Source of the DNA: Macrostomum lignano
Taxonomy: Eukaryota
Assembly: GCA_002269645.1 (NCBI GenBank)
Contig: NIVC01000224.1
Coordinates: 414,185-478,184 of the forward strand
Reading direction: 5' to 3'
DNA: 64,000 nucleotides
Shown here: positions 1 to 64,000 of the stretch, piece by piece
How the letters are laid out: each line of letters begins with the position of its first letter
Position numbering within the stretch: the first letter of the stretch is position 1
Made by a program: the position numbers and the translations under genes
Notes under the pieces: generated by a model
Told to the model about the DNA's origin: nothing
What the model saw: only the letters and a program-made list of their open reading frames with translations
Database searches by the model: none

Positions 1-65
1 GTTAGCGGACGAGCTGGCCGAGATTCTCGGGCCTAAAAGGCCGGGTAGGTGAGCCTCCCTTGAGG

Positions 66-287
66 GACCCGGATCAAACCCTAATCCGTAAAATTCGTCC
101 GGAAACTGACCCGGATCAAACCCTAATCCGTAAAGTTCGTCCGGAAACTGACCCGAATCAAACCCTAATCCGTAAAATTCGTCCGGAAACTGACCCGAAT
201 CAAACCCTAATCCGTAAAGTTCGTCCGGAAACTGACCCGGATCAAACCCTAATCCGTAAAATTCGTCCGGAAACTGACCCGGATCCG
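66..287. repeat. 42-bp minisatellite (GACCCGGATCAAACCCTAATCCGTAAAATTCGTCCGGAAACT), about 5 copies
   Basis: Direct tandem copies visible; explains the repetitive ORF 60..290. Confidence 0.95.
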
Positions 288-1040
288 TGACCCGTGTTCC
301 CCGATCCGGTATTTTCGCCCAGAACATATTTTGCTGATCCGGCTCTCAGTTCCGGGAGAGAAGTATGTAAGCTTGGGTCATGAACAAAATCCGGATTACA
401 TAGTAAAATTTTGACACATTTTCAGGCAAATTTCCCGGATCAAATACATTACAGAATAGGAAAAATTTCCGGGAAAAGCCTAAAATTTCCGGGTCAAGTT
501 TCCGGGTGAATTTTTCGACGGGTCCTGAGTAAAAGCAGTGCATTCACAGATGAACTAGTCCTCATTCTCGACACCAGTAAAGCAAAATCCTTGCCACGGA
601 TTTTCTCTGGAGGTGACAAAACAGCCATGGCCTGAGAGGTTATCACCCTGATGTCCCTACGGTTGAGTCCAACCAGGGCCCTGTGGAGGGCGGTGGAAAG
701 ACAGGGGATTGCCGCAGGGGGGGGGGTGGGGTGTAGTGGCCGTATTTAAGTCTGTGTGTGCTGGTGTGGCTTCTCAGGGGTCGCAGACTTTACCTGTTAA
801 TAAGTACACATCAATATTTGCTAAGTATCTTTCTCATTCGTTCCAATATAATCGTTACAGGTCTATCTATACGGACTGTTTGTAATGCTTCTGTCGTCAA
901 CTCCAATGATTCTAACAGCGCATTGTCGTTTGTTATTCAGGTGGGTTTTTGAACTTGTTTATCAATTAATGCACGTAGCCAGGGTAACTGTTTTAGTAGG
1001 TAAATTCCCTGCAGTATAACACGCAAACTTCCCAGTCTAA

Positions 1041-1405
1041 CATGTAAACTCCCTGTCTAACAGGTAAACTCCCTATCTAACAAGTAAACTCCCTATCTAA
1101 CAGGTAAACTCCCTATCTAACAGGTAAACTCCTTATCTAACAGGTAAACTCCCTATCTAACAGGTAAACTCCCTGTCTAACAGGTAAACTCCCTATCTAA
1201 CAGGTAAACTCCGTATCTAACAGGTAAACTCCCTGTCTAACAGGTAAACTCCCTATCTAACAGGTAAACTCCCTATCTAACAGGTAAACTCCCTATCTAA
1301 CAGGTAAACTCCCTATCTAACAGGTAAACTCCCTATCTAACAGGTAAACTCCCTATCTAACAGGTAAACTCCCTGTCTAATAGGTAAACTCCTAGTCTAA
1401 TAGGT
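1041..1405. repeat. 20-bp minisatellite (CAGGTAAACTCCCTATCTAA)n
   Basis: Near-perfect tandem copies. Confidence 0.95.
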
Positions 1406-1498
1406 AAATTTCCAATTTAATATTAAGGTTGAAATGTTAATGTTATTAAAGTGTTACCATAAACTTGTAAATTATATTAATTATATGAAAGTTGTAAT

Positions 1499-1918
1499 AT
1501 GAATCATCCAATTGGCAGTGAGCCGACTGTATGGTCCCTGATCATCTGCCTAGAATGCGCACAGTCTCTGTCTCACCTTGCCAGCATGTCTAGCCTAAAT
1601 GCATTAATTATGCAATCATTGAGGCCTGCTCAACTAGGCCCAATCAGCGCAGCCGTCATGGCTTGCAGTTCACTGGCTCGCCTGTTTGCTCCAATGGCCG
1701 CTGGTAGTTTATTGGCGGCCCAATTGACTCAACAGTCTCTGCGTTTGAGTAGTTCAACTATGCCGGATTTTGGCCTGCCGTTTCTCCTACTCGGTCTGGT
1801 TATTATTTTGTGCGGCCTGGCTTGTATGCCGCTGTGTCTGCTGGCCGCCTGCGCTGCTAAACCATCAGTTTCTGTTGGTCTCGATCGGCCGAATTTCCGT
1901 AGGGACAATGCGGGATAA
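1499..1918 (+). CDS. Probable terminal exon of an MFS-type membrane transporter (last TM helices)
   Basis: ORF with hydrophobic helices and an MFS-like C-terminal pattern (LNALIMQSLRPAQLGPISAAVMACSSLARLFAPMAAGSLL...FGLPFLLLGLVIILCGLA); possible acceptor TTGGCAG ending 1518; upstream exons not identified. Confidence 0.45.
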   Translation: MNHPIGSEPTVWSLIICLECAQSLSHLASMSSLNALIMQSLRPAQLGPISAAVMACSSLARLFAPMAAGSLLAAQLTQQSLRLSSSTMPDFGLPFLLLGLVIILCGLACMPLCLLAACAAKPSVSVGLDRPNFRRDNAG

Positions 1919-1951
1919 TGGAGTGAAAAGAAAGGCTTTACGTTAATTGTT

Positions 1952-2331
1952 GTCACGTGACTCTTTTTTCGGCAAATAGGCGATGCAAAAGTGTCTATTG
2001 GACATGACCATTGTCACGTGACTGTTCTATCAGCCAGTAAACAATGCAAGCAGACTATTGGGCAAAACGATTGTCACGTGACTATTCTCTCGGCTAATAG
2101 CCAATAGACTATTGTCACGTGACTGTTCTATCAGCCAATAAACAATGCAAGCAGACTATTGGGCGAAACGATCGTCACGTGACTATTCTCTCGGCTAATA
2201 GCCAATAGACTATTGTCACGTGACTGTTCTATCAGCCAATAAACGATGCAGACAGTCTATTAACGAGACGATTGTCACGTGACTGCTTTCCCAGCCAATA
2301 AGCGACTTTCATTAGTGTGTGTTGCCAATAG
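1952..2331. promoter_or_regulatory. Array of 7 palindromic GTCACGTGAC E-boxes with adjacent CCAAT boxes (101-bp higher-order repeat)
   Basis: GTCACGTGAC at 1952, 2013, 2073, 2114, 2174, 2215, 2274; CCAAT or a 1-mismatch variant 11 nt downstream of each; ATTGG 11 nt upstream of three. Function inferred. Confidence 0.5.
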
Positions 2332-3429
2332 AGAGCAACCGGGTGAAAAAAGCACGGTTGAGTCCATTTTACTCAGTAAACACAACTTTAAAGGATACTT
2401 AGCAATCGCCCTTTATATCCTCGACGTCTGTATCGATCATGTTACTTTGTTGCGATTTATTATTTATATCCACACAAAACTTATATTGTTTTCTGCCCAT
2501 GTTAGTTACCTGTTCAACGGTGGAAAACAAACGAAAAAAAATCATATCAGCTCGCGTTGCAGTTTTCTCTGATGCAGTCGAACATTTTAGAATATTTTAT
2601 CATTATATTTCGATTTTACATTTGTTTTATTTCTATTATCTAGGTGCATTCCAATTGAGAATTGATTTATAATCTAGTCATTAGGCATATCAAGCTTGTA
2701 TTTTTGAAAGTCTTTTACTGAATTTTTTTAACGAAAACTTCTGTAAATATATTCGTACTTGACCGTTACTGAGACCTTCTTTCTTGCGAGTATATTGTGT
2801 TAATTATACATTTTTGTACTGTTGTAAGACACAGCTGTTCAAACTTTGCGTACTGTTTTCTCAACTTTTTTATTGTGTCATCTAGTGTTTGCTTTTGTTT
2901 TTCGTTTGTGTATTGTTTAATTGTTTAATTCAATTGTTTTCCTTTGTTTTAATTACTCAAGCAGCTTCTCTTTCTGTACGAGAGTCTACATGCAAGTGCA
3001 ACGCATTAATGCAATTTTCATTGAACTTTTGCACTGCAGTGTAACCAGAAAGACACCTTTTTTGTCGTTGACGTCCAAGTCAATTTGTTTTACGTGTTTT
3101 TAAAAATTATTTTATATTTATTTCTCTTGTCGTCTAAAATTTAAATATTTGCCACGTATAAAGTACAAACGGAATACTGTTTTGTGTTTGTATTTGTTTT
3201 ATTATTGGTGCTTGTTAAAGAAGATTTTGTTGTTTAAATTCTCTGAATATTGATTGTTTTCTGCGAACTATTTAGCAAATTAATTTTCGCGCATCTGTTT
3301 ATTCAAATTTAAAAAAATTAAATTATGTGTACTTTTATTAACTTCTTGATTGTAAAACGCGGAAACAAATGCAACTCAGAGTCAGTGTTTAGAGGCATTT
3401 GTAATTTCTACTCATAATGCCTAATTGAC

Positions 3430-4070
3430 CAGTCAGTCAGTCAGTCGGTCAGTCAGCCAGCCAGCCAGTCAGTCAGTCAGTCAGTCAGTCAGTCAGTCAG
3501 TCAGTCAGTCAGCCAGCCAGTCAGTCAGTCAGTCAGTCAGTCAGTCAGTCAGCCAGCCAGTCAGTCAGTCAGTCAGCCAGTCAGTCGGTCAGTCAGTCAG
3601 TCAGTCAGTCAGTCAGTCAGCCAGTCAGTCGGTCAGTCAGTCAGTCAGTCAGTCAGCCAGCCAGTCAGTCAGTCAGTCAGTCAGTCAGTCAGTCAGTCAG
3701 TCAGTCAGTCAGTCAGTCAGTCGGTCAGTCAGTCAGTCAGTTAGTCAGTGAGTCAGTCAGTGAGTCAGCCAGTCAGTCAGTCAGTCAGCCAGCCAGTCAG
3801 TCAGCCAGTCAGTCAGTCAGTCAGCCAGTCAGTCAGTCAATCAGTCAGTTAGTCAGTCAATCAGTCAGTTAGTCAGTCAATCAGTCAGTTAGTCAGTCAG
3901 TCAGCCAGTCAGTCAGTCAGTCAGTCAGTCAGTCAGTCAGTCAGTCAGTCAGTCAGTCAGCCAGCCAGTCAGTCAGTCAGTCAGCCAGTCAGTCAGTCAG
4001 TCAGTCAGCCAGTCAGTCAGTCAGTCAGTCAGTCAGTCAGTCAGTCAGTCAGTCAGTTAGCCAGTCAGTC
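3430..4070. repeat. (CAGT)n microsatellite
   Basis: Long tetranucleotide run with CAGC/CGGT variants. Confidence 0.97.
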
Positions 4071-4903
4071 AAATTTTCTGGTACAGTAAAATATTTTAAA
4101 GGTTTCCAAGTTACCAAAGTTTTAAAAAACCATGTAAGCCTGTTAATTAGATACCAGAATTCTATTATCTCAAAGTTTCCCAAATCCTACAATTCTGAAA
4201 TCCCTAAGCTTCCCATATCCCCAAATTTTGAAATCTCTAATTCCTCAAAACTATTTTGATTTCTGAACTTTAAACTTTCATTTGGCTAGCATAAAATACT
4301 CAATTATACTACTCAATACGAATCTCAATCTAAATACAAGATACTACAAGTTGCATTGCATCTAATGCCAGTATTGCCATCTGTTTTAATGGCGTTTGTG
4401 CTATCCTCAAACCCTATACAGTCAAGGTTAAGCAGTGTTTTACTCAATGAGCTGCTATCATTTTGTAATAACAGTTATTATTTTAATAATGCTAACTAAA
4501 ATACACGTGAAAAAACCATGCTTTTTAGTGTTGTTTTTTTAAATTCATTGTTTAAATTATTTCTCACTGATAAACCAATTAAGTTAACATAATTAAACCA
4601 TAATTAACATTAAAACTCCAGTCAGTACTCCTGGTTCGTAATGTTTATTTAGCACAATGCTGCGGTTTTGACCCTGTTATTTGACCCTGCAATTGTGCTT
4701 GAGTTAAATGTACATTTCGTTTTCGAAAATCGTAATACCCTGAATAGACGTGACCAAATCGATATGCTCTGGGTTTTTATGCATTAGAATCACAATGCAA
4801 TGTGCCATCGTGCGTCGCATTATCTCGAAACTGAATTTTAGCTTGATTATTTTTTATTTTTTTACAGTATAGCTTGGCAAGCATTTATTCTAATTGCAGA
4901 CAA

Positions 4904-6424
4904 ATGGCGGAGCCGACCACTTCCTGCTTTATCAAAGGCTGCACCGATCCTGTGTCTGGCACCGGTGCTCGAATCCGTCAGCCACTGTGTGTAAGACATC
5001 TTGAACAGGACAGGCACAGGGTGCGTGAGCTGCACAGGAATTTACAGACCAAACTGAAGCCATTGCTGGAATTGCAGAAAGAATTCAGGATGCAGCAGCA
5101 AGCTCTGTCAGTTGAGCTGCAAGAGACTGAGGAGCTGTTTGAGTCGGCTGTGGACTCGCTGATGAAGTGGAAGGCAGCTGTGACAAAGCGACTGACTGAG
5201 AGACACGACAGCGTGTTGCAGAATCTGCAGCAGTTGTCCGCTCTGCAGGAGTATGAGCGAGAAGTGACGGAAGCAGAAGAGCACAATGACTTCAATAAGA
5301 TGTTTGAAATTTCTAACGCGTTAGATATAAAGAGTGAAGAGTTGCAGATGACGTGCGACACGACTATTACCGAAGACTCTGAGCGAGGCACTGGAAGGAC
5401 TGTGGGCGATGTGAGCGGCTGTGTGAGAGACTTGCAGCTGCTGATTGACAGACACCTGAGTGATGTGATGCAGCTGTGCGAGTCAGCAGAGCCTCTTACT
5501 GCACAAAAGCCAATCTGTGAGTTTCAGTCTGAAATAAAAGATCTGCCGGGTTCTCCTTTCTATGTAACATCATGCAGCAACACGCAAGGCTTTTACGTGG
5601 ACTCTCAGAGCAAGGTGGTCAAGGAGGTCACTGACAGAGAGCTCCCACAGCCGTGTCTCTTCGTTAGTTTTCATCCTGAGAATAAGATGAACTACCTTCT
5701 TGCCTGTTCAGTAGACGGCAAAGTAAAGGCAAAAGTTCCTCTCGAAATTGACACCTCAGAACCTGTTGCTGGACTCTGCTCTGACAGCAAGCGACAGACT
5801 ATTTATGTTGCGGAGTTTGATGCAGTGAAAGTGACGGACCTGAGCGGCTGCGTGACGCAGGTTTTCAACTCGAGCAGCCTGGGACAGCCAGTCGACTTTA
5901 TTGCTTTGGCCTGCAGCTCTGACAAGATATTTGCTTTGAGCGATGTCAACCCAGAATGGTCAGTGCTGTGCATCGATAAAGACAGCGGTCAGCTGCAGGC
6001 CAACATTACCTTAGTTGGTGTCAGTCTCTCTGGTAAATTCACTGAGGGCATGTCTGTAATCGACAACTCGCTGCTGCTCACTGACTATGAAGGTGGGAAG
6101 CTCTACAAAGTGTGCATCGCCAGCGGTCAGCTGATCTCGACCTACCCGACCAAGCGAAGCCGTTTTAAAAAGTTTTCTGGACCGGTTGGTGTCGCGGCTC
6201 ATCGCTCAGGTCTGCTGTGTGTCAGCGAGTATGCAGAGCATGCGGTTACTTTGATGCGGAGTGACGGCACTGTGCTGCAGACTATCGAACTCGAGGGTCA
6301 AGCTGGCAGTGACGGTGACGAACTTGATGACCCATTTGGCTTGGCGATCGTTGAAGGAAGCCCGAAGCTGCTGGCGGTGTGTCAAGATTCAAAATCGATT
6401 GGCCTTTATAAGCTTACTGTGTAA
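4904..6424 (+). CDS. RING-less TRIM-like protein, copy 1 (506 aa): C-x4-C...C-x2-H zinc finger, coiled coil, NHL-type beta-propeller
   Basis: Intronless ORF; ATG at 4904 4 nt after a TTGCAG acceptor; N-terminal CFIKGC...PLCVRH, heptad-like helical region, NHL-like repeats ([26 protein letters not shown]). Confidence 0.8.
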
Positions 6425-8215
6425 TTTTAAAGTTTATTCGCATCTCTACGGTTTCAAATCTTATTTGACGTCTATGTTAATTGTTGTTTTGTCCACCCTC
6501 AATGCCGTTTTTGGCAGGTCATGAGCATTCGCATACTTTTATAGTAACAGTTACTAGTCTACTGTTATGAGTGGTCATTTTGTTTTAGCTTGATCATAGA
6601 CGCAAATATTTTCATTAATAGAGCCGTTTAAGTATACCAATGATAAATTTTTCGCAGATTTAATCAATTTCTTTTCAACGTAACTACAAAGAAAAATCCT
6701 TATCCATCGACTAAGTTTTATTTTAACTTACTAAAATACTTTGAATTGAATGCTTTCGTAACCCTGTGTTGTAGATACGTACGGGCTATTGTCTGCAATT
6801 ACATATATGCTTGTCTTTCTTTCAAATGTAATCGATTTTTTATTTGTGAAAGCGAGGCTTTGGATCCATTTTTAGCTAATTACTTTTCGGATTTCGGATT
6901 AGAAGCCTATGAGTTTGATTTTTGGAAATTTTAAATTTTTGAGTCAGTATAACAAAATCTATCATAATAATCGATACAGCATGTCTGATATTAAGAGATA
7001 AAATTTCTCAACTCTCGGAAATTGAACTCATACACACGAGTAAATACAAATGCCAAAAATATTCTATTAATTGCCAACTTTTCGACTTTTCTATTTTTCT
7101 GATCCCCCGCGTGTTGCCATACATGCGGCTATATATGGCTTTTTTTATGTCTTTCCGCATTAATTGTTTTTCTTTTAAGTTTGATTCACCCTTTTTTAAT
7201 TAAAATGTCTTTTGACAAGAAATATACAAACAATTGACTGATTTGCCGATAAAGTTATGCAATGTCTTAATGTGCTTTTTTCAGTTTCTGTGTTTGGAAT
7301 CCATTAGGTAGGTTTAAAGGTAACTAAGATTGGCGTGAAGTATTTCACATTATTTAAGAATGTCTGGGACTTTTATAATAAGGTTGTTCCAGTCGGCTGT
7401 TTAAGTGCCTGCTGCTAGACAGTTTTTGCTTCCTTGACCGAAATTTCTTCCTGGGTACCAACTTAAACTTCAATTTTAATAGAACAGTCCTACCTGTTGC
7501 TAAGGCTATGTCCACTTGCCATTACTTTTGAATAACTGGACGAATTACGAATTGTGACTACGAAACTTCGTCCTAATTGTCCTTTCAACATGAAGGAGAG
7601 TGTGACTCATGAGATTTTCTTGTGTCAGCTGTTATCTGACAGCTATCCTATCAGAAGTTAACAATGCTTGGACGAAATGGCTGTTGTTTGTTCCAAATAG
7701 CAATGCCTCGATTTGCTCCTAACAGTTCAGACTTGGCTTAAGCTTTTTTCACCAAGTAACTAATATTAGTTTGGCAGCAGTGAAGATCAACCCCACATTG
7801 CTTGCATCTACTTTTGCTGCTCATATCAAGACTTGCGACCTGGTGCTAAAAAAAACAGAAGGCAATGGCAAAGATGCAGTCAGAGCTGGACGAACAGCGC
7901 CAGGTTGTGGCAGAGCGCGAGAAGGCGAATATGACACAACAGCAGAAGGCAGCACACTCTTGTGCAAGCTGACATTAGTGCCCTGCTAAAAGATGCCAGC
8001 CGTTATGGTGTTCCCAATTCTGCAAAGAAGCTGCAGAAAAAACTTGAATGACTATGCTTCCCTGAATTTCACTCTGTCACAAGCTGTCTCCAAACCTTTC
8101 CGATTGTAAAATTCCCATGTTTAAAGTGTCAAAAATCCTTAAGCCAGCCTATTGCAGCGCCCCTGAAGTGACACATTTTGGCCCTAAAAGTTCTCATCCA
8201 GATTGAATGTTTTTT

Positions 8216-8322
8216 AACCAATGAATGCGCTCCAACTAGCAAAAGCTGAGGACACGACCCCAACCAATGAAAAGTAGCTATGGATCACCCAATGCGATCA
8301 AGACTGAAAAGTACTATAAAAG
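8216..8322 (+). promoter_or_regulatory. Putative promoter: three CCAAT boxes plus TATAAAAG
   Basis: CCAAT at 8218, 8264, 8289; TATAAAAG at 8315-8322; about 850 bp upstream of the copy 2 ATG; could be an LTR U3 remnant. Confidence 0.4.
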
Positions 8323-9166
8323 CCCATGTCAACCAAGCAAGAAGCTCGCCTTTTTTTGCCCCTCTCTTTTTCCCTCTCCCCTCTTTTAGCTTTTGTTAGC
8401 TACCTAAGAATTACCTTTGATTGAAACAGTTAGGGTCTCAACCCGAATACCAAAACTGATAAATTAATCTATTGAAACCAAACTAACAATCAACCCACAC
8501 TCCACAACAGACTGAACCTTCGGTTCACCCCAAACAACAAGAACCCATTGTAGCTTGAACCGAACGAGCTTCTTATTTGGAATTCCATCTTAGACATTCT
8601 ATTTTGTAAGATAACATCTCAAGATTGTGACCATCAAATACAACGGTCAAGTGTTTGCATTATCAGGAAAAGTCAGTTGAATCCGCCGCCTCAGTTATTT
8701 GGCTCTCACAATGAAACCTGAAGTAGACATAGAGCCATAGGGATGAGAGACCAGACGAGCAACACCATATTTAAAATATTTCCCCCCATCATCAGAAATG
8801 GGCTCATAGGAGCAATCTAATCTATTTATTCATCCTTGATGCAGACAGCGTACAAAATGAAGAGCTAGGCAAAGCTTTGTCCTAAACACACCAGTGCTAT
8901 AGATACAATTATCGATGCCATTAATACCATAGTCCCGTGCAAATTTAAATTCCTATTCATCTGGATCTGACCGCAAAATTGAAGTTTCCGTTTTTAAGCA
9001 AGTTATATGGTTTCAAAAGTAACTTTAAAGTTGTGAATTACGTCATTTGGTCCCTCTCGCATCATATCAACTTAAATATGGCATTTTTGGCTTTGTTAAA
9101 AGTTTTTCAGTATTTTCACAGGAAAAGTATTTTTCATTATTTTAAAGTATTTTCAGTTCCAACTCA

Positions 9167-10687
9167 ATGTCGGAGCCGACCACTTCCTGCTTTATCAAAG
9201 GCTGCACCGATCCTGTGTCTGGCACCGGTGCTCGAATACGTCAGCCACTGTGTGAAAGACATCTCGAACAGGACAGGCACAGGGTGCGTGAGTTGCACAA
9301 GAATTTACATACAAAGATGAAGCCCTTGCTGAAATTGCAAACCATATTTCGGATGCAGCAGCAAGCTCTGTCAGTTGAGCTGCAAGAGACTGAGGAGCTG
9401 TTTGAGTCGGCTGTGGACTCGCTGATGAAGTGGAAGGCAGCTGTGACAAAGCGACTGACTGAGAGACACGACAGCGTGTTGCAGAATCTGCAGCAGTTGT
9501 CCGCTCTGCAGGAGTATGAGCGAGAAGTGACGGAAGCAGAAAAGCACAATGACTTCAATAAGATGTTTGAAATTTCTAACGCGTTAGATATAAAGAGTGA
9601 AGAGTTGCAGACGACGTGTGGCACGGCGTCTAACGAAGACTCTGAACGAGGCACTGTAAGGACTGTGGGCGATGTGAGCGGCTGTGTGAGGGACTTGCAG
9701 CTGCTGATTGACAGACACCTGAGTGATGTGATGCAGCTGTGCGAGTCAGCAGAGCCTCTTACTGCACAAAAGCCAATCTGTGAGTTTCAGTCTGAAATAA
9801 AAGATCTGCCGGGCTCCCCTCTCCATGTGTCATCAGGCAGCAACACGCAAGGCTTTTACGTGGACTCTCAGAGAAAGGTGGTCAAGGAGGTCACTGACAG
9901 AGAGCTCCCACAGCCGTGTCTCTTCATTAGTTTTTGTCCTAATCATAAGATAAACCACCTTCTTGCCTGCTCAGTCGACGGCTTAGTGAAAGCGCAGCTA
10001 CAGCTCGACATTGATGTCTCAAAAACTGTTGTAGGACTCTGCTGTGACAGCAAGCGACAGAGTCTTTATGTCGCCCAGTTTGATGTAGTGAAAGTGACGG
10101 ACCTGAGCGGCTGCGTGACGCAGGTTTTGAACTCTAGCAGCCTGGGACAGCCAGTCAACTTTTTTGCCTTGACCTGCAGCTCTGACAAGATATTTGCTTT
10201 GAGCAAAGGCAACCCAGAATGGTCAGTGCTGTGCATCGATAAAGACAGCGGTCAGCTGCAGACTAAAATTTCCTTGATTGGAGCCAGTCCCTCTGGTAAA
10301 TATGTCGAGGGCATGTCTGTAATCGACAATACGCTGCTGCTTGCTGACTATGCCGGTGGCAAGCTCTACAAAGTGTGCATCGCCAGCGGTCAGCTGATTA
10401 CGACCTACCCGACCAAGCGAAGTCCTCTGGAGAAGTTTCGTGGAACTGTTGGTGTCGCGGTTCATCCGTCGGGTCTGCTGTTTGTCAGCGAGCGTTCAGG
10501 GCATGTGGTTCGTTTGATGCGGAGTGACGGCACTGTGCTGCAGACTGTCGCAGTGGAGGGTCAGACTGGCATTTGCGGAAGAAAACTTGATAACCCATTG
10601 GGCTTGACGATCATTGAAGGAAGCCCCAAGCTGCTGGCGGTGTGTCAGAATTTAAAATCAATTGGTCTTTATACTTTTACTGTGTAA
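9167..10687 (+). CDS. RING-less TRIM-like/NHL protein, copy 2 (506 aa)
   Basis: Intact ORF paralogous to 4904..6424; ATG 10 nt after TTTCAG acceptor (ends 9156). Confidence 0.8.
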
Positions 10688-11493
10688 TTTTTAAGTTCAT
10701 CGGGATAAATTTGCGCTTGTGAAGGCTGTTTGACGTGGTGTTAGTTATTTTTTTTCACATTTAATGTTTTCTTTTTACACTTCATTAGTAGTCTAATGCT
10801 GTATTAGTAGTAATTTGAGTAGTCAGCAGTTATTTTTCGGTTCATCCGGCACGCAATTATTTGAAAAGCTATTTTTAATTTATATACTGATTTTACTGCG
10901 AGTGGAAATCAATTTTTGTTTACTTACTTTATGTGTTGTGACTAAAATTTATAGTGACTGATTAACACTGATTACCTGATGCATATTTTTCTTCTGTTCA
11001 ATTTTTCACTCTTAGCAACAAGGCTGTGATTCCTTTTTAGCAAATTACTTTTTATTCAAATTCGAAGGCTGAGTTGGACCTTCTCGAAATTTTAATTTTT
11101 TAATAGTAAGTATAACAAAATTTATCATAATAATCTAAATATAGCATTCCGTTATAGGGCTGGAGGAATTATTCGAAATTAGGAAATTTATTTTAAACAT
11201 TAATACTAGTAGGGCAATCAAAAATTTTAATAAATTGCCAACTTTCTGGCTTTTTTCTTCAGATACATCAGTGGTGCCACATTTTATGCTATTTGTTGTT
11301 TTCTGCGCTGAAATTTCTTCTATATTTGATCGTCTATTGTTGCTAAAAAGTCTTTCGACAAGAAATATACGAACTATTGAAAATTTGCTAATTTCCTGAT
11401 AAGGTTATCAAATGTCTTAAGCTGTTATTTTAGTTTCTGTGTTTGGAATCCATTAGTTAGGTTCAAATGTAACTAGGATTATATTTATATATA

Positions 11494-12186
11494 GACATTG
11501 ATAACTCCAAAACTGTTGTAGGACTTTGCTGTGAGAGCAAGCGACAGAGTCTTCATGTTGCTCAGTTTGATACAGTGAAAGTGACGGATCTGAGCGGCTG
11601 CGTGATTTAGGTTTTTGACTCAAAGAACCTCAAACAGCCAGTCGACTTCAGTGGCTTGGCCTGCAGCTCTGACAAGATATTTTCTTTGAGTTTAGGCAGC
11701 CCAGAATGGTCAGTGCTGTGCATCGATAAAGACAGCGGTCAGCTGCAGACCAAAATTACCTTAGTTGATGTCTGTCCGTCCGGTAAATTCATCGAGGGCA
11801 TGTCTGTAATTGACAACGCGCTGCTGCTCACAGACTATGCTAATGGCAAGCTCTACAAAGTGTGCATCGCCAGCAGTCAGCTGATATTGACCTACCCGAC
11901 CAAGCGAGGTCGGGTAGGTCGTGTTGCTGTCGCGGCTCATCGCTCGGGTCTGCTGTTTGTCAGTGAGTGTTTAGGGCATGTAGTTCGTGTGATGCGGAGT
12001 GACGGCACTGTGCTGCAGACTGTCGAAGTCGACTGTCAGGCTGGCAGTGACGGTGACACACTTGACGACCCGTTTGGCCTGACGATTATTGAAGGAAACC
12101 CCAAGCTGCTGGCTGTCACTCAGAGTAGCATGTCTTTCTGCATTTATAGACTGAATATGTGTGACTCTCTTGCGAAATCCTACTAA
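11494..12186 (+). pseudogene. 5'-truncated TRIM-like/NHL copy 3 (propeller half only)
   Basis: Homology starts at [13 protein letters not shown] (11494); in-frame TAG at 11608-11610 where paralogs have CAG; joined directly to the 3' flank of copy 2. Confidence 0.8.
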
Positions 12187-13320
12187 CTATTTAGTCTTTT
12201 TGTTGTCGTAACTAGTCTTGTTTCGCTCGCCTGTTTGGCTTTGCTGTTATTGATTCTGTTTCATCATTTTAAGTTTTTTATAGTTGGTTCTTACGAGTAA
12301 GCTTTTCGTTTAGTTCGTTTCCAATATGATGCAGCATTTTTGCACCAGCTATTATCGCTTTTGGGAAGTTTCGAATGTGATTTCAGACTAACAACGGGAG
12401 ACTCGCGTCACCAGTGTGTACATGCATAAATATGTGCTTTATATAATACGCGTAGCTCGTAAAGTTTAAAAATGCAACTGACGAAAATATTTAAGGTCAC
12501 TTGCAACCAATTTGAGTGAGCAAACAATTCTTTAGACAGATTTATCACTGCTAATAATGAGCTAACCGTATTATTTAAGTTTAACTTGATCGAGACAGTT
12601 CTTGCCAATTGGCAAACCAGCATTGCATGATGAGCATAGAGAGTCTTAGATTGATTTTCCCGAAGTTTAATTTAGATTAGATATTTGATGAAGTGTTTTT
12701 GACAGTGTTTGTTTTTGTTTTGTTTTTGAAGTGTTATTGACTTGTAAAAACTTTATCCTACTAGCCCACGGTAGTAAAATTTATTTTTGCTGATGCATAT
12801 TTTCGATAGTCACAAATTGCTGTCTGGCGTTCATCCTCTTATTATCCAGCTTTTTTAGGTTCCCGAAGTCTCTTATCCCTTCACTGATACTAGAATAAGT
12901 CAACATGCCACTCGCAATTAAACTTGTGAAATAGTAGAGCGTCTACGCCGTCTACTCTTCATTCAGTAGTTTTTCTGCGCAGTGTCACTTAAATTTATTG
13001 TGGCAGCTAAAATTTTCTCCTTTCCCTGGGTTGGTGGTTTTCGTAAGGTTAAGAATGAACAACAGGCATTTAACTCGATGTACGCAAGTGAACGCAAGAA
13101 GAACGAAAATCAGTCTATAAGACAGGCCCAATCTGTTATCGGCCTGGCTGTGGGCTTGAACGCCACCTCTTTCTCTCTTGCTCGCTATGCACGCATTGGA
13201 TTCGGGTTTGATTTTAAAAAGACGATGGCAATTGTTGCAGATTCGAAAGCTTTAAATATTTTGTAAAATTCAATGATTATGTATCAGATTAAACATGCCT
13301 CAGGCCCTCGTGATTTATAC

Positions 13321-14748
13321 AAATAACTCCCGAAAAAGGCATGTGTAATCTCGTATAAACCATAGACATTAAGACTTTGTTGTTAAACGAGGGTGGGAAG
13401 CTTAGCTACCCGCGGATCAGCCCGGGGTGGGCTCTGCCGCTGGGGGGCACTACCAGGGGCCAAGGCATTAGCTGTCCAGGGCCCGAGATACCCCTTGGAT
13501 ACATTGGGATTGGACCCAGCTTAAAGCTAGGGAAAGGGCGAGTTGACCCAAGCCTACGGTACAAGACACCGCCAACCCAAACAGTGGAATCAGGGACGGT
13601 GCTAGGACCGAGTCCACCCAGGCCACCCCCCCAGCTAGCGAGTCCTCGGGAGTGCGCAGAAAAATTGGAGAGCGAAATGCTACTAAGGAAGCGGTCCGAG
13701 TGAGGAGTTACTCCTAAACCTACGGAAATGGCTTAAACTATTGGAGCGAGTCTGGGCAGCTAATTACCACGAGCGATCCTATACAGGGGGTTCAGGAGCC
13801 CTGAAGGTCTCGAGCCTCAAGGCTTTTCACTACCCAGCTCTATTTTGGAGTGAGTCTGGAAGGCTTGTATCCGAGGGGGAGACTCCAGGCGGGAAGACCG
13901 TCCACCTCTATTGCTACCAGCCCAAGGGCATCGCCTATCCAGCTCATTATTGGGGGCCAGGCCAAGGGGTCGGGAGAAGAGGCACCCAGGGCAAGAGGAC
14001 TCCGGACTCAGCCGTTTGTCCCCGGTTCGGGACGAACATCCTTCCCAGGACACCAATCCACTGTCAGGATGAGAGCCAGAGACACGCAAGCAGGGACCTT
14101 TCAGCAGGAGCCAGGAGATGGACCCGAGGACAGGGCAAGATGGACCGGGCAGGGGCAGAGCTCAAAACTCCGTAGGTTGGAAGGCTTCAAGTGGCCAGAT
14201 AAAAGAATAAAATAATAAAAGCCACAAAGGCACAAAGCTAGGGATAAAACAGCGCTGGGATGCCAGCCCAGAAAAAAAGAATGGCAGAAGGGAGGAGCAC
14301 CATAGCCCTAAAGCAGGCAGCTTGCCGACCTGCAGCCCGGGTGCACAGCCTCAGGGCTGGCATGCTACTGGGTCTACCGTACACCTTTGTGAATTGGTCA
14401 TTCTTTCCTGCAGGGCGGGTACGACCGGGGGGCTCAGTCCCGTCCTAGCCACACTGCAGTCCAGAGAACCTACTCACTCCAGGCACCACCCCCCCCCCTA
14501 AACCAAGGCCGAGGGCCGAAATTCTATTGGTTAGAAAAAAAGAATAGGGTTTAGTATTTGTAATGGGCACAGCCCCTCCGGGGCGGACCCTTAGAAATTG
14601 GCATAGCCAATCGGATTGCGCACAACCCTTAGACAAGCTGCCAGAGAGACAGCCAGGGTAAAAACAGTCAGAGACCGAGGGATTTATGAAAATAACTCCC
14701 GAAAAAGGCATGTGTAATCTCGTATAAACCATAGACATTAAGACTTTG
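13321..14748. mobile_element. 1.3-kb GC-rich insert bounded by 59-bp perfect direct repeats; solo-LTR-like
   Basis: Identical 13321-13379 and 14690-14748; insert has TGTT (13381) and AACA (14663-14666) ends and several CCAAT boxes; no recognisable ORF or short TSD. Confidence 0.45.
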
Positions 14749-15348
14749 CGGGATATTATTGAATATTACCAAATAAAATCCCGGAAAACGCAAATATTGT
14801 CACGGAAAGTCTTTATTTCTATGGATTATATACATTACTATCATAAAGGCAAAATACGCAAATGTAACTACTAAAAAGAAGTACGAGTAAATAGGTGTTT
14901 TTTCCTGAATAACACATCTTGCTTTTTTTAGTATCTGTAAGCCCACCGCATATTTATTTATCTGTTATTTGTTTTAGTGTCAAGACAAAACTTAGTCCCC
15001 AAGGGTAGAAAACTCTAGATCTCTGTTTAAAGCACCCAGTGCCATGGATAGGAGGATTGAGACCAATAATACCAAAGTACCATGCAAGTTTAAATCCCTA
15101 GTGATACTTGGTTTTGAATCTAGAATTAAAATTCTGGCTATCGAAGTTGGATGCTTTAAATATAAGTTTATAAACTTGTTATTTACCCTCTCATTAAGTC
15201 ACTCTCGCATTGCCCTTTTATGGTGATTAACCTAGAGTTGGCAGATTTCAGAAGTAATTATTCATACAAGTTAGCTTTGCGTCAAGAAATGGTTTTCTGA
15301 TTTCTGTATTAAATTTTACTATAATATCTTTTTTTCAGTTACAACTCA

Positions 15349-16863
15349 ATGTCCGAACCGAGCACTTCTTGTTTTATTAAATGCTGCAACGATCCCGCAT
15401 GTGGCACTGGTATTCGAATCCCACAGCCATTGTGTGAGAAACACATTATGCAGGACATAGAAATTGTGCGAGTACTATGCAAAAATATGCAGAAGAAGCT
15501 GAAGCCATGGCTAAAACTGCAAAAAGAATTTCGGATGCAGCAGCAAGCTCTGTCAGTTGAGCTGCAAGAGACTGAGGAGCTGTTTGAGTCGGCTGTGGAC
15601 TCGCTGATGAAGTGGAAGGCAGCTGTGACAAAGCGACTGACTGAGAGACACGACAGCGTGTTGCAGAATCTGCAGCAGTTGTCCGCTCTGCAGGAGTATG
15701 AGCGAGAAGTGACGGACGCAGAAACGCACAATGACTTCAATAAAATGTTTGAAATTTCTGGCGCATTCGATATTGAAAGTGAAGAGTTACAGGTGGTATT
15801 TGGCACGACTATTACCGAAGACTCTGAGCGAGGCACTGGAAGGACTGTGGGCGATGTGAGCGGCTGTGTGAGGGACTTGCAGCTGCTGATTGACAGACAC
15901 CTGAGTGATGTGATGCAGCTGTGCGAGTCAGCAGAGCCTCTTACTGCACAAAAGCCAATCTGTGAGTTTCAGTCTGAAATAAAAGATCTGCCGGGTTCCC
16001 CTCTCCATGTGTCATCAGGCAGCAACACGCAAGGCTTTTACGTGGACTCTCAGAGAAAGGTGGTCAAGGAGGTCACTGACAGAGAGCTCCCACAGCCGTG
16101 TCTCTTCATTAGTTTTTGTCCTAATCATAAGATAAACCACCTTCTTGCCTGCTCAGTCGACGGCTTAGTGAAAGCGCAGCTACAGCTCGACATTGATGTC
16201 TCAAAAACTGTTGTAGGACTCTGCTGTGACAGCAAGCGACAGAGTCTTTATGTCGCCCAGTTTGATGTAGTGAAAGTGACGGACCTGAGCGGCTGCGTGA
16301 CGCAGGTTTTGAACTCTAGCAGCCTGGGACAGCCAGTTGACCTTATTGCTTTGTCCTGCAGCTCTGACAAGATATTTGCTTTGAGCAAAGGCAATCCAGA
16401 ATGGTCAGTGCTGTGCATCGATAAAGACAGCGGTCAGCTGCAGACCAACATTACCTTAGTTGGTGTCTGTCCGTCCGCTAAATCCATCGAGGGAATGTCA
16501 TTAATTGACAACGCGCTGCTGCTCACAGACTATGCTAATATTTACAAAGTGTGCATCGCCAGCGGTCAGCTGATCTCGACTTACCCGACCAAGCGAAGTC
16601 GCCTTGAAAAGTTTCGTAAATGTGCTGGTGTCGCGGCTCATCGGTCGGGTCTGCTGTTTGTCAGCGAGTATTCAGGGCAAGTGCTTCGTTTGATGCGGAG
16701 TGACGGCACTGTGCTGCAGACTGTCGATGTCGAGTCTCAGACTGGCAGTGGCAGGAGAAATGTTGATAGCCCGTTTGGCTTGGCGATCATTGAAGGGTGC
16801 CCGAAGGTGCTGGCGGTGTGTCAATATTCAAAATCCATTGGCCTGTATAAGTTTACTGTGTGA
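15349..16863 (+). CDS. RING-less TRIM-like/NHL protein, copy 4 (504 aa)
   Basis: Intact ORF paralogous to copies 1 and 2; ATG 10 nt after TTTCAG acceptor (ends 15338). Confidence 0.8.
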
Positions 16864-17359
16864 TTTTTGAAATACATTGGGATATATTTGTAGCATTAAA
16901 GCTTGCTTGAAGTTGTGTTAGTTGTTTCCTTATCTCCTTTTATTGTCGCTTTAAATAACTTAATATAACTGAAATAACACTATAAATAATAATTGATGTC
17001 TCATGTTTAGTATTTAGCTAGAGAAATGAGAAAAAATTGATATAAATTGTACATGAATACGAGTAGTTCCAGTTAAAATTTTATAAATTGCCATACTTTC
17101 TCACTCTTTTCTGATCCCCCACTTGCAGCATCGCCAGACCTGCACTGTTTTTGTGCTTTTTGTTGCTGTCCGCGCTAAATGTTTTTTCTCTATATTTGAC
17201 CCACTAGTTTAGCTAAAAAGTTTTTTGGCGAAGAATATACGATAAATAGACTAAATTTATGCAATGCTCAAAGTGCTTTTTTAACTTTCTGCGTTTGGAA
17301 TAATTAGGTAGCTCCAAATGTAACTAGATTTGCGTGAAATATTTCAACTTTCCCTAAGG

Positions 17360-17957
17360 CCCCAAGCCTTCCAAATCCCCCAAGCTTCCCAAATCCCTTA
17401 TGCTTCCCAAATCCCCAAGCTTCCCAAATCCCCCATGCTTCCCAAATCCCCCAAGCTTCCCAAATCCCCCAAGCTTTCCAAATCTACCCAGGTTCCCGAA
17501 TTTCCCAAGCTTCCCAAATCCCCCAAGCTTTCCAAATCTATCCAGGTTCCCGAATTTCCCAAGCTTCCCAAATCCCCCATGCTTCCCAAATCCCCCAAGC
17601 TTCCCAAATCCCCAAGCTTCCCAAATCCCCCATGCTTCCCAAATCCCCCAAGCTTTTCAAATCTCCCAAGCTTCCCAAATCCCTCAAGCTTTCCAAATCC
17701 CCTAGCTTCCAAAATCCCCCAAACTTCCCAAATTCCCAAGCTTCCTAAATTCCCAAGCTTCCTAAATTCCTAAGCTTTCCAAATCTACCCAGGTTCCCAA
17801 ATCCCCCAAGCTTCTCATATCTCCCAAGTTTCCCAAATCCCCCAAGCTTCCCAAATCCCCCAAGCTTCTCAAATCCCCCCGCTTCCCAAATCCCCCAAGC
17901 TTCTCAAACCCCTAAGTTTCAGAAATACCCAAGCTTTTCAAATCCCCCAAACTTCAA
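17360..17957. repeat. About 18-bp minisatellite (CTTCCCAAATCCCCCAAG)n
   Basis: Tandem copies; generates PKSPKL-type spurious ORFs. Confidence 0.92.
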
Positions 17958-18032
17958 AAATCTTTTAAACTCTAAGCCGTTTTTTAATTGTGTCTTACTG
18001 ACTCTCAGTTCTGTGTAAATATTGCAGTTATT

Positions 18033-20830
18033 ATGAAACAAAATATGGTCTCCGCTATCAAGTCTGGCCAGAGTCCCAACGCGGACACATTCGATGACCT
18101 GCCACTAAACGATACACTGAAACGCTCCATCCGTAACCATGGTTTTATCGAACTGTCTACAATTCAAAATCAAGCTTTCCCTTTGTACTTGAATGGGGAA
18201 AATGTGTTTGTTCAGTCACCGTCTGGCACTGGCAAGATGTCTATGGCCGCAATTTCAGTTCTGCAATCAGTGAAACTCCCAAGTTTGAGCTCTACAAATC
18301 CTGACAATCCTGTTCTGAGTCGTACTGCTCAAGCTTTGGTGCTGACTCCGACTAGGGAGATGGCTCTGTCAGCGAGCTGCATGTTTAATGACCTGGGAAA
18401 ATCAATGGGCGTATTGTGTTGCGCCTGCGTTGGAGGTATTAAGGTTTGTGATTTGGCGTATCGAATAGTTCTATTGGCGTTGTCTATTAATTATGCCATA
18501 ATTATTTATTAATCGTTCGATCCCATTTCCCCAGCCGCGGGATCAGAAGACTGAGCTAGATGCAGGCGTGGACATTGCGATCGGCACCCCAGGCCGAGTT
18601 GAAGACTTAATCAATCGAGGATGGTTGAGCACTGCTCAGATACGATTGATAATCCTCACTGAGACCGACGATTTGATTAGACGAGGTTTCAAAAACAATC
18701 TGATTAACATAACTAGTCAGATGCCTGAAGGTTTGCAGGTAGGCTGTGCTGTGCTTTGTTTAAACCTTAAAACAATATATTCCATTTTTTTTAGTAAAGA
18801 GTCGCCGACCAAACTCATTAAAGAATCGCCGTCAAAAACCAAGAAAGAATCGCCCTCAAAAGCCAAGAAAGAATCGCCCTCAAAAGCCAAGAAAGAATCG
18901 CCCTCAAAAGCCAAGAAAGAATCGCCGTCAAAAGCCAAGAAAGAATCGCCCTCAAAAGCCAAGAAAGAATCGCCGTCAAAAGCCAAGAAAGAATCGCCGT
19001 CAAAAGCCAAGAAAGAATCGCCGTCAAAAGCCAAGAAAGAATCGCCCTCAAAAGCCAAGAAAGAATCGCCCTCAAAAGCCAAGAAAGAATCGCCCTCAAA
19101 AGCCAAGAAAGAATCGCCCTCAAAAGCCAAGAAAGAATCGCCCTCAAAAACCAAGAAAGAATCGCCCTCAAAAGCCAAGAAAGAATCGCCGTCAAAAGCC
19201 AAGAAAGAATCGCCCTCAAAAGCCAAGAAAGAATCGCCCTCAAAAGCCAAGAAAGAATCGCCCTCAAAAGCCAAGAAAGAATCGCCCTCAAAAGCCAAGA
19301 AAGAATCGCCGTCAAAAGCCAAGAAAGAATCGCCGTCAAAAGCCAAGAAAGAATCGCCCTCAAAAACCAAGAAAGAATCGCCCTCAAAAGCCAAGAAAGA
19401 ATCGCCCTCAAAAACCAAGAAAGAATCGCCCTCAAAAGCCAAGAAAGAATCGCCCTCAAAAGCCAAGAAAGAATCGCCCTCAAAAGCCAAGAAAGAATCG
19501 CCCTCAAAAGCCAAGAAAGAATCGCCCTCAAAAGCCAAGAAAGAATCGCCCTCAAAAGCCAAGAAAGAATCGCCCTCAAAAGCCAAGAAAGAATCGCCCT
19601 CAAAAGCCAAGAAAGAATCGCCCTCAAAAGCCAAGAAAGAATCGCCCTCAAAAGCCAAGAAAGAATCGCCCTCAAAAGCCAAGAAAGAATCGCCGTCAAA
19701 AGCCAAGAAAGAATCGCCCTCAAAAGCCAAGAAAGAATCGCCCTCAAAAGCCAAGAAAGAATCGCCCTCAAAAGCCAAGAAAGAATCGCCCTCAAAAGCC
19801 AAGAAAGAATCGCCCTCAAAAGCCAAGAAAGAATCGCCCTCAAAAGCCAAGAAAGAATCGCCCTCAAAAGCCAAGAAAGAATCGCCGTCAAAAGCCAAGA
19901 AAGAATCGCCGTCAAAAGCCAAGAAAGAATCGCCCTCAAAAACCAAGAAAGAATCGCCCTCAAAAACCAAGAAAGAATCGCCCTCAAAAGCCAAGAAAGG
20001 ATCGCCCTCAAAAACCAAGAAAGAATCGCCCTCAAAAGCCAAGAAAGAATCGCCATCAAAAGCCAAGAAAGAATCGCCCTCAAAAGCCAAGAAAGAATCG
20101 CCCTCAAAAGCCAAGTAAGAATCGCCCTCAAAAGCCAAGAAAGAATCGCCCTCAAAAACCAAGAAAGAATCGCCCTCAAAAGCCAAGAAAGAATCGCCGT
20201 CAAAAGCCAAGAAAGAATCGCCCTCAAAAACCAAGAAAGAATCGCCCTCAAAAGCCAAGAAAGAATCGCCGTCAAAAGCCAAGAAAGAATCGCCCTCAAA
20301 AACCAAGAAAGAATCGCCCTCAAAAGCCAAGAAAGAATCGCCATCAAAAGCCAAGAAAGAATCGCCCTCAAAAGCCAAGAAAGAATCGCCCTCAAAAGCC
20401 AAGTAAGAATCGCCCTCAAAAGCCAAGAAAGAATCGCCCTCAAAAGCCAAGAAAGAATCGCCCTCAAAAGCCAAGAAAGAATCGCCCTCAAAAGCCAAGA
20501 AAGAATCGCCGTCAAAAGCCAAGAAAGAATCGCCCTCTAAAGCCAAGAAAGAATCGCCCTCAAAAGCCAAGTAAGAATCGCCCTCAAAAGCCAAGAAAGA
20601 ATCGCCCTCAAAACTCATCAAAAGCCATCAAAGAATCGTCTTTCAACTTCCTGAAAAGTTCATCTAGCACTTTAAAGAAACGCCATGCCGCTGACTAAAG
20701 CTCCGAACCTCCATCATTTCAGGTGCTGATATTCTCGCCTACAGCTCCAGTTGAATTGATGGAATTGTTAAACAGTTTGAACTTGAACCCAAGCCCAGTG
20801 CATGTTCGACCTAATCTGGACCGACCGTAA
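18033..20830 (+). CDS. eIF4A-like DEAD-box protein, N-terminal RecA domain only, catalytic motifs degenerate (240 aa; exons 18033-18443, 18535-18738, 20723-20830)
   Basis: Q motif (GFIELSTIQNQAF), motif I SPSGTGKM, Ia PTREMA, GG, Ib TPGRV, motif II TETD, motif III SPT, then TAA at 20828; GT-AG introns keep frame. Confidence 0.8.
18820..20635. repeat. 24-bp minisatellite (AAGAAAGAATCGCCCTCAAAAGCC)n, about 75 copies, in intron 2 of the eIF4A-like gene
   Basis: Highly homogeneous tandem array; reads KKESPSKA in the frame of exon 2. Confidence 0.97.
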
Positions 20831-21394
20831 AACTTGATATCTGATTAACGAATCTAACTTTTTGCTCCAACCTAATTATTGCCTTAATCATGTCACATCT
20901 AATCATTCAGTATCCTTGTTGTTATCGCACTGCGAACTTGGCAGTTATAAATCATGTTTCCATCTATACTAAAAAAAATAATGAAGAATCTGAATGAACG
21001 CCGTTCTAAGACCTAATTACACGAGCAGAGCCAATCACTTTTAATTGCAGCTTATAGCGACCTTGACAAAAAGCCGAAGCTGTGATGTAAATTCGTATTT
21101 TATATATTTTTTATTCTAAAATTGTTTTAATAATTGAAAAATATACTATGCAAAACTTTTCAAGCTTTTTATTTTCTTACTAAAAGTATATGTTTTAGTC
21201 ATTGTCTAATAATTTTAACTCCCTGTTGGGTAGACAAAAGTTTTTTTTCTACTAGAGTTTTAGATGTTTTAGAATGTCCAAAGAAGTTGAGAAAGCTCAA
21301 TAATAGCAAAAATCTGAAATTGCATTTTTTCTAGCCTAAAATTCGACTTCCCACTATTTCACTGTCAGCAATTAGGGTTGCGGTTAAGGGTTTA

Positions 21395-22460
21395 GGTTAG
21401 TTTATTAGTGGTTGGTTGGCTTTGGTTGGGGTTGCCTTTGGTTGTGGTTTGGGTTGGTTGTAGTTCGGGTGGTTGTGGTTCGGGTTGGTTGTAGTTCGGG
21501 GTGGTTGTGGTTCAGGTTGGTTGTAGTTCGGGTTGGTTGTAGTTCAGGTTGGTTGTAGTTCGGGGTGGTTGTGGTTCGGGGTGGTTGTGGTTCAGGTTGG
21601 TTGTAGTTCGGGTTGGTTGTGGTTCAGGTTGGTTGTGGTTCAGGTTGGTTGTGGTTCGGGTTGGTTGTAGTTCGGGGTGGTTGTGGTTCAGGTTGGTTGT
21701 GGTTCGGGTTGCTTGTGGTTCAGGTTGGTTGTGGTTCAGGTTGGTTGTGGTTCAGGTTGGTTGTGGTTCAGGTTGGTTCTGGTTCGGGTTGGTTGTAGTT
21801 CGGGGTGGTTGTGGTTCGGGTTGGTTGTAGTTCGGGGTGGTTGTGGTTCAGGTTGGTTGTGGTTCGGGTTGGTTGTGGTTCAGGTTGGTTCTGGTTCGGG
21901 TTGGTTGTAGTTCGGGTTGCTTGTGGTTCAGGTTGGTTGTGGTTCAGGTTGGTTGTGGTTCAGGTTGGTTGTGGTTCAGGTTGGTTCTGGTTCGGGTTGG
22001 TTGTAGTTCGGGGTGGTTGTGGTTCGGGTTGGTTGTGGTTCGGGTTGGTTGTGGTTCGGGTTGGTTGTGGTTCGGGTTGGTTGTGGTTCGGGTTGGTTGT
22101 AGTTCGGGGTGGTTGTGGTTCAGGTTGGTTGTGGTTCAGGTTGGTTGTGGTTCAGGTTGGTTGTGGTTCGGGTTGGTTGTGGTTCAGGTTGTTTGTGGTT
22201 CAGGTTGGTTGTGGTTCAGGTTGGTTCTGTTTCGGGTTGGTTGTAGTTCGGGTCGGTTGTGGTTCAGGTTGGTTGTGGTTCAGGTTGGTTGTGGTTCGGG
22301 TTGGCTTTGGTTGTGGTTCGGGTTGGTTGTGGTTCGGGTTGGCTTTGGTTGTGGTTCGGTTGGTTGTGGTTCGGGTTGGTTGTGGTTCAGGTTGGTTGTG
22401 GTTCGGGTTGGCTTTGGTTGTGGTTCGGGTTGGTTGTGGTTCGGGTTGGCTTTGGTTGGG
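21395..22460. repeat. About 16-bp GT-rich minisatellite (GGTTGGTTGTGGTTCA/G)n
   Basis: Tandem copies in the spacer between the eIF4A-like and TEX10-like genes. Confidence 0.93.
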
Positions 22461-22609
22461 GTTGTTGTTGTGTTAGTGTCGACAAGCAGGTGTGGAGTGC
22501 CCCAGTCGTAACATATTGCTGCATACCCTTTTAAGCATTGACATCTCAGCAGCTTATTTCAGACATTATGCATAACGATATCTTAAACAAATATTTCAGC
22601 TGCCAAGCC

Positions 22610-25600
22610 ATGGTGAAGCATCACAAAAAGAAAGAGAAAAATGCCGACTTCACTAAAGTGCGCCTGAAAGTTGGTCGTAAGTTGCCGAAATGCCTGAACG
22701 AAACAAAAATCAGTTTGGCTACAGGTAAAATTGTTGTTCGCGGTCAGGAGTCCGCCGCTAGCTCGGCTGATTTGGCATCTCCGGCCAGCCAGCCACTGCA
22801 GTGGTCCACGGGCCAGGCTCTGTTGCGAAAACTGAGAGCCAGCCAGATGGACGAGCGAGTGGCCGCGGCTAACAAGTTGGCCAGGTTCGTGTTTGGGATA
22901 AGTTTTGGACTTGATTGTAATGAGTTGATTAGGGATGTTTAGATATTTACTGTAAGTAATATAATAAATATCTAATAATAAATATCTAAGTAAATATCTA
23001 AAAAATCCCCCTTAAAACGCATCCAAGAATCTCCCTCAAAAGCCACCAAAGAATCACCCTTGAGAGCCATTAAAGAATCACTCTCAAAAAACCCATCAAA
23101 GAATCGCCCTCAAAAGCCATCAAAGAATCGCCCTCAAAACTCATCAAATAATCGCCCTCAAAAGCCATCAAAGAATCGCCCTCAAAACCCGTCAAAAAAT
23201 CGCCCTCGAAACTCATCAAAGAATCGCCCTCAAAAGCCATCAAAGAATCGCCCTCAAAAGCCATCAAAGAATCGCCCTCAAAAGCCATCAAAGAATCGCC
23301 CTCGAAACTCATCAAAGAATCGCCCTTAAAAGCCATCAAAGAATCGCCCTCAAAACTCATCAAAGAATCGCCCTCAAAACTCATCAAAGAATCGCCCTCA
23401 AAACTCATCAAAGAATCGCCCTCAAAACTCATCAAAGAATCGCCCTCAAAACTCATCAAAGAATCGCCCTCAAAACTCATCAAAGAATCGCCCCTCAAAA
23501 CCCGTCAAAAAATCGCCCTCGAAACTCATCAAAGAATCGCCCTTAAAAGCCATCAAAGAATCGCCCTCAAAACTCATCAAAGAATCGCCCTCAAAACTCA
23601 TCAAAGAATCGCCCTCAAAACTCATCAAAGAATCGCCCTCAAAACTCATCAAAGAATCGCCCTCAAAACTCATCAAAGAATCGCCCTCAAAACTCATCAA
23701 AGAATCGCCCTCAAAACTCATCAAAGAATCGCCCTCAAGTACCTGAAAGCCCACCCCACTGCAATGCTCAGGTGGCTGGCAGACCTGGCTGCCGCTCAGC
23801 AAGAGCAGCAGCAACGCAACCGGCCAGTGCCATTCACAGTGCAGGATCTGACCGAGTACCTGTCCCCATGCCTTCGCGATCCAGCCAGCGCAGAACTGCG
23901 ATCAGCCTGCCGACGTGTCTTCACCGCCCTGCTCACCTGCGGCGTTGCCAGTCAGCCAGTGTGCCGGCCTGCTCTGTTCCAGTCTCTGCGCACCTGTTGG
24001 TGTCACGTGGACGAATCAATTCAAAACGAATCGGTACAACTACTCGAGTCCTTGCTAACTCACGCTCCCATTGTACTGTTGGAACGTGCTGACGATTTTC
24101 GAGCGTTGCTCAATCGAAGTTTGAAGAGGCGTTTAACTGCGACAGTGCCAACAGGGGCATCAGCGGCTGCTGCTGGTGCGGGTGTTGCTTCAGCTTCGGT
24201 GGCTCAGCGAAGTCGAGGCCAGCTGATGTCGCTGGCTGCCTGTGTGGCCAGCTTTGCCGACCTGCTGGCTGAGAACTACTCTTCTGGTAAGTGCCCTCAA
24301 AAGCTATCAAAAAATTGCCCTCAAAGCCATAAAAATCGCCCTCAAAGCCATAAAAAATCGTCCTCAAAAGTCATAAAAATTCGCCTTCAAAAACCATAGA
24401 AAAATCGCCCTCAAAAGCCATAAAAAATCGCCCTCAAAAGCCAGAAAAAATCGCCCTCAAAAGCCAGAAAAAATCGCCCTCAAAAGCCAGAAAAAATCGC
24501 CCTCAAAAGCCCGAAAAAATCGCCCTCAAAAGCCAATACAGAATCGCCCTCAAAGAATTGCCATTAAAAATTGCCATCAAAAGCCAGAAAAATCGCCCTC
24601 AGAAGCCATTAAAGAATGGCTTTGATGCCATGCAGCGCTGACGATCGTTGGAGGGAGTGTGGTCGGTTGTAGCCTAGCCGTCAGAGCGTCGGACTCACGA
24701 CTGAAAGGTCGGGGGTTCGATTCCCAATCCCACTCGGAACAATTTGTGTTCAATTGAGCAAGACACTTAACTCTGCATTGCTTCAGTTCACCCAGCTGTA
24801 AAATGGGTGTCAGGATTAGCTGGGGATAATTGAGGGTCCGCAATAGCTGCAGCTGAGCTGTCGGTTGCACAACTGCCCATTAGCGCTGACTCCGTACTGT
24901 GTACTGTGTACAGCGGCCCTGTCATTCACGTGACATCGTGACATCGTGGAAGATAACTTTTCCGTTTTTTTTATTCTTTAACCCACCACTTTCAGCTTCC
25001 CAGTTGAGCAGCTCAGATGCTTCATCATCTGCTCAGTACCAGCAGAGTAGGATTCTCGACTACCTACCGGAAGATTTCGATTTAAACAGCGCGGCTTGGT
25101 CCCGCTATCAGCTCAGCTGGAACTGCGACCTGGCGGCTACGGACTCGGATCCTACAGCTCTGGTTGGCTTAGCCATATCCGATCTTTATAACAGCAGCAG
25201 TAACAAAGACAAAGATCTACTTGTCGACGATGCAGAGACTGGCGGCGCAGAATCTTCAATTAGCAGCGATAGCAGTAGTTTTGAAGTGAATTTTGCTAGC
25301 CTAATTAAAGAGCTGTTTCCCGCTGAGTTCTCTGGTCGAGTTGGCGGCGTGAACGCTTATGAAGAGTTGCTGGCTTTGTTGAAGTGTCTGAGAAGCTTGT
25401 TGGCCTTGCATTTTGCTCGCACCGCTGCCGGGAGGCGAGACAGGGGCGGTGACAATCTAGTAGGCTCTGAGGAGCGGTGGTGGCAGTGTGATTGTTTCAC
25501 CGCTGGAAAACCTAATAATGGTAACATCTTTTGACACTTTGAATGCCTAAATAGATTGATATTGTATTATGAGTTCGAAATTCTGCTGTGTGAAATCCTA

Positions 25601-27113
25601 GCTAGTCAGTGAAATACCAGTTAAGGAAATTCTAGTTAGGGAAATCCCAGTCAGGGAAATCCTAGTCAGGGAAATCCTAGTTAGGGAAATCCCATTCAAG
25701 GAAATCCTAGTTAGTGAAATGCCAGTTAAGGAAATTCTGATTAAGGAAATTCTAATGCGGGAAATCCCAGTCAGGGAAACCCCAGTTAGGGAAATCCCAG
25801 TTAGGGAAATCCAAGTTAGAGAAATTCCAGTCAGGAAAATCCTTGTCAGAGAAATCCCAGTCAGGGAAATCCCATTCAAGGAAATCCTAGTAAGAGAAAT
25901 CCCAGTTTGGGAAATTCCAGTCAGAGAAATCCCAGTCAGGGAAATCCCAGTTAGGGAAATCCCAGTTATAGAAATACCAGTCAGGGAAATCCTAGTCAGT
26001 GGAATACCAGTCAGGGGAATCCCATTCAGGGAAATCCTATTCAGGGAAATCCCAGTCAGGGGAATCTCAGTCAGGAAAATCCCAGTCAAAGAATTGATTA
26101 TTTAATAGATTAATTGTTCGTTGGGATGATCCATTAGTTGAACGACAATTTCCGCAGGTTAATTAATCACAGTACTTCCTTTACAATCAAACGTCAGGTC
26201 TCATTAACCCAACCCAAACCCCCACCTCATCTCTGCTCCAGACTCCGGCAGAAAGCGCTCCAACCAAAAGCGGTTCACACCCTGTCAGCTGGCTGTGTCA
26301 GACCTACTGTCGTCAGTCCTGTGTCCCCTGTTCCCCCTGACCGTGTCGACGACTGCGGACTCGTCTTCAGCCGGCTCCGGTCAGGCTAACAAGAAGCGTC
26401 GCAAGAACCACGGCGGCAGAGACGCACTGAAAGACTTGGCAAGGAAATCTACGGAGCTCAATAATGCGATAGTGGAGTGCGCCCTGCTGGCGGGTCCCCA
26501 GCTGCAGGCCTGTCTCGGTCAGGCTAACACTGACGCCTTCGCTTTGGCCGTCTATAACTACTTAGCTGCTAGATACTCCAATACAAGATCTTCTACAGCT
26601 AAAATACTGGCTACAGATACTACTTATTGGCTAAATGCCAGTAGTAGATTGGTTTGCCAACACCTGGACAGCAGTCCTCTGGCTAGACTGTTTCTAGCCT
26701 TCTTTGCCGATTCGATGCGTAAAAATCGATTCGAACAGCCGGATATTGTTGCCGATTTTCTAGTGAATTTAGCTACTTATAGCAGTAGTATTAGTAGCGT
26801 CTGTCGGCAGAGTTTGGATTTTCTACCGCAATATCTGATTGATCGATTCGATGCTGCCCAGCTTCACTTGTTGCCGCCTGTGTCAGCTTCTTCTTCTTCA
26901 TCATCGAAGTTGCTTAACAGCGCCAGTCCTGAGCAACAGTCGGCCTGTTCCGCTGTTTGCTGTCTTCTGCTTTTGCTGGCTAGCCAATTTCCTGGAGCTG
27001 AAGAGGCTGCGATTGCTGCTTGCGACAGGCTGGTGCGCTACTGTCCCGATCGGCTGTTGAGAAGGAGTTTGAGTGCTTCTCTAGCCTCTGTTGGCAACGC
27101 TGCTTCCGTTTAA
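22610..27113 (+). CDS. TEX10: TEX10/Ipi1-like pre-rRNA processing protein (728 aa; exons 22610-22884, 23772-24286, 24996-25520, 26242-27113)
   Basis: N-terminus MVKHHKKKEKNADFTKVRLKVGRKLPK...NETKISLATGKIVVRGQ matches the Ipi1/TEX10 signature; following helical HEAT-like region; four exons join in phase (2,1,1) to 2187 nt. Confidence 0.75.
23020..23739. repeat. 24-bp minisatellite (AAAGAATCGCCCTCAAAACTCATC)n in TEX10 intron 1
   Basis: Same GAATCGCCCTCAAAA core as the 18.8-20.6 kb array. Confidence 0.95.
24291..24615. repeat. About 22-bp minisatellite (AAAAATCGCCCTCAAAAGCCAG)n in TEX10 intron 2
   Basis: Starts immediately after the GTAAGT donor; same core as the two arrays above. Confidence 0.9.
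24660..24830 (+). mobile_element. tRNA-derived SINE with CORE-like central domain
   Basis: A box TAGCCTAGCCGT (24670), B box GGTTCGATTCCC (24714), then TTGAGCAAGACACTTAACTC...CAGCTGTAAAATGGG resembling the MIR/CORE-type SINE domain. Confidence 0.65.
25597..26095. repeat. 15-bp minisatellite (GGGAAATCCCAGTCA)n in TEX10 intron 3
   Basis: Tandem copies. Confidence 0.93.
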
Positions 27114-27174
27114 GACTGAGTTTGGCTTGTACTTTTGTTTGTCAGACTGGCTGCTAACTGTCCAATGCTAATTA

Positions 27175-27370
27175 GTTAGGGATTTGGGAGTATGCTAATT
27201 AGCTGGGGATTTAGGAATATGCTAATTAGCTAGGGATTCGGGAATATACTAAGTAGCTAGAGATTTAGGAATATGCTAATTAGCCGGGGATTTACGAATA
27301 TGCTAATTAGCTAGGGATGTGGAAATATGCTAATTAGCTGGGGATTTACGAATATGCTAATTAGCTAAGG
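27175..27370. repeat. 26-27-bp minisatellite (GGGATTTAGGAATATGCTAATTAGCT)n
   Basis: About 7 degenerate copies after the TEX10 stop. Confidence 0.85.
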
Positions 27371-27671
27371 ATATTAATTAGTTATTTGCATTTTTTATCA
27401 ATTAAGTTCATCAGACTAATGTACAGGCCTTGGCCTCCAGTTTAATAAAGGTGTGCATGACCGTTTGCTGTCAGTTGTTTAAATTTTCAAATACATTTGT
27501 GGAAAAGAATTTTTTTTATAATCTTGTCTTATTCATTTTTCGTTAAGCTTAATACAATTAGCAGTTAGATTTTTAGACAAACAAATTTGAAAGGAAATTT
27601 TGAAAAGTAAATAATTTTTTATATCGTCTAGTTACCTACAAACTGTCAGTTGATCAGCAAAAATTGACTAT

Positions 27672-29040
27672 CAGTGACATGTGACTGTCAGTGACATTTT
27701 ACTTTCAGTGACATTTGATTCTCCGTGACATTTGACTAGCCAGTGACATTTGACTAACCAGTGACACTCGACTGTCAGTGACATTAGACTAGACAGAGAC
27801 ATTTGACTAGCCAGTGACATTTGACTGTCAGTGACATTTGACTGTCAGTGACATTTGACTGTCAGTGACATTTGACTGTCAGTGACATTTGCCTGTCAGT
27901 AACATTTGACTAGCCAGAGACATTTGACTGTCAGTGACATTTGCCTGTCAGTAACATTTGGCTAGTCAGTGACATTTGCCTGTCAGTAACATTTGACTGT
28001 CAGTGACATTTGACTAGTCAGTGACATTTGCCTGTCAGTAACATTTGACTGTCAGTGACATTTGACTAGTCAGTGACATTTGACTGTCAGTGACATTTGA
28101 CTGTCAGTGACATTTGACTAGCCAGAGACATTTGACTGTCAGTGACATTTGCCTGTCAGTAACATTTGGCTAGTCAGTGACATTTGACTGTCAGTGACAT
28201 TTGACTAGTCAGTGACATTTGACTGTCAGTGACATTTGACTAGCCAGAGACATTTGACTGTCAGTGACATTTGCCTGTCAGTAACATTTGGCTAGTCAGT
28301 GACATTTGCCTGTCAGTAACATTTGACTGTCAGTGACATTTGACTAGTCAGTGACATTTGCCTGTCAGTAACATTTGACTGTCAGTGACATTTGACTAGT
28401 CAGTGACATTTGACTGTCAGTGACATTTGACTGTCAGTGACATTTGACTGTCAGTGACATTTGACTGTCAGTGACATTTGACTAGCCAGAGACATTTGAC
28501 TGTCAGTGACATTTGCCTGTCAGTAACATTTGACTGTCAGTGACATTTGACTAGTCAGTGACATTTGACTGTCAGTGACATTTGACTAGCCAGAGACATT
28601 TGACTGTCAGTGACATTTGCCTGTCAGTAACATTTGGCTAGTCAGTGACATTTGACTGTCAGTAACATTTGACTGTCAGTGACATTTGACTGTCAGTGAC
28701 ATTTGCCTTTCAGTACATTTGACTAGTCAGTGACATTTGACTAGTCAGTGACATTTGACTGTCAGTGACATTTGACTGTCAGTGACATTTGACTAGCCAG
28801 AGATATTTGACTGTCAGTGACATTTGCCTGTCAGTAACATTTGGCTAGTCAGTGACATTTGCCTGTCAGTAACATTTGGCTAGTCAGTGACATTTAACTG
28901 TCAGTGACATTTGACTAGCCAGAGACATTTGACTGTCAGTGACATTTGCCTGTCAGTAACATTTGGCTAGTCAGTGACATTTGACTGTCAGTAACATTTG
29001 ACTGTCAGTGACATTTGACTGTCAGTGACATTTGACTGTC
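27672..29040. repeat. 17-bp minisatellite (GTCAGTGACATTTGACT)n
   Basis: Long tandem array ending about 60 bp before the XPNPEP3 ATG. Confidence 0.95.
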
Positions 29041-29101
29041 ATTCAACGACATTCAACGAGTGACATTTAGCGATTCCTTTGAACATTTTTCATGCCTAAG
29101 A

Positions 29102-32100
29102 ATGCTTCGTAAATTTAGCGCCTGCCGTCGCTTCCTAAGCAGCAGCAGCAGCAGCAGCTCCTCTTACACTGCATCAGCCTCGCCTGCTCAATCTTCATCA
29201 ACCACGTCGTCGGGTTCTTCAACGCCGTCCCATCTGGACGGTCCGGAGCTGCTGTTGCCGCGAAGTGGTCACTTCTATTTGGATCCGTTTACGCCAGCTG
29301 ACTATGCTGAGCGAAGGTGCGCGAAATGCTTTAGAAATGGCTGGCCTGTGGCCTTGTTGAGTGCTGCTTTTTGGACTTTGGGTTCTGCTCTCTACAGCTG
29401 CCTGCTGGGTTGCCGCGCGCTTCCTTCTTCCGCTCTCCCTCTTCTTGCTCTTCATCTCCCTCTTTATCTCACTCTCATCCCCTCCCTCCACTTTACACCT
29501 CCCTCTCGCCCCCTCTCCCTGTCCTTATCTCTCTCACCCTCTCCCTCTTCATGTCCCTATCTCTCTCTCACCCTCTCCCTCTTCATGTCCCTATCTCTCT
29601 CTCACCCTCTCCCTCTTCATGTCCCTATCTCTCTCTCACCCTCTCCCTCTCCCTGTCCCTATCACTCTCTCACCCTCTCCCTCTCCCTGTCCCTATCTCT
29701 CTCTCACCCTCTCCCTCTCCCTGTCCCTATCTCTCTCTCACCCTCTCCCTCTCCATGTCCCTATCTCTCTCTCACCCTCTCCCTCTTCATGTCCCTATCT
29801 CTCTCTCACCCTCTCCCTCTCCCTCTCCCTGTCCCTATCACTCTCTCACCCTCTCCCTCTCCCTCTCCATGTCCCTATCTCTCTCACCCTCACCCTCTCC
29901 CTCTCCCTGTCCCTATCTCTCTCACCCTCTCTCTCTCTCACCCTCTCCCTCTCCATATCTTTCTCATCCGCTTTCTTCACGCCCCCGTTAGAGATAAAGC
30001 GTCAGAACTGAAATGTTATTTTCGATACATATCGGACATCTGCAAAGTCTTAGCTGCACTCTTATCTGTTGAATTTATGGGGAAACTGACAGTTACACGA
30101 CTTCACCAACAACTTGCAACTGATTAGATGGTTAATGCGATGTCGGTCAGGAGGCAAGCAGTTGGCCCGGACTCGTTTTATCTTCAGCTACAGCAGTGAA
30201 CACACTGATGGTGTTTTGGGAGATTTGCCAGTTAATTATGACTGGCATATCTAGTTAGGGAGGCCGAAGCCTAGCGGTCTAGCGCAGGCTCTGATGTGCC
30301 AGCGGCCCAGGCTCGATTCCAAATGCAGTCACATTAACTTGGGGCTAAATTAGAATCTCGGCTTGGCTCTGCTCGTGCAATTAACGGCCTTGAGAGCCAG
30401 CTCCCAAAGGCGCAGTGAAGTGTACATGCCTAACGATAAACAAAGGGCCTGTGTGAGTGTGTGTCTGTGTCTCCCTCCCTCTCCCTCCGCGCGCTTGTGT
30501 GCCTGCTCAGGGGAGTCGGCGGAACGGGTAGTAATGCCTCTCGCCGGTTGTGTGACAATGCCGCTTCTTAAAGTGCGCCAGGGATACTGTTCTAATAAAA
30601 AACATATCTAGTTATTATACTAGCGTAGTATCTGCGATCTAGTCAGTTGCAATACTGTACGCAAGCACTCACTCACACACTCTCTGTATCTTTCAACCCC
30701 TCCCCAGACGCCTCCTATTCGAAGAGTTCACCCGCCGATGGTCAACCGACAAGCAGTTCGCGGATTTCGACCGTCACATACTACTGGTACCGTCGGCTCA
30801 GCAGCAGTTCATGGCGCATCACGTGCCCTATACTATGCGGCAGAATTCTTATTTCCGCTACCTGACCGGGCACCTGGGCGCCGATGCCATGCTGGTACTG
30901 GCTTGCAACGGCGGTCCGGGTGTCAGCGACTTTGACACGGCGCGCCTGCTGGTGCATCGACAGTCGGAGACTGAGCGACTGTGGGACGGCGGTGAGCCGA
31001 CGCCCGTTGAAGCTGCTCAACGGGCGGGCCTGCCAGATCCGGCTAATTCTGGACTGTACACCGAGGATGAGGAGGCGGCCAAGTTTTTGGCTGATCAGAT
31101 GACTAGCGCTAAGGGAAAGTGAGTTCAGTGTATTCTCTTTTTGATAAAGATCATATTTTCTATTGGGCAACGTCTGAAGTCTTTGTTTTAGTCTATACTT
31201 GGTCTTTGGTCTTTGGTTTAATTAAAACTTGAGTCTTTGTTTTAGTTCAAACTTGAGCCTTTGTTTCAGTTGGGATTTGAGTCTTTGTTTCAGTTGAGAC
31301 TTGAGTCTTTGTTTTAGTTGAGGCTCGAGTTTTTGTTTTTGTTAAGACTTAAGTCTGTTTTAATTAAGATTTGAGTCTTTGGTTTAGTTTAGACTTAAGT
31401 CTGTTTTAATTAAGATTTGAGTCTTTGGTTTAGTTTAGACTTAAGTCTGTTTTAATTAAGATTTGAGTCTTTGGTTTAGTTTAGACTTAAGTCTGTTTTA
31501 ATTAAGATTTGAGTCTTTGGTTTAGTTTAGACTTAAGTCTTTGTGTGGGACTTGAGTCTTTGTTTTAGTCTATGCTTGAGTCTTTGTTTTAGTTTAGACT
31601 TAGTCTTTGTTTCAGTGAGACTTAAGTCTTTGTTTCAGTTGATTATTAAGTCCTTGTTTAAGTTGAGACGCGATTCTTTCTTTTAGTTAACACTTGAGTC
31701 TTTGTTTCAGTTGAGGCTCGAGTCTTTGTTTTTGTTAAAACTTAAGTCTGTTTTAATTAAGATTTGAGTCTTTGTTTAAGTTAAGGCCTACTTTAAAAAG
31801 CTATCAGTATTGATTTTTGTGCTCCAGTTCAGTCTTTATGTCTGGAATTATTTATATGTAATCATTAAGCTGATTGGATATTTCAATACTTCTATTAATT
31901 GTCAAATTTGATTGAGTTAATCTATAAACATGGAGTCTGCAGACTTCTGAAACTTCTGTTGGTCAGAGAGGCTCAGCAGTGTTAAGGGTAGGGTATAAAG
32001 ATGTTGAGCGTTTTATTTGATTATGAATTTTTGACTGATGCCAGCTGGCTATCCTAAATTTAAATCCCTCGGGAGACGCATCCGGTTCTGACGCTTAAAA

Positions 32101-35100
32101 ATGACCCAGTTCTTAGTAATGTGGCTGGTGAGTAGTATTTTAATGTTATTACTGGTATCGGATAAGGTCGGGAAAACTATAAATAGCTCGTAGCAACCTT
32201 ATCTTACTATCAGTGTCTGGATGAAATTGGATTCAAATGCTACCATTCTGCTCTATAATAGCTCATAATCTTAATACTAAAGGTGGTGCGTTGTTTGTAG
32301 TAAAATAAAAGTCAATACCGCAAGCTTGAAATTTGAAAATTGAAAGTTAAAAATCATCATTTAATTTCGGCGATAGGGAAAATCAAAATTGTGAAAGTTG
32401 AGTAATCAGTATAATATTGTCTAAAAGTTTATAGACTGTAAAATGCAGGGAGTGAGATTCAGGGAGACAGGTAGTGAGATGCAGGGAGACAAGGAGTGAG
32501 ATGCAGGGAGACAAGGAGTGTGATGCATGGAGACAGGGAGTGAGATTCAGGGAGACAGGTAGTGAGATGCAGGGAGACAGGGAGTGAGAGTCAGGGAGAC
32601 AGGTAGTGAGATGCAGGGAGACAGGGAGTGAGATGCAGGGAGACAAGGAGGGAGATGCATGGAGACAGGGAGTGAGAGTCAGGGAGACAGGTAGTGAGAT
32701 GCAGGGAGACATGTAGTGAGATGCAGGGAGACAGGGATTGAGATGCAGGGAGACAAGGAGTGTGATGCATGGAGACAGGGAGTGAGATTCAGGGAGACAG
32801 GTAGTGAGATGCAGGGAGACAGGGAGTGAGAGTCAGGGAGACAGGTAGTGAGATGCAGGGAGACAGGGAGTGAGATGCAGGGAGACAAGGAGGGAGATGC
32901 ATGGAGACAGGGAGTGAGAGTCAGGGAGACAGGTAGTGAGATGCAGGGAGACAGGGAGTGAGATGAAAGGAGACGGAAATTAGGATGTAGGAGACAGGGA
33001 GTGAGATGCAGGGATACAGGTAGTTGGATGCAAGGAGACGGAAATTAGGATGTAGGGAGACAGAGAGTGAGATGCAAGGAGACAAGGAGTGAGATGCAAG
33101 GAGACAAGGAGTGAGATTTAGGGACACAGAGTGAGATGCAAGAAGGCAGGAATTAAGATGCAGGGAGTCAGGGGTTAGATCTATATACTAAAAATGGTCT
33201 GCCGGTAGGTATCTATCTAGGTAGGTATGTGATCGATTTTAGCAAAAATTAAATCTGTATTTCCATGTAGAGATCATATGGAGTTCAAATAGAGATCATC
33301 TGATGCTATTGCATGTGAAGTGTCCATTTATAACCGCTTTCACATAGTTTTTTCCTTATCATTTTGAAATGTATTAGTTACCCGGCATCTCATTTCATTT
33401 ATTGGCCAAAAAATCTGACCAATTTTTTTGCTATTTTACTAGAGACTCACCTCGAAACCAAAAATCTTCAACTAGTCTGTTGGTTTTCTAGCGAACTGCT
33501 GCTTGTTTTAGCGAGGGAATTTCACATTTCCTATTTCTATGCATGTAGGAGGAGACAATTGATTTATAGCGGTGTAGTTAAGTGCTGCCATGGCAACGGA
33601 TTTATAAATCCCCTATGCGTGATTTGAATATCTGTTTGTTTTTAATGCGATTTTGCTTGAAAATATTTTTTGTTAATATCAGCTATTTTATTCAAAGCGT
33701 TGCTTGATTTGAATATAAATAACTGAGTAGGCGGATAGGATATGGTAGAGATATAATACGACATTGGGATAGGAAGATCTGAAAAAAGAGAGATTCAGGG
33801 ATACAGGGAGAAGAGATGTAGGCAGATAGGAAGTAGAGATGTAGGGAAGTGGGGAGAAGAGATGTGGGGATAGATGGAGAACAGATTCAGGGATAGAGGG
33901 AGTAGAGATGTAGGGAGATTTTTTTGAGAAAAGATTAAGGATAGAGGGAGTAGAGATGTAGGGAGATGTGGAGTAGAGATATAGGGAGACGGGAGTAAAG
34001 ATATAGGGAGACGGGAGTAGAGATATAGGGAGACGTGGAGTAGAGATATAGGGAGACGGGAGTAGAGATATAGGGAGACGGGAGTAGAGATATAGGGAGA
34101 CGGGTGTAGAGATATAGGGAGACGGGTGTAGAGATATAGGGAGACGGGAGTAGAGATATAGGGAGACGGGGAGTAGAGATATAGGGAGACGGGGAGTAGA
34201 GATATAGGGAAACGGGGAGTAGAGGTGCAGGGAGACGGGGAGTAGAGGAGCAGGGAGACGGGGAGTAGAGGTGCAGGGAGACGGGGAGTAGAGGTGCAGG
34301 GAGACGGGGAGTAGAGGTGCATTGAGACGGGGTGTAGAGGTGCAGGGAGACGGGGAGTAGAAGTGCATTGAGACGGGGAGTAGAGGTGCATTGAGACGGG
34401 GTGTAGAGGTGCAGGGAGACGGGGAGTAGAAGTGCATTGAGACGGGGAGTAGAAGTGCATTGAGACGGGGAGTAGAGGTGCATTGAGACGGGGAGTAGAG
34501 GTGCAGGGAGACGGGGAGTAGAAGTGCATTGAGACGGGGAGTAGAGGTGCAGGGAGACGGGGAGTAGAAGTGCATTGAGACGGGGAGTAGAGGTGCAGGG
34601 AGACGGGGAGTAGAAGTGCATTGAGACGGGGAGTAGAGGTGCATTGAGACGGGGTGTAGAGGTGCAGGGAGACGGGGAGTAGAAGTGCATTGAGACGGGG
34701 AGTAGAGGTGCATTGAGACGGGGAGTAGAGGTGCATTGAGACGGGGAGTAGAGGTGCAGGGAGACGGGGAGTAGAAGTGCATTGAGACGGGGAGTAGAGG
34801 TGCAGGGAGACGGGGAGTAGAAGTGCATTGAGACGGGGTGTAGAGGTGCATTGAGACGGGGAGTAGAGGTGCAGGGAGACGGGGGAGTAGAGGTGCATTG
34901 AGACGGGGTGTAGAGGTGCAGGGAGACGGGGTGTAGAGGTGCATTGAGACGGGGAGTAGAGGTGCACGGAGACGGGGAGTAGAAGTTCAGGGAGACGGGG
35001 GTAGAGATTTAGGAGGTGGGAAGTGGAGAGGTAAGAAGATGGGCAGCGGAGATACAGAGTCGTATGAAACGACTCAATGATAACATCTCATACAAATTAG

Positions 35101-38100
35101 AAATACGAGACTTAAACTCAGACATACATTGCCGCCCTCACCCCAGGTTAGCTCTATGGTACAACTACAAAGAGCCAGCCAATGGCAATCTGGATCGCAG
35201 TCTGGTTTTAGCAGCTGTGAAACAGCGCGGCCCGCAGGCAGTGGCCAACATTGAGCCCGTGTTGGACCGAGTTCGATGGCGTAAGTCCGCCAAAGAGTTA
35301 GCTGTCATGCGTCGAGCGGCCCTAATCGGTTCTGAGGCGATGAACTCGGCTATGAGAGCTACTAAGCCGGATATTAATGAGGCTGCCGTGTGGGCCGTGT
35401 TGGACTTTGAATGTCGAAGGCTGGGAGCGGATCGGCTGGCCTATCCGCCTGTGATTGGTGAGTTAGTTTCGGGACATTTATGGCTGCTAAATAGTAGGGA
35501 TAGATGTAGGGATATTGTAGGTTAGATGTAGGGATATTGTAGGTTAGATGTAGGGATATTGTAGGTTAGATGTAGGGATATTGTAGGTTAGATGTAGGGA
35601 TATTTTAGGTTAGATGTCGGGATTACTGTAGGCTAGATGTAGGGATTACTGTAGGGTAGATGTAGGGATTACTGTAGGTTAGATGTAGGGATATTGTAGG
35701 TTAGATGTAGGGATATTGTAGGTTAGATGTAGGGATATTGTAGGTTAGATGTAGGGATATTGTAGGTTAGATGTAGGGATATTGTAGGTTAGATGTAGGG
35801 ATATCGTAGTTTAGATGTATGGATTACTGTAGGGATGGATGTGGAGATTACTGTAGGGTAGATCTAGGGATACTTTAGTGATAGATGTAGGGATACTCAA
35901 GTGATAGATGTAGGGATACTCAAGTGATAGATGTAGGGATACTCAAGTGATGGATGTAGGGATACTCAAGTGATAGATATAGGGATACTCAAGTGATAGA
36001 TGTAGGGATACTCAAGTGATAGATGTAGGGATACTCAGGTGATAGATATAGGGATACTCAAGTGATAGATATAGGGATACTCAAGTGATAGATTTAGGGA
36101 TACTCAAGTGATAGATATAGGGATACTCAAGTGATACATATAGGGATACTCAAGTGATAGATATAGGGATACTCAAGTGATACATATAGGGATACTCTAT
36201 GGATAGATGTAGGGATACTCAAGTGATAGATATAGGGATACTCAAGTGATAGATATAGGGATACTCAAGTGATAGATGTAGGGATACTCAAGTGATAGAT
36301 GTAGAGATACTCTTGGGATAGATGTAGAGATACTCTTGGGATAGATGTAGGGATACGCAAGTGATAGATTTAGGGATACTCAAGTGATAGATGTAGGGAT
36401 ACTCAAGTGATAGATGTAGAGATACGCAAGTGATAGATATAGGGATACTCAAGTGATAGATGTAGGGATACCCTTGGGATAGATGTAGAGATACGCAAGT
36501 GATAGATATAGGGATACTCAAGTGATAGATGTAGGGATACTCTTGGGATAGATGTAGAGATACTCTTGGGATAGATGTAGGGATACGCAAGTGATAGATT
36601 TAGGGATACTCTAGGGATAGATGTAGGGATACTGTAGGGATAGATATGGAGACAGGATTAACAGATGCAATGAGTCATACTTGACATTTACTAATGCATC
36701 ACATAGAAGTGATTTTATTCCGTATGGCTATGCAAAAAATTCAAAAGTTCTCTCTGTCTCCGTCTCTCTCATCCCCAATCAACTTTTCGATGCATCTGCT
36801 CTCAGAAGGTCGGGAGTCCATCAGAGCTCAAAGCAAAGCCGAATCCGATTTTAAATCAAATAAATTCTGCATCTGGGAAAAAACCTAATCTATTCATTGA
36901 AGCCCAGCTTCACAGAGAGCGGTCGTGATAAACTTTTTTCTAATTCTCACGCCCAGTTGTACCTTGATTATTGCTCATTACTCTCGCTTTACCCTTCTTG
37001 GTACTATAGCACTGCTGGGTCTACTCTGTCTGCATCTCTGTCTACTCTGTCTGTATCTCTGTTTACTCTGTCTGCATCTTTGTCTACTCTCTGTCTGCAT
37101 CTCTGTCTACTCTCTGTCTGCATCTCTGTCTACTCTCTGTCTGCATCTCTTGTCTACTCTCTGTCTGCATCTCTGTCTACTCTGTCTGCATCTTTGTCTA
37201 CTCTGTCTGCATCTCTGTCTACTCTCTGTCTACTCTCTGTCTGCATCTCTGTCTACTCTCTGTCTGCATCTCTTGTCTACTCTCTGTCTGCATCTCTGTC
37301 TACCCTGTCTGCATCTTTGTCTACTCTCTGTCTGCATCTTTGTCTACTCTCTGTCTGCATCTCTGTCTACTCTGTCTGCATCTTTGTCTACTCTCTGTCT
37401 GCATCTCTGTCTACTCTCTGTCTGCATCTCTGTCTACTCTCTGTCTGCATCTCTTGTCTACTCTCTGTCTGCATCTCTGTCTACTCTGTCTGCATCTTTG
37501 TCTACTCTCTGTCTGCATCTCTGTCTACTCTCTGTCTACTCTCTGTCTGCATCTCTGTCTACTCTCTGTCTGCATCTCTTGTCTACTCTCTGTCTGCATC
37601 TGTCTACTCTGTCTGCATCTTTGTCTACTCTCTGTCTGCATCTTTGTCTACTCTCTGTCTGCATCTCTGTCTACTCTGTCTGCATCTTTGTCTACTCTGT
37701 CTGCATCTTTGTCTACTCTCTGTCTGCATCTTTGTCTACTCTCTGTCTGCATCTCTGTCTACTCTGTCTGCATCTTTGTCTACTCTGTCTGCATCTTTGT
37801 CTACTCTCTGTCTGCATCTCTGTCTACTCTCTGTCTGCATCTCTGTCTACTCTCTGTCTGCATCTCTGTCTACTCTCTGTCTGCATCTCTGTCTGCATCT
37901 GTCTACTCTGTCTGTATCTCTGTTTACTCTGTCTGCATCCCTGTCTACTCTCTGTCTGCATCTCTGTCTGCATCTCTGTCTACTCTCTGTCTGCATCTCT
38001 GTCTTCTCTCTTTCTGCAGCCTCTATCTACTCTGTCTGCATCTCTGTCTACTCTCTGTCTGCATCTCTGTCTGCATATGTCCACCCCATTTCCCTGCCTC

Positions 38101-39597
38101 TCTCTACTCCCCCAGAATCGCCCTCGCTCCACCCTGCCTACTTCTAAAGAGTTTGTTCTCTCAAATAATGATGAAGTCTGGCAGCTCATATTTCTTTTTT
38201 ATAAGGTTTTCAAATCTTGCAATCGTAACTCTACTCGTGTGCATTGTAGTTCTCAGAAACTTCTCAAAAGTCTTGTGAATATCATTTTTTCTCTGCCAGT
38301 CAGAATCAATTTCTCTAAATCCTTTGCAACACGGCATGATAGGAAATCAGTCTTGGCTTGAGTTGAGCAGCTAAAATGGCTTCTTATCTGTCTGTCTGTC
38401 TGCAGTTGCTGCGTGTGCACCTTAAATGCGTAGCTTGGATTTGAAATAATAAAACGACATTTTCTGACCTGAGATATCAAATTTTCTTTCATCTCTCCGT
38501 CTGTCTCTCATGGCTATATGTACTTCTCTCTGTCTACTTCTCTCCTGCCTACTTTTCTCCTCTATGTCTACTTCTCTCCTTTATGTCTACTCCTCTCATT
38601 CATGTGTACTTTCTCTCCTTAATGTCTACTTCTCTCCTCTATGTCTACTTCTCTCCTTTATATCTACTTCTCTCCTCTGTCTACTCTTCTCCTCTCTGTC
38701 TACTTCTCTCCTTTATGTCTACTTTCTCTCCTTTATTTCTAATTTCTTTCCTCTCTGTCTACTTTTTTCTGTCTAATTTCTCTCCTCTCTGTCTACTTCT
38801 CTCCTCTGTCTAATTCTCTCCTACCTACTTTTCTTCTGTCTACTTGGCTTTTATCTGTCTACTTCTCCACTATCTACTTATTTCTCCCTTCTGAACGAGA
38901 GACTATATCCATCTCCTATAATGCTCATTTTTCCACTATTCCCTCGTGCTCTCCAGGCGGCGGCCAGCGCTCCACGGTGATTCACTACATGAAGAACAAC
39001 CGGCCGGTGCAGCCGCCCGACCTCATCCTTGCCGACTCCGGCGCTGATGTCCAAGGCTACGTTAGCGACATCACTCGAACCTGGCCAGCCTCCCCGGACG
39101 GTTTCACGCCTCATCAGCTAGTTGCCTACGAGATTGTCCGTCAGCTACTGATTGACTGTCGGGATCATTGTCGGATCGGAGTGTCGCTTGACGATGTCCA
39201 CCTGTACATGGGCCAGAAACTGCGGGCTCGCCTCATTGAAGCCTCGATGCTCACGGAGGCCGGGGCCAGCCTGAGCTCTCACGCGCTGTGCCACGCCCTC
39301 TGTCCTCATCACGTGTCTCACTATCTCGGCATGGACGTCCACGATACGCCCAGCGTGTCCAGGTCCGAGCCTCTGCAGTGTGGCGTGGTGTTTCCCCTGG
39401 AGCCGGGGCTCTACCTGTCCCCTGACTGTCAGCTGGTGCATCAGGAGTTCCGCGGACTTGGCGGTGTTCGACTTGAAGACGATTTCGCTATTGGAGACAC
39501 TGGCGAGCTGGAACTGCTGACTGGATCGGCTGCGCTGGACCCTGAGACTGTTCAGCGGCTGGCTGGTGACGCTGAGACCTACTCTGCCAGCATCTGA
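29102..39597 (+). CDS. XPNPEP3: Mitochondrial Xaa-Pro aminopeptidase 3 / Icp55 (525 aa; exons 29102-29316, 30708-31118, 35147-35457, 38957-39597)
   Basis: Arg/Ser-rich presequence MLRKFSACRRFLSS; YTMRQNSYFRYLTG; RWRKSAKELAVMR; LAYPPVI; M24B metal motifs DSGADVQGYVSDITRTWP, HHVSHYLGMDVHD, LEPGLY, GVRLEDD; exons join in phase (2,2,1) to 1578 nt. Confidence 0.92.
29490..29960. repeat. About 34-bp CT-rich minisatellite in XPNPEP3 intron 1
   Basis: (CTCTCTCTCACCCTCTCCCTCTTCATGTCCCTAT)n. Confidence 0.9.
30258..30325 (+). mobile_element. tRNA-like SINE head
   Basis: AGCCTAGCGGTCTAGCGC (A-box-like) and GGCTCGATTCCA (B-box-like); no intact cloverleaf. Confidence 0.35.
31160..31785. repeat. About 24-bp AT-rich degenerate minisatellite (GACTTGAGTCTTTGTTTTAGTT..)n
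   Basis: Tandem copies in XPNPEP3 intron 2. Confidence 0.85.
32445..33165. repeat. 22-bp purine-rich minisatellite (AGGGAGACAGGGAGTGAGATGC)n
   Basis: Tandem copies in XPNPEP3 intron 2. Confidence 0.92.
33180..33620 (+). mobile_element. Possible non-autonomous Helitron-like fragment
   Basis: Begins TCTATATACTAAAA followed by GTAG/GTAT microrepeats, a TGCCATGGCA palindrome near the end; no clear CTAG 3' end. Confidence 0.3.
33800..35010. repeat. 22-23-bp purine-rich minisatellite (GGGAGACGGGGAGTAGAGGTGCA)n
   Basis: Array with progressive unit change along its length. Confidence 0.93.
35500..36640. repeat. Compound 22/23-bp minisatellite (GTAGGGATATTGTAGGTTAGAT then GTAGGGATACTCAAGTGATAGAT)
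   Basis: Two related sub-arrays in XPNPEP3 intron 3. Confidence 0.93.
37020..38070. repeat. 21-23-bp CT-rich minisatellite (CTCTGTCTACTCTCTGTCTGCAT)n
   Basis: Tandem copies; a degenerate relative follows at about 38500-38880. Confidence 0.93.
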
Positions 39598-39654
39598 TTA
39601 GGGGTGCCGTTAAGATTTTGTTTGGGGATATTCGTGGCGCTTATCTCCCTCACT

Positions 39655-40185
39655 AATCCCCTTTTTAGATCCCCCCTCTAATCCCCTTCTCAGATCCCTG
39701 TCTAATCCCTTTCTCAGATCCCCGTCTCTAATCCCCTTTCTCAGATCCCTCTCTCTAATCCCCTTTCTCTTATCCCTCTCTCTAATCCCCTTTCTCAGAT
39801 CCCTCTCTCTAATCCCCTGTCTCAGATCCCTGTCTCTATTCCCCTTTCTCTTATCCCTCTCTCTAATCCCCTTTCTCAGATCCCTCTCTCTAATCCCCTG
39901 TCTCAGATCCCTGTCTCTATTCCCCTTTCTCAGATCACTCTCTCTAATCCCCTTTCTCAGATCCCTCTCTCTAATCCCCTTTCTCAGATCCCTCTCTCTA
40001 ATCCCCTTTCTCAGATCCCTCTCTCTAATCCCCTGTCTCAGATCCCTGTCTCTATTCCCCTTTCTCAGATCACTCTCTCTAATCCCCTTTCTCAGATCCC
40101 TCTCTCTAATCCCCTTTCTCAGATCCCTCTCTCTAATCCCCTTTCTCAGATCCCTGTCTCTATTCCCCTTTCTCTTATCCCTCTC
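39655..40185. repeat. 27-bp minisatellite (CTAATCCCCTTTCTCAGATCCCTCTCT)n
   Basis: Tandem copies after the XPNPEP3 stop. Confidence 0.92.
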
Positions 40186-40824
40186 CCTCTCCTTTCATGA
40201 TGCCCTCCCCTGATCCTCTCTCTCCCACTAGTTTTCGACTCCATTTAATTTGAGAACTCCTAGCTCTCTCTGGATTGAGAGGTTTCGCTTGTCACTGTCA
40301 CCTTTGCAGCTTGCTCATTGAGCGGTTACTGGAGCCCAGACAGTTGCAAATCCGATTTTTATAATGTTTGTTTTCAAAGGTGCACATCATCTGCATGCAT
40401 TGAATGAAAATAACTCAGTTTTGTTATTGCCACATGTCAAATATATATATGATGAAGCAGTTATTTATAATCTTTAATTCTGTGAATCATGAGGACCCGC
40501 AGAATTTATGCATTATGTACATTCTGACTTCCAAATAATTTCTCGACTCTACGAGTCCCGACAGTTAAACAACACGGATTTAAAGAGAGATTTGTCGCGA
40601 TGGCAGGAAAAGCTCCTCTTTTATGGTGTTTTTTCACAAGTTTTATTATTCAAAAGTAAATTTGCGTTTTAATTTCTAATAGATATACGAATGATCCTTA
40701 TCTATAGTTTACCTATCTATTAGGTAATTCTTTCTTGGGATGCACATAGTGAGCCGCGTAGAAACCAGGGACTCTGGTTTGTTTCATCATTCCAATCTGT
40801 TTTGTTCCTACAAGCGTGTAAAAG

Positions 40825-41385
40825 CATCTCTGTCTACTCTATCTGCATCTCTGTCTACTCTGTCTGCATCTCTGTCTACTCTATCTGCATCTCTGTCTAC
40901 TCTGTCTGCATCTCTGTCTAATCTCTATCTGCATCTCTGTCTACTCTCTTTCTGCATCCTCTATCTACTCTGTCTGCATCTTTGTCTAATCTCTGTCTAC
41001 ATCTGTCTAATCTCTGCATCTTTGTCTACTCTATTTCTGCATCCTCTATCTACTCTGTCTGCATCTATGTCTACTCTCTGTCTGCATCCCTGTCTAATCT
41101 CTGTCTATTCTGTCTGTATCTCTTTCTACTCTGTCTGCATCACTGTCTAATCTTTATCTGCATATCTGTCTACTCTCTGTCTGCATCCCTGTCTAATCTC
41201 TTTCTACTCTGTCTGCATCTCTGTCTACTCTGTCTGTATCTCTGTCTACTCTGTCTGCATCTCTTTCTACTCTGTGTGCATCTCTGTCTAATCTTTATCT
41301 GCATCTCTGTCTACTCTCTGTCTGCATCTCTTTCTACTCTGTCTGCATCTCTGTCTAATCTTTATCTGCATCTCTGTCTACTCTT
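40825..41385. repeat. About 21-bp CT-rich minisatellite, same family as 37020-38070
   Basis: (CATCTCTGTCTACTCTGTCTG)n. Confidence 0.9.
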
Positions 41386-41508
41386 TTCCCTGCCCCTCTC
41401 CCCTACTTTGTTTGTTAAACACGTATCCCTTGCTTCTCTGCGGCTAAGCTCAATGTGCTTGAACTACACGTCTATAAGAAATAGCAATTCAAAAATGAGC
41501 GGCGTCTT

Positions 41509-42690
41509 TCACACTGCCGTCTCTCTGGCCGCGTCTAGAGCTGCACCGAAGCGGCTTGGCGAACATTCCAACAGAGTGATGGTGTCAAATTCCTTTCTGA
41601 TGGCTTGTACTGAAGCTCGCTTAGGTTCAGACTCTGCCGCTGCTTCAGCTGTTGGTTTTGCCAGTTTAGTTGACTCCTGCGGCGACCATTGACGCTTCCG
41701 CCGGCCGCGACGCCTGTCAGAGTAGGAATAGGCGCTCCTGTCTCCGCCCCGGCGGCACATTCCAGTTGTGCAAGTGAGAACAAAGAAGTTGAACAGCGAG
41801 TCGAGCTCTACCAGGGTGTTGACTATCAGCTCAGATAGGGGTGTCTTGCTGCGCACAAAGCCGCACAGGTCCGTTGGGCCTTCGAGAATGAGGCAGCTGA
41901 CCGACAGAGTGACTATGATGCGAATGGCCTGTCGCTCTCGTCTGCACTGACGCTCGGTGGCGCCGGAGGCTGCTGTGGCCCTGCGCTGGAATCCGGCTCG
42001 ACGAAGGACGCACACAGTGACGCAGGTGGCTGCAAAGATAGACACTATCGGCAGCATGCCCTGATAGGTGTAGAACGTCACCTCGATCGCGTGCAATCGC
42101 CATCCGTCGAGTCTGTTAGCGTCGTGAGCTATCACCATGGCAACGCTGAGCGCCAGGCCGACCCCGCCTGCTCCAATTTCCATAGCGACCACGTTAGACA
42201 GTCTGAACAGAGAGTGGGACCTAGCCGCTAGCGGCCGGAACACAGCTTCCAGACGGGACCAGGAGATGAAGTTCATAGTCCAGTTGCGCATGGTCAGGGA
42301 GAATCTCAGTACGCAGAGCTGCACAACCGAGCCCAGACCGGAAACCGGATCCAGACGGACTCCCTCCACCCCGCTGGCTCTCTGGTGCAGCATCCTGGCG
42401 TAGAATGCCAGCACAGAGCCGTGGAACACCACTTCAAAGGCCGACAGGGCCACTAGGAGTCGGCGTAGCACCGGGTGCACCGAGCCGACGTTCCTGGCGA
42501 AGAAGCCCAACGACCAGGCTGACAGCAGCGCGTTCACGGTGGACAGAGGAATGTAGAAATACGGCTCCAGCTCGTGCATCCTTGAGCAGTTCTGGCTGCA
42601 GTAGTTTATCCCACGGATTTGGCCGCTATCGTTGCTGCTTAAGTCGATATTATTAACCGACAGGTGGATCTCATGCGTGATGGACTCCAT
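41509..42690 (-). CDS. Intronless orphan class A (rhodopsin-like) GPCR, 393 aa
   Basis: Seven hydrophobic segments; TM3 end RNWTMNFISWSRLEAVFRPL, TM5 GMLPIVSIF, ICL3 RERQAIRII, TM6 LILEGP, TM7 DSLFNFFVL; first ATG at 42690 (track ORF starts at an upstream non-ATG codon). Confidence 0.8.
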   Translation of the reverse strand: MESITHEIHLSVNNIDLSSNDSGQIRGINYCSQNCSRMHELEPYFYIPLSTVNALLSAWSLGFFARNVGSVHPVLRRLLVALSAFEVVFHGSVLAFYARMLHQRASGVEGVRLDPVSGLGSVVQLCVLRFSLTMRNWTMNFISWSRLEAVFRPLAARSHSLFRLSNVVAMEIGAGGVGLALSVAMVIAHDANRLDGWRLHAIEVTFYTYQGMLPIVSIFAATCVTVCVLRRAGFQRRATAASGATERQCRRERQAIRIIVTLSVSCLILEGPTDLCGFVRSKTPLSELIVNTLVELDSLFNFFVLTCTTGMCRRGGDRSAYSYSDRRRGRRKRQWSPQESTKLAKPTAEAAAESEPKRASVQAIRKEFDTITLLECSPSRFGAALDAARETAV

Positions 42691-43047
42691 GCTTTTATGT
42701 AAATTACTTGACCTTCGCTCTAGGCTGCGCTTCGGAATGCGTCCCGACAGCTGGCTTGCGGACGGCTTGTTGACTAGACGCTGGATTAAATCTTCGGGTC
42801 CCGAGCCAATGGGAGACGAAGCTATGCTGTGCACTATTGCTTTATCCAATATACGACTGGCAAACTGTCTCTGAGCCAACAATTCCTCACTTGATCGCCT
42901 GAGCCAACTGATTATCTGCGCTACTTAGAACTTAGCTTGAGACTAATTAATAAATGTCTGAAATTTGGAAAGCAAGCACAAGTATCGATTAGTTAGTGAG
43001 GTTCGTTCAACTCAAGTTGTATTTTTTATAAATAAAGACTGGCTGAC

Positions 43048-43063
43048 TGACTCTGTCTGTTAA

Positions 43064-43114
<51 letters not shown>

Positions 43115-43167
43115 TTCTGTCTGTCTGTCTGTCTGTCTGTGTCTGTCTGTCTGTCTGTCTGTCTGTG

Positions 43168-43228
<61 letters not shown>

Positions 43229-43245
43229 TTCTGTCTGTTAGTCTT

Positions 43246-43280
<35 letters not shown>

Positions 43281-43313
43281 TTCTGTCTGTTAGTCTTTCT
43301 GTTTGTCTGTCTT

Positions 43314-43368
<55 letters not shown>

Positions 43369-43369
43369 T

Positions 43370-43400
<31 letters not shown>

Positions 43401-43401
43401 T

Positions 43402-43452
<51 letters not shown>

Positions 43453-43464
43453 TTCTGTCTGTCG

Positions 43465-43535
<71 letters not shown>
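43048..43535. repeat. (TCTG)n microsatellite
   Basis: Long tetranucleotide run. Confidence 0.97.
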
Positions 43536-43536
<1 letters not shown>

Positions 43537-43894
43537 TCGAAGTCTTAAAATAGCAGTCAGTCACCAAAACAGCCTGCTTATAAAAATCCCTTAAAACACT
43601 CAGGCACGCAAATCAGCAGCGTTGGGAATCCGGAAACTTTGTTCGTTCGATAAACCTTGGCTTAATATCTAATTAGTCGTGTTTTCCAGTTGCTAGTACA
43701 GTGGCCTGGGATTCCAAAGTAACTTTTCAGCGGATGAGGACCCGACTCTCTACCATTTTTAGTTGATTTTCAAAGCTAGTTTTTAATTACAGAGATTTCT
43801 TCATAAGTTTTCAAGCAAGGTTTGAGTCGTCAATTTTTGAAATGCAATTAAAAGAACAATTTGCAAAAAAATTTCATTACTCAGGTTTCTCGGA

Positions 43895-44396
43895 TGCTGG
43901 GCCAGCCTCCCAGATCCTCAGTTGCTGGGCCAGCCTCCCAGACCCTCAGTTGCTGGGCCAGCCTTCCAGATCCTCAGTTGCTGGGCCAGCCTCCCAGACC
44001 CTCAGTTTCTGGGCCAGCCTCCCAGATCCTCAGTTGCTGGGCCAGCCTCCCAGACCCTCAGTTGCTGGGCCAGCCTCCCAGACCCTCAGTTGCTGGGCCA
44101 GCCTTCCAGATCCTCAGTTGCTGGGCCAGCCTCCCAGACCCTCAGTTTCTGGGCCAGCCTCCCAGATCCTCAGTTGCTGGGCCAGCCTCCCAGACCCTCA
44201 GTTGCTGGGCCAGCCTTCCAGATCCTCAGTTGCTGGGCCAGCCTCCCAGATTCTCAGTTGCTGGGCCACCAGCCTCCCAGGTCCTCAGTTGCTGGGCCAG
44301 CCTTCCAGATCCTCAGTTGCTGGGCCAGCCTCCCAGATCCTCAGTTGCTGGGCCAGCCTCCCAGGTCCTCAGTTGCTGGGCCAGCCTCCCAGATCC
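43895..44396. repeat. 28-bp minisatellite (GCTGGGCCAGCCTCCCAGATCCTCAGTT)n
   Basis: Tandem copies. Confidence 0.95.
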
Positions 44397-44837
44397 ATAG
44401 TAGTTTTGCTAGTACTCTCTTCATAATTTCAGTAGCTTTTGAAAATCATTTGATAACTAAATGCCGCATATCCATTTAATGATGCCCGTAAAGGGTGGGT
44501 GCTCCGACTTCGTCTTGTCTAAGAGAAAGGAGACCTTTCTAGGCACTAATGAGATCCTTTTTCTTTCGGCAACTTGTAATTTTGAGTTTGACCAGCCAAG
44601 TCGGCATGCATGCCGTCTGCTTTGAAGATCAGCTTTTCCGCTCCGTGCAATTAAAAAATATAGGCATTTGTAAGGCCAACCTTCATTTTTGCGAGGCCAG
44701 GGAAGCTTTTTATTGGATCATGCTAACCTTATCTTAACGTTACACCCAAAATTTAAATCAAGTTTAGGTCTTGACCAATTTCTTGTTTGCATTCACATGA
44801 AATGCGCTATGATTTCCTGGTTGCAATAGAGCCAATA

Positions 44838-45543
44838 GAGGAATGTGCCATGATTACCTTGTTGCACTTGAGGAATGTGTCATGATTATCTGTTGCACTT
44901 GAGGAATGTGCCATGATTATCTGTTGCACTTGAGGAATGTGCCATGATTACCTGGTTGCACTTGAGGAATGTGCCATGATTACCTGTTGCACATGAGGAT
45001 TGTGCCATGATTATCTGTTGCACATGAGGAATGTGCCATGATTACCTGGTTGCACTTGAGGAATGTGCCATGATTACGATTACCTGGTTGCACTTGAGGA
45101 ATGTGCCATGATTACCTGGTTGCACTTGAGAAATGTGCCATGATTACCTGTTGCACTTTGAGGAATGTGCCATGATTACCTGGTTGCACTTGAGGAATGT
45201 GCCATGATTATCTGTTGCACTTGAGGAATGTGCCATGATTATCTGTTGCACATGAGGAATGTGCCATGATTACCTGTTGCACTTTGAGGAATGTGCCATG
45301 ATTATCTGTTGCACATGAGGAATGTGCCACGATTACCTGGTTGCACTTGAGGAATGTGCCATGATTACCTGTTGCGCTTGAGGAATGTGCCATGATTACC
45401 TGTTGCACTTGAGGAATGTGCCATGATTATCTGTTGCACTTGAGGAATGTGCCATGATTACCTGGTTGCACTTGAGGAATGTGCCATGATTACCTGGTTG
45501 CACTTGAGGAATGTGCCATGATTATCTGTTGCACTTGAGGAAT
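44838..45543. repeat. 31-32-bp minisatellite (GAGGAATGTGCCATGATTACCTGTTGCACTT)n
   Basis: Tandem copies. Confidence 0.95.
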
Positions 45544-46378
45544 TGGGAGGCTTGGCAAAAGGCAGGCGTACATGATTTAAGCTACACAATCTAGCACAGA
45601 CTTTTTATACACAATCAGCATTGTCTTCTCCATTTAAAAACCCCATATACTAAAAAAACAAATCTAGCTATGCTATTTTTCCTGCAATAGGGAAAATTTT
45701 CCCTGTCTAATCCGCTCTGCTGCATCAGAATGATCTCCGCTCATTCTACTTAGCTGCTGTCTTCTAAAATAAGCGCTTTTAATGTCTGCCGCTGGCAATT
45801 TCAAACGGCTCTCGACGAGAATGTAGAGAAAATCGTTTGAGTTTTTTTGGAGACGCAGTGTAGAGATCTCCAAATACGGTACAAAGTAAACTACTATAAG
45901 TAGTAACGTAAAAATGCGAAAATGCGAATTTAAAATTTCCGAGTTGTCATACTCTATCTTTGAAAGACCACGAAAACAACGAGTGTTCATCTTTTGCAAC
46001 ATCTAAATTCAGAATCCCAAATATGGTACTCGATGCTCAAATCTATTGTATTCTATTCAATTTTTGAGAGGTCAAATTTCCAAAACGCGAAATCGTCACC
46101 TACTCAAAATAGCCTGATTCTCGCAAAATTTTACTATAAATACAAGCCAAAATCCGAGCTAAAAATCTCAGACTCGGAGCAGCCTCAAAACACCTTGAGT
46201 TTATTGCAGAAGCTAATCGAGGCTACCGATAGGAGCACACAACTCCGATTCCGTTATTTCTAGAAGAAGACGCCCTTTTTGGAGGACCTCGTTATTGTTA
46301 TAGAAAGTTGACTTTGTTATTAGGGCGCATCGTTGATATTGATTTCTACTCTCGAGGAACACTGCGACGTCGATTTGT

Positions 46379-46477
46379 GGTCGGGAGGTTCCGCCTCCCG
46401 GAGCGCGCTCGCGCGCTTCCCATGGCTGCCGCCTTCACGCGGCGGGACCGTCCGGGTTCGCCCGGCCAAGTGCAGCC
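46379..46477 (+). ncRNA. Putative HDV-like self-cleaving ribozyme at the LINE 5' end
   Basis: P2 GGCTGC (46424-29)/GCAGCC (46472-77); P3 GCC/GGC around L3 TTCACGC; P1 3' strand GGGACC; J1/4 GT; P4 CCGGG-TTCG-CCCGG; J4/2 CCAA with candidate catalytic C46466. Confidence 0.7.
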
Positions 46478-49400
46478 ACCACCCCGGACCCGTGCGAGGG
46501 TCTTCGAGCGCCCCGGGTTTTTCCACGCTGAGCCAGGCCTCCCAGCTCACCTGGCTCAGCTGCTTCTCAGAGCTGGAGACGTCGAGTCCAACCCTGGGCC
46601 GGCCTTCCCGTGCGGAGGCTGTGCCGAGGAGGTAGCCAGGGGCTACTCCACCTGCTGCTCCGACTGCGGCCTGTGGTGGCACCGCCGCTGTTCCCGCCTC
46701 ACTATTGCGGCTATCAACCGGCTCCACCGGGACAAGGCACCGTGGCACTGTCCCACCTGCGCCCACCAGCCTGCCGCTTCAGCGCCGCAGCCCGCTGCGA
46801 CTCCGGCCCCTCCGCGGCTGCAGGCTCCACTGGCACCCACCAGACGCCAACGGCTACGACTCCACCTCCCCCGAACCCCGCACCGGCACCCCCGCCCCCC
46901 CTGATGGCGCAACCAGCGCGGGCGGGGCGCCGAACAACAGCGGGGCGGCTTTCCGCATCGTCCAGCTCAACGCGGCAGGGCTCCGCTCCCGCAAGCTGGA
47001 ACTGCTCCACTTCCTGGAGAAGCAGGGCGCCGACGTCGCCTGCATCCAGGAGACGAACCTGTCCGGCAACACAGCGGCCCCACGCCTCAAAGGGTGGCAG
47101 ATCGCTGGCCGGAAGGACCGCAACATCGGCCGCGACGGGGAGGCAGCCAGAACCCACCACGGGGGCGTCTGCTTCCTTGTCAAGGAGGGCATTCAATTCG
47201 CCGACCTTCCTCTAGGCGAGCTCGTCACCCACGCCACGTCCGCCGAAGCCTCGGGCCTCCGTATCCACGACCCCCGGCTACCACGTCCCCTGGATGTGAT
47301 CAAAATCTACCTCCCGCCGGTCCGCGCCGCGGACGGCCGCACGGACGCCTTCGAGCCCGACTGGATCCCCGTTTCACGGGACTCGTTGGTGCTGGGCGAC
47401 TTCAACGCCCACCACGGGATGTGGGACGCCTCGGCGGACGACGACGAGCTGGGCAGGGCCCTCGAAGACTGGGCGACGACCTACGACCTGGTCGCTCTGA
47501 ACGACGGCTCCCCAACTAGGATCAGCCCCCGCGGCCTGCCGAGCTCCCCTGACGTCTCCTTCGCCCACGCCTCCTGGCAAGACCGGATCGAGTGGCGAAC
47601 CGGGGAGCACATCGGCTCAGACCACCTGCCGATCATCATCGACATCGCAGCCTCCGGCCCGGCCCGCTCCAGCTCCAAGCGCCTGACGCGGTACGCCTAC
47701 CACAAGGCGGACTGGGACCTGTTCCAGCGGACCCTCGACCAGGCCCTGGCCAGCTGGCCGGAGCGCCCCCCACGCACGGTGCCCGTCGCCGCCAACCGGT
47801 TCGCGTCCGCCGTCACCAGCGCCGCCAAGGCGGCCATCCCGAGAGGCTGCCGGCGCGCCCCGATCGCCTGGTGGTGCCCGGAAGCCGAGGCGGCCTGCAC
47901 CGCCCGCCGCGCGGCGCTCGAAGCGCTTCGCGCGAGCCCGGACGACCCGGCGCTCTCGGCCGCGTACCAGGCTGCTGCCGCCGCGGCTGCTCACGCCATC
48001 TGCCGCGCCAAGGAGTCGCTGTGGCGTGATTTCATCACTGACCCGGGTCACGACCTGTGTTCCGCCGACCTCTGGCGGATCATCCGGGCCCTCGACGGAC
48101 GGTCCCAGGGCACCCCCTCGTCGGCTGCCATCCAGGGCTCCACGGGGGCACCGGCCGTCTCCGACAAACAGAAGGCCGCGCTTTTCTGCCGGGAGTACGC
48201 GGCCGTCAGCAGGCTCCCAAGAACAAGGCGGAAGACCGGCCGGTCATCCAAGAAGCCCGTCACACGCTTCGCGCCCCCTGCAGCTGCCAAGGCCTCCGCA
48301 GCGGCCCCTGCTCCGACTTCCAGCCCGACGCCCTCCGCCGCGCCTTGGTGCGCCTGCCGGACCGCTCGGCCCCGGGACCGGACGGTGTCGCGAACATCAT
48401 GCTGAAGCATCTGTCCGAACTGGGGCTCCGCTGCCTCCTGGACCTCCTGAACCTCTCGTGGAGGACGGGGGGGTGCCCGCCCCGTGGCGCCTTGCGGAGA
48501 TCCGCCCGATCCCCAAATCGGACAAGCCAGCCGGCCTGACATCCAGCTTCCGCCCTATCAGCCTCCTCAGCTGCCTGGGCAAGCTCGCGGAGAAGATGGT
48601 GAACGAGCGGCTGTCCTACATCCTCGAGGCAAATGACGCTCTCCACCCGTCGCAAGCCGGTTTCCGTCAGGGCCGCTCCACGGAGGAGCACATCGCCGCG
48701 GCGGCCCAGTACATTTTTGACGGTTTCCAGGCCAAGAAGCCGGCAGCCCGCACCGCTCTGCTCCTTGCAGACTTCTCCAGAGCCTACGACCGCGTCTGGA
48801 GAGCCGCCCTCATCGTCAAGCTCGGTCGGAAGGGGATCCCCACGTGCCTCATCCGCTGGCTCAAGGGATTTCTCTCCGACAGGAGGGCCTTCGTGCGGTG
48901 GGTTAGTGCGGCCTGCAAGCCAACCGTGTTCTCCGAGGGGCTGCCGCAGGGGTCGGTCCTCGCCCCGATCCTGTGGGTGATCTACATGGACGACCTCCTG
49001 GACGGCGCCCCCACGAACTGCCTCACGCTGGCGTACGCCGACGACAGCACCTTCGGCGCGCAAGGGACCACCCCTCGGGAGTGTGAGCGGGCCCTGCAAC
49101 CGGCGGCCGACTGGCTCGTGCGCTGGTCCCAAACCTGGAAGGTGGACCTGAGCCGCACCAAGTCGGTCGTCGCTTTCTTCTCGCTCGACCCCCGGGAGGT
49201 CAACGGAAAGGTCCAGCCGCGCATCCTCCTCGGCGACTCGCCAGCTCCGTTCGAGCTGCATCCGAGGCTCCTGGGAGTGCACCTCGACTCCCAGCTGACC
49301 TTCCGCCACCACGCCGAGCTCCGGCGCCGCGCCCTCCAGCAGCGCACCGGCGTCCTACGCTGCCTCGCGGGCCGCGACTGGGGCCAGGACGGCCAGCGCC

Positions 49401-50800
49401 TCGCCCAGCTCTACCGCACCTACGCGGAGGCGGCCGCGCTCCACGGCGCCTCCACGTGGCTCACCTTCGCGTCCGACTCCTGCCGGGACGAAGTCGAGAT
49501 TGCGCACCGATCGGCCGCCCGCGTCATCACTGGCTGCTGCCGCTCGACCGCCATTGGCGCCCTCATGGCTGAGGCCGACCTCGTGCCCCTGGCGACCAGA
49601 GCGGAGGCGGCAGGCGCAGCCCTGTTCGAGCGAGCCCTCCGTCACCGACAACCGACTCCGCTCCGCGCTGCAGCGGGCAAGACCTCTACGCCCCGCTTGC
49701 GCGCTCACGGGGAGCCTGGGGCCTTCCGTAGGAACTGGCGCGACTCGGCGCAGCACCTGAGCGCCGCCGCCGGCCTGGCCACCCTCCCCCGGGAGCAGGA
49801 AAACCTCCCTCCGCCGCCATGGTCCGACACCAGCCGGATCACCATCCGCTGCGACCTCCTGACCGCGACCTCCCGAGAGGAGGCGCCCCACGTCAGAAAG
49901 CTGGCCGCGCTAGAGACGCTGGCGAGCCTCCCGCCCGCCGACCTGGAGCTCTGGACAGACGGTTCAGCCTCCGGGGGCACCCTCAACGGCGGAGCGGGGG
50001 CGGTCATCTTCAGCAAGACCGCGCCGCCAGTCCACCTGTCGCAGGCTGCGGGCCGTTACTCTTCCTCCTTCCGTGCCGAGGAGTCGGCTCTCCGGCTGGG
50101 GCTTCAGCACGTCGCCTCCAGGCCGGACCTTGCCTCCCTGAGCGGCCTCCGCTGCCTGACGGACTCGCAGTCCCTGCTCCGAGCCCTCGAGAAGGGACCG
50201 TCCAAGTCCTCCTCGCCAGCGTGCCGGGAGATCTGGACGCTGCTGACCCACGTCGCCGCCCGCTTCCCAATCTGGCTGCAATGGGTCCCCAGCCACTGCG
50301 ACCTCCGGCGGAACGATGCTGCGGACGTCACCGCCAAGACCGCGGCCGGCCTCCCCCAGAACGAGACGCCGATCGACTTCGGGTCAGCGCGGGCCGCCCT
50401 CCGCCGGGTCCTCGCTGAGCGCACCCGCGAAGCCAACGCGGCCGACCCGCACTGCGCCACCCACCGTCTGGCAACCGCCATCGCCGCCCCGCGGCCACGC
50501 CTTAACCGGGCCGACGCGGTGACCCTCGCCCAGCTGCGCACGGGCCACTCACCGCTCCTGCGCTGGTATCGGCACCGGATCGGCCTGGACACCGCCGCCA
50601 CCTGCCCCCGCTGCGGGGCCGCCGACGAAGACGTGGCCCACGTCCTCCTGCACTGCCGGGCCCTTGACGACCTTCGGGCCCGCACCCTAGGGCCAAACCC
50701 GTCCCTGGCCGTCCTCTCGACGGACGGCCTCCGCGCGCTCGATTTCCTCCGCACGGTAGGGGCGCAGACACGCCCCCCGGATCCAACCGGCCGGGAGTAA
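46422..50800 (+). CDS. LINE polyprotein 2A-PHD-APE-RT-RNase H-CCHC, interrupted by three frameshifts (about 46890, 48220, 48470)
   Basis: PHD CGGC..CSDC..WWH..C..WHCPTC; APE QLNAAG, CIQET, LGDFNAHH, SDHLP; RT GLPQGSVLAP, YADD; RNase H WTDGS, AEESA, TDSQS, WVPSH; CPRC..EDVAHVLLHC. Confidence 0.88.
46542..46601 (+). other. 2A-like ribosome-skipping peptide (PAHLAQLLLRAGDVESNPG|P)
   Basis: Exact D-V-E-x-N-P-G-P consensus with upstream Leu-rich helix, in frame with ATG 46422 and the PHD finger. Confidence 0.85.
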
Positions 50801-51934
50801 CAACAACAACAACGTCGATTTGTTACGCTCTCACTTTCGGCCGATTTTAGAAATCAAGAAGACTGCTCAGAAGGAAGAAGCTTCAAGGAGACGAGCTCTA
50901 CAGACGCGTGCTACAAAGAAGAGGAGCCCACAATAGTAAGTGATCACTGACTTTGTTCCCAGGCTTAAGTGTCTGGAAGTGGGAGTTTTCGGGTGACTGA
51001 TCACCACCCGATCAAACTCTTCAGCAGAATATATGGGCAGATTTTTTGCATTTTGTTTTTTTCATCTCAGCATACTCTGTGTGATGCAGCAGCGGACATG
51101 GTTTGTATTTCTTCTGGTCTGACTCTCCCTTGCTCTGCCAACCCTGGGAATCCAGGCCCTTAGCGAATGACTCTCCTCGATGAGTCACTCCTTACGCCCA
51201 CCTCACTCCTCCTTCACGGCCTACTCCTTTCCTCCTTATTAGCAGAATCGAGCTATTGAAGACCCTTTCCGATGTCTATGGCCCAAAAGGAAGTCCGTGG
51301 ACCAACCAGTTTTTTTATTTGAAGTTATTGGGTTGAGCTATACTACTAACTATCAAGGACCACTGGAATGTTATAGTCTATAGTCTAAAAGTCTATACAG
51401 TCTATAGTAGTCCTTGCTAACTATATATGACATACTAATGCCCTGGTTCAACTGTTGATTTCTACTCCATTTTGTTTTGTTAAATAAACGCAAACAGGAG
51501 TGTACAGCGGCCCTAAACCTTATCTATCATTAGGCATGTACACTTCACTGTGCTTTGGGGGTTGGCCCTCGGGGCGTTAATTTCACGAGCAGAGCCAAGC
51601 CGAGGTTCCAATTTAGCCAAAAAATTAGCATCAAGCCTGGGCCGGCCATGGTCCCCATTAGACGTGCGTTATAGTTACAATGAAAAGCAATTCTCCCCAC
51701 TAAAGGATTCAATAGCCTGCGCAGTGTCTCGATTGGCTTGGAAAATGTCATACTACTACATGTAGGGCAAGCTATTCATTACTGTCACTCACTATGCCGT
51801 ATGCCGCCCTTTAGCTAGCATTTCACTGCCTCGATCCAGACAAAAGATCAACCCCCCTACACACGGGCCCTCCTTCCCTGTACTGACTATAGCACTCACG
51901 TGAATATTGATGTGAATACTATTTACTTTGACAT

Positions 51935-52075
51935 CTCAGCAATTCCCCCGTAAGCCTTGACATCTCAGCAATTCCCCCCGTAAGCCTTGACATCTCAGCA
52001 ATTCCCCCAGTAAGCCTTGACATCTCAGCAATTCCCCCCGTGAGCCTTGACATCTCAGCAATTCCCCCAGCGAGC
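51935..52075. repeat. 30-bp minisatellite (TTGACATCTCAGCAATTCCCCCCGTAAGCC), about 5 copies
   Basis: Tandem copies. Confidence 0.9.
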
Positions 52076-52302
52076 TTTCAACAGTTTGATTAACCCAAAA
52101 AGCATTAAATTGGAAGCCCTGTGTAGGCTTGCAAAATTTCTTGTATACACGAGCACGATACTCCAATAAAATAGACTTTTAAGTGTCTCAATTATTTGTT
52201 AATTATGAAGAAAATCATTTGCTACTGATACTACTAAAGAATTAGATAAGTAGTAATATTCTTTCGTCAATACAAATAAAAGTAAAACATGTCTGCTATG
52301 CA

Positions 52303-54296
52303 CAGGCGCGTCGCCACCGGGGGACAGGGGGGGGGACATGTGGGAGCACGAGAACTTCCCGCCGAGATTTGCCCGCCGAGATTTGCCCGCCGAGAATTGC
52401 CCGCCGAGATTTGCCCGCCTAGAATTGCCCGCCGAGATTTGCCCGCCGAGAATTGCCCGCCGAGAATTGCCCGCCGAGATTTGCCCGCCGAGATTTGCTC
52501 GCCGAGAATTGCCCGCCGAGAATTGCCCGCCGAGAATTGCCCGCCGAGATTTGCCCGCCGAGAATTGCCCGCGAGCGAATTTTGAACAGCGCATTTGGCC
52601 ACGTGGCAGATTTTGTCTGCATTGCCTCCCTAATGCTTAGTAAGACTTTATAAAGAGATTTACCCGAACAAACGTTTTGATAGTAATTGCATATCAAATG
52701 CATATTTTTTGGGAGGGGGGGGCATTGCAGACAGAATCTAGCTGCCAAATGCGCTATAAGAAAAAAGCATTGCGGGCAAACCTCGGCGGGCAAACCTCAT
52801 GGACCCGGTGTTACACTTAAGACTATCCGGGTTTTTTTTGTCTGGCCCGGATATCCGAACGCACTTACGATGTCCGCCCGGATACTGCCAAGCAAAAAAC
52901 CTGCTTTGTTTTCTCCTTCCCGGATATCTCGAGCTGCTTTGCATTGTCCGGCACTTTGAGATGTCTCTCCCGGACATCCTACGGGCTACGGCACTGACTC
53001 TGCTATCCGGCCCGGAGATCACAAGAAGAGAAGTTGTCCCAGGACATCCGACTGTAGGTTGAAAGAGAGGGGTCAGCCTGCGGAGACAGAGGTTTGCTTT
53101 AGGACATCCGGCTACTGATATCCGGGGCTAGAGAAAAAGCAAAATTTCGAAATCAATTTCCGCAAAGTAGAAAAAACTTTTTGCTACTTTTTTCAATTGG
53201 CAAACATCTTTTTGCATTTCACACACTCCAAACAGAAGTAAAATTAAAGCTATTGCTACTTATACATTGTCAACCGAAAAAAACTGTTACTTGATTCACC
53301 AATCTACATGTAATTCGATCAATCAAAACAGGCGATCCGCTGAATGAATCGTGAAGTTTTTGCTCTTTTGTCTGATTTTTCTTTTTAGATCATCTCTCTC
53401 TCGTACTGGAATTTTCCGGCAGCTCAACATACAACTCGTCGTTCAAAACAAACATTTGTTAAAAACACTTGGTTCAGCGATACTTTAGCCATCGAGAGAT
53501 GATCAATTTTCCTAAACGATTTAACGATTTCTAAACGATTTCCTTTCTTGGAACTTCGACAAGAAATAAACTCTATATATCTTAAAAGTTACGTTAATAT
53601 ACTCGTAATTTGCGCAACACTTTCCTTTGTCGGCTATTAGCTCGTACACTGATCTTCATTGCACGTACGCTTGTAGTGCTGGCAATGTGACGCCAGTCCA
53701 TTATCGATTTATTCTTAGACTGCACCTCATTTTCCCCTCCACTGTCTAAGGTGCAGTCAGGGCCCTTCCTGGCCTCTGAGTCAGCCCCGTTCTCTCGAAA
53801 TGATGTCCTGTCCCATTCACATGCGCTTTCTCAGGTAAATAACTTGACCACCTTGCCACCCAAATCTTAATTTATTCACCCGGACAATTTAAGACCCCGG
53901 ATATTTCAAAGCCCGATTTCGTTGTGCCTTGGATTATCCAGGGTAGGTTATCGCAAAGCGACAATAATTTTGCTTTGCGATGTCCCCCGGATAAATTAAG
54001 ACCCCGGAGAACAGAAAGCCTAACACCGGGACATGTCCCCCCCCCCAGTAAAAGCTATGGGGCCATGGGGGACATGGGGGACATGCCAATACTTTGCCCC
54101 TCACCTTACCTTGGGACCCGTTGTGACAATTAATAATTATTCTTCCGGGCGCCAGAATATAGCGCTTTCGGCGCCAAAATAAGTGCCTGCGGTGACAACA
54201 CCGATTCTCAAAATATGGACATGTAGGAATTTAGTCATGTCCATGTTGAATTCTTGGCTTTGACCCCCCACCATAAAATCCATGGCGACGCCCCCG
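52303..54296. mobile_element. Non-autonomous hAT-type DNA transposon, about 2.0 kb
   Basis: Imperfect 14-bp TIRs CAGGCGCGTCGCCA / TGGCGACGCCCCCG (12/14) flanked by an 8-bp TSD GCTATGCA (52295-52302, 54297-54304); no transposase ORF. Confidence 0.8.
52351..52797. repeat. 14-bp subterminal array (GAGATTTGCCCGCC)n with inverted copies and an internal foldback
   Basis: Array 52351-52575, reverse copies 52772-52797, imperfect inverted repeat 52588-52630 / 52711-52755. Confidence 0.8.
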
Positions 54297-54324
54297 GCTA
54301 TGCAAGACATTCAGTTTGGTGACA

Positions 54325-54465
54325 TTGTCTCTGAGTTTTGCGCCATTCTCTCTGAGTTTGGCGCCATTGTTTCTGAGTTTGGCGCCATTGTCTCTGAGTT
54401 TGGCGTTATTATCTCTGAGTTTGGCGCCATTGTCTCTGAGTTTGGCGCTACTGTCATTCAGTTTA
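54325..54465. repeat. 21-bp minisatellite (TCTCTGAGTTTGGCGCCATTG)n
   Basis: About 6 copies. Confidence 0.85.
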
Positions 54466-55223
54466 GCGCCATCATCACCTCTTTGGCGCCGTTGAGGCTT
54501 TCAAATTGTTTTTGTTCATTCTGAAGTTCATGAAAGATAATAAAACTCAATTCACGCGGTTCATGATCCTATTGGTTTAAATATGATTAATCTAATGAGA
54601 ATTACAGTTTATCACAGAATTTTGCTGTATTTATTTGTCAGCTTTTCGAAATCTCAATTATGGCACTATCACGAATGACTTGCCTACCCCTGCTCTAAAT
54701 TAGGAATCTATTAGACCTCTAGGCTCAAGCTTTTTTTCCGAGTCTAAAATGAGCCGTGGCATGGTTCCAGAGGCCGGCGTAGGGTTCTTTGGGCGCCCCC
54801 CCTTCTCACGTATGTCTCTACCCTCCCCTCCCCGTGTGTTTGTGTCCACCCAGTCCGCCCAGTAATAATTTCTCTGTGCTCATCTTCACTGTCTTGAACT
54901 TCTTAGCTTACTTAATGCCTTCATTGCTTATCAAACGCGCGTGTGTGCGTATGTGTGGTACTACGTTTTGTGTGCAACTGGCTAAAAAACCTTATTATAC
55001 TAAGAAGCTTCAACCTCACCCTGCATATCAGCATTGACCCAGTGCTGCTTTTTAAAAACGAGAGAGATAGAGACCTGCGGGTAGCGAAAGACACGATTCG
55101 AACGGCCTACCGCGCATAACAGAGCTACAGATTTTTTTTAGTCTAGCAACAACGCCTTTTAAAGAATGAATTTTTCCAATGCGCTGATTTATTGCGACAA
55201 TTAGAGCACAGGAAAAAAAGTAG

Positions 55224-58200
55224 ATGGAGCCGCTCATGCAGCTGGTGGTTCCCGAGCTTGATGGCGGCGTCTTGAGACCGCTATTCGACACTATGCTCCA
55301 ACAAGGTGTCAATGCAACTGACGACGTTGAATGCAGTGCCAAAGCAAGCACTGTTAGTCAGAACCGCAGCTTCTGCGAACAGAATGTAACCTACGTGGAC
55401 CTTGGCAAACCCTTATTAGCCTGGTACCTTCAAAGGTTAAAGTCTCAGGTGCCGCTGTTCGTATCGGCTGGACTGATCTGGCTGATTCTCCTGGCAGCAC
55501 TGATCGCAGTCTACTCTCGACTAGCCAGGACGACTAAAGTGCATGAAGCTCACAGATCTAACAGCCCTGTCGAGCGGAAACACCTGCGACCATTGTTTGT
55601 CTTCCTGACCTCCATAGTTCTGCTCATCGTCATTGGCGTTGTGCTGGCCGTGCTGCACTGGGCTGGACGAGCTCGATTCTCCGGAATGTCCGATCTGGGA
55701 GGCTGCAGAAACGGGACGAAGGACTGTGGCGACGACCAGCAGCAGAGGCAGCTGTGGAATCTCTCATCTGGCACTGGTCGCACGCACATGGTTGCCGCGT
55801 TCCGGCGGACAATTGACGAATTTGACGCTTTCGTTGAGCAGTTCATCGTAGAGACCAACGCCACGGTGCTAGCGGTGTGCAAAGAGGCCCTACCAGAAGT
55901 TCTTGCCGTACTGCAAACTGTTGCAACCGACCTGCTGGACAGGCTGGCCAGAGACTTCAAACTGACGCCTCTGTTGACGTCCTTCGATGAGTTCATCAAT
56001 CTGGTGAAGCTGCTGGTTGCCAGCATGCGGGCAATTATGGAGTCCCGCGACACCGTGGTTGAGCCACTCGTCCAGTTCTCTACGCTGGTTGACTCGGCCA
56101 GGCGAGATCTGCAGGAGCTCACAACCGATGCTTGCGCCTCGAACGCCTCTTCCGCGCCAACCTCAGCCGCGACCGCGGATCTGTGCCGAAGAATTTCTGC
56201 TCAACTCAACCTGCTGGACGTTGGCATTGATCAGCGACGCTTAAAGTCGGACAGCAGCGTGACAGTTGTCACATTGTTGGAGAAGATGTTTAAGCTCAAC
56301 TTTAGCCAAGTTGAAGACCAGGTTAAGAACGCCAAGGGTCAGCTGTACGGCAGTCTGGAGCTAGTTCGAGCCGAAGTGAGAAAACTCTTTGATAAATTAA
56401 CTCTTGAAGTGTCGCAAAACTTCAACGCGGCCCTGACAGATGCTGAGTTATTTCGCGACGGAGTACGCGGTGCCAAGAAGGACCGAGGATTCTTGGACGC
56501 CATGAAAACTGTGGACAGCCTTGTACACAGCTTCACAGTAGCGCTGGCCTTTGGCAGTGTTGCATTTGTAATCATTAATGTCATTGCAATGTTCATCTCG
56601 ATTCGCTACCTGCTTAGCTTTCGCGGTATCAGCAGCGACAGTACAGACGGAGGAACAGATGGAGAGCAAATCCCTCTGCAGTACATTGGGAATGGAAATT
56701 CTGCGCCAGTAGCCAATGGCAACGGACGTTGCATCGAGTTGCCGTTCCTTCAAAACAGCGATATCGTCCGGGTTGACCAAAGACAGAAGGCCAAGGAGCC
56801 TCGCGACTGGCACCTGGTCTGCCTGTTTGCCAGCGGTTTGCTGGTTCTGGCGGCGCTGATCTACGCGTCCGCGGTGTTCTACGCTGGCGCCGAGACCCAG
56901 ATGGACGCGTGCCGCTACCTGACCACGGAGACAGGCATCAGCTACCTGGATCAGCGCGTCTACAGTGCAATGATTAACAGGTTATGGCCGCTAGTTGAAG
57001 CATTGATGCCAAATCATTTGATTGATTATTTGGGCTTCAGCAGCGATTTGATGCCGAGAGAATTGCTCAGCACCATCGTGAGCCGATGCGGAAACGACTC
57101 GGTGACAATCTTCCAAGCTCTCGGCCTGAGCAGTGCCGGGGCAGTAGTCAACGCCAGCCAGTTGCTGCGTGCGCCATTCGTGACCAGGGAACTTAGCAAA
57201 GGCGGTGAAATGATACAGGTGAAGAGGTCTTGAAGAGTTTTCGTTTTCTACTTGTAGACGGAGTTCGCAGGGATTAGCTTTTTTCTCCTAGAGGTGAACG
57301 CAGTTCCGCCATAAACAAATTCCCAAATGTCAGATAGATAAATCATTTCATGCAGAAGAAGGGGTGATGAGAGGCGAGTGAAGAGACGAGAACGGAGAGA
57401 AGAGACGAGAGGGGAGATGAGTGAGGAGAGAAGAGACGAGAGGGGAGAGAGGAGGGAAGAGGGGAGAGAAGAGACGATAGGGGAGAAAAGAGACTATAAG
57501 AGAGAAGAGACGTGAGGGGGGGAAGACGAGGGGAGAGAAGAGACGAGAGCGGAGAGAAGAGACGAGAGGGGAGAGAAGAGACGAGAGGGGAGAGAAGAGA
57601 CGAGAGGGGAGAGAAGAGACGAGAGGGGAGAGAAGAGACGAGAGCGGAGAGAAGAGACGAGAGCGGAGAGAAGAGACGAGAGGGGAGAGAAGAGACGAGA
57701 GCGGAGAGAAGAGACGAGAGGGGAGAGAAGAGACGAGAGCGGAGAGAAGAGACGAGAGCGGAGAGAAGAGACGAGAGCGGAGAGAAGAGACCAGGGGAAA
57801 GAAGAGACGAGAAGGGAGAAAAGAGACGAGAGGAGGAGAAAAGAGACGAGAGCGGAGAGAAGAGACGAGAGGGGAGAGAAGAGAGGAAGAGAAGAGACGA
57901 GAGCGGAGAGAAGAGACGAGAGGGGAGAGAAGAGACCAGGGGAAAGAAGAGACGAGAGGGGAGAAAGAGACGAGAGGGGAGAAAGAGACGAGAGCGGAGA
58001 GAAGAGACGAGAGGGGAGAAAAGAGACGAGAGGGGAGAGAAGAGACGAGAGCGGAGAGAAGAGACGAGAGCGGAGAGAAGAGACGAGAGCGGAGAGAAGA
58101 GACCAGGGGAAAGAAGAGACGAGAGGGGAGAAAAGAGACGAGAGGGGAGAGAAGAGACGAGAGCGGAGAGAAGAGACGAGAGCGGAGAGAAGAGACGAGA

Positions 58201-59401
58201 GGGGAGAGAAGAGACGAGAGCGGAGAGAAGAGACGAGAGGGAGAGAAGAGACGAGAGGGGAGAGAAGAGACGAGAGCGGAGAGAAGAGACGAGAGCGGAG
58301 GAAAGAGACGAGAGCGGAGAGAAGAGACGAGAGGGGAGAGAAGAGACGAGAGCGGAGAGAAGAGACGAGAGCGGAGAGAAGAGACGAGAGGGGAGAGAAG
58401 AGACGAGAGCGGAGAGAAGAGACGAGAGGGAGAGAAGAGACGAGAGGGGAGAGAAGAGACGAGAGCGGAGAGAAGAGACGAGAGCGGAGGAAAGAGACGA
58501 GAGCGGAGAGAAGAGACGAGAAGGGAGAAAAGAGACGAGAGGAGGAGAAAAGAGACGAGAGGGGAGGGAAGAGACGAAAGGAGACACTAAAGGAGAAAAG
58601 TGTAAGAAAGTGCGTAAGACTACAAGGAGGACGTGAGCAACTGACACTCATGTGACACGCTTGCAAAACACTCGAAAATTTCGCAGGACCTCGTCCGCGA
58701 TCTGGACACAAACAATCTCATTCCGCCGAGGTGGACGATCTCCTGAAGAATACCCTGCCAAATTTCGCTTCGGCAATTGACTCGGAGAATTTCGCTTCGA
58801 GCATTCTGGAATTGAACAAACCGTTGCTGTTACTGTCCGCAGCGGACTTTCGCAGCCTTCGCGGCACCTGAGCCGGCTTGAGGACAATCTGAGGCGAGCA
58901 AATTCTACCGATCGAAGACCCGACCTGATCAACTACATGGCGCACAAAACTGAGAGAAATATCGACAGATGGAACCGGACACTCATAGCGGGACTAAAAT
59001 TTCTATTAGGAAATTTTACAACTCTGCAAACGAATCGAAGATTAACAAATTTGACGTTTAGTCTGACGGTTGATGCGTTGAATCTTAAAAAAACTTTAGC
59101 GAACAAATATTTCTTGCTAAGGTCGATTGCTAGACGCTACAATGAGACTCTGTTTGAGCACATGTCGATGATTGCCGAGCTTGGGAACAGCCTCATCAGT
59201 CGGCTGCTCAATCGGGTTGGACGGTGCGGTCCGCTGCGCGACATCTTTCAGATTTCCGTCAAATGGTGCCAGGTGCAAATTGAGCCACTGCCAGAAACTG
59301 GGATCTACTTGATGGCGTCTTGTATTGCATTTTACATTATGGTGCATCTCATGCTGTGCCTCATGTATCGCATGAGAACGAAAACTGAGGTGTACTCTTA
59401 A
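55224..59401 (+). CDS. Prominin-like 5-TM protein (exon 55224-57218; exon 58687-59401 with two apparent -1 frameshifts)
   Basis: TM pair, long helical loop, TM pair followed by ETQMDACRYL, IVSRCGNDSVTIFQALGL, NFASAIDSENF, and terminal CGPL...WCQVQIEPL plus TM5 ending YRMR, the prominin topology. Confidence 0.7.
57355..58580. repeat. 19-bp purine-only minisatellite (GAGAAGAGACGAGAGCGGA)n in the prominin intron
   Basis: Tandem copies. Confidence 0.95.
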
Positions 59402-59490
59402 CGGGTGAGGCACTCTTCCAATGGGTGAGGCACTCTTCCAATGGGTGAGGCACTCTTCCAACGGGTGAGGCACTCTTCCAACGGGTGAGG
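59401..59490. repeat. 20-bp repeat (ACGGGTGAGGCACTCTTCCA), about 4.5 copies
   Basis: Begins at the prominin stop codon. Confidence 0.9.
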
Positions 59491-60599
59491 CCATTGCTAT
59501 TTGCCTGTCTGCTAGAACTTTTTTTCTCAATTTACTGATTGTAACTTCGAATACTACTACAGTGGCTACTAAGTAGTAGTTCAATCGCTATTTTAAATCC
59601 GATTTTCTGGTGCAGAGTCAGGTTTTGGAGAAGTCTTTCGTCTTTAAAACTTTATTGCCAGTTTAATCTGCTCTCGCGTCATAAAACCACAAAAACCAGA
59701 TAATTTTTTATATCTCTAGGCCCTACATAAAGTAGCGAGTCGAGTAGAGAATTTGGATATTTTGCTTCTCTTTTCATTGGAATTGTAGTTCGAATTCAAA
59801 CTAGCTTATTGTACAGTACAAATTTGCTTCTTTTTTACTTTTTAAATTTGTTTGATGTTAATCGAATTTTGTTGAAACCTGAACATACGTCTTGCCTTGC
59901 CGCCCACTGGGTCGTCAAACTCCACAATTAATATGAAAACAAAAACAATTTTTGCGTTTTCCAAAATACAATGCGCCTTAGGAAAATATTCATTTTTTCT
60001 TGCTATTTTTGAATTGCCAAAGTTGGAAACAACTAATCTTTGCCTTTCCATCTTTTTGTATTTGGTTAATTGTCACAGTGAATAATTGAAAAAAGGAATA
60101 TCTGTCAGTCAGTTAGGCGTCATCAAGGCTAATAAATATTATGATTTTATAATTTTATAAACATGTAAAGATTGCTTTCGTCAGTCAAGTTGATAATTAC
60201 GCCAATCAAATGGGGATAATAAGGAAGAGGGAGCAGCCCATTTGGGCCTTCGCGCATTTAATTTAATCCAAGATTCATTTGCCAATGCAATGGGCTTTTG
60301 TCTATGGTAGCAAGGGGTTTCAGAAAGCTATATTAAAAACAGCACTAATTGTCAAAAGTTTTGTGCCCAAAATTGTCTATGGCGAAGTGGAGTTTCTGTA
60401 ACTGGCTTTGATTGGCTTTATTGTCTTTGGCGAGTGTAGATCTGTGGCAGTGGCTTTTATTATCAGCAAAAGTCCACAACACCCTGCGGTTTATGTACAG
60501 AGGAAGACTATAAAATAAAAATACATTAGATTTTTAAAAAGACATTAGATTACATTAGAAAATAAAAGATTAGCACCTGCTACTAATTTTCAAATGTAG

Positions 60600-63500
60600 G
60601 CGGTTACCAACAATTCAAAGCCATTGATTGTTTGGTCTCCGTTAGGTGAGACCAAGTGATGCAGCTGGCACAGCAGTTCGCGCAGCTTCGCAGTTGTCAA
60701 CCCAGCAGCGTACTCATGACTGGCCAATCGGCTGATACCTGCTGCTTAACGTCAATTGCTACCAGAGCTCTCATGCTGAGTCGTCTCTGTGCTAGAACTC
60801 TTTGACGAATGTCCGAAGAAGAATGTCTGACAGCACTGGCAGCTGGTCACGGCGAGACTGGATAATTTCGAGTTGTCGGATTACTTTTAATCATTCATAA
60901 CTCGTGATCTGGGAAAAGCCAGCAGTTTCTGCACACTAAGTAGTTACGTACGCAGTCACACAAGCTCACACAGGATGTAAAACGGCCTGACTTTCTCACC
61001 GAGAGATAATTGTACACAGTTCTTACCATGCGAAAAATGTTGACTGCCTGACTAAAGTAGACACTGTACTCCACAACCAAATAGCTTTGAGTGAACATTG
61101 CCAGCTGCAAGGTGACTTGGCGTTCACGAGTTCTCAACTCAACAGATGCATTGATTACACCGGCCGATGGCGAGCTTGACGCGGATGCTGTGGGGGGAGA
61201 TCCGGTTAAGAATGTTAAGTTAAGTTAAGAATCTCCGCGCCCCTCCCCATCTACCGAGTGCACCTGTTAAACCAAACCCATCTGGACGTCTCACCCGGCC
61301 AAAGCTCCGGCGTGGCAGAGTAGAACAGCTCCATGAACTGCACAAACTGCAACTCATCTTGATATCTCGAGCAGCCAGGGTCTCGGCGCTGTCACCAGCA
61401 GCATTTCGCTTGTCGGGACTGGCGCCAGCGCTCAGCAAGAATTGAACCAGTCCAAGGTGGCCTCCAGTGGTGGCTCTGGTCAGCCAAGTCTCGCCATCTG
61501 CCGGGTCGATGGCGTCAATATCGACACCAAGCCGATCAGTGAGCAGGTTCAATAGTTTCACGTTGAACTGGGGAACTGCCATTGACAGCAGGCGTCTGGG
61601 AAGACCTTCAATAAATTCATCGGAACAGAAATCGAAGCTGAACACTATCAGAGCTTCCAGGATTCTTCTGTGACAGCCTCGACAGCAAATTCAAGAAGCT
61701 GCTGGTGCTGCTGTTCGCGATGATGTCGCTGACGATGCCAGTCCTCTCGACGCTGGTAGCATAGTCTGTCAAGTCAGCCGGGTCGGTAATAAAAAAGGTG
61801 ATGTTTTTTACATGACAATCTTTACTAGCTCATCTAGACTTTTTGCGACGCAATTATCACTATGGAGCCTTAAAGTCGTATCTGAGGCGTGCAAGAGTCG
61901 CTTTAGAAGCCTTGAGGCACACTCAGTGCTTCTGCGCATCTGCACATCTTCTGCGCATCTGCACATCTTCGTCACTTAATGAATTAGAATCGCATTTCAC
62001 ATTTATATCAACTCTATTATTTAGTCAACTTGACTTAGTAGAAAGTTATGCGTTAGCACAGCGACAGCGAATTTTTTGCGACTGGCAATTCTTTACAACT
62101 CACGTGATGCGCTCGTGACTCAACAGTCACCTCTCCGTCGCATTTCAGTCGTTTTAGCTGTTAAAAAGTCACAGGAGTCACCCAGAGTCAATAGAGTTAC
62201 TGGTGAGTTGTTTGCAATGACTATTTAGCGATTCTTAGCACGGTAACGTTTTCAACGGGGTTGGGCCGCCTCGAAAGGTCAAATTCAGCTGCGTACTAAC
62301 TCCAATCGACTAGTCTCTGTTGTTATCGAATACTGTTGAAATTCTGTCTCTTTGACTTTGAGTTTCAGAGAAGAACATCGGTAATGATACTGCATGGTCG
62401 GTAATCGGTAATGTATAAATATGATATTCTGCTGGTTACTTCTCAGGATTTTGGAAAAAAACTTACTTTGAAATTTCAATACATCCGTTTCATACATCGA
62501 AGTAGCAACTCGATGGTGCGCAGGACACACACGGCTACTGCTTCACTCACCTAGCCAGAACTTCAGCCTCCATCCGCGTTGCACAGCGAGTCCCAGCAGA
62601 CTGACGCCGGAGTCTCCCAGGCTCGGCAGCGGCAGAATTTGTTGAGCTTTGCATCCGCGATGACCCGCCAAGCAGCGCAGCACGTTTAGGCAGCTTCTTT
62701 CGGCGAGCAACTGCGACGGCGTTCGGCCAGTCTTGTCCGTCCTGTCCAACGGCCGCCGCGTCTGGCGATGAGCTGCAAAACTGCGCAGGCTGTGGCCTCG
62801 TCCGGGCAGTGGGCGCAGCACAGGTGAGCCAAGGTCAAGTCTGAGTGGCTTTTAACCGAGGCTGAGCACTTTCCTTCGATCAGTAGGTAACGTAGAGCCG
62901 ACAGTTTCCCTAGCGCGGCGGCCCAGAAAGTTGGAGTGAAGCCATGACGGTCGCGATGATCCAGGGTGGCGCAGCCTTCAGATAGCGCAGAATCGCCTCT
63001 GTGGCGTCGGGATTTTCGCAGAGGATGGCAGCGACGGCAGAGTTAGCGACAGCAAGCCGTCTTTGGCGCCGCAGAGTCCGCTTGGAATTGAGGCTGTTGG
63101 GAGCTGCTCAACAAGGGTTAACGAGATTAGTGACTGTCTTTAATATTATAGAAACAAGAGGACAATGAAAATTCATTTGTCTCGAGAGGGTTCATGCGTA
63201 ACTCTTGGCAAGCAAGTGTAGCCATGCTCAAAAGTACAAAAATATTCCTTACGTTGATCTCTCCGGGGTGACAGTCGAATACGAAGTTCGAATTAATTCC
63301 GCAATTTTTAACCGCTGCATCGAGCAGGTCAATGCGACCCAGAGCTGTCTTATTGATCAGGCAGTGCTGTATAACATAGTCGCTGGCGGTCTTGTAAATA
63401 ATAGGCGGTGGCTTCTTGTTCATTGCGCCCTGACCCGTACCACCTCTTGTAAGTCGATGGAGCAAGTATCCAAACTGATTGAACAGCTTTGCAGACTTCC

Positions 63501-64000
63501 TGTTAAGTTTTAGAGGACTCTTCTTGTCGTTTAAACAAAGGGAATATCGAACGAACGAACGAACGAACGAACGAACGAACGAACGAACGAACGAACGAAC
63601 GAACGAACGACGAACGAAACGAACAAACAAACGAACGAACGAATACGAACAAAACGAACGACGAAACGAACGAACGAAACGAACGAACGAACACGAACGA
63701 ACGAACGAACGAAAACAAACGAACGAACGAACAAACGAACGAACGAACGAACGAACGAACGAACGAACGAACGAATGAATGAATGAACCGAATGAATGAA
63801 CGAACGAACGAACACACAAACAAAAGAATGGACAAATAAAAAAGAATGAAAAGCAGTCAAAACAGAACCAGAGAACGAATATATGTAAAACGTGCACCCA
63901 ACTACCGGTACTATCTACCTTTGCAGCACCGTAGGCTAGCACAATCTTCATGATCTCGTTAGCATCAGAACAGCTCGACTTCGCTACAGCTCCGTACAAC
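60600..64000 (-). pseudogene. Multi-exon ankyrin-repeat gene, partial at window edge, several frameshifts (pseudogene or consensus errors)
   Basis: Ankyrin-like segments LYGAV..EIMKIVLAYGA (63900-64000), LLDAAVKNCGINSN (63253-63499), LDHRDRHGFTPTFWAAALGKLSALRYLL and DKTGRTPSQLL (62551-63100), DGETWLTRATTGGHLGLVQFLLSAGASPDKRNAAGDSA (61290-61770) lie in changing frames; GT-AG boundaries at 62550, 63252, 63500. Confidence 0.6.
63548..63810. repeat. (AACG)n microsatellite
   Basis: Tetranucleotide run inside an ankyrin-gene intron. Confidence 0.95.

Follow-up and report, generated by a model that had tools for sequence, protein, structure and literature searches.

Can half of a DEAD-box helicase be kept by selection as a protein in its own right? 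To our knowledge, all activities described for DEAD-box proteins are considered to depend on the two RecA domains together. We analyzed a stretch of 64,000 nucleotides from Macrostomum lignano (contig NIVC01000224.1, positions 414,185 to 478,184 of the forward strand; hereafter the window), in which a preliminary description had recognized an eIF4A-like gene with a single RecA domain and altered catalytic motifs. The locus raises the question of whether this gene is maintained or is a remnant of a longer one, and what its product could do. The gene consists of the following parts:

18033-18443, plus strand: exon 1, 411 nt, codons 1-137 (N-terminus, Q motif, motif I, 14-aa loop insertion, motif Ia, GG)
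18444-18534, plus strand: intron 1, 91 nt, GTTTGT..CCCCAG, phase 0, splice sites unchanged in the second copy of the gene
18535-18738, plus strand: exon 2, 204 nt, codons 138-205 (motif Ib, TPGRV, and motif II)
18739-20722, plus strand: intron 2, 1984 nt, GTAGGC..TTTCAG, phase 0, mostly minisatellite
18820-20613: minisatellite of 75 copies of a 24-bp unit inside intron 2 (TRF)
20723-20830, plus strand: exon 3, 108 nt including TAA, codons 206-240 (motif III, last helix and strand of RecA1)
20828-20830, plus strand: stop codon TAA, end of exon 3

The spliced CDS of 723 nt encodes 240 amino acids; all exons are in phase 0 and both introns are of the GT..AG kind. The product matches the UniProt/UniRef entry A0A1I8I7E0 (A0A1I8I7E0_9PLAT, Macrostomum lignano) with 100% identity over its full length, which bears out the earlier reading of three in-frame exons with canonical splice sites. 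UniProt has automatically named this entry “RNA helicase”. On public contigs the window's own protein has no exact match, and the second genomic copy alone is on record (GenBank PAA50590.1, i.e., Mlig002855.g2), with the same exon structure and the same altered motifs. The absence of frameshifts despite heavy divergence, also claimed before, holds for both copies: reading frame and GT..AG sites are intact at about 63% divergence from eIF4A. A scan of the window against Rfam gave no structured RNA matches.

The preliminary description was silent on the minisatellite that fills nearly all of intron 2. The region as a whole is extremely rich in repeats and rearranging, and intron 2 is 1062 nt long in the second copy vs 1984 nt in the window. 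We considered whether the 24-bp array could be coding, as in the window it continues the frame of exon 2 with KKESPSKA repeats. This was rejected: the open frame is not conserved, because a 5-bp indel just past the donor leads to a stop after 8 codons of read-through in the second copy.

The origin of the protein is clear from several comparisons. A sequence search of the PDB gave 132 bits for eIF4A-I/II, 126 for eIF4A-III, 91 for DDX6 and no more than 104 for any family outside eIF4A, and the nearest library proteins are eIF4As from nematode, plant, fish and fungi. The AlphaFold2 model (pLDDT 88.8, pTM 0.86) has every RecA1 element, with uncertainty confined to the first 12 residues and the insertion at 80-100. 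The best Foldseek matches of this model are the DEAD domains of human eIF4A1 (5zbz and 2g9n; target-normalised TM 0.90-0.93, rmsd 1.6 A), so that a fold like that of eIF4A domain 1 is predicted. The protein thus has a predicted DEAD-box fold with eIF4A as its best match, and the claim that the 240 residues track eIF4A domain 1 agrees with both the sequence score and the fold match. Judged by sequence and model, it is a complete RecA1/DEAD domain derived from eIF4A. The divergence is considerable: over domain 1, identity is 36-38% whichever eIF4A is compared, vs 69-77% between animal and fungal eIF4As.

A word-indexed search for orthologues or closer paralogues returned the protein's own cluster alone, and among 1.84 billion representatives searched exhaustively no match exceeded 42% identity. 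No orthologue was found outside M. lignano in these libraries, which may lack the proteomes of other Macrostomum species.

Only one domain is encoded. The DEAD domain is the sole Pfam match (PF00270, 1.9e-29, profile positions 2-165 of 167), and the stop codon comes 28 aa past the SPT of motif III, at the boundary between RecA1 and the linker, close to the 30 aa estimated previously. The absence of domain 2 (motifs IV-VI) was also confirmed. Searching the 64-kb window by tblastn with 150 DEAD-box proteins as queries gave no RecA2 match, and the best hit of a RecA2 profile HMM (--max, six frames, window and second locus) had E=0.67 and lay inside a repeat. As a positive control, the RecA1 profile picks up each of the three exons, even exon 3 with its 36 aa (E=8e-6). 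Neither strand thus encodes RecA2 in the 18 kb upstream of the gene or in the 43 kb after it, so no downstream exon in the window supplies it, and at the second locus there is no RecA2-like coding sequence in the 10 kb downstream. One feature at the end of the gene, read from the sequence and present in both copies, bears on how the second domain could have been lost:

20827-20832, plus strand: donor-like hexamer GTAAAA enclosing the stop codon

Speculatively, an intron may once have begun here, followed by RecA2 exons that have since been lost. Hexamers of the GTAAAA type are frequent by chance.

Motif states were read from an alignment with canonical eIF4As. The Q motif (GF..STIQ) and the GG motif are retained, and motif Ib is TPGRV. 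Motif I is SGTGKM instead of the canonical SGTGKT (GKM is encoded at 18231-18239), motif II is TETD instead of DEAD (18658-18669), and motif III is SPT instead of SAT (20735-20743). The P-loop lysine, the glutamate and last aspartate of motif II, and the serine and threonine of motif III are kept. Among the lost residues are the threonine of GKT and the first aspartate of DEAD, both of which coordinate Mg2+, and the alanine of SAT. The three alterations had been pointed out before; the alignment upholds them and finds GKM, TETD and SPT in each copy, neither of which has an intact catalytic motif set (GKT/DEAD/SAT). Among the 149 nearest library proteins, GKT is present in 139 and DEAD in 119. 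As for the RNA-contacting motifs Ia, GG and Ib, the view that they are retained stands for the window copy (PTREMA, GG, TPGRV); in the second copy the motif Ia region reads PSRELA. Because motif Ia differs between the copies, the RNA-contact surface may be drifting. Since RecA2 is missing and motifs I and II have other residues at their Mg2+-coordinating positions, the protein is predicted to be unable to act as an RNA-dependent ATPase or helicase. With its Q motif and P-loop lysine intact, it may still bind an adenine nucleotide.

Is such a protein maintained? The two copies differ by 7 nonsynonymous and 11 synonymous substitutions, i.e., by 18 in all in one pairwise comparison, with dN/dS of 0.19 (binomial p from 1e-3 at kappa 1 to 8.5e-3 at kappa 5). 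For a local comparison, dN/dS is 0.38-0.55 among the g1 paralogues nearby. There are no gap events in 723 exon nucleotides vs 11 in 895 noncoding (flanking and intronic) nucleotides; at the noncoding rate the exons should have about 9 indels, and the probability of observing none is about 1.4e-4. Half of the substitutions (9/18) cluster in codons 95-116, where the ratio of nonsynonymous to synonymous differences (5:5) is not significantly under neutral. Total divergence was rejected as a sign of constraint, since it is no lower in exons (2.5%) than in flanking noncoding DNA (2.1%). The signal is carried by the nonsynonymous/synonymous ratio and the indel contrast alone. With these modest statistics, purifying selection on protein sequence and frame since the split of the copies is shown.

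Neither copy has the stops, frameshifts, lost splice sites or dN/dS near 1 of a decaying pseudogene. The protein is a homologue of an enzyme without essential catalytic residues and domains, and its purifying selection has modest support, as for a pseudoenzyme. Because dN/dS is low, exons have no indels and nothing is disabled at about 37% identity to eIF4A, the gene seems to be a maintained single-domain paralogue, predicted to be catalytically dead, rather than a decaying pseudogene, in line with the preliminary description. That description had also named a lack of orthologues together with dN/dS near 1 as the pattern that would speak against its reading: orthologues are indeed not found outside M. 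lignano, and dN/dS is not near 1. Long-term retention as a half-protein is unproven, since no orthologue was found in other species.

The same data could be explained by a transcribed relic. Not long before the recent genome duplication, rearrangement or the expansion of repeats would have removed the RecA2 exons of a divergent eIF4A paralogue, whose ORF, unbroken so far, would be carried in a polycistronic transcript with no function of the protein. That the gene is known from one species only, that its locus is so repeat-rich and unstable, and that the stop lies inside a donor-like GTAAAA, as if the ORF ran into a former intron, would all fit this origin. So would the equal overall divergence of exons and noncoding DNA; moreover, with 18 substitutions since the split an ORF stays intact by chance 55% of the time. 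However, the synonymous excess and the lack of exon indels indicate constraint after the truncation, and the truncation coincides exactly with the end of RecA1, what is left being a whole domain with a confident fold model. Truncated gene models with eIF4A domain 1 only are frequent in databases, but they keep canonical GKT and DEAD and carry junk tails, which suggests annotation fragments, a different kind of object. We regard a relic as possible, if doubtful.

The annotation argues that the gene is expressed. GenBank annotation of the assembly Mlig_3_7 was made from RNA-seq and transcriptome assemblies (PMC5730564), and it gives the second copy precisely the three-exon model described here. 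On the basis of this RNA-seq-derived annotation, the gene is apparently genuine and transcribed. We found nothing on it in the literature, and its gene ID led to no data on expression or phenotype in full texts or supplements. Three further features concern the way its mRNA may be formed:

15349-16863, plus strand: upstream cistron, the nearest of three tandem TRIM-NHL-like ORFs of about 505 aa (ORF list)
17360-17955: minisatellite of 34 copies of an 18-bp unit, half of the intercistronic spacer (TRF)
18022-18027, plus strand: TTGCAG, candidate spliced-leader (SL) trans-splice acceptor (motif match; sequence identical in both copies)

The M. lignano SL acceptor motif is [T/C]TNCAG (PMC8629364). 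Trans-splicing of the 35-nt SL at TTGCAG would start the mRNA at 18028, 5 nt before the ATG. The 5'-partial GenBank CDS of the second copy begins 3 nt before the ATG, though the frame is open further upstream. The counterpart of the upstream ORF at the second locus is PAA50591.1 (BOX15_Mlig002855g1, i.e., Mlig002855.g1), and the g1 and g2 labels carry one transcriptional-unit number. From the end of the g1-like ORF at 16863 the spacer measures 1164 nt, 596 nt of which are minisatellite, so about 570 nt are left without it; the operon criterion is a spacer below 1 kb (PMC8629364). With a [T/C]TNCAG acceptor motif and a same-strand upstream gene closer than 1 kb after removal of the repeat, our gene is probably an SL-trans-spliced second cistron, the first one encoding the TRIM-NHL-like protein. 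The mRNA should escape NMD, because the stop codon sits in the last exon.

The product of g1 has NHL-propeller matches to TRIM71, Thin and TRIM2 (E 1e-8); its low-confidence model (pLDDT 54) contains a coiled coil followed by an all-beta region. This neighbour suggests another explanation, by analogy: the dead RecA1, possibly nucleotide-bound as the preserved Q motif and P-loop lysine would permit, could serve as an adaptor for the co-transcribed protein in a lineage-specific RNA-regulatory complex, and not as a decoy in cap-dependent initiation. The shared transcriptional unit, the resemblance of the g1 propeller to TRIM71, TRIM2 and Thin, and the precedents of NHL-2 with CGH-1 and TRIM32 with DDX6 (PMC6351104, PMC4357729) speak for it. 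Yet operon membership in trans-splicing animals is no proof of common function, the precedents involve DDX6, full-length helicases and not eIF4A, and dS between the loci is about 0.22 for g1, much above the 0.07 of g2, so the two genes have not been strictly inherited as a pair. We consider this role improbable.

Finally, that the gene model is incomplete, with RecA2 coming from a distant exon, another gene (a split helicase) or an alternative transcript to give a two-domain protein or complex, as the donor-like GTAAAA at the stop and the kilobases of repeats that introns of M. lignano can contain might hint, is very improbable: the RecA2 searches above, over the window and the 10 kb downstream at the second locus, were negative with a method sensitive enough to pick up a RecA1 exon of 36 aa, the same stop codon closes the CDS in two independent annotations, the next downstream genes are an orphan gene and a Xaa-Pro aminopeptidase, and even with RecA2 motifs I and II would be without Mg2+ ligands.

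We estimate at roughly 55% the probability that this is a genuine transcribed M. lignano gene and that its free-standing eIF4A-derived RecA1 is kept as a non-catalytic binding module. Under such a reading, and this is the weakest step, a protein devoid of catalysis would display a surface like that of the eIF4A N-terminal domain. It would compete for, or recruit, partners of eIF4A domain 1, e.g., of the MA3/HEAT2 type, rather than MIF4G partners or RNA. The MIF4G domains of eIF4G and CNOT1 grip mainly RecA2, and stable RNA binding requires both RecA domains; we know of no stable RNA binding or strong MIF4G binding by an isolated DEAD-box domain 1. Because both need RecA2, MIF4G partners and RNA are unlikely targets, and the decoy or dominant-negative role that had been proposed is doubtful for them. 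Partners of the MA3 type are conceivable, although PDCD4 also contacts the eIF4A C-terminal domain (PMC3089569). It seems unlikely that the dead RecA1 is kept as a lineage-specific regulator, acting either together with the TRIM-NHL-like RNA-binding proteins, which evolve fast and would be co-transcribed with it, or through titration of MA3 factors (PDCD4, eIF4G-HEAT2).

At present the gene is an interesting annotated orphan and not a demonstrated regulator, the evidence being one species and one pairwise comparison. If a naturally selected protein with domain 1 only is real, the N-terminal surface of eIF4A has a function of its own, in partner or nucleotide binding, and a helicase-derived example joins the catalogue of pseudoenzymes. 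Were it a lineage-specific regulator as well, this would be the first DEAD-box half-domain in nature to work alone in translational control. The claim can be tested directly, since M. lignano is open to RNAi and transgenesis and has public RNA-seq data.

Several known systems resemble parts of this picture. NHL-2/CGH-1 and TRIM32/DDX6 likewise associate an NHL-propeller protein with a member of the DEAD-box family, here by predicted co-transcription; there the partners are full-length, of DDX6 type and with documented physical interaction, whereas in M. lignano the link is gene adjacency alone. Domain-1-only models, such as A0A0D2Q6J5 of Gossypium and A0A914ZJN2 of Parascaris, are also predicted proteins of about 215-300 aa that end after RecA1; unlike our protein, to which they are at most 42% identical, they have canonical GKT and DEAD/DESD and often junk tails, as in fragmentary models of ordinary genes. 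eIF4A-III of the exon junction complex, the second-best sequence match, is an eIF4A-family binding platform without turnover, but it has both domains and all motifs and clamps RNA with ATP, while the M. lignano protein cannot form a two-domain clamp. Laboratory dominant-negative motif mutants of eIF4A are catalytically dead and interfere by occupying partners; they are full-length and act via eIF4G binding, which is largely RecA2-dependent, and in lacking RecA2 our protein, a predicted dead eIF4A as well, differs from them. From RecA1 of eIF4A-I/II (DDX2A/B; 2G9N, 5ZBZ, 3BOR) it is set apart by its low identity (36-38%), the missing RecA2, GKM/TETD/SPT, and a loop insertion of 14 residues near residues 80-97; at two positions of the rocaglate pocket, E and N stand opposite F163 and Q195 of human eIF4A1. 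For all that, the alignment with eIF4A-I/II spans from the eIF4A-specific N-terminal segment to the last strand of domain 1, and the Q motif, the P-loop GxGK and motifs Ia, GG and Ib are kept.

In genomic DNA of the flatworm Macrostomum lignano, the eIF4A-derived gene, here called the half-helicase, occupies window positions 18033-20830 in three exons:

18033-18443, + strand: half-helicase exon 1
18535-18738, + strand: half-helicase exon 2
20723-20830, + strand: half-helicase exon 3

All exon lengths are divisible by three, both introns are bounded by GT..AG, and the spliced CDS comprises 723 nt (240 codons). The product is identical over its full length (100%) to UniRef A0A1I8I7E0_9PLAT, automatically named "RNA helicase", and clusters with GenBank PAA50590.1 (BOX15_Mlig002855g2, 241 aa, 5'-partial). 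The gene model is therefore already on record; a literature search found no publication on the gene.

The sole Pfam domain is DEAD (PF00270, 1.9e-29), covering almost the full length; Helicase_C was not found in the product. Among all PDB sequences, human eIF4A-I and eIF4A-II match best, by their N-terminal domains (132 bits), followed by eIF4A-III (126), yeast eIF4A (104), Dhh1 (102) and DDX6 (91 bits). The eIF4A-I alignment begins within the eIF4A-specific segment ahead of the Q motif. An exhaustive HMMER search of 1.84 billion cluster representatives returned no protein with more than 42% identity. The nearest were eIF4As of nematodes, cotton, salmonids and fungi; the half-helicase branch is accordingly long, with all of these at an equal distance. 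Its domain 1 shares 36-38% of residues with each canonical eIF4A, versus 69-77% among animal and fungal eIF4As. AlphaFold2, run with a 23-sequence alignment, confidently predicts a complete fold of the first RecA domain, RecA1 (pLDDT 88.8, pTM 0.86), uncertain only at residues 1-12 and in an insertion of 14 residues (~80-97). By Foldseek the model superposes on crystals of the human eIF4A1 DEAD domain (TM 0.90-0.93, rmsd 1.6 A).

Conserved motifs of the half-helicase and of canonical eIF4As
Q motif: GF..STIQ, kept relative to canonical
Motif I: SGTGKM; canonical SGTGKT
Motif Ia: PTREMA; canonical PTRELA
Motif GG: kept; canonical GG
Motif Ib: TPGRV; canonical TPGRV
Motif II: TETD; canonical DEAD
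Motif III: SPT; canonical SAT

Both Mg2+-coordinating residues are gone (Thr in GKT, first Asp in DEAD); the P-loop keeps its Lys and motif II its Glu. Translation stops 28 residues past SPT, just beyond the last RecA1 strand.

No second RecA domain (RecA2) was detected nearby. In tblastn of 150 DEAD-box proteins against the window, matches outside the three exons were noise (best E=0.02, 34 aa). An unfiltered RecA2 profile HMM, run on all six-frame ORF fragments of the window and of the locus of the second copy, gave a best E of 0.67, within a tandem repeat; a RecA1 profile recovered all three exons by the same method, even exon 3 with its 36 aa (E=8e-6). The next downstream genes are an orphan of ~730 aa and an Xaa-Pro aminopeptidase. 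The preliminary description, made from the sequence alone, is thus borne out on three points: in-frame splicing of an intact ORF at canonical sites; altered motifs I, II and III (GKM, TETD, SPT) beside retained Ia, GG and Ib, as aligned with canonical eIF4As; and the absence of domain 2, for which the window holds no downstream exon.

The second copy, PAA50590.1, lies on NIVC01003604.1 of assembly Mlig_3_7 (locus L001), whose synteny with the window begins shortly upstream of the half-helicase and runs through the aminopeptidase. Since M. lignano is a hidden polyploid of recent origin (PMC10468722; PMC5730564), the two copies are homeologues or deep haplotypes. They agree in their three exons, in the splice sites and the stop codon, and in the altered motifs I, II and III. 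Motif Ia differs (PTREMA versus PSRELA).

The earlier reading of a maintained pseudo-enzyme finds modest but consistent support. In the one pairwise comparison that constitutes the selection test, 18 sites differ, seven nonsynonymously and 11 synonymously (dN 0.013, dS 0.068, dN/dS 0.19); the neutral expectation is 69-76% nonsynonymous (kappa 1-5; p = 1e-3 to 8.5e-3). As a local yardstick, neighbouring paralogues of g1, the cistron upstream, show dN/dS of 0.38-0.55. The 723 exon nt contain no gap events, versus 11 in 895 nt of unique intron and flank (P(0) ~1.4e-4). Total divergence is about the same in exons (2.5%) as in noncoding parts (2.1%). Half of the coding differences (9/18) fall together in the 66 nt surrounding motif Ia (18315-18380, codons 95-116), possibly a patch left by gene conversion or a stretch that is relaxed locally; the nonsynonymous/synonymous ratio there is not significant. 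An ORF would stay intact after 18 substitutions in 55% of cases by chance, which is unremarkable alone. The stronger long-term argument for maintenance is that the gene, far as it is from eIF4A, is free of stops, frameshifts and broken splice sites.

Intron 2 (1984 nt in the window, 1062 nt in L001) is for the most part an array of 75 units of 24 bp with 97% match. In the window this array happens to continue the reading frame of exon 2 without a stop for 1.4 kb (KKESPSKA repeats); we rejected this frame as coding, as a 5-bp indel after the donor in L001 ends the reading after eight codons. The 23-24-bp minisatellite family concerned (AAAGAATCGCCCTCAAAAGCCAAG and variants) occupies 18820-20613, 23000-23738 and 24293-24613, filling intron 2 and reappearing within the next downstream gene; one genomic copy has about twice as many of its units as the other (75 versus ~38). 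Minisatellite arrays make up about one third of the window.

The Mlig_3_7 GenBank annotation rests on RNA-seq data and assembled transcriptomes (StringTie, TACO, TBONE) rather than on ab initio prediction (PMC5730564), so that its identical three-exon model of the second copy gives indirect evidence of a transcript. The upstream neighbour of that copy, PAA50591.1 (BOX15_Mlig002855g1, or g1), belongs to the same transcriptional unit, which probably makes the half-helicase gene 2 of a polycistronic unit. The trans-splice acceptor motif for the spliced leader (SL) in M. lignano is [T/C]TNCAG (PMC8629364). TTGCAG (18022-18027 in the window) occurs in both copies, ending 5 nt before the ATG. The 5'-partial GenBank CDS starts just 3 nt before the ATG, with the frame open further upstream, which fits an mRNA 5' end directly after the AG of TTGCAG. 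Joined at 18028, the SL (35 nt, ending in AUG) would create a three-codon upstream ORF, AUG-UUA-UUA-UGA (18028-18036), whose stop would overlap the main start codon (ATGA). NMD is not expected because the stop codon lies in the last exon.

The surroundings contain the following features:

4874-6424, 9167-10687 and 15349-16863, + strand: tandem single-exon g1-like ORFs of ~505 aa each
22900-27400, + strand: orphan gene, annotated 730 aa (L001 14523-18971), containing minisatellite-derived sequence
29105-29419, + strand: first coding exon of the Xaa-Pro aminopeptidase, followed by a CT-rich 34-bp array
46705-50800, + strand: non-LTR (LINE-type) retrotransposon with ORFs for APE endonuclease, reverse transcriptase and RNase H
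55224-57233, + strand: ATG-initiated ORF of 669 aa whose only match, Prominin-like, is weak and below threshold (E 1.3e-4)

The orphan gene is 92-95% identical in nucleotides to its L001 counterpart and has no Pfam domain. The aminopeptidase exon shows 97% amino-acid identity to the second locus, whose product carries AMP_N and Peptidase_M24. The LINE-type element has a GC content of 65-70% against a background of ~45%.

The three g1-like ORFs (mutual identity 79-85%, dS 0.17-0.28, dN/dS 0.38-0.55) have no Pfam match. A long coiled coil is predicted in each, with an NHL-type propeller at the C-terminus (PDB matches TRIM71, Thin and TRIM2, to E=1e-8); the AF2 model is of low confidence. They look like a RING-less TRIM-NHL-like family. 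Their L001 counterpart is g1, co-transcribed with the half-helicase.

Judged by its sequence, the half-helicase is predicted to be incapable of ATP hydrolysis and RNA unwinding, as RecA2, the arginine finger and the Mg2+ ligands are all missing. The intact Q motif and P-loop Lys would leave nucleotide binding without hydrolysis possible. The protein may be kept for a non-catalytic binding role. The preliminary description suggested a decoy or dominant-negative for eIF4G-, PDCD4- or CNOT1-type partners or RNA, and with it a possible lineage-specific translation regulator. MIF4G domains (eIF4G-type, CNOT1-type) hold mainly RecA2, and RNA is clamped between both RecA domains, which makes MIF4G-type and RNA targets unlikely. 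Domains of the MA3/HEAT2 type, as in PDCD4 and the second HEAT domain of eIF4G, touch eIF4A domain 1. PDCD4 also gains affinity from the eIF4A C-terminal domain (PMC3089569).

The co-transcribed g1 family is an alternative lead. TRIM-NHL proteins are RNA-binding translational regulators and partners of the DEAD-box protein DDX6/CGH-1 (PMC6351104, PMC4357729). Adjacency of g1 and g2 (the half-helicase) is no evidence of interaction, and between loci the g1 copies are much more diverged than g2. Gene context is the sole functional lead, the data come from one species, and the half-helicase can be tested in a tractable model organism.

Having introns, the gene is not a retrocopy. Its stop codon lies inside GTAAAA (20827-20832) in both copies; speculatively, an ORF reading into a former intron after loss of the downstream RecA2 exons would give such a stop.

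A literature search found no account of a naturally maintained DEAD-box half-protein. Other genomes also have short eIF4A entries with domain 1 only; these keep GKT and DEAD, have junk tails and look like fragmentary models. The most fitting label for the half-helicase is a single-domain pseudoenzyme derived from eIF4A. Despite this homology, two defining features of a DEAD-box helicase are missing: its catalytic motifs are not intact, and there is no second RecA domain.
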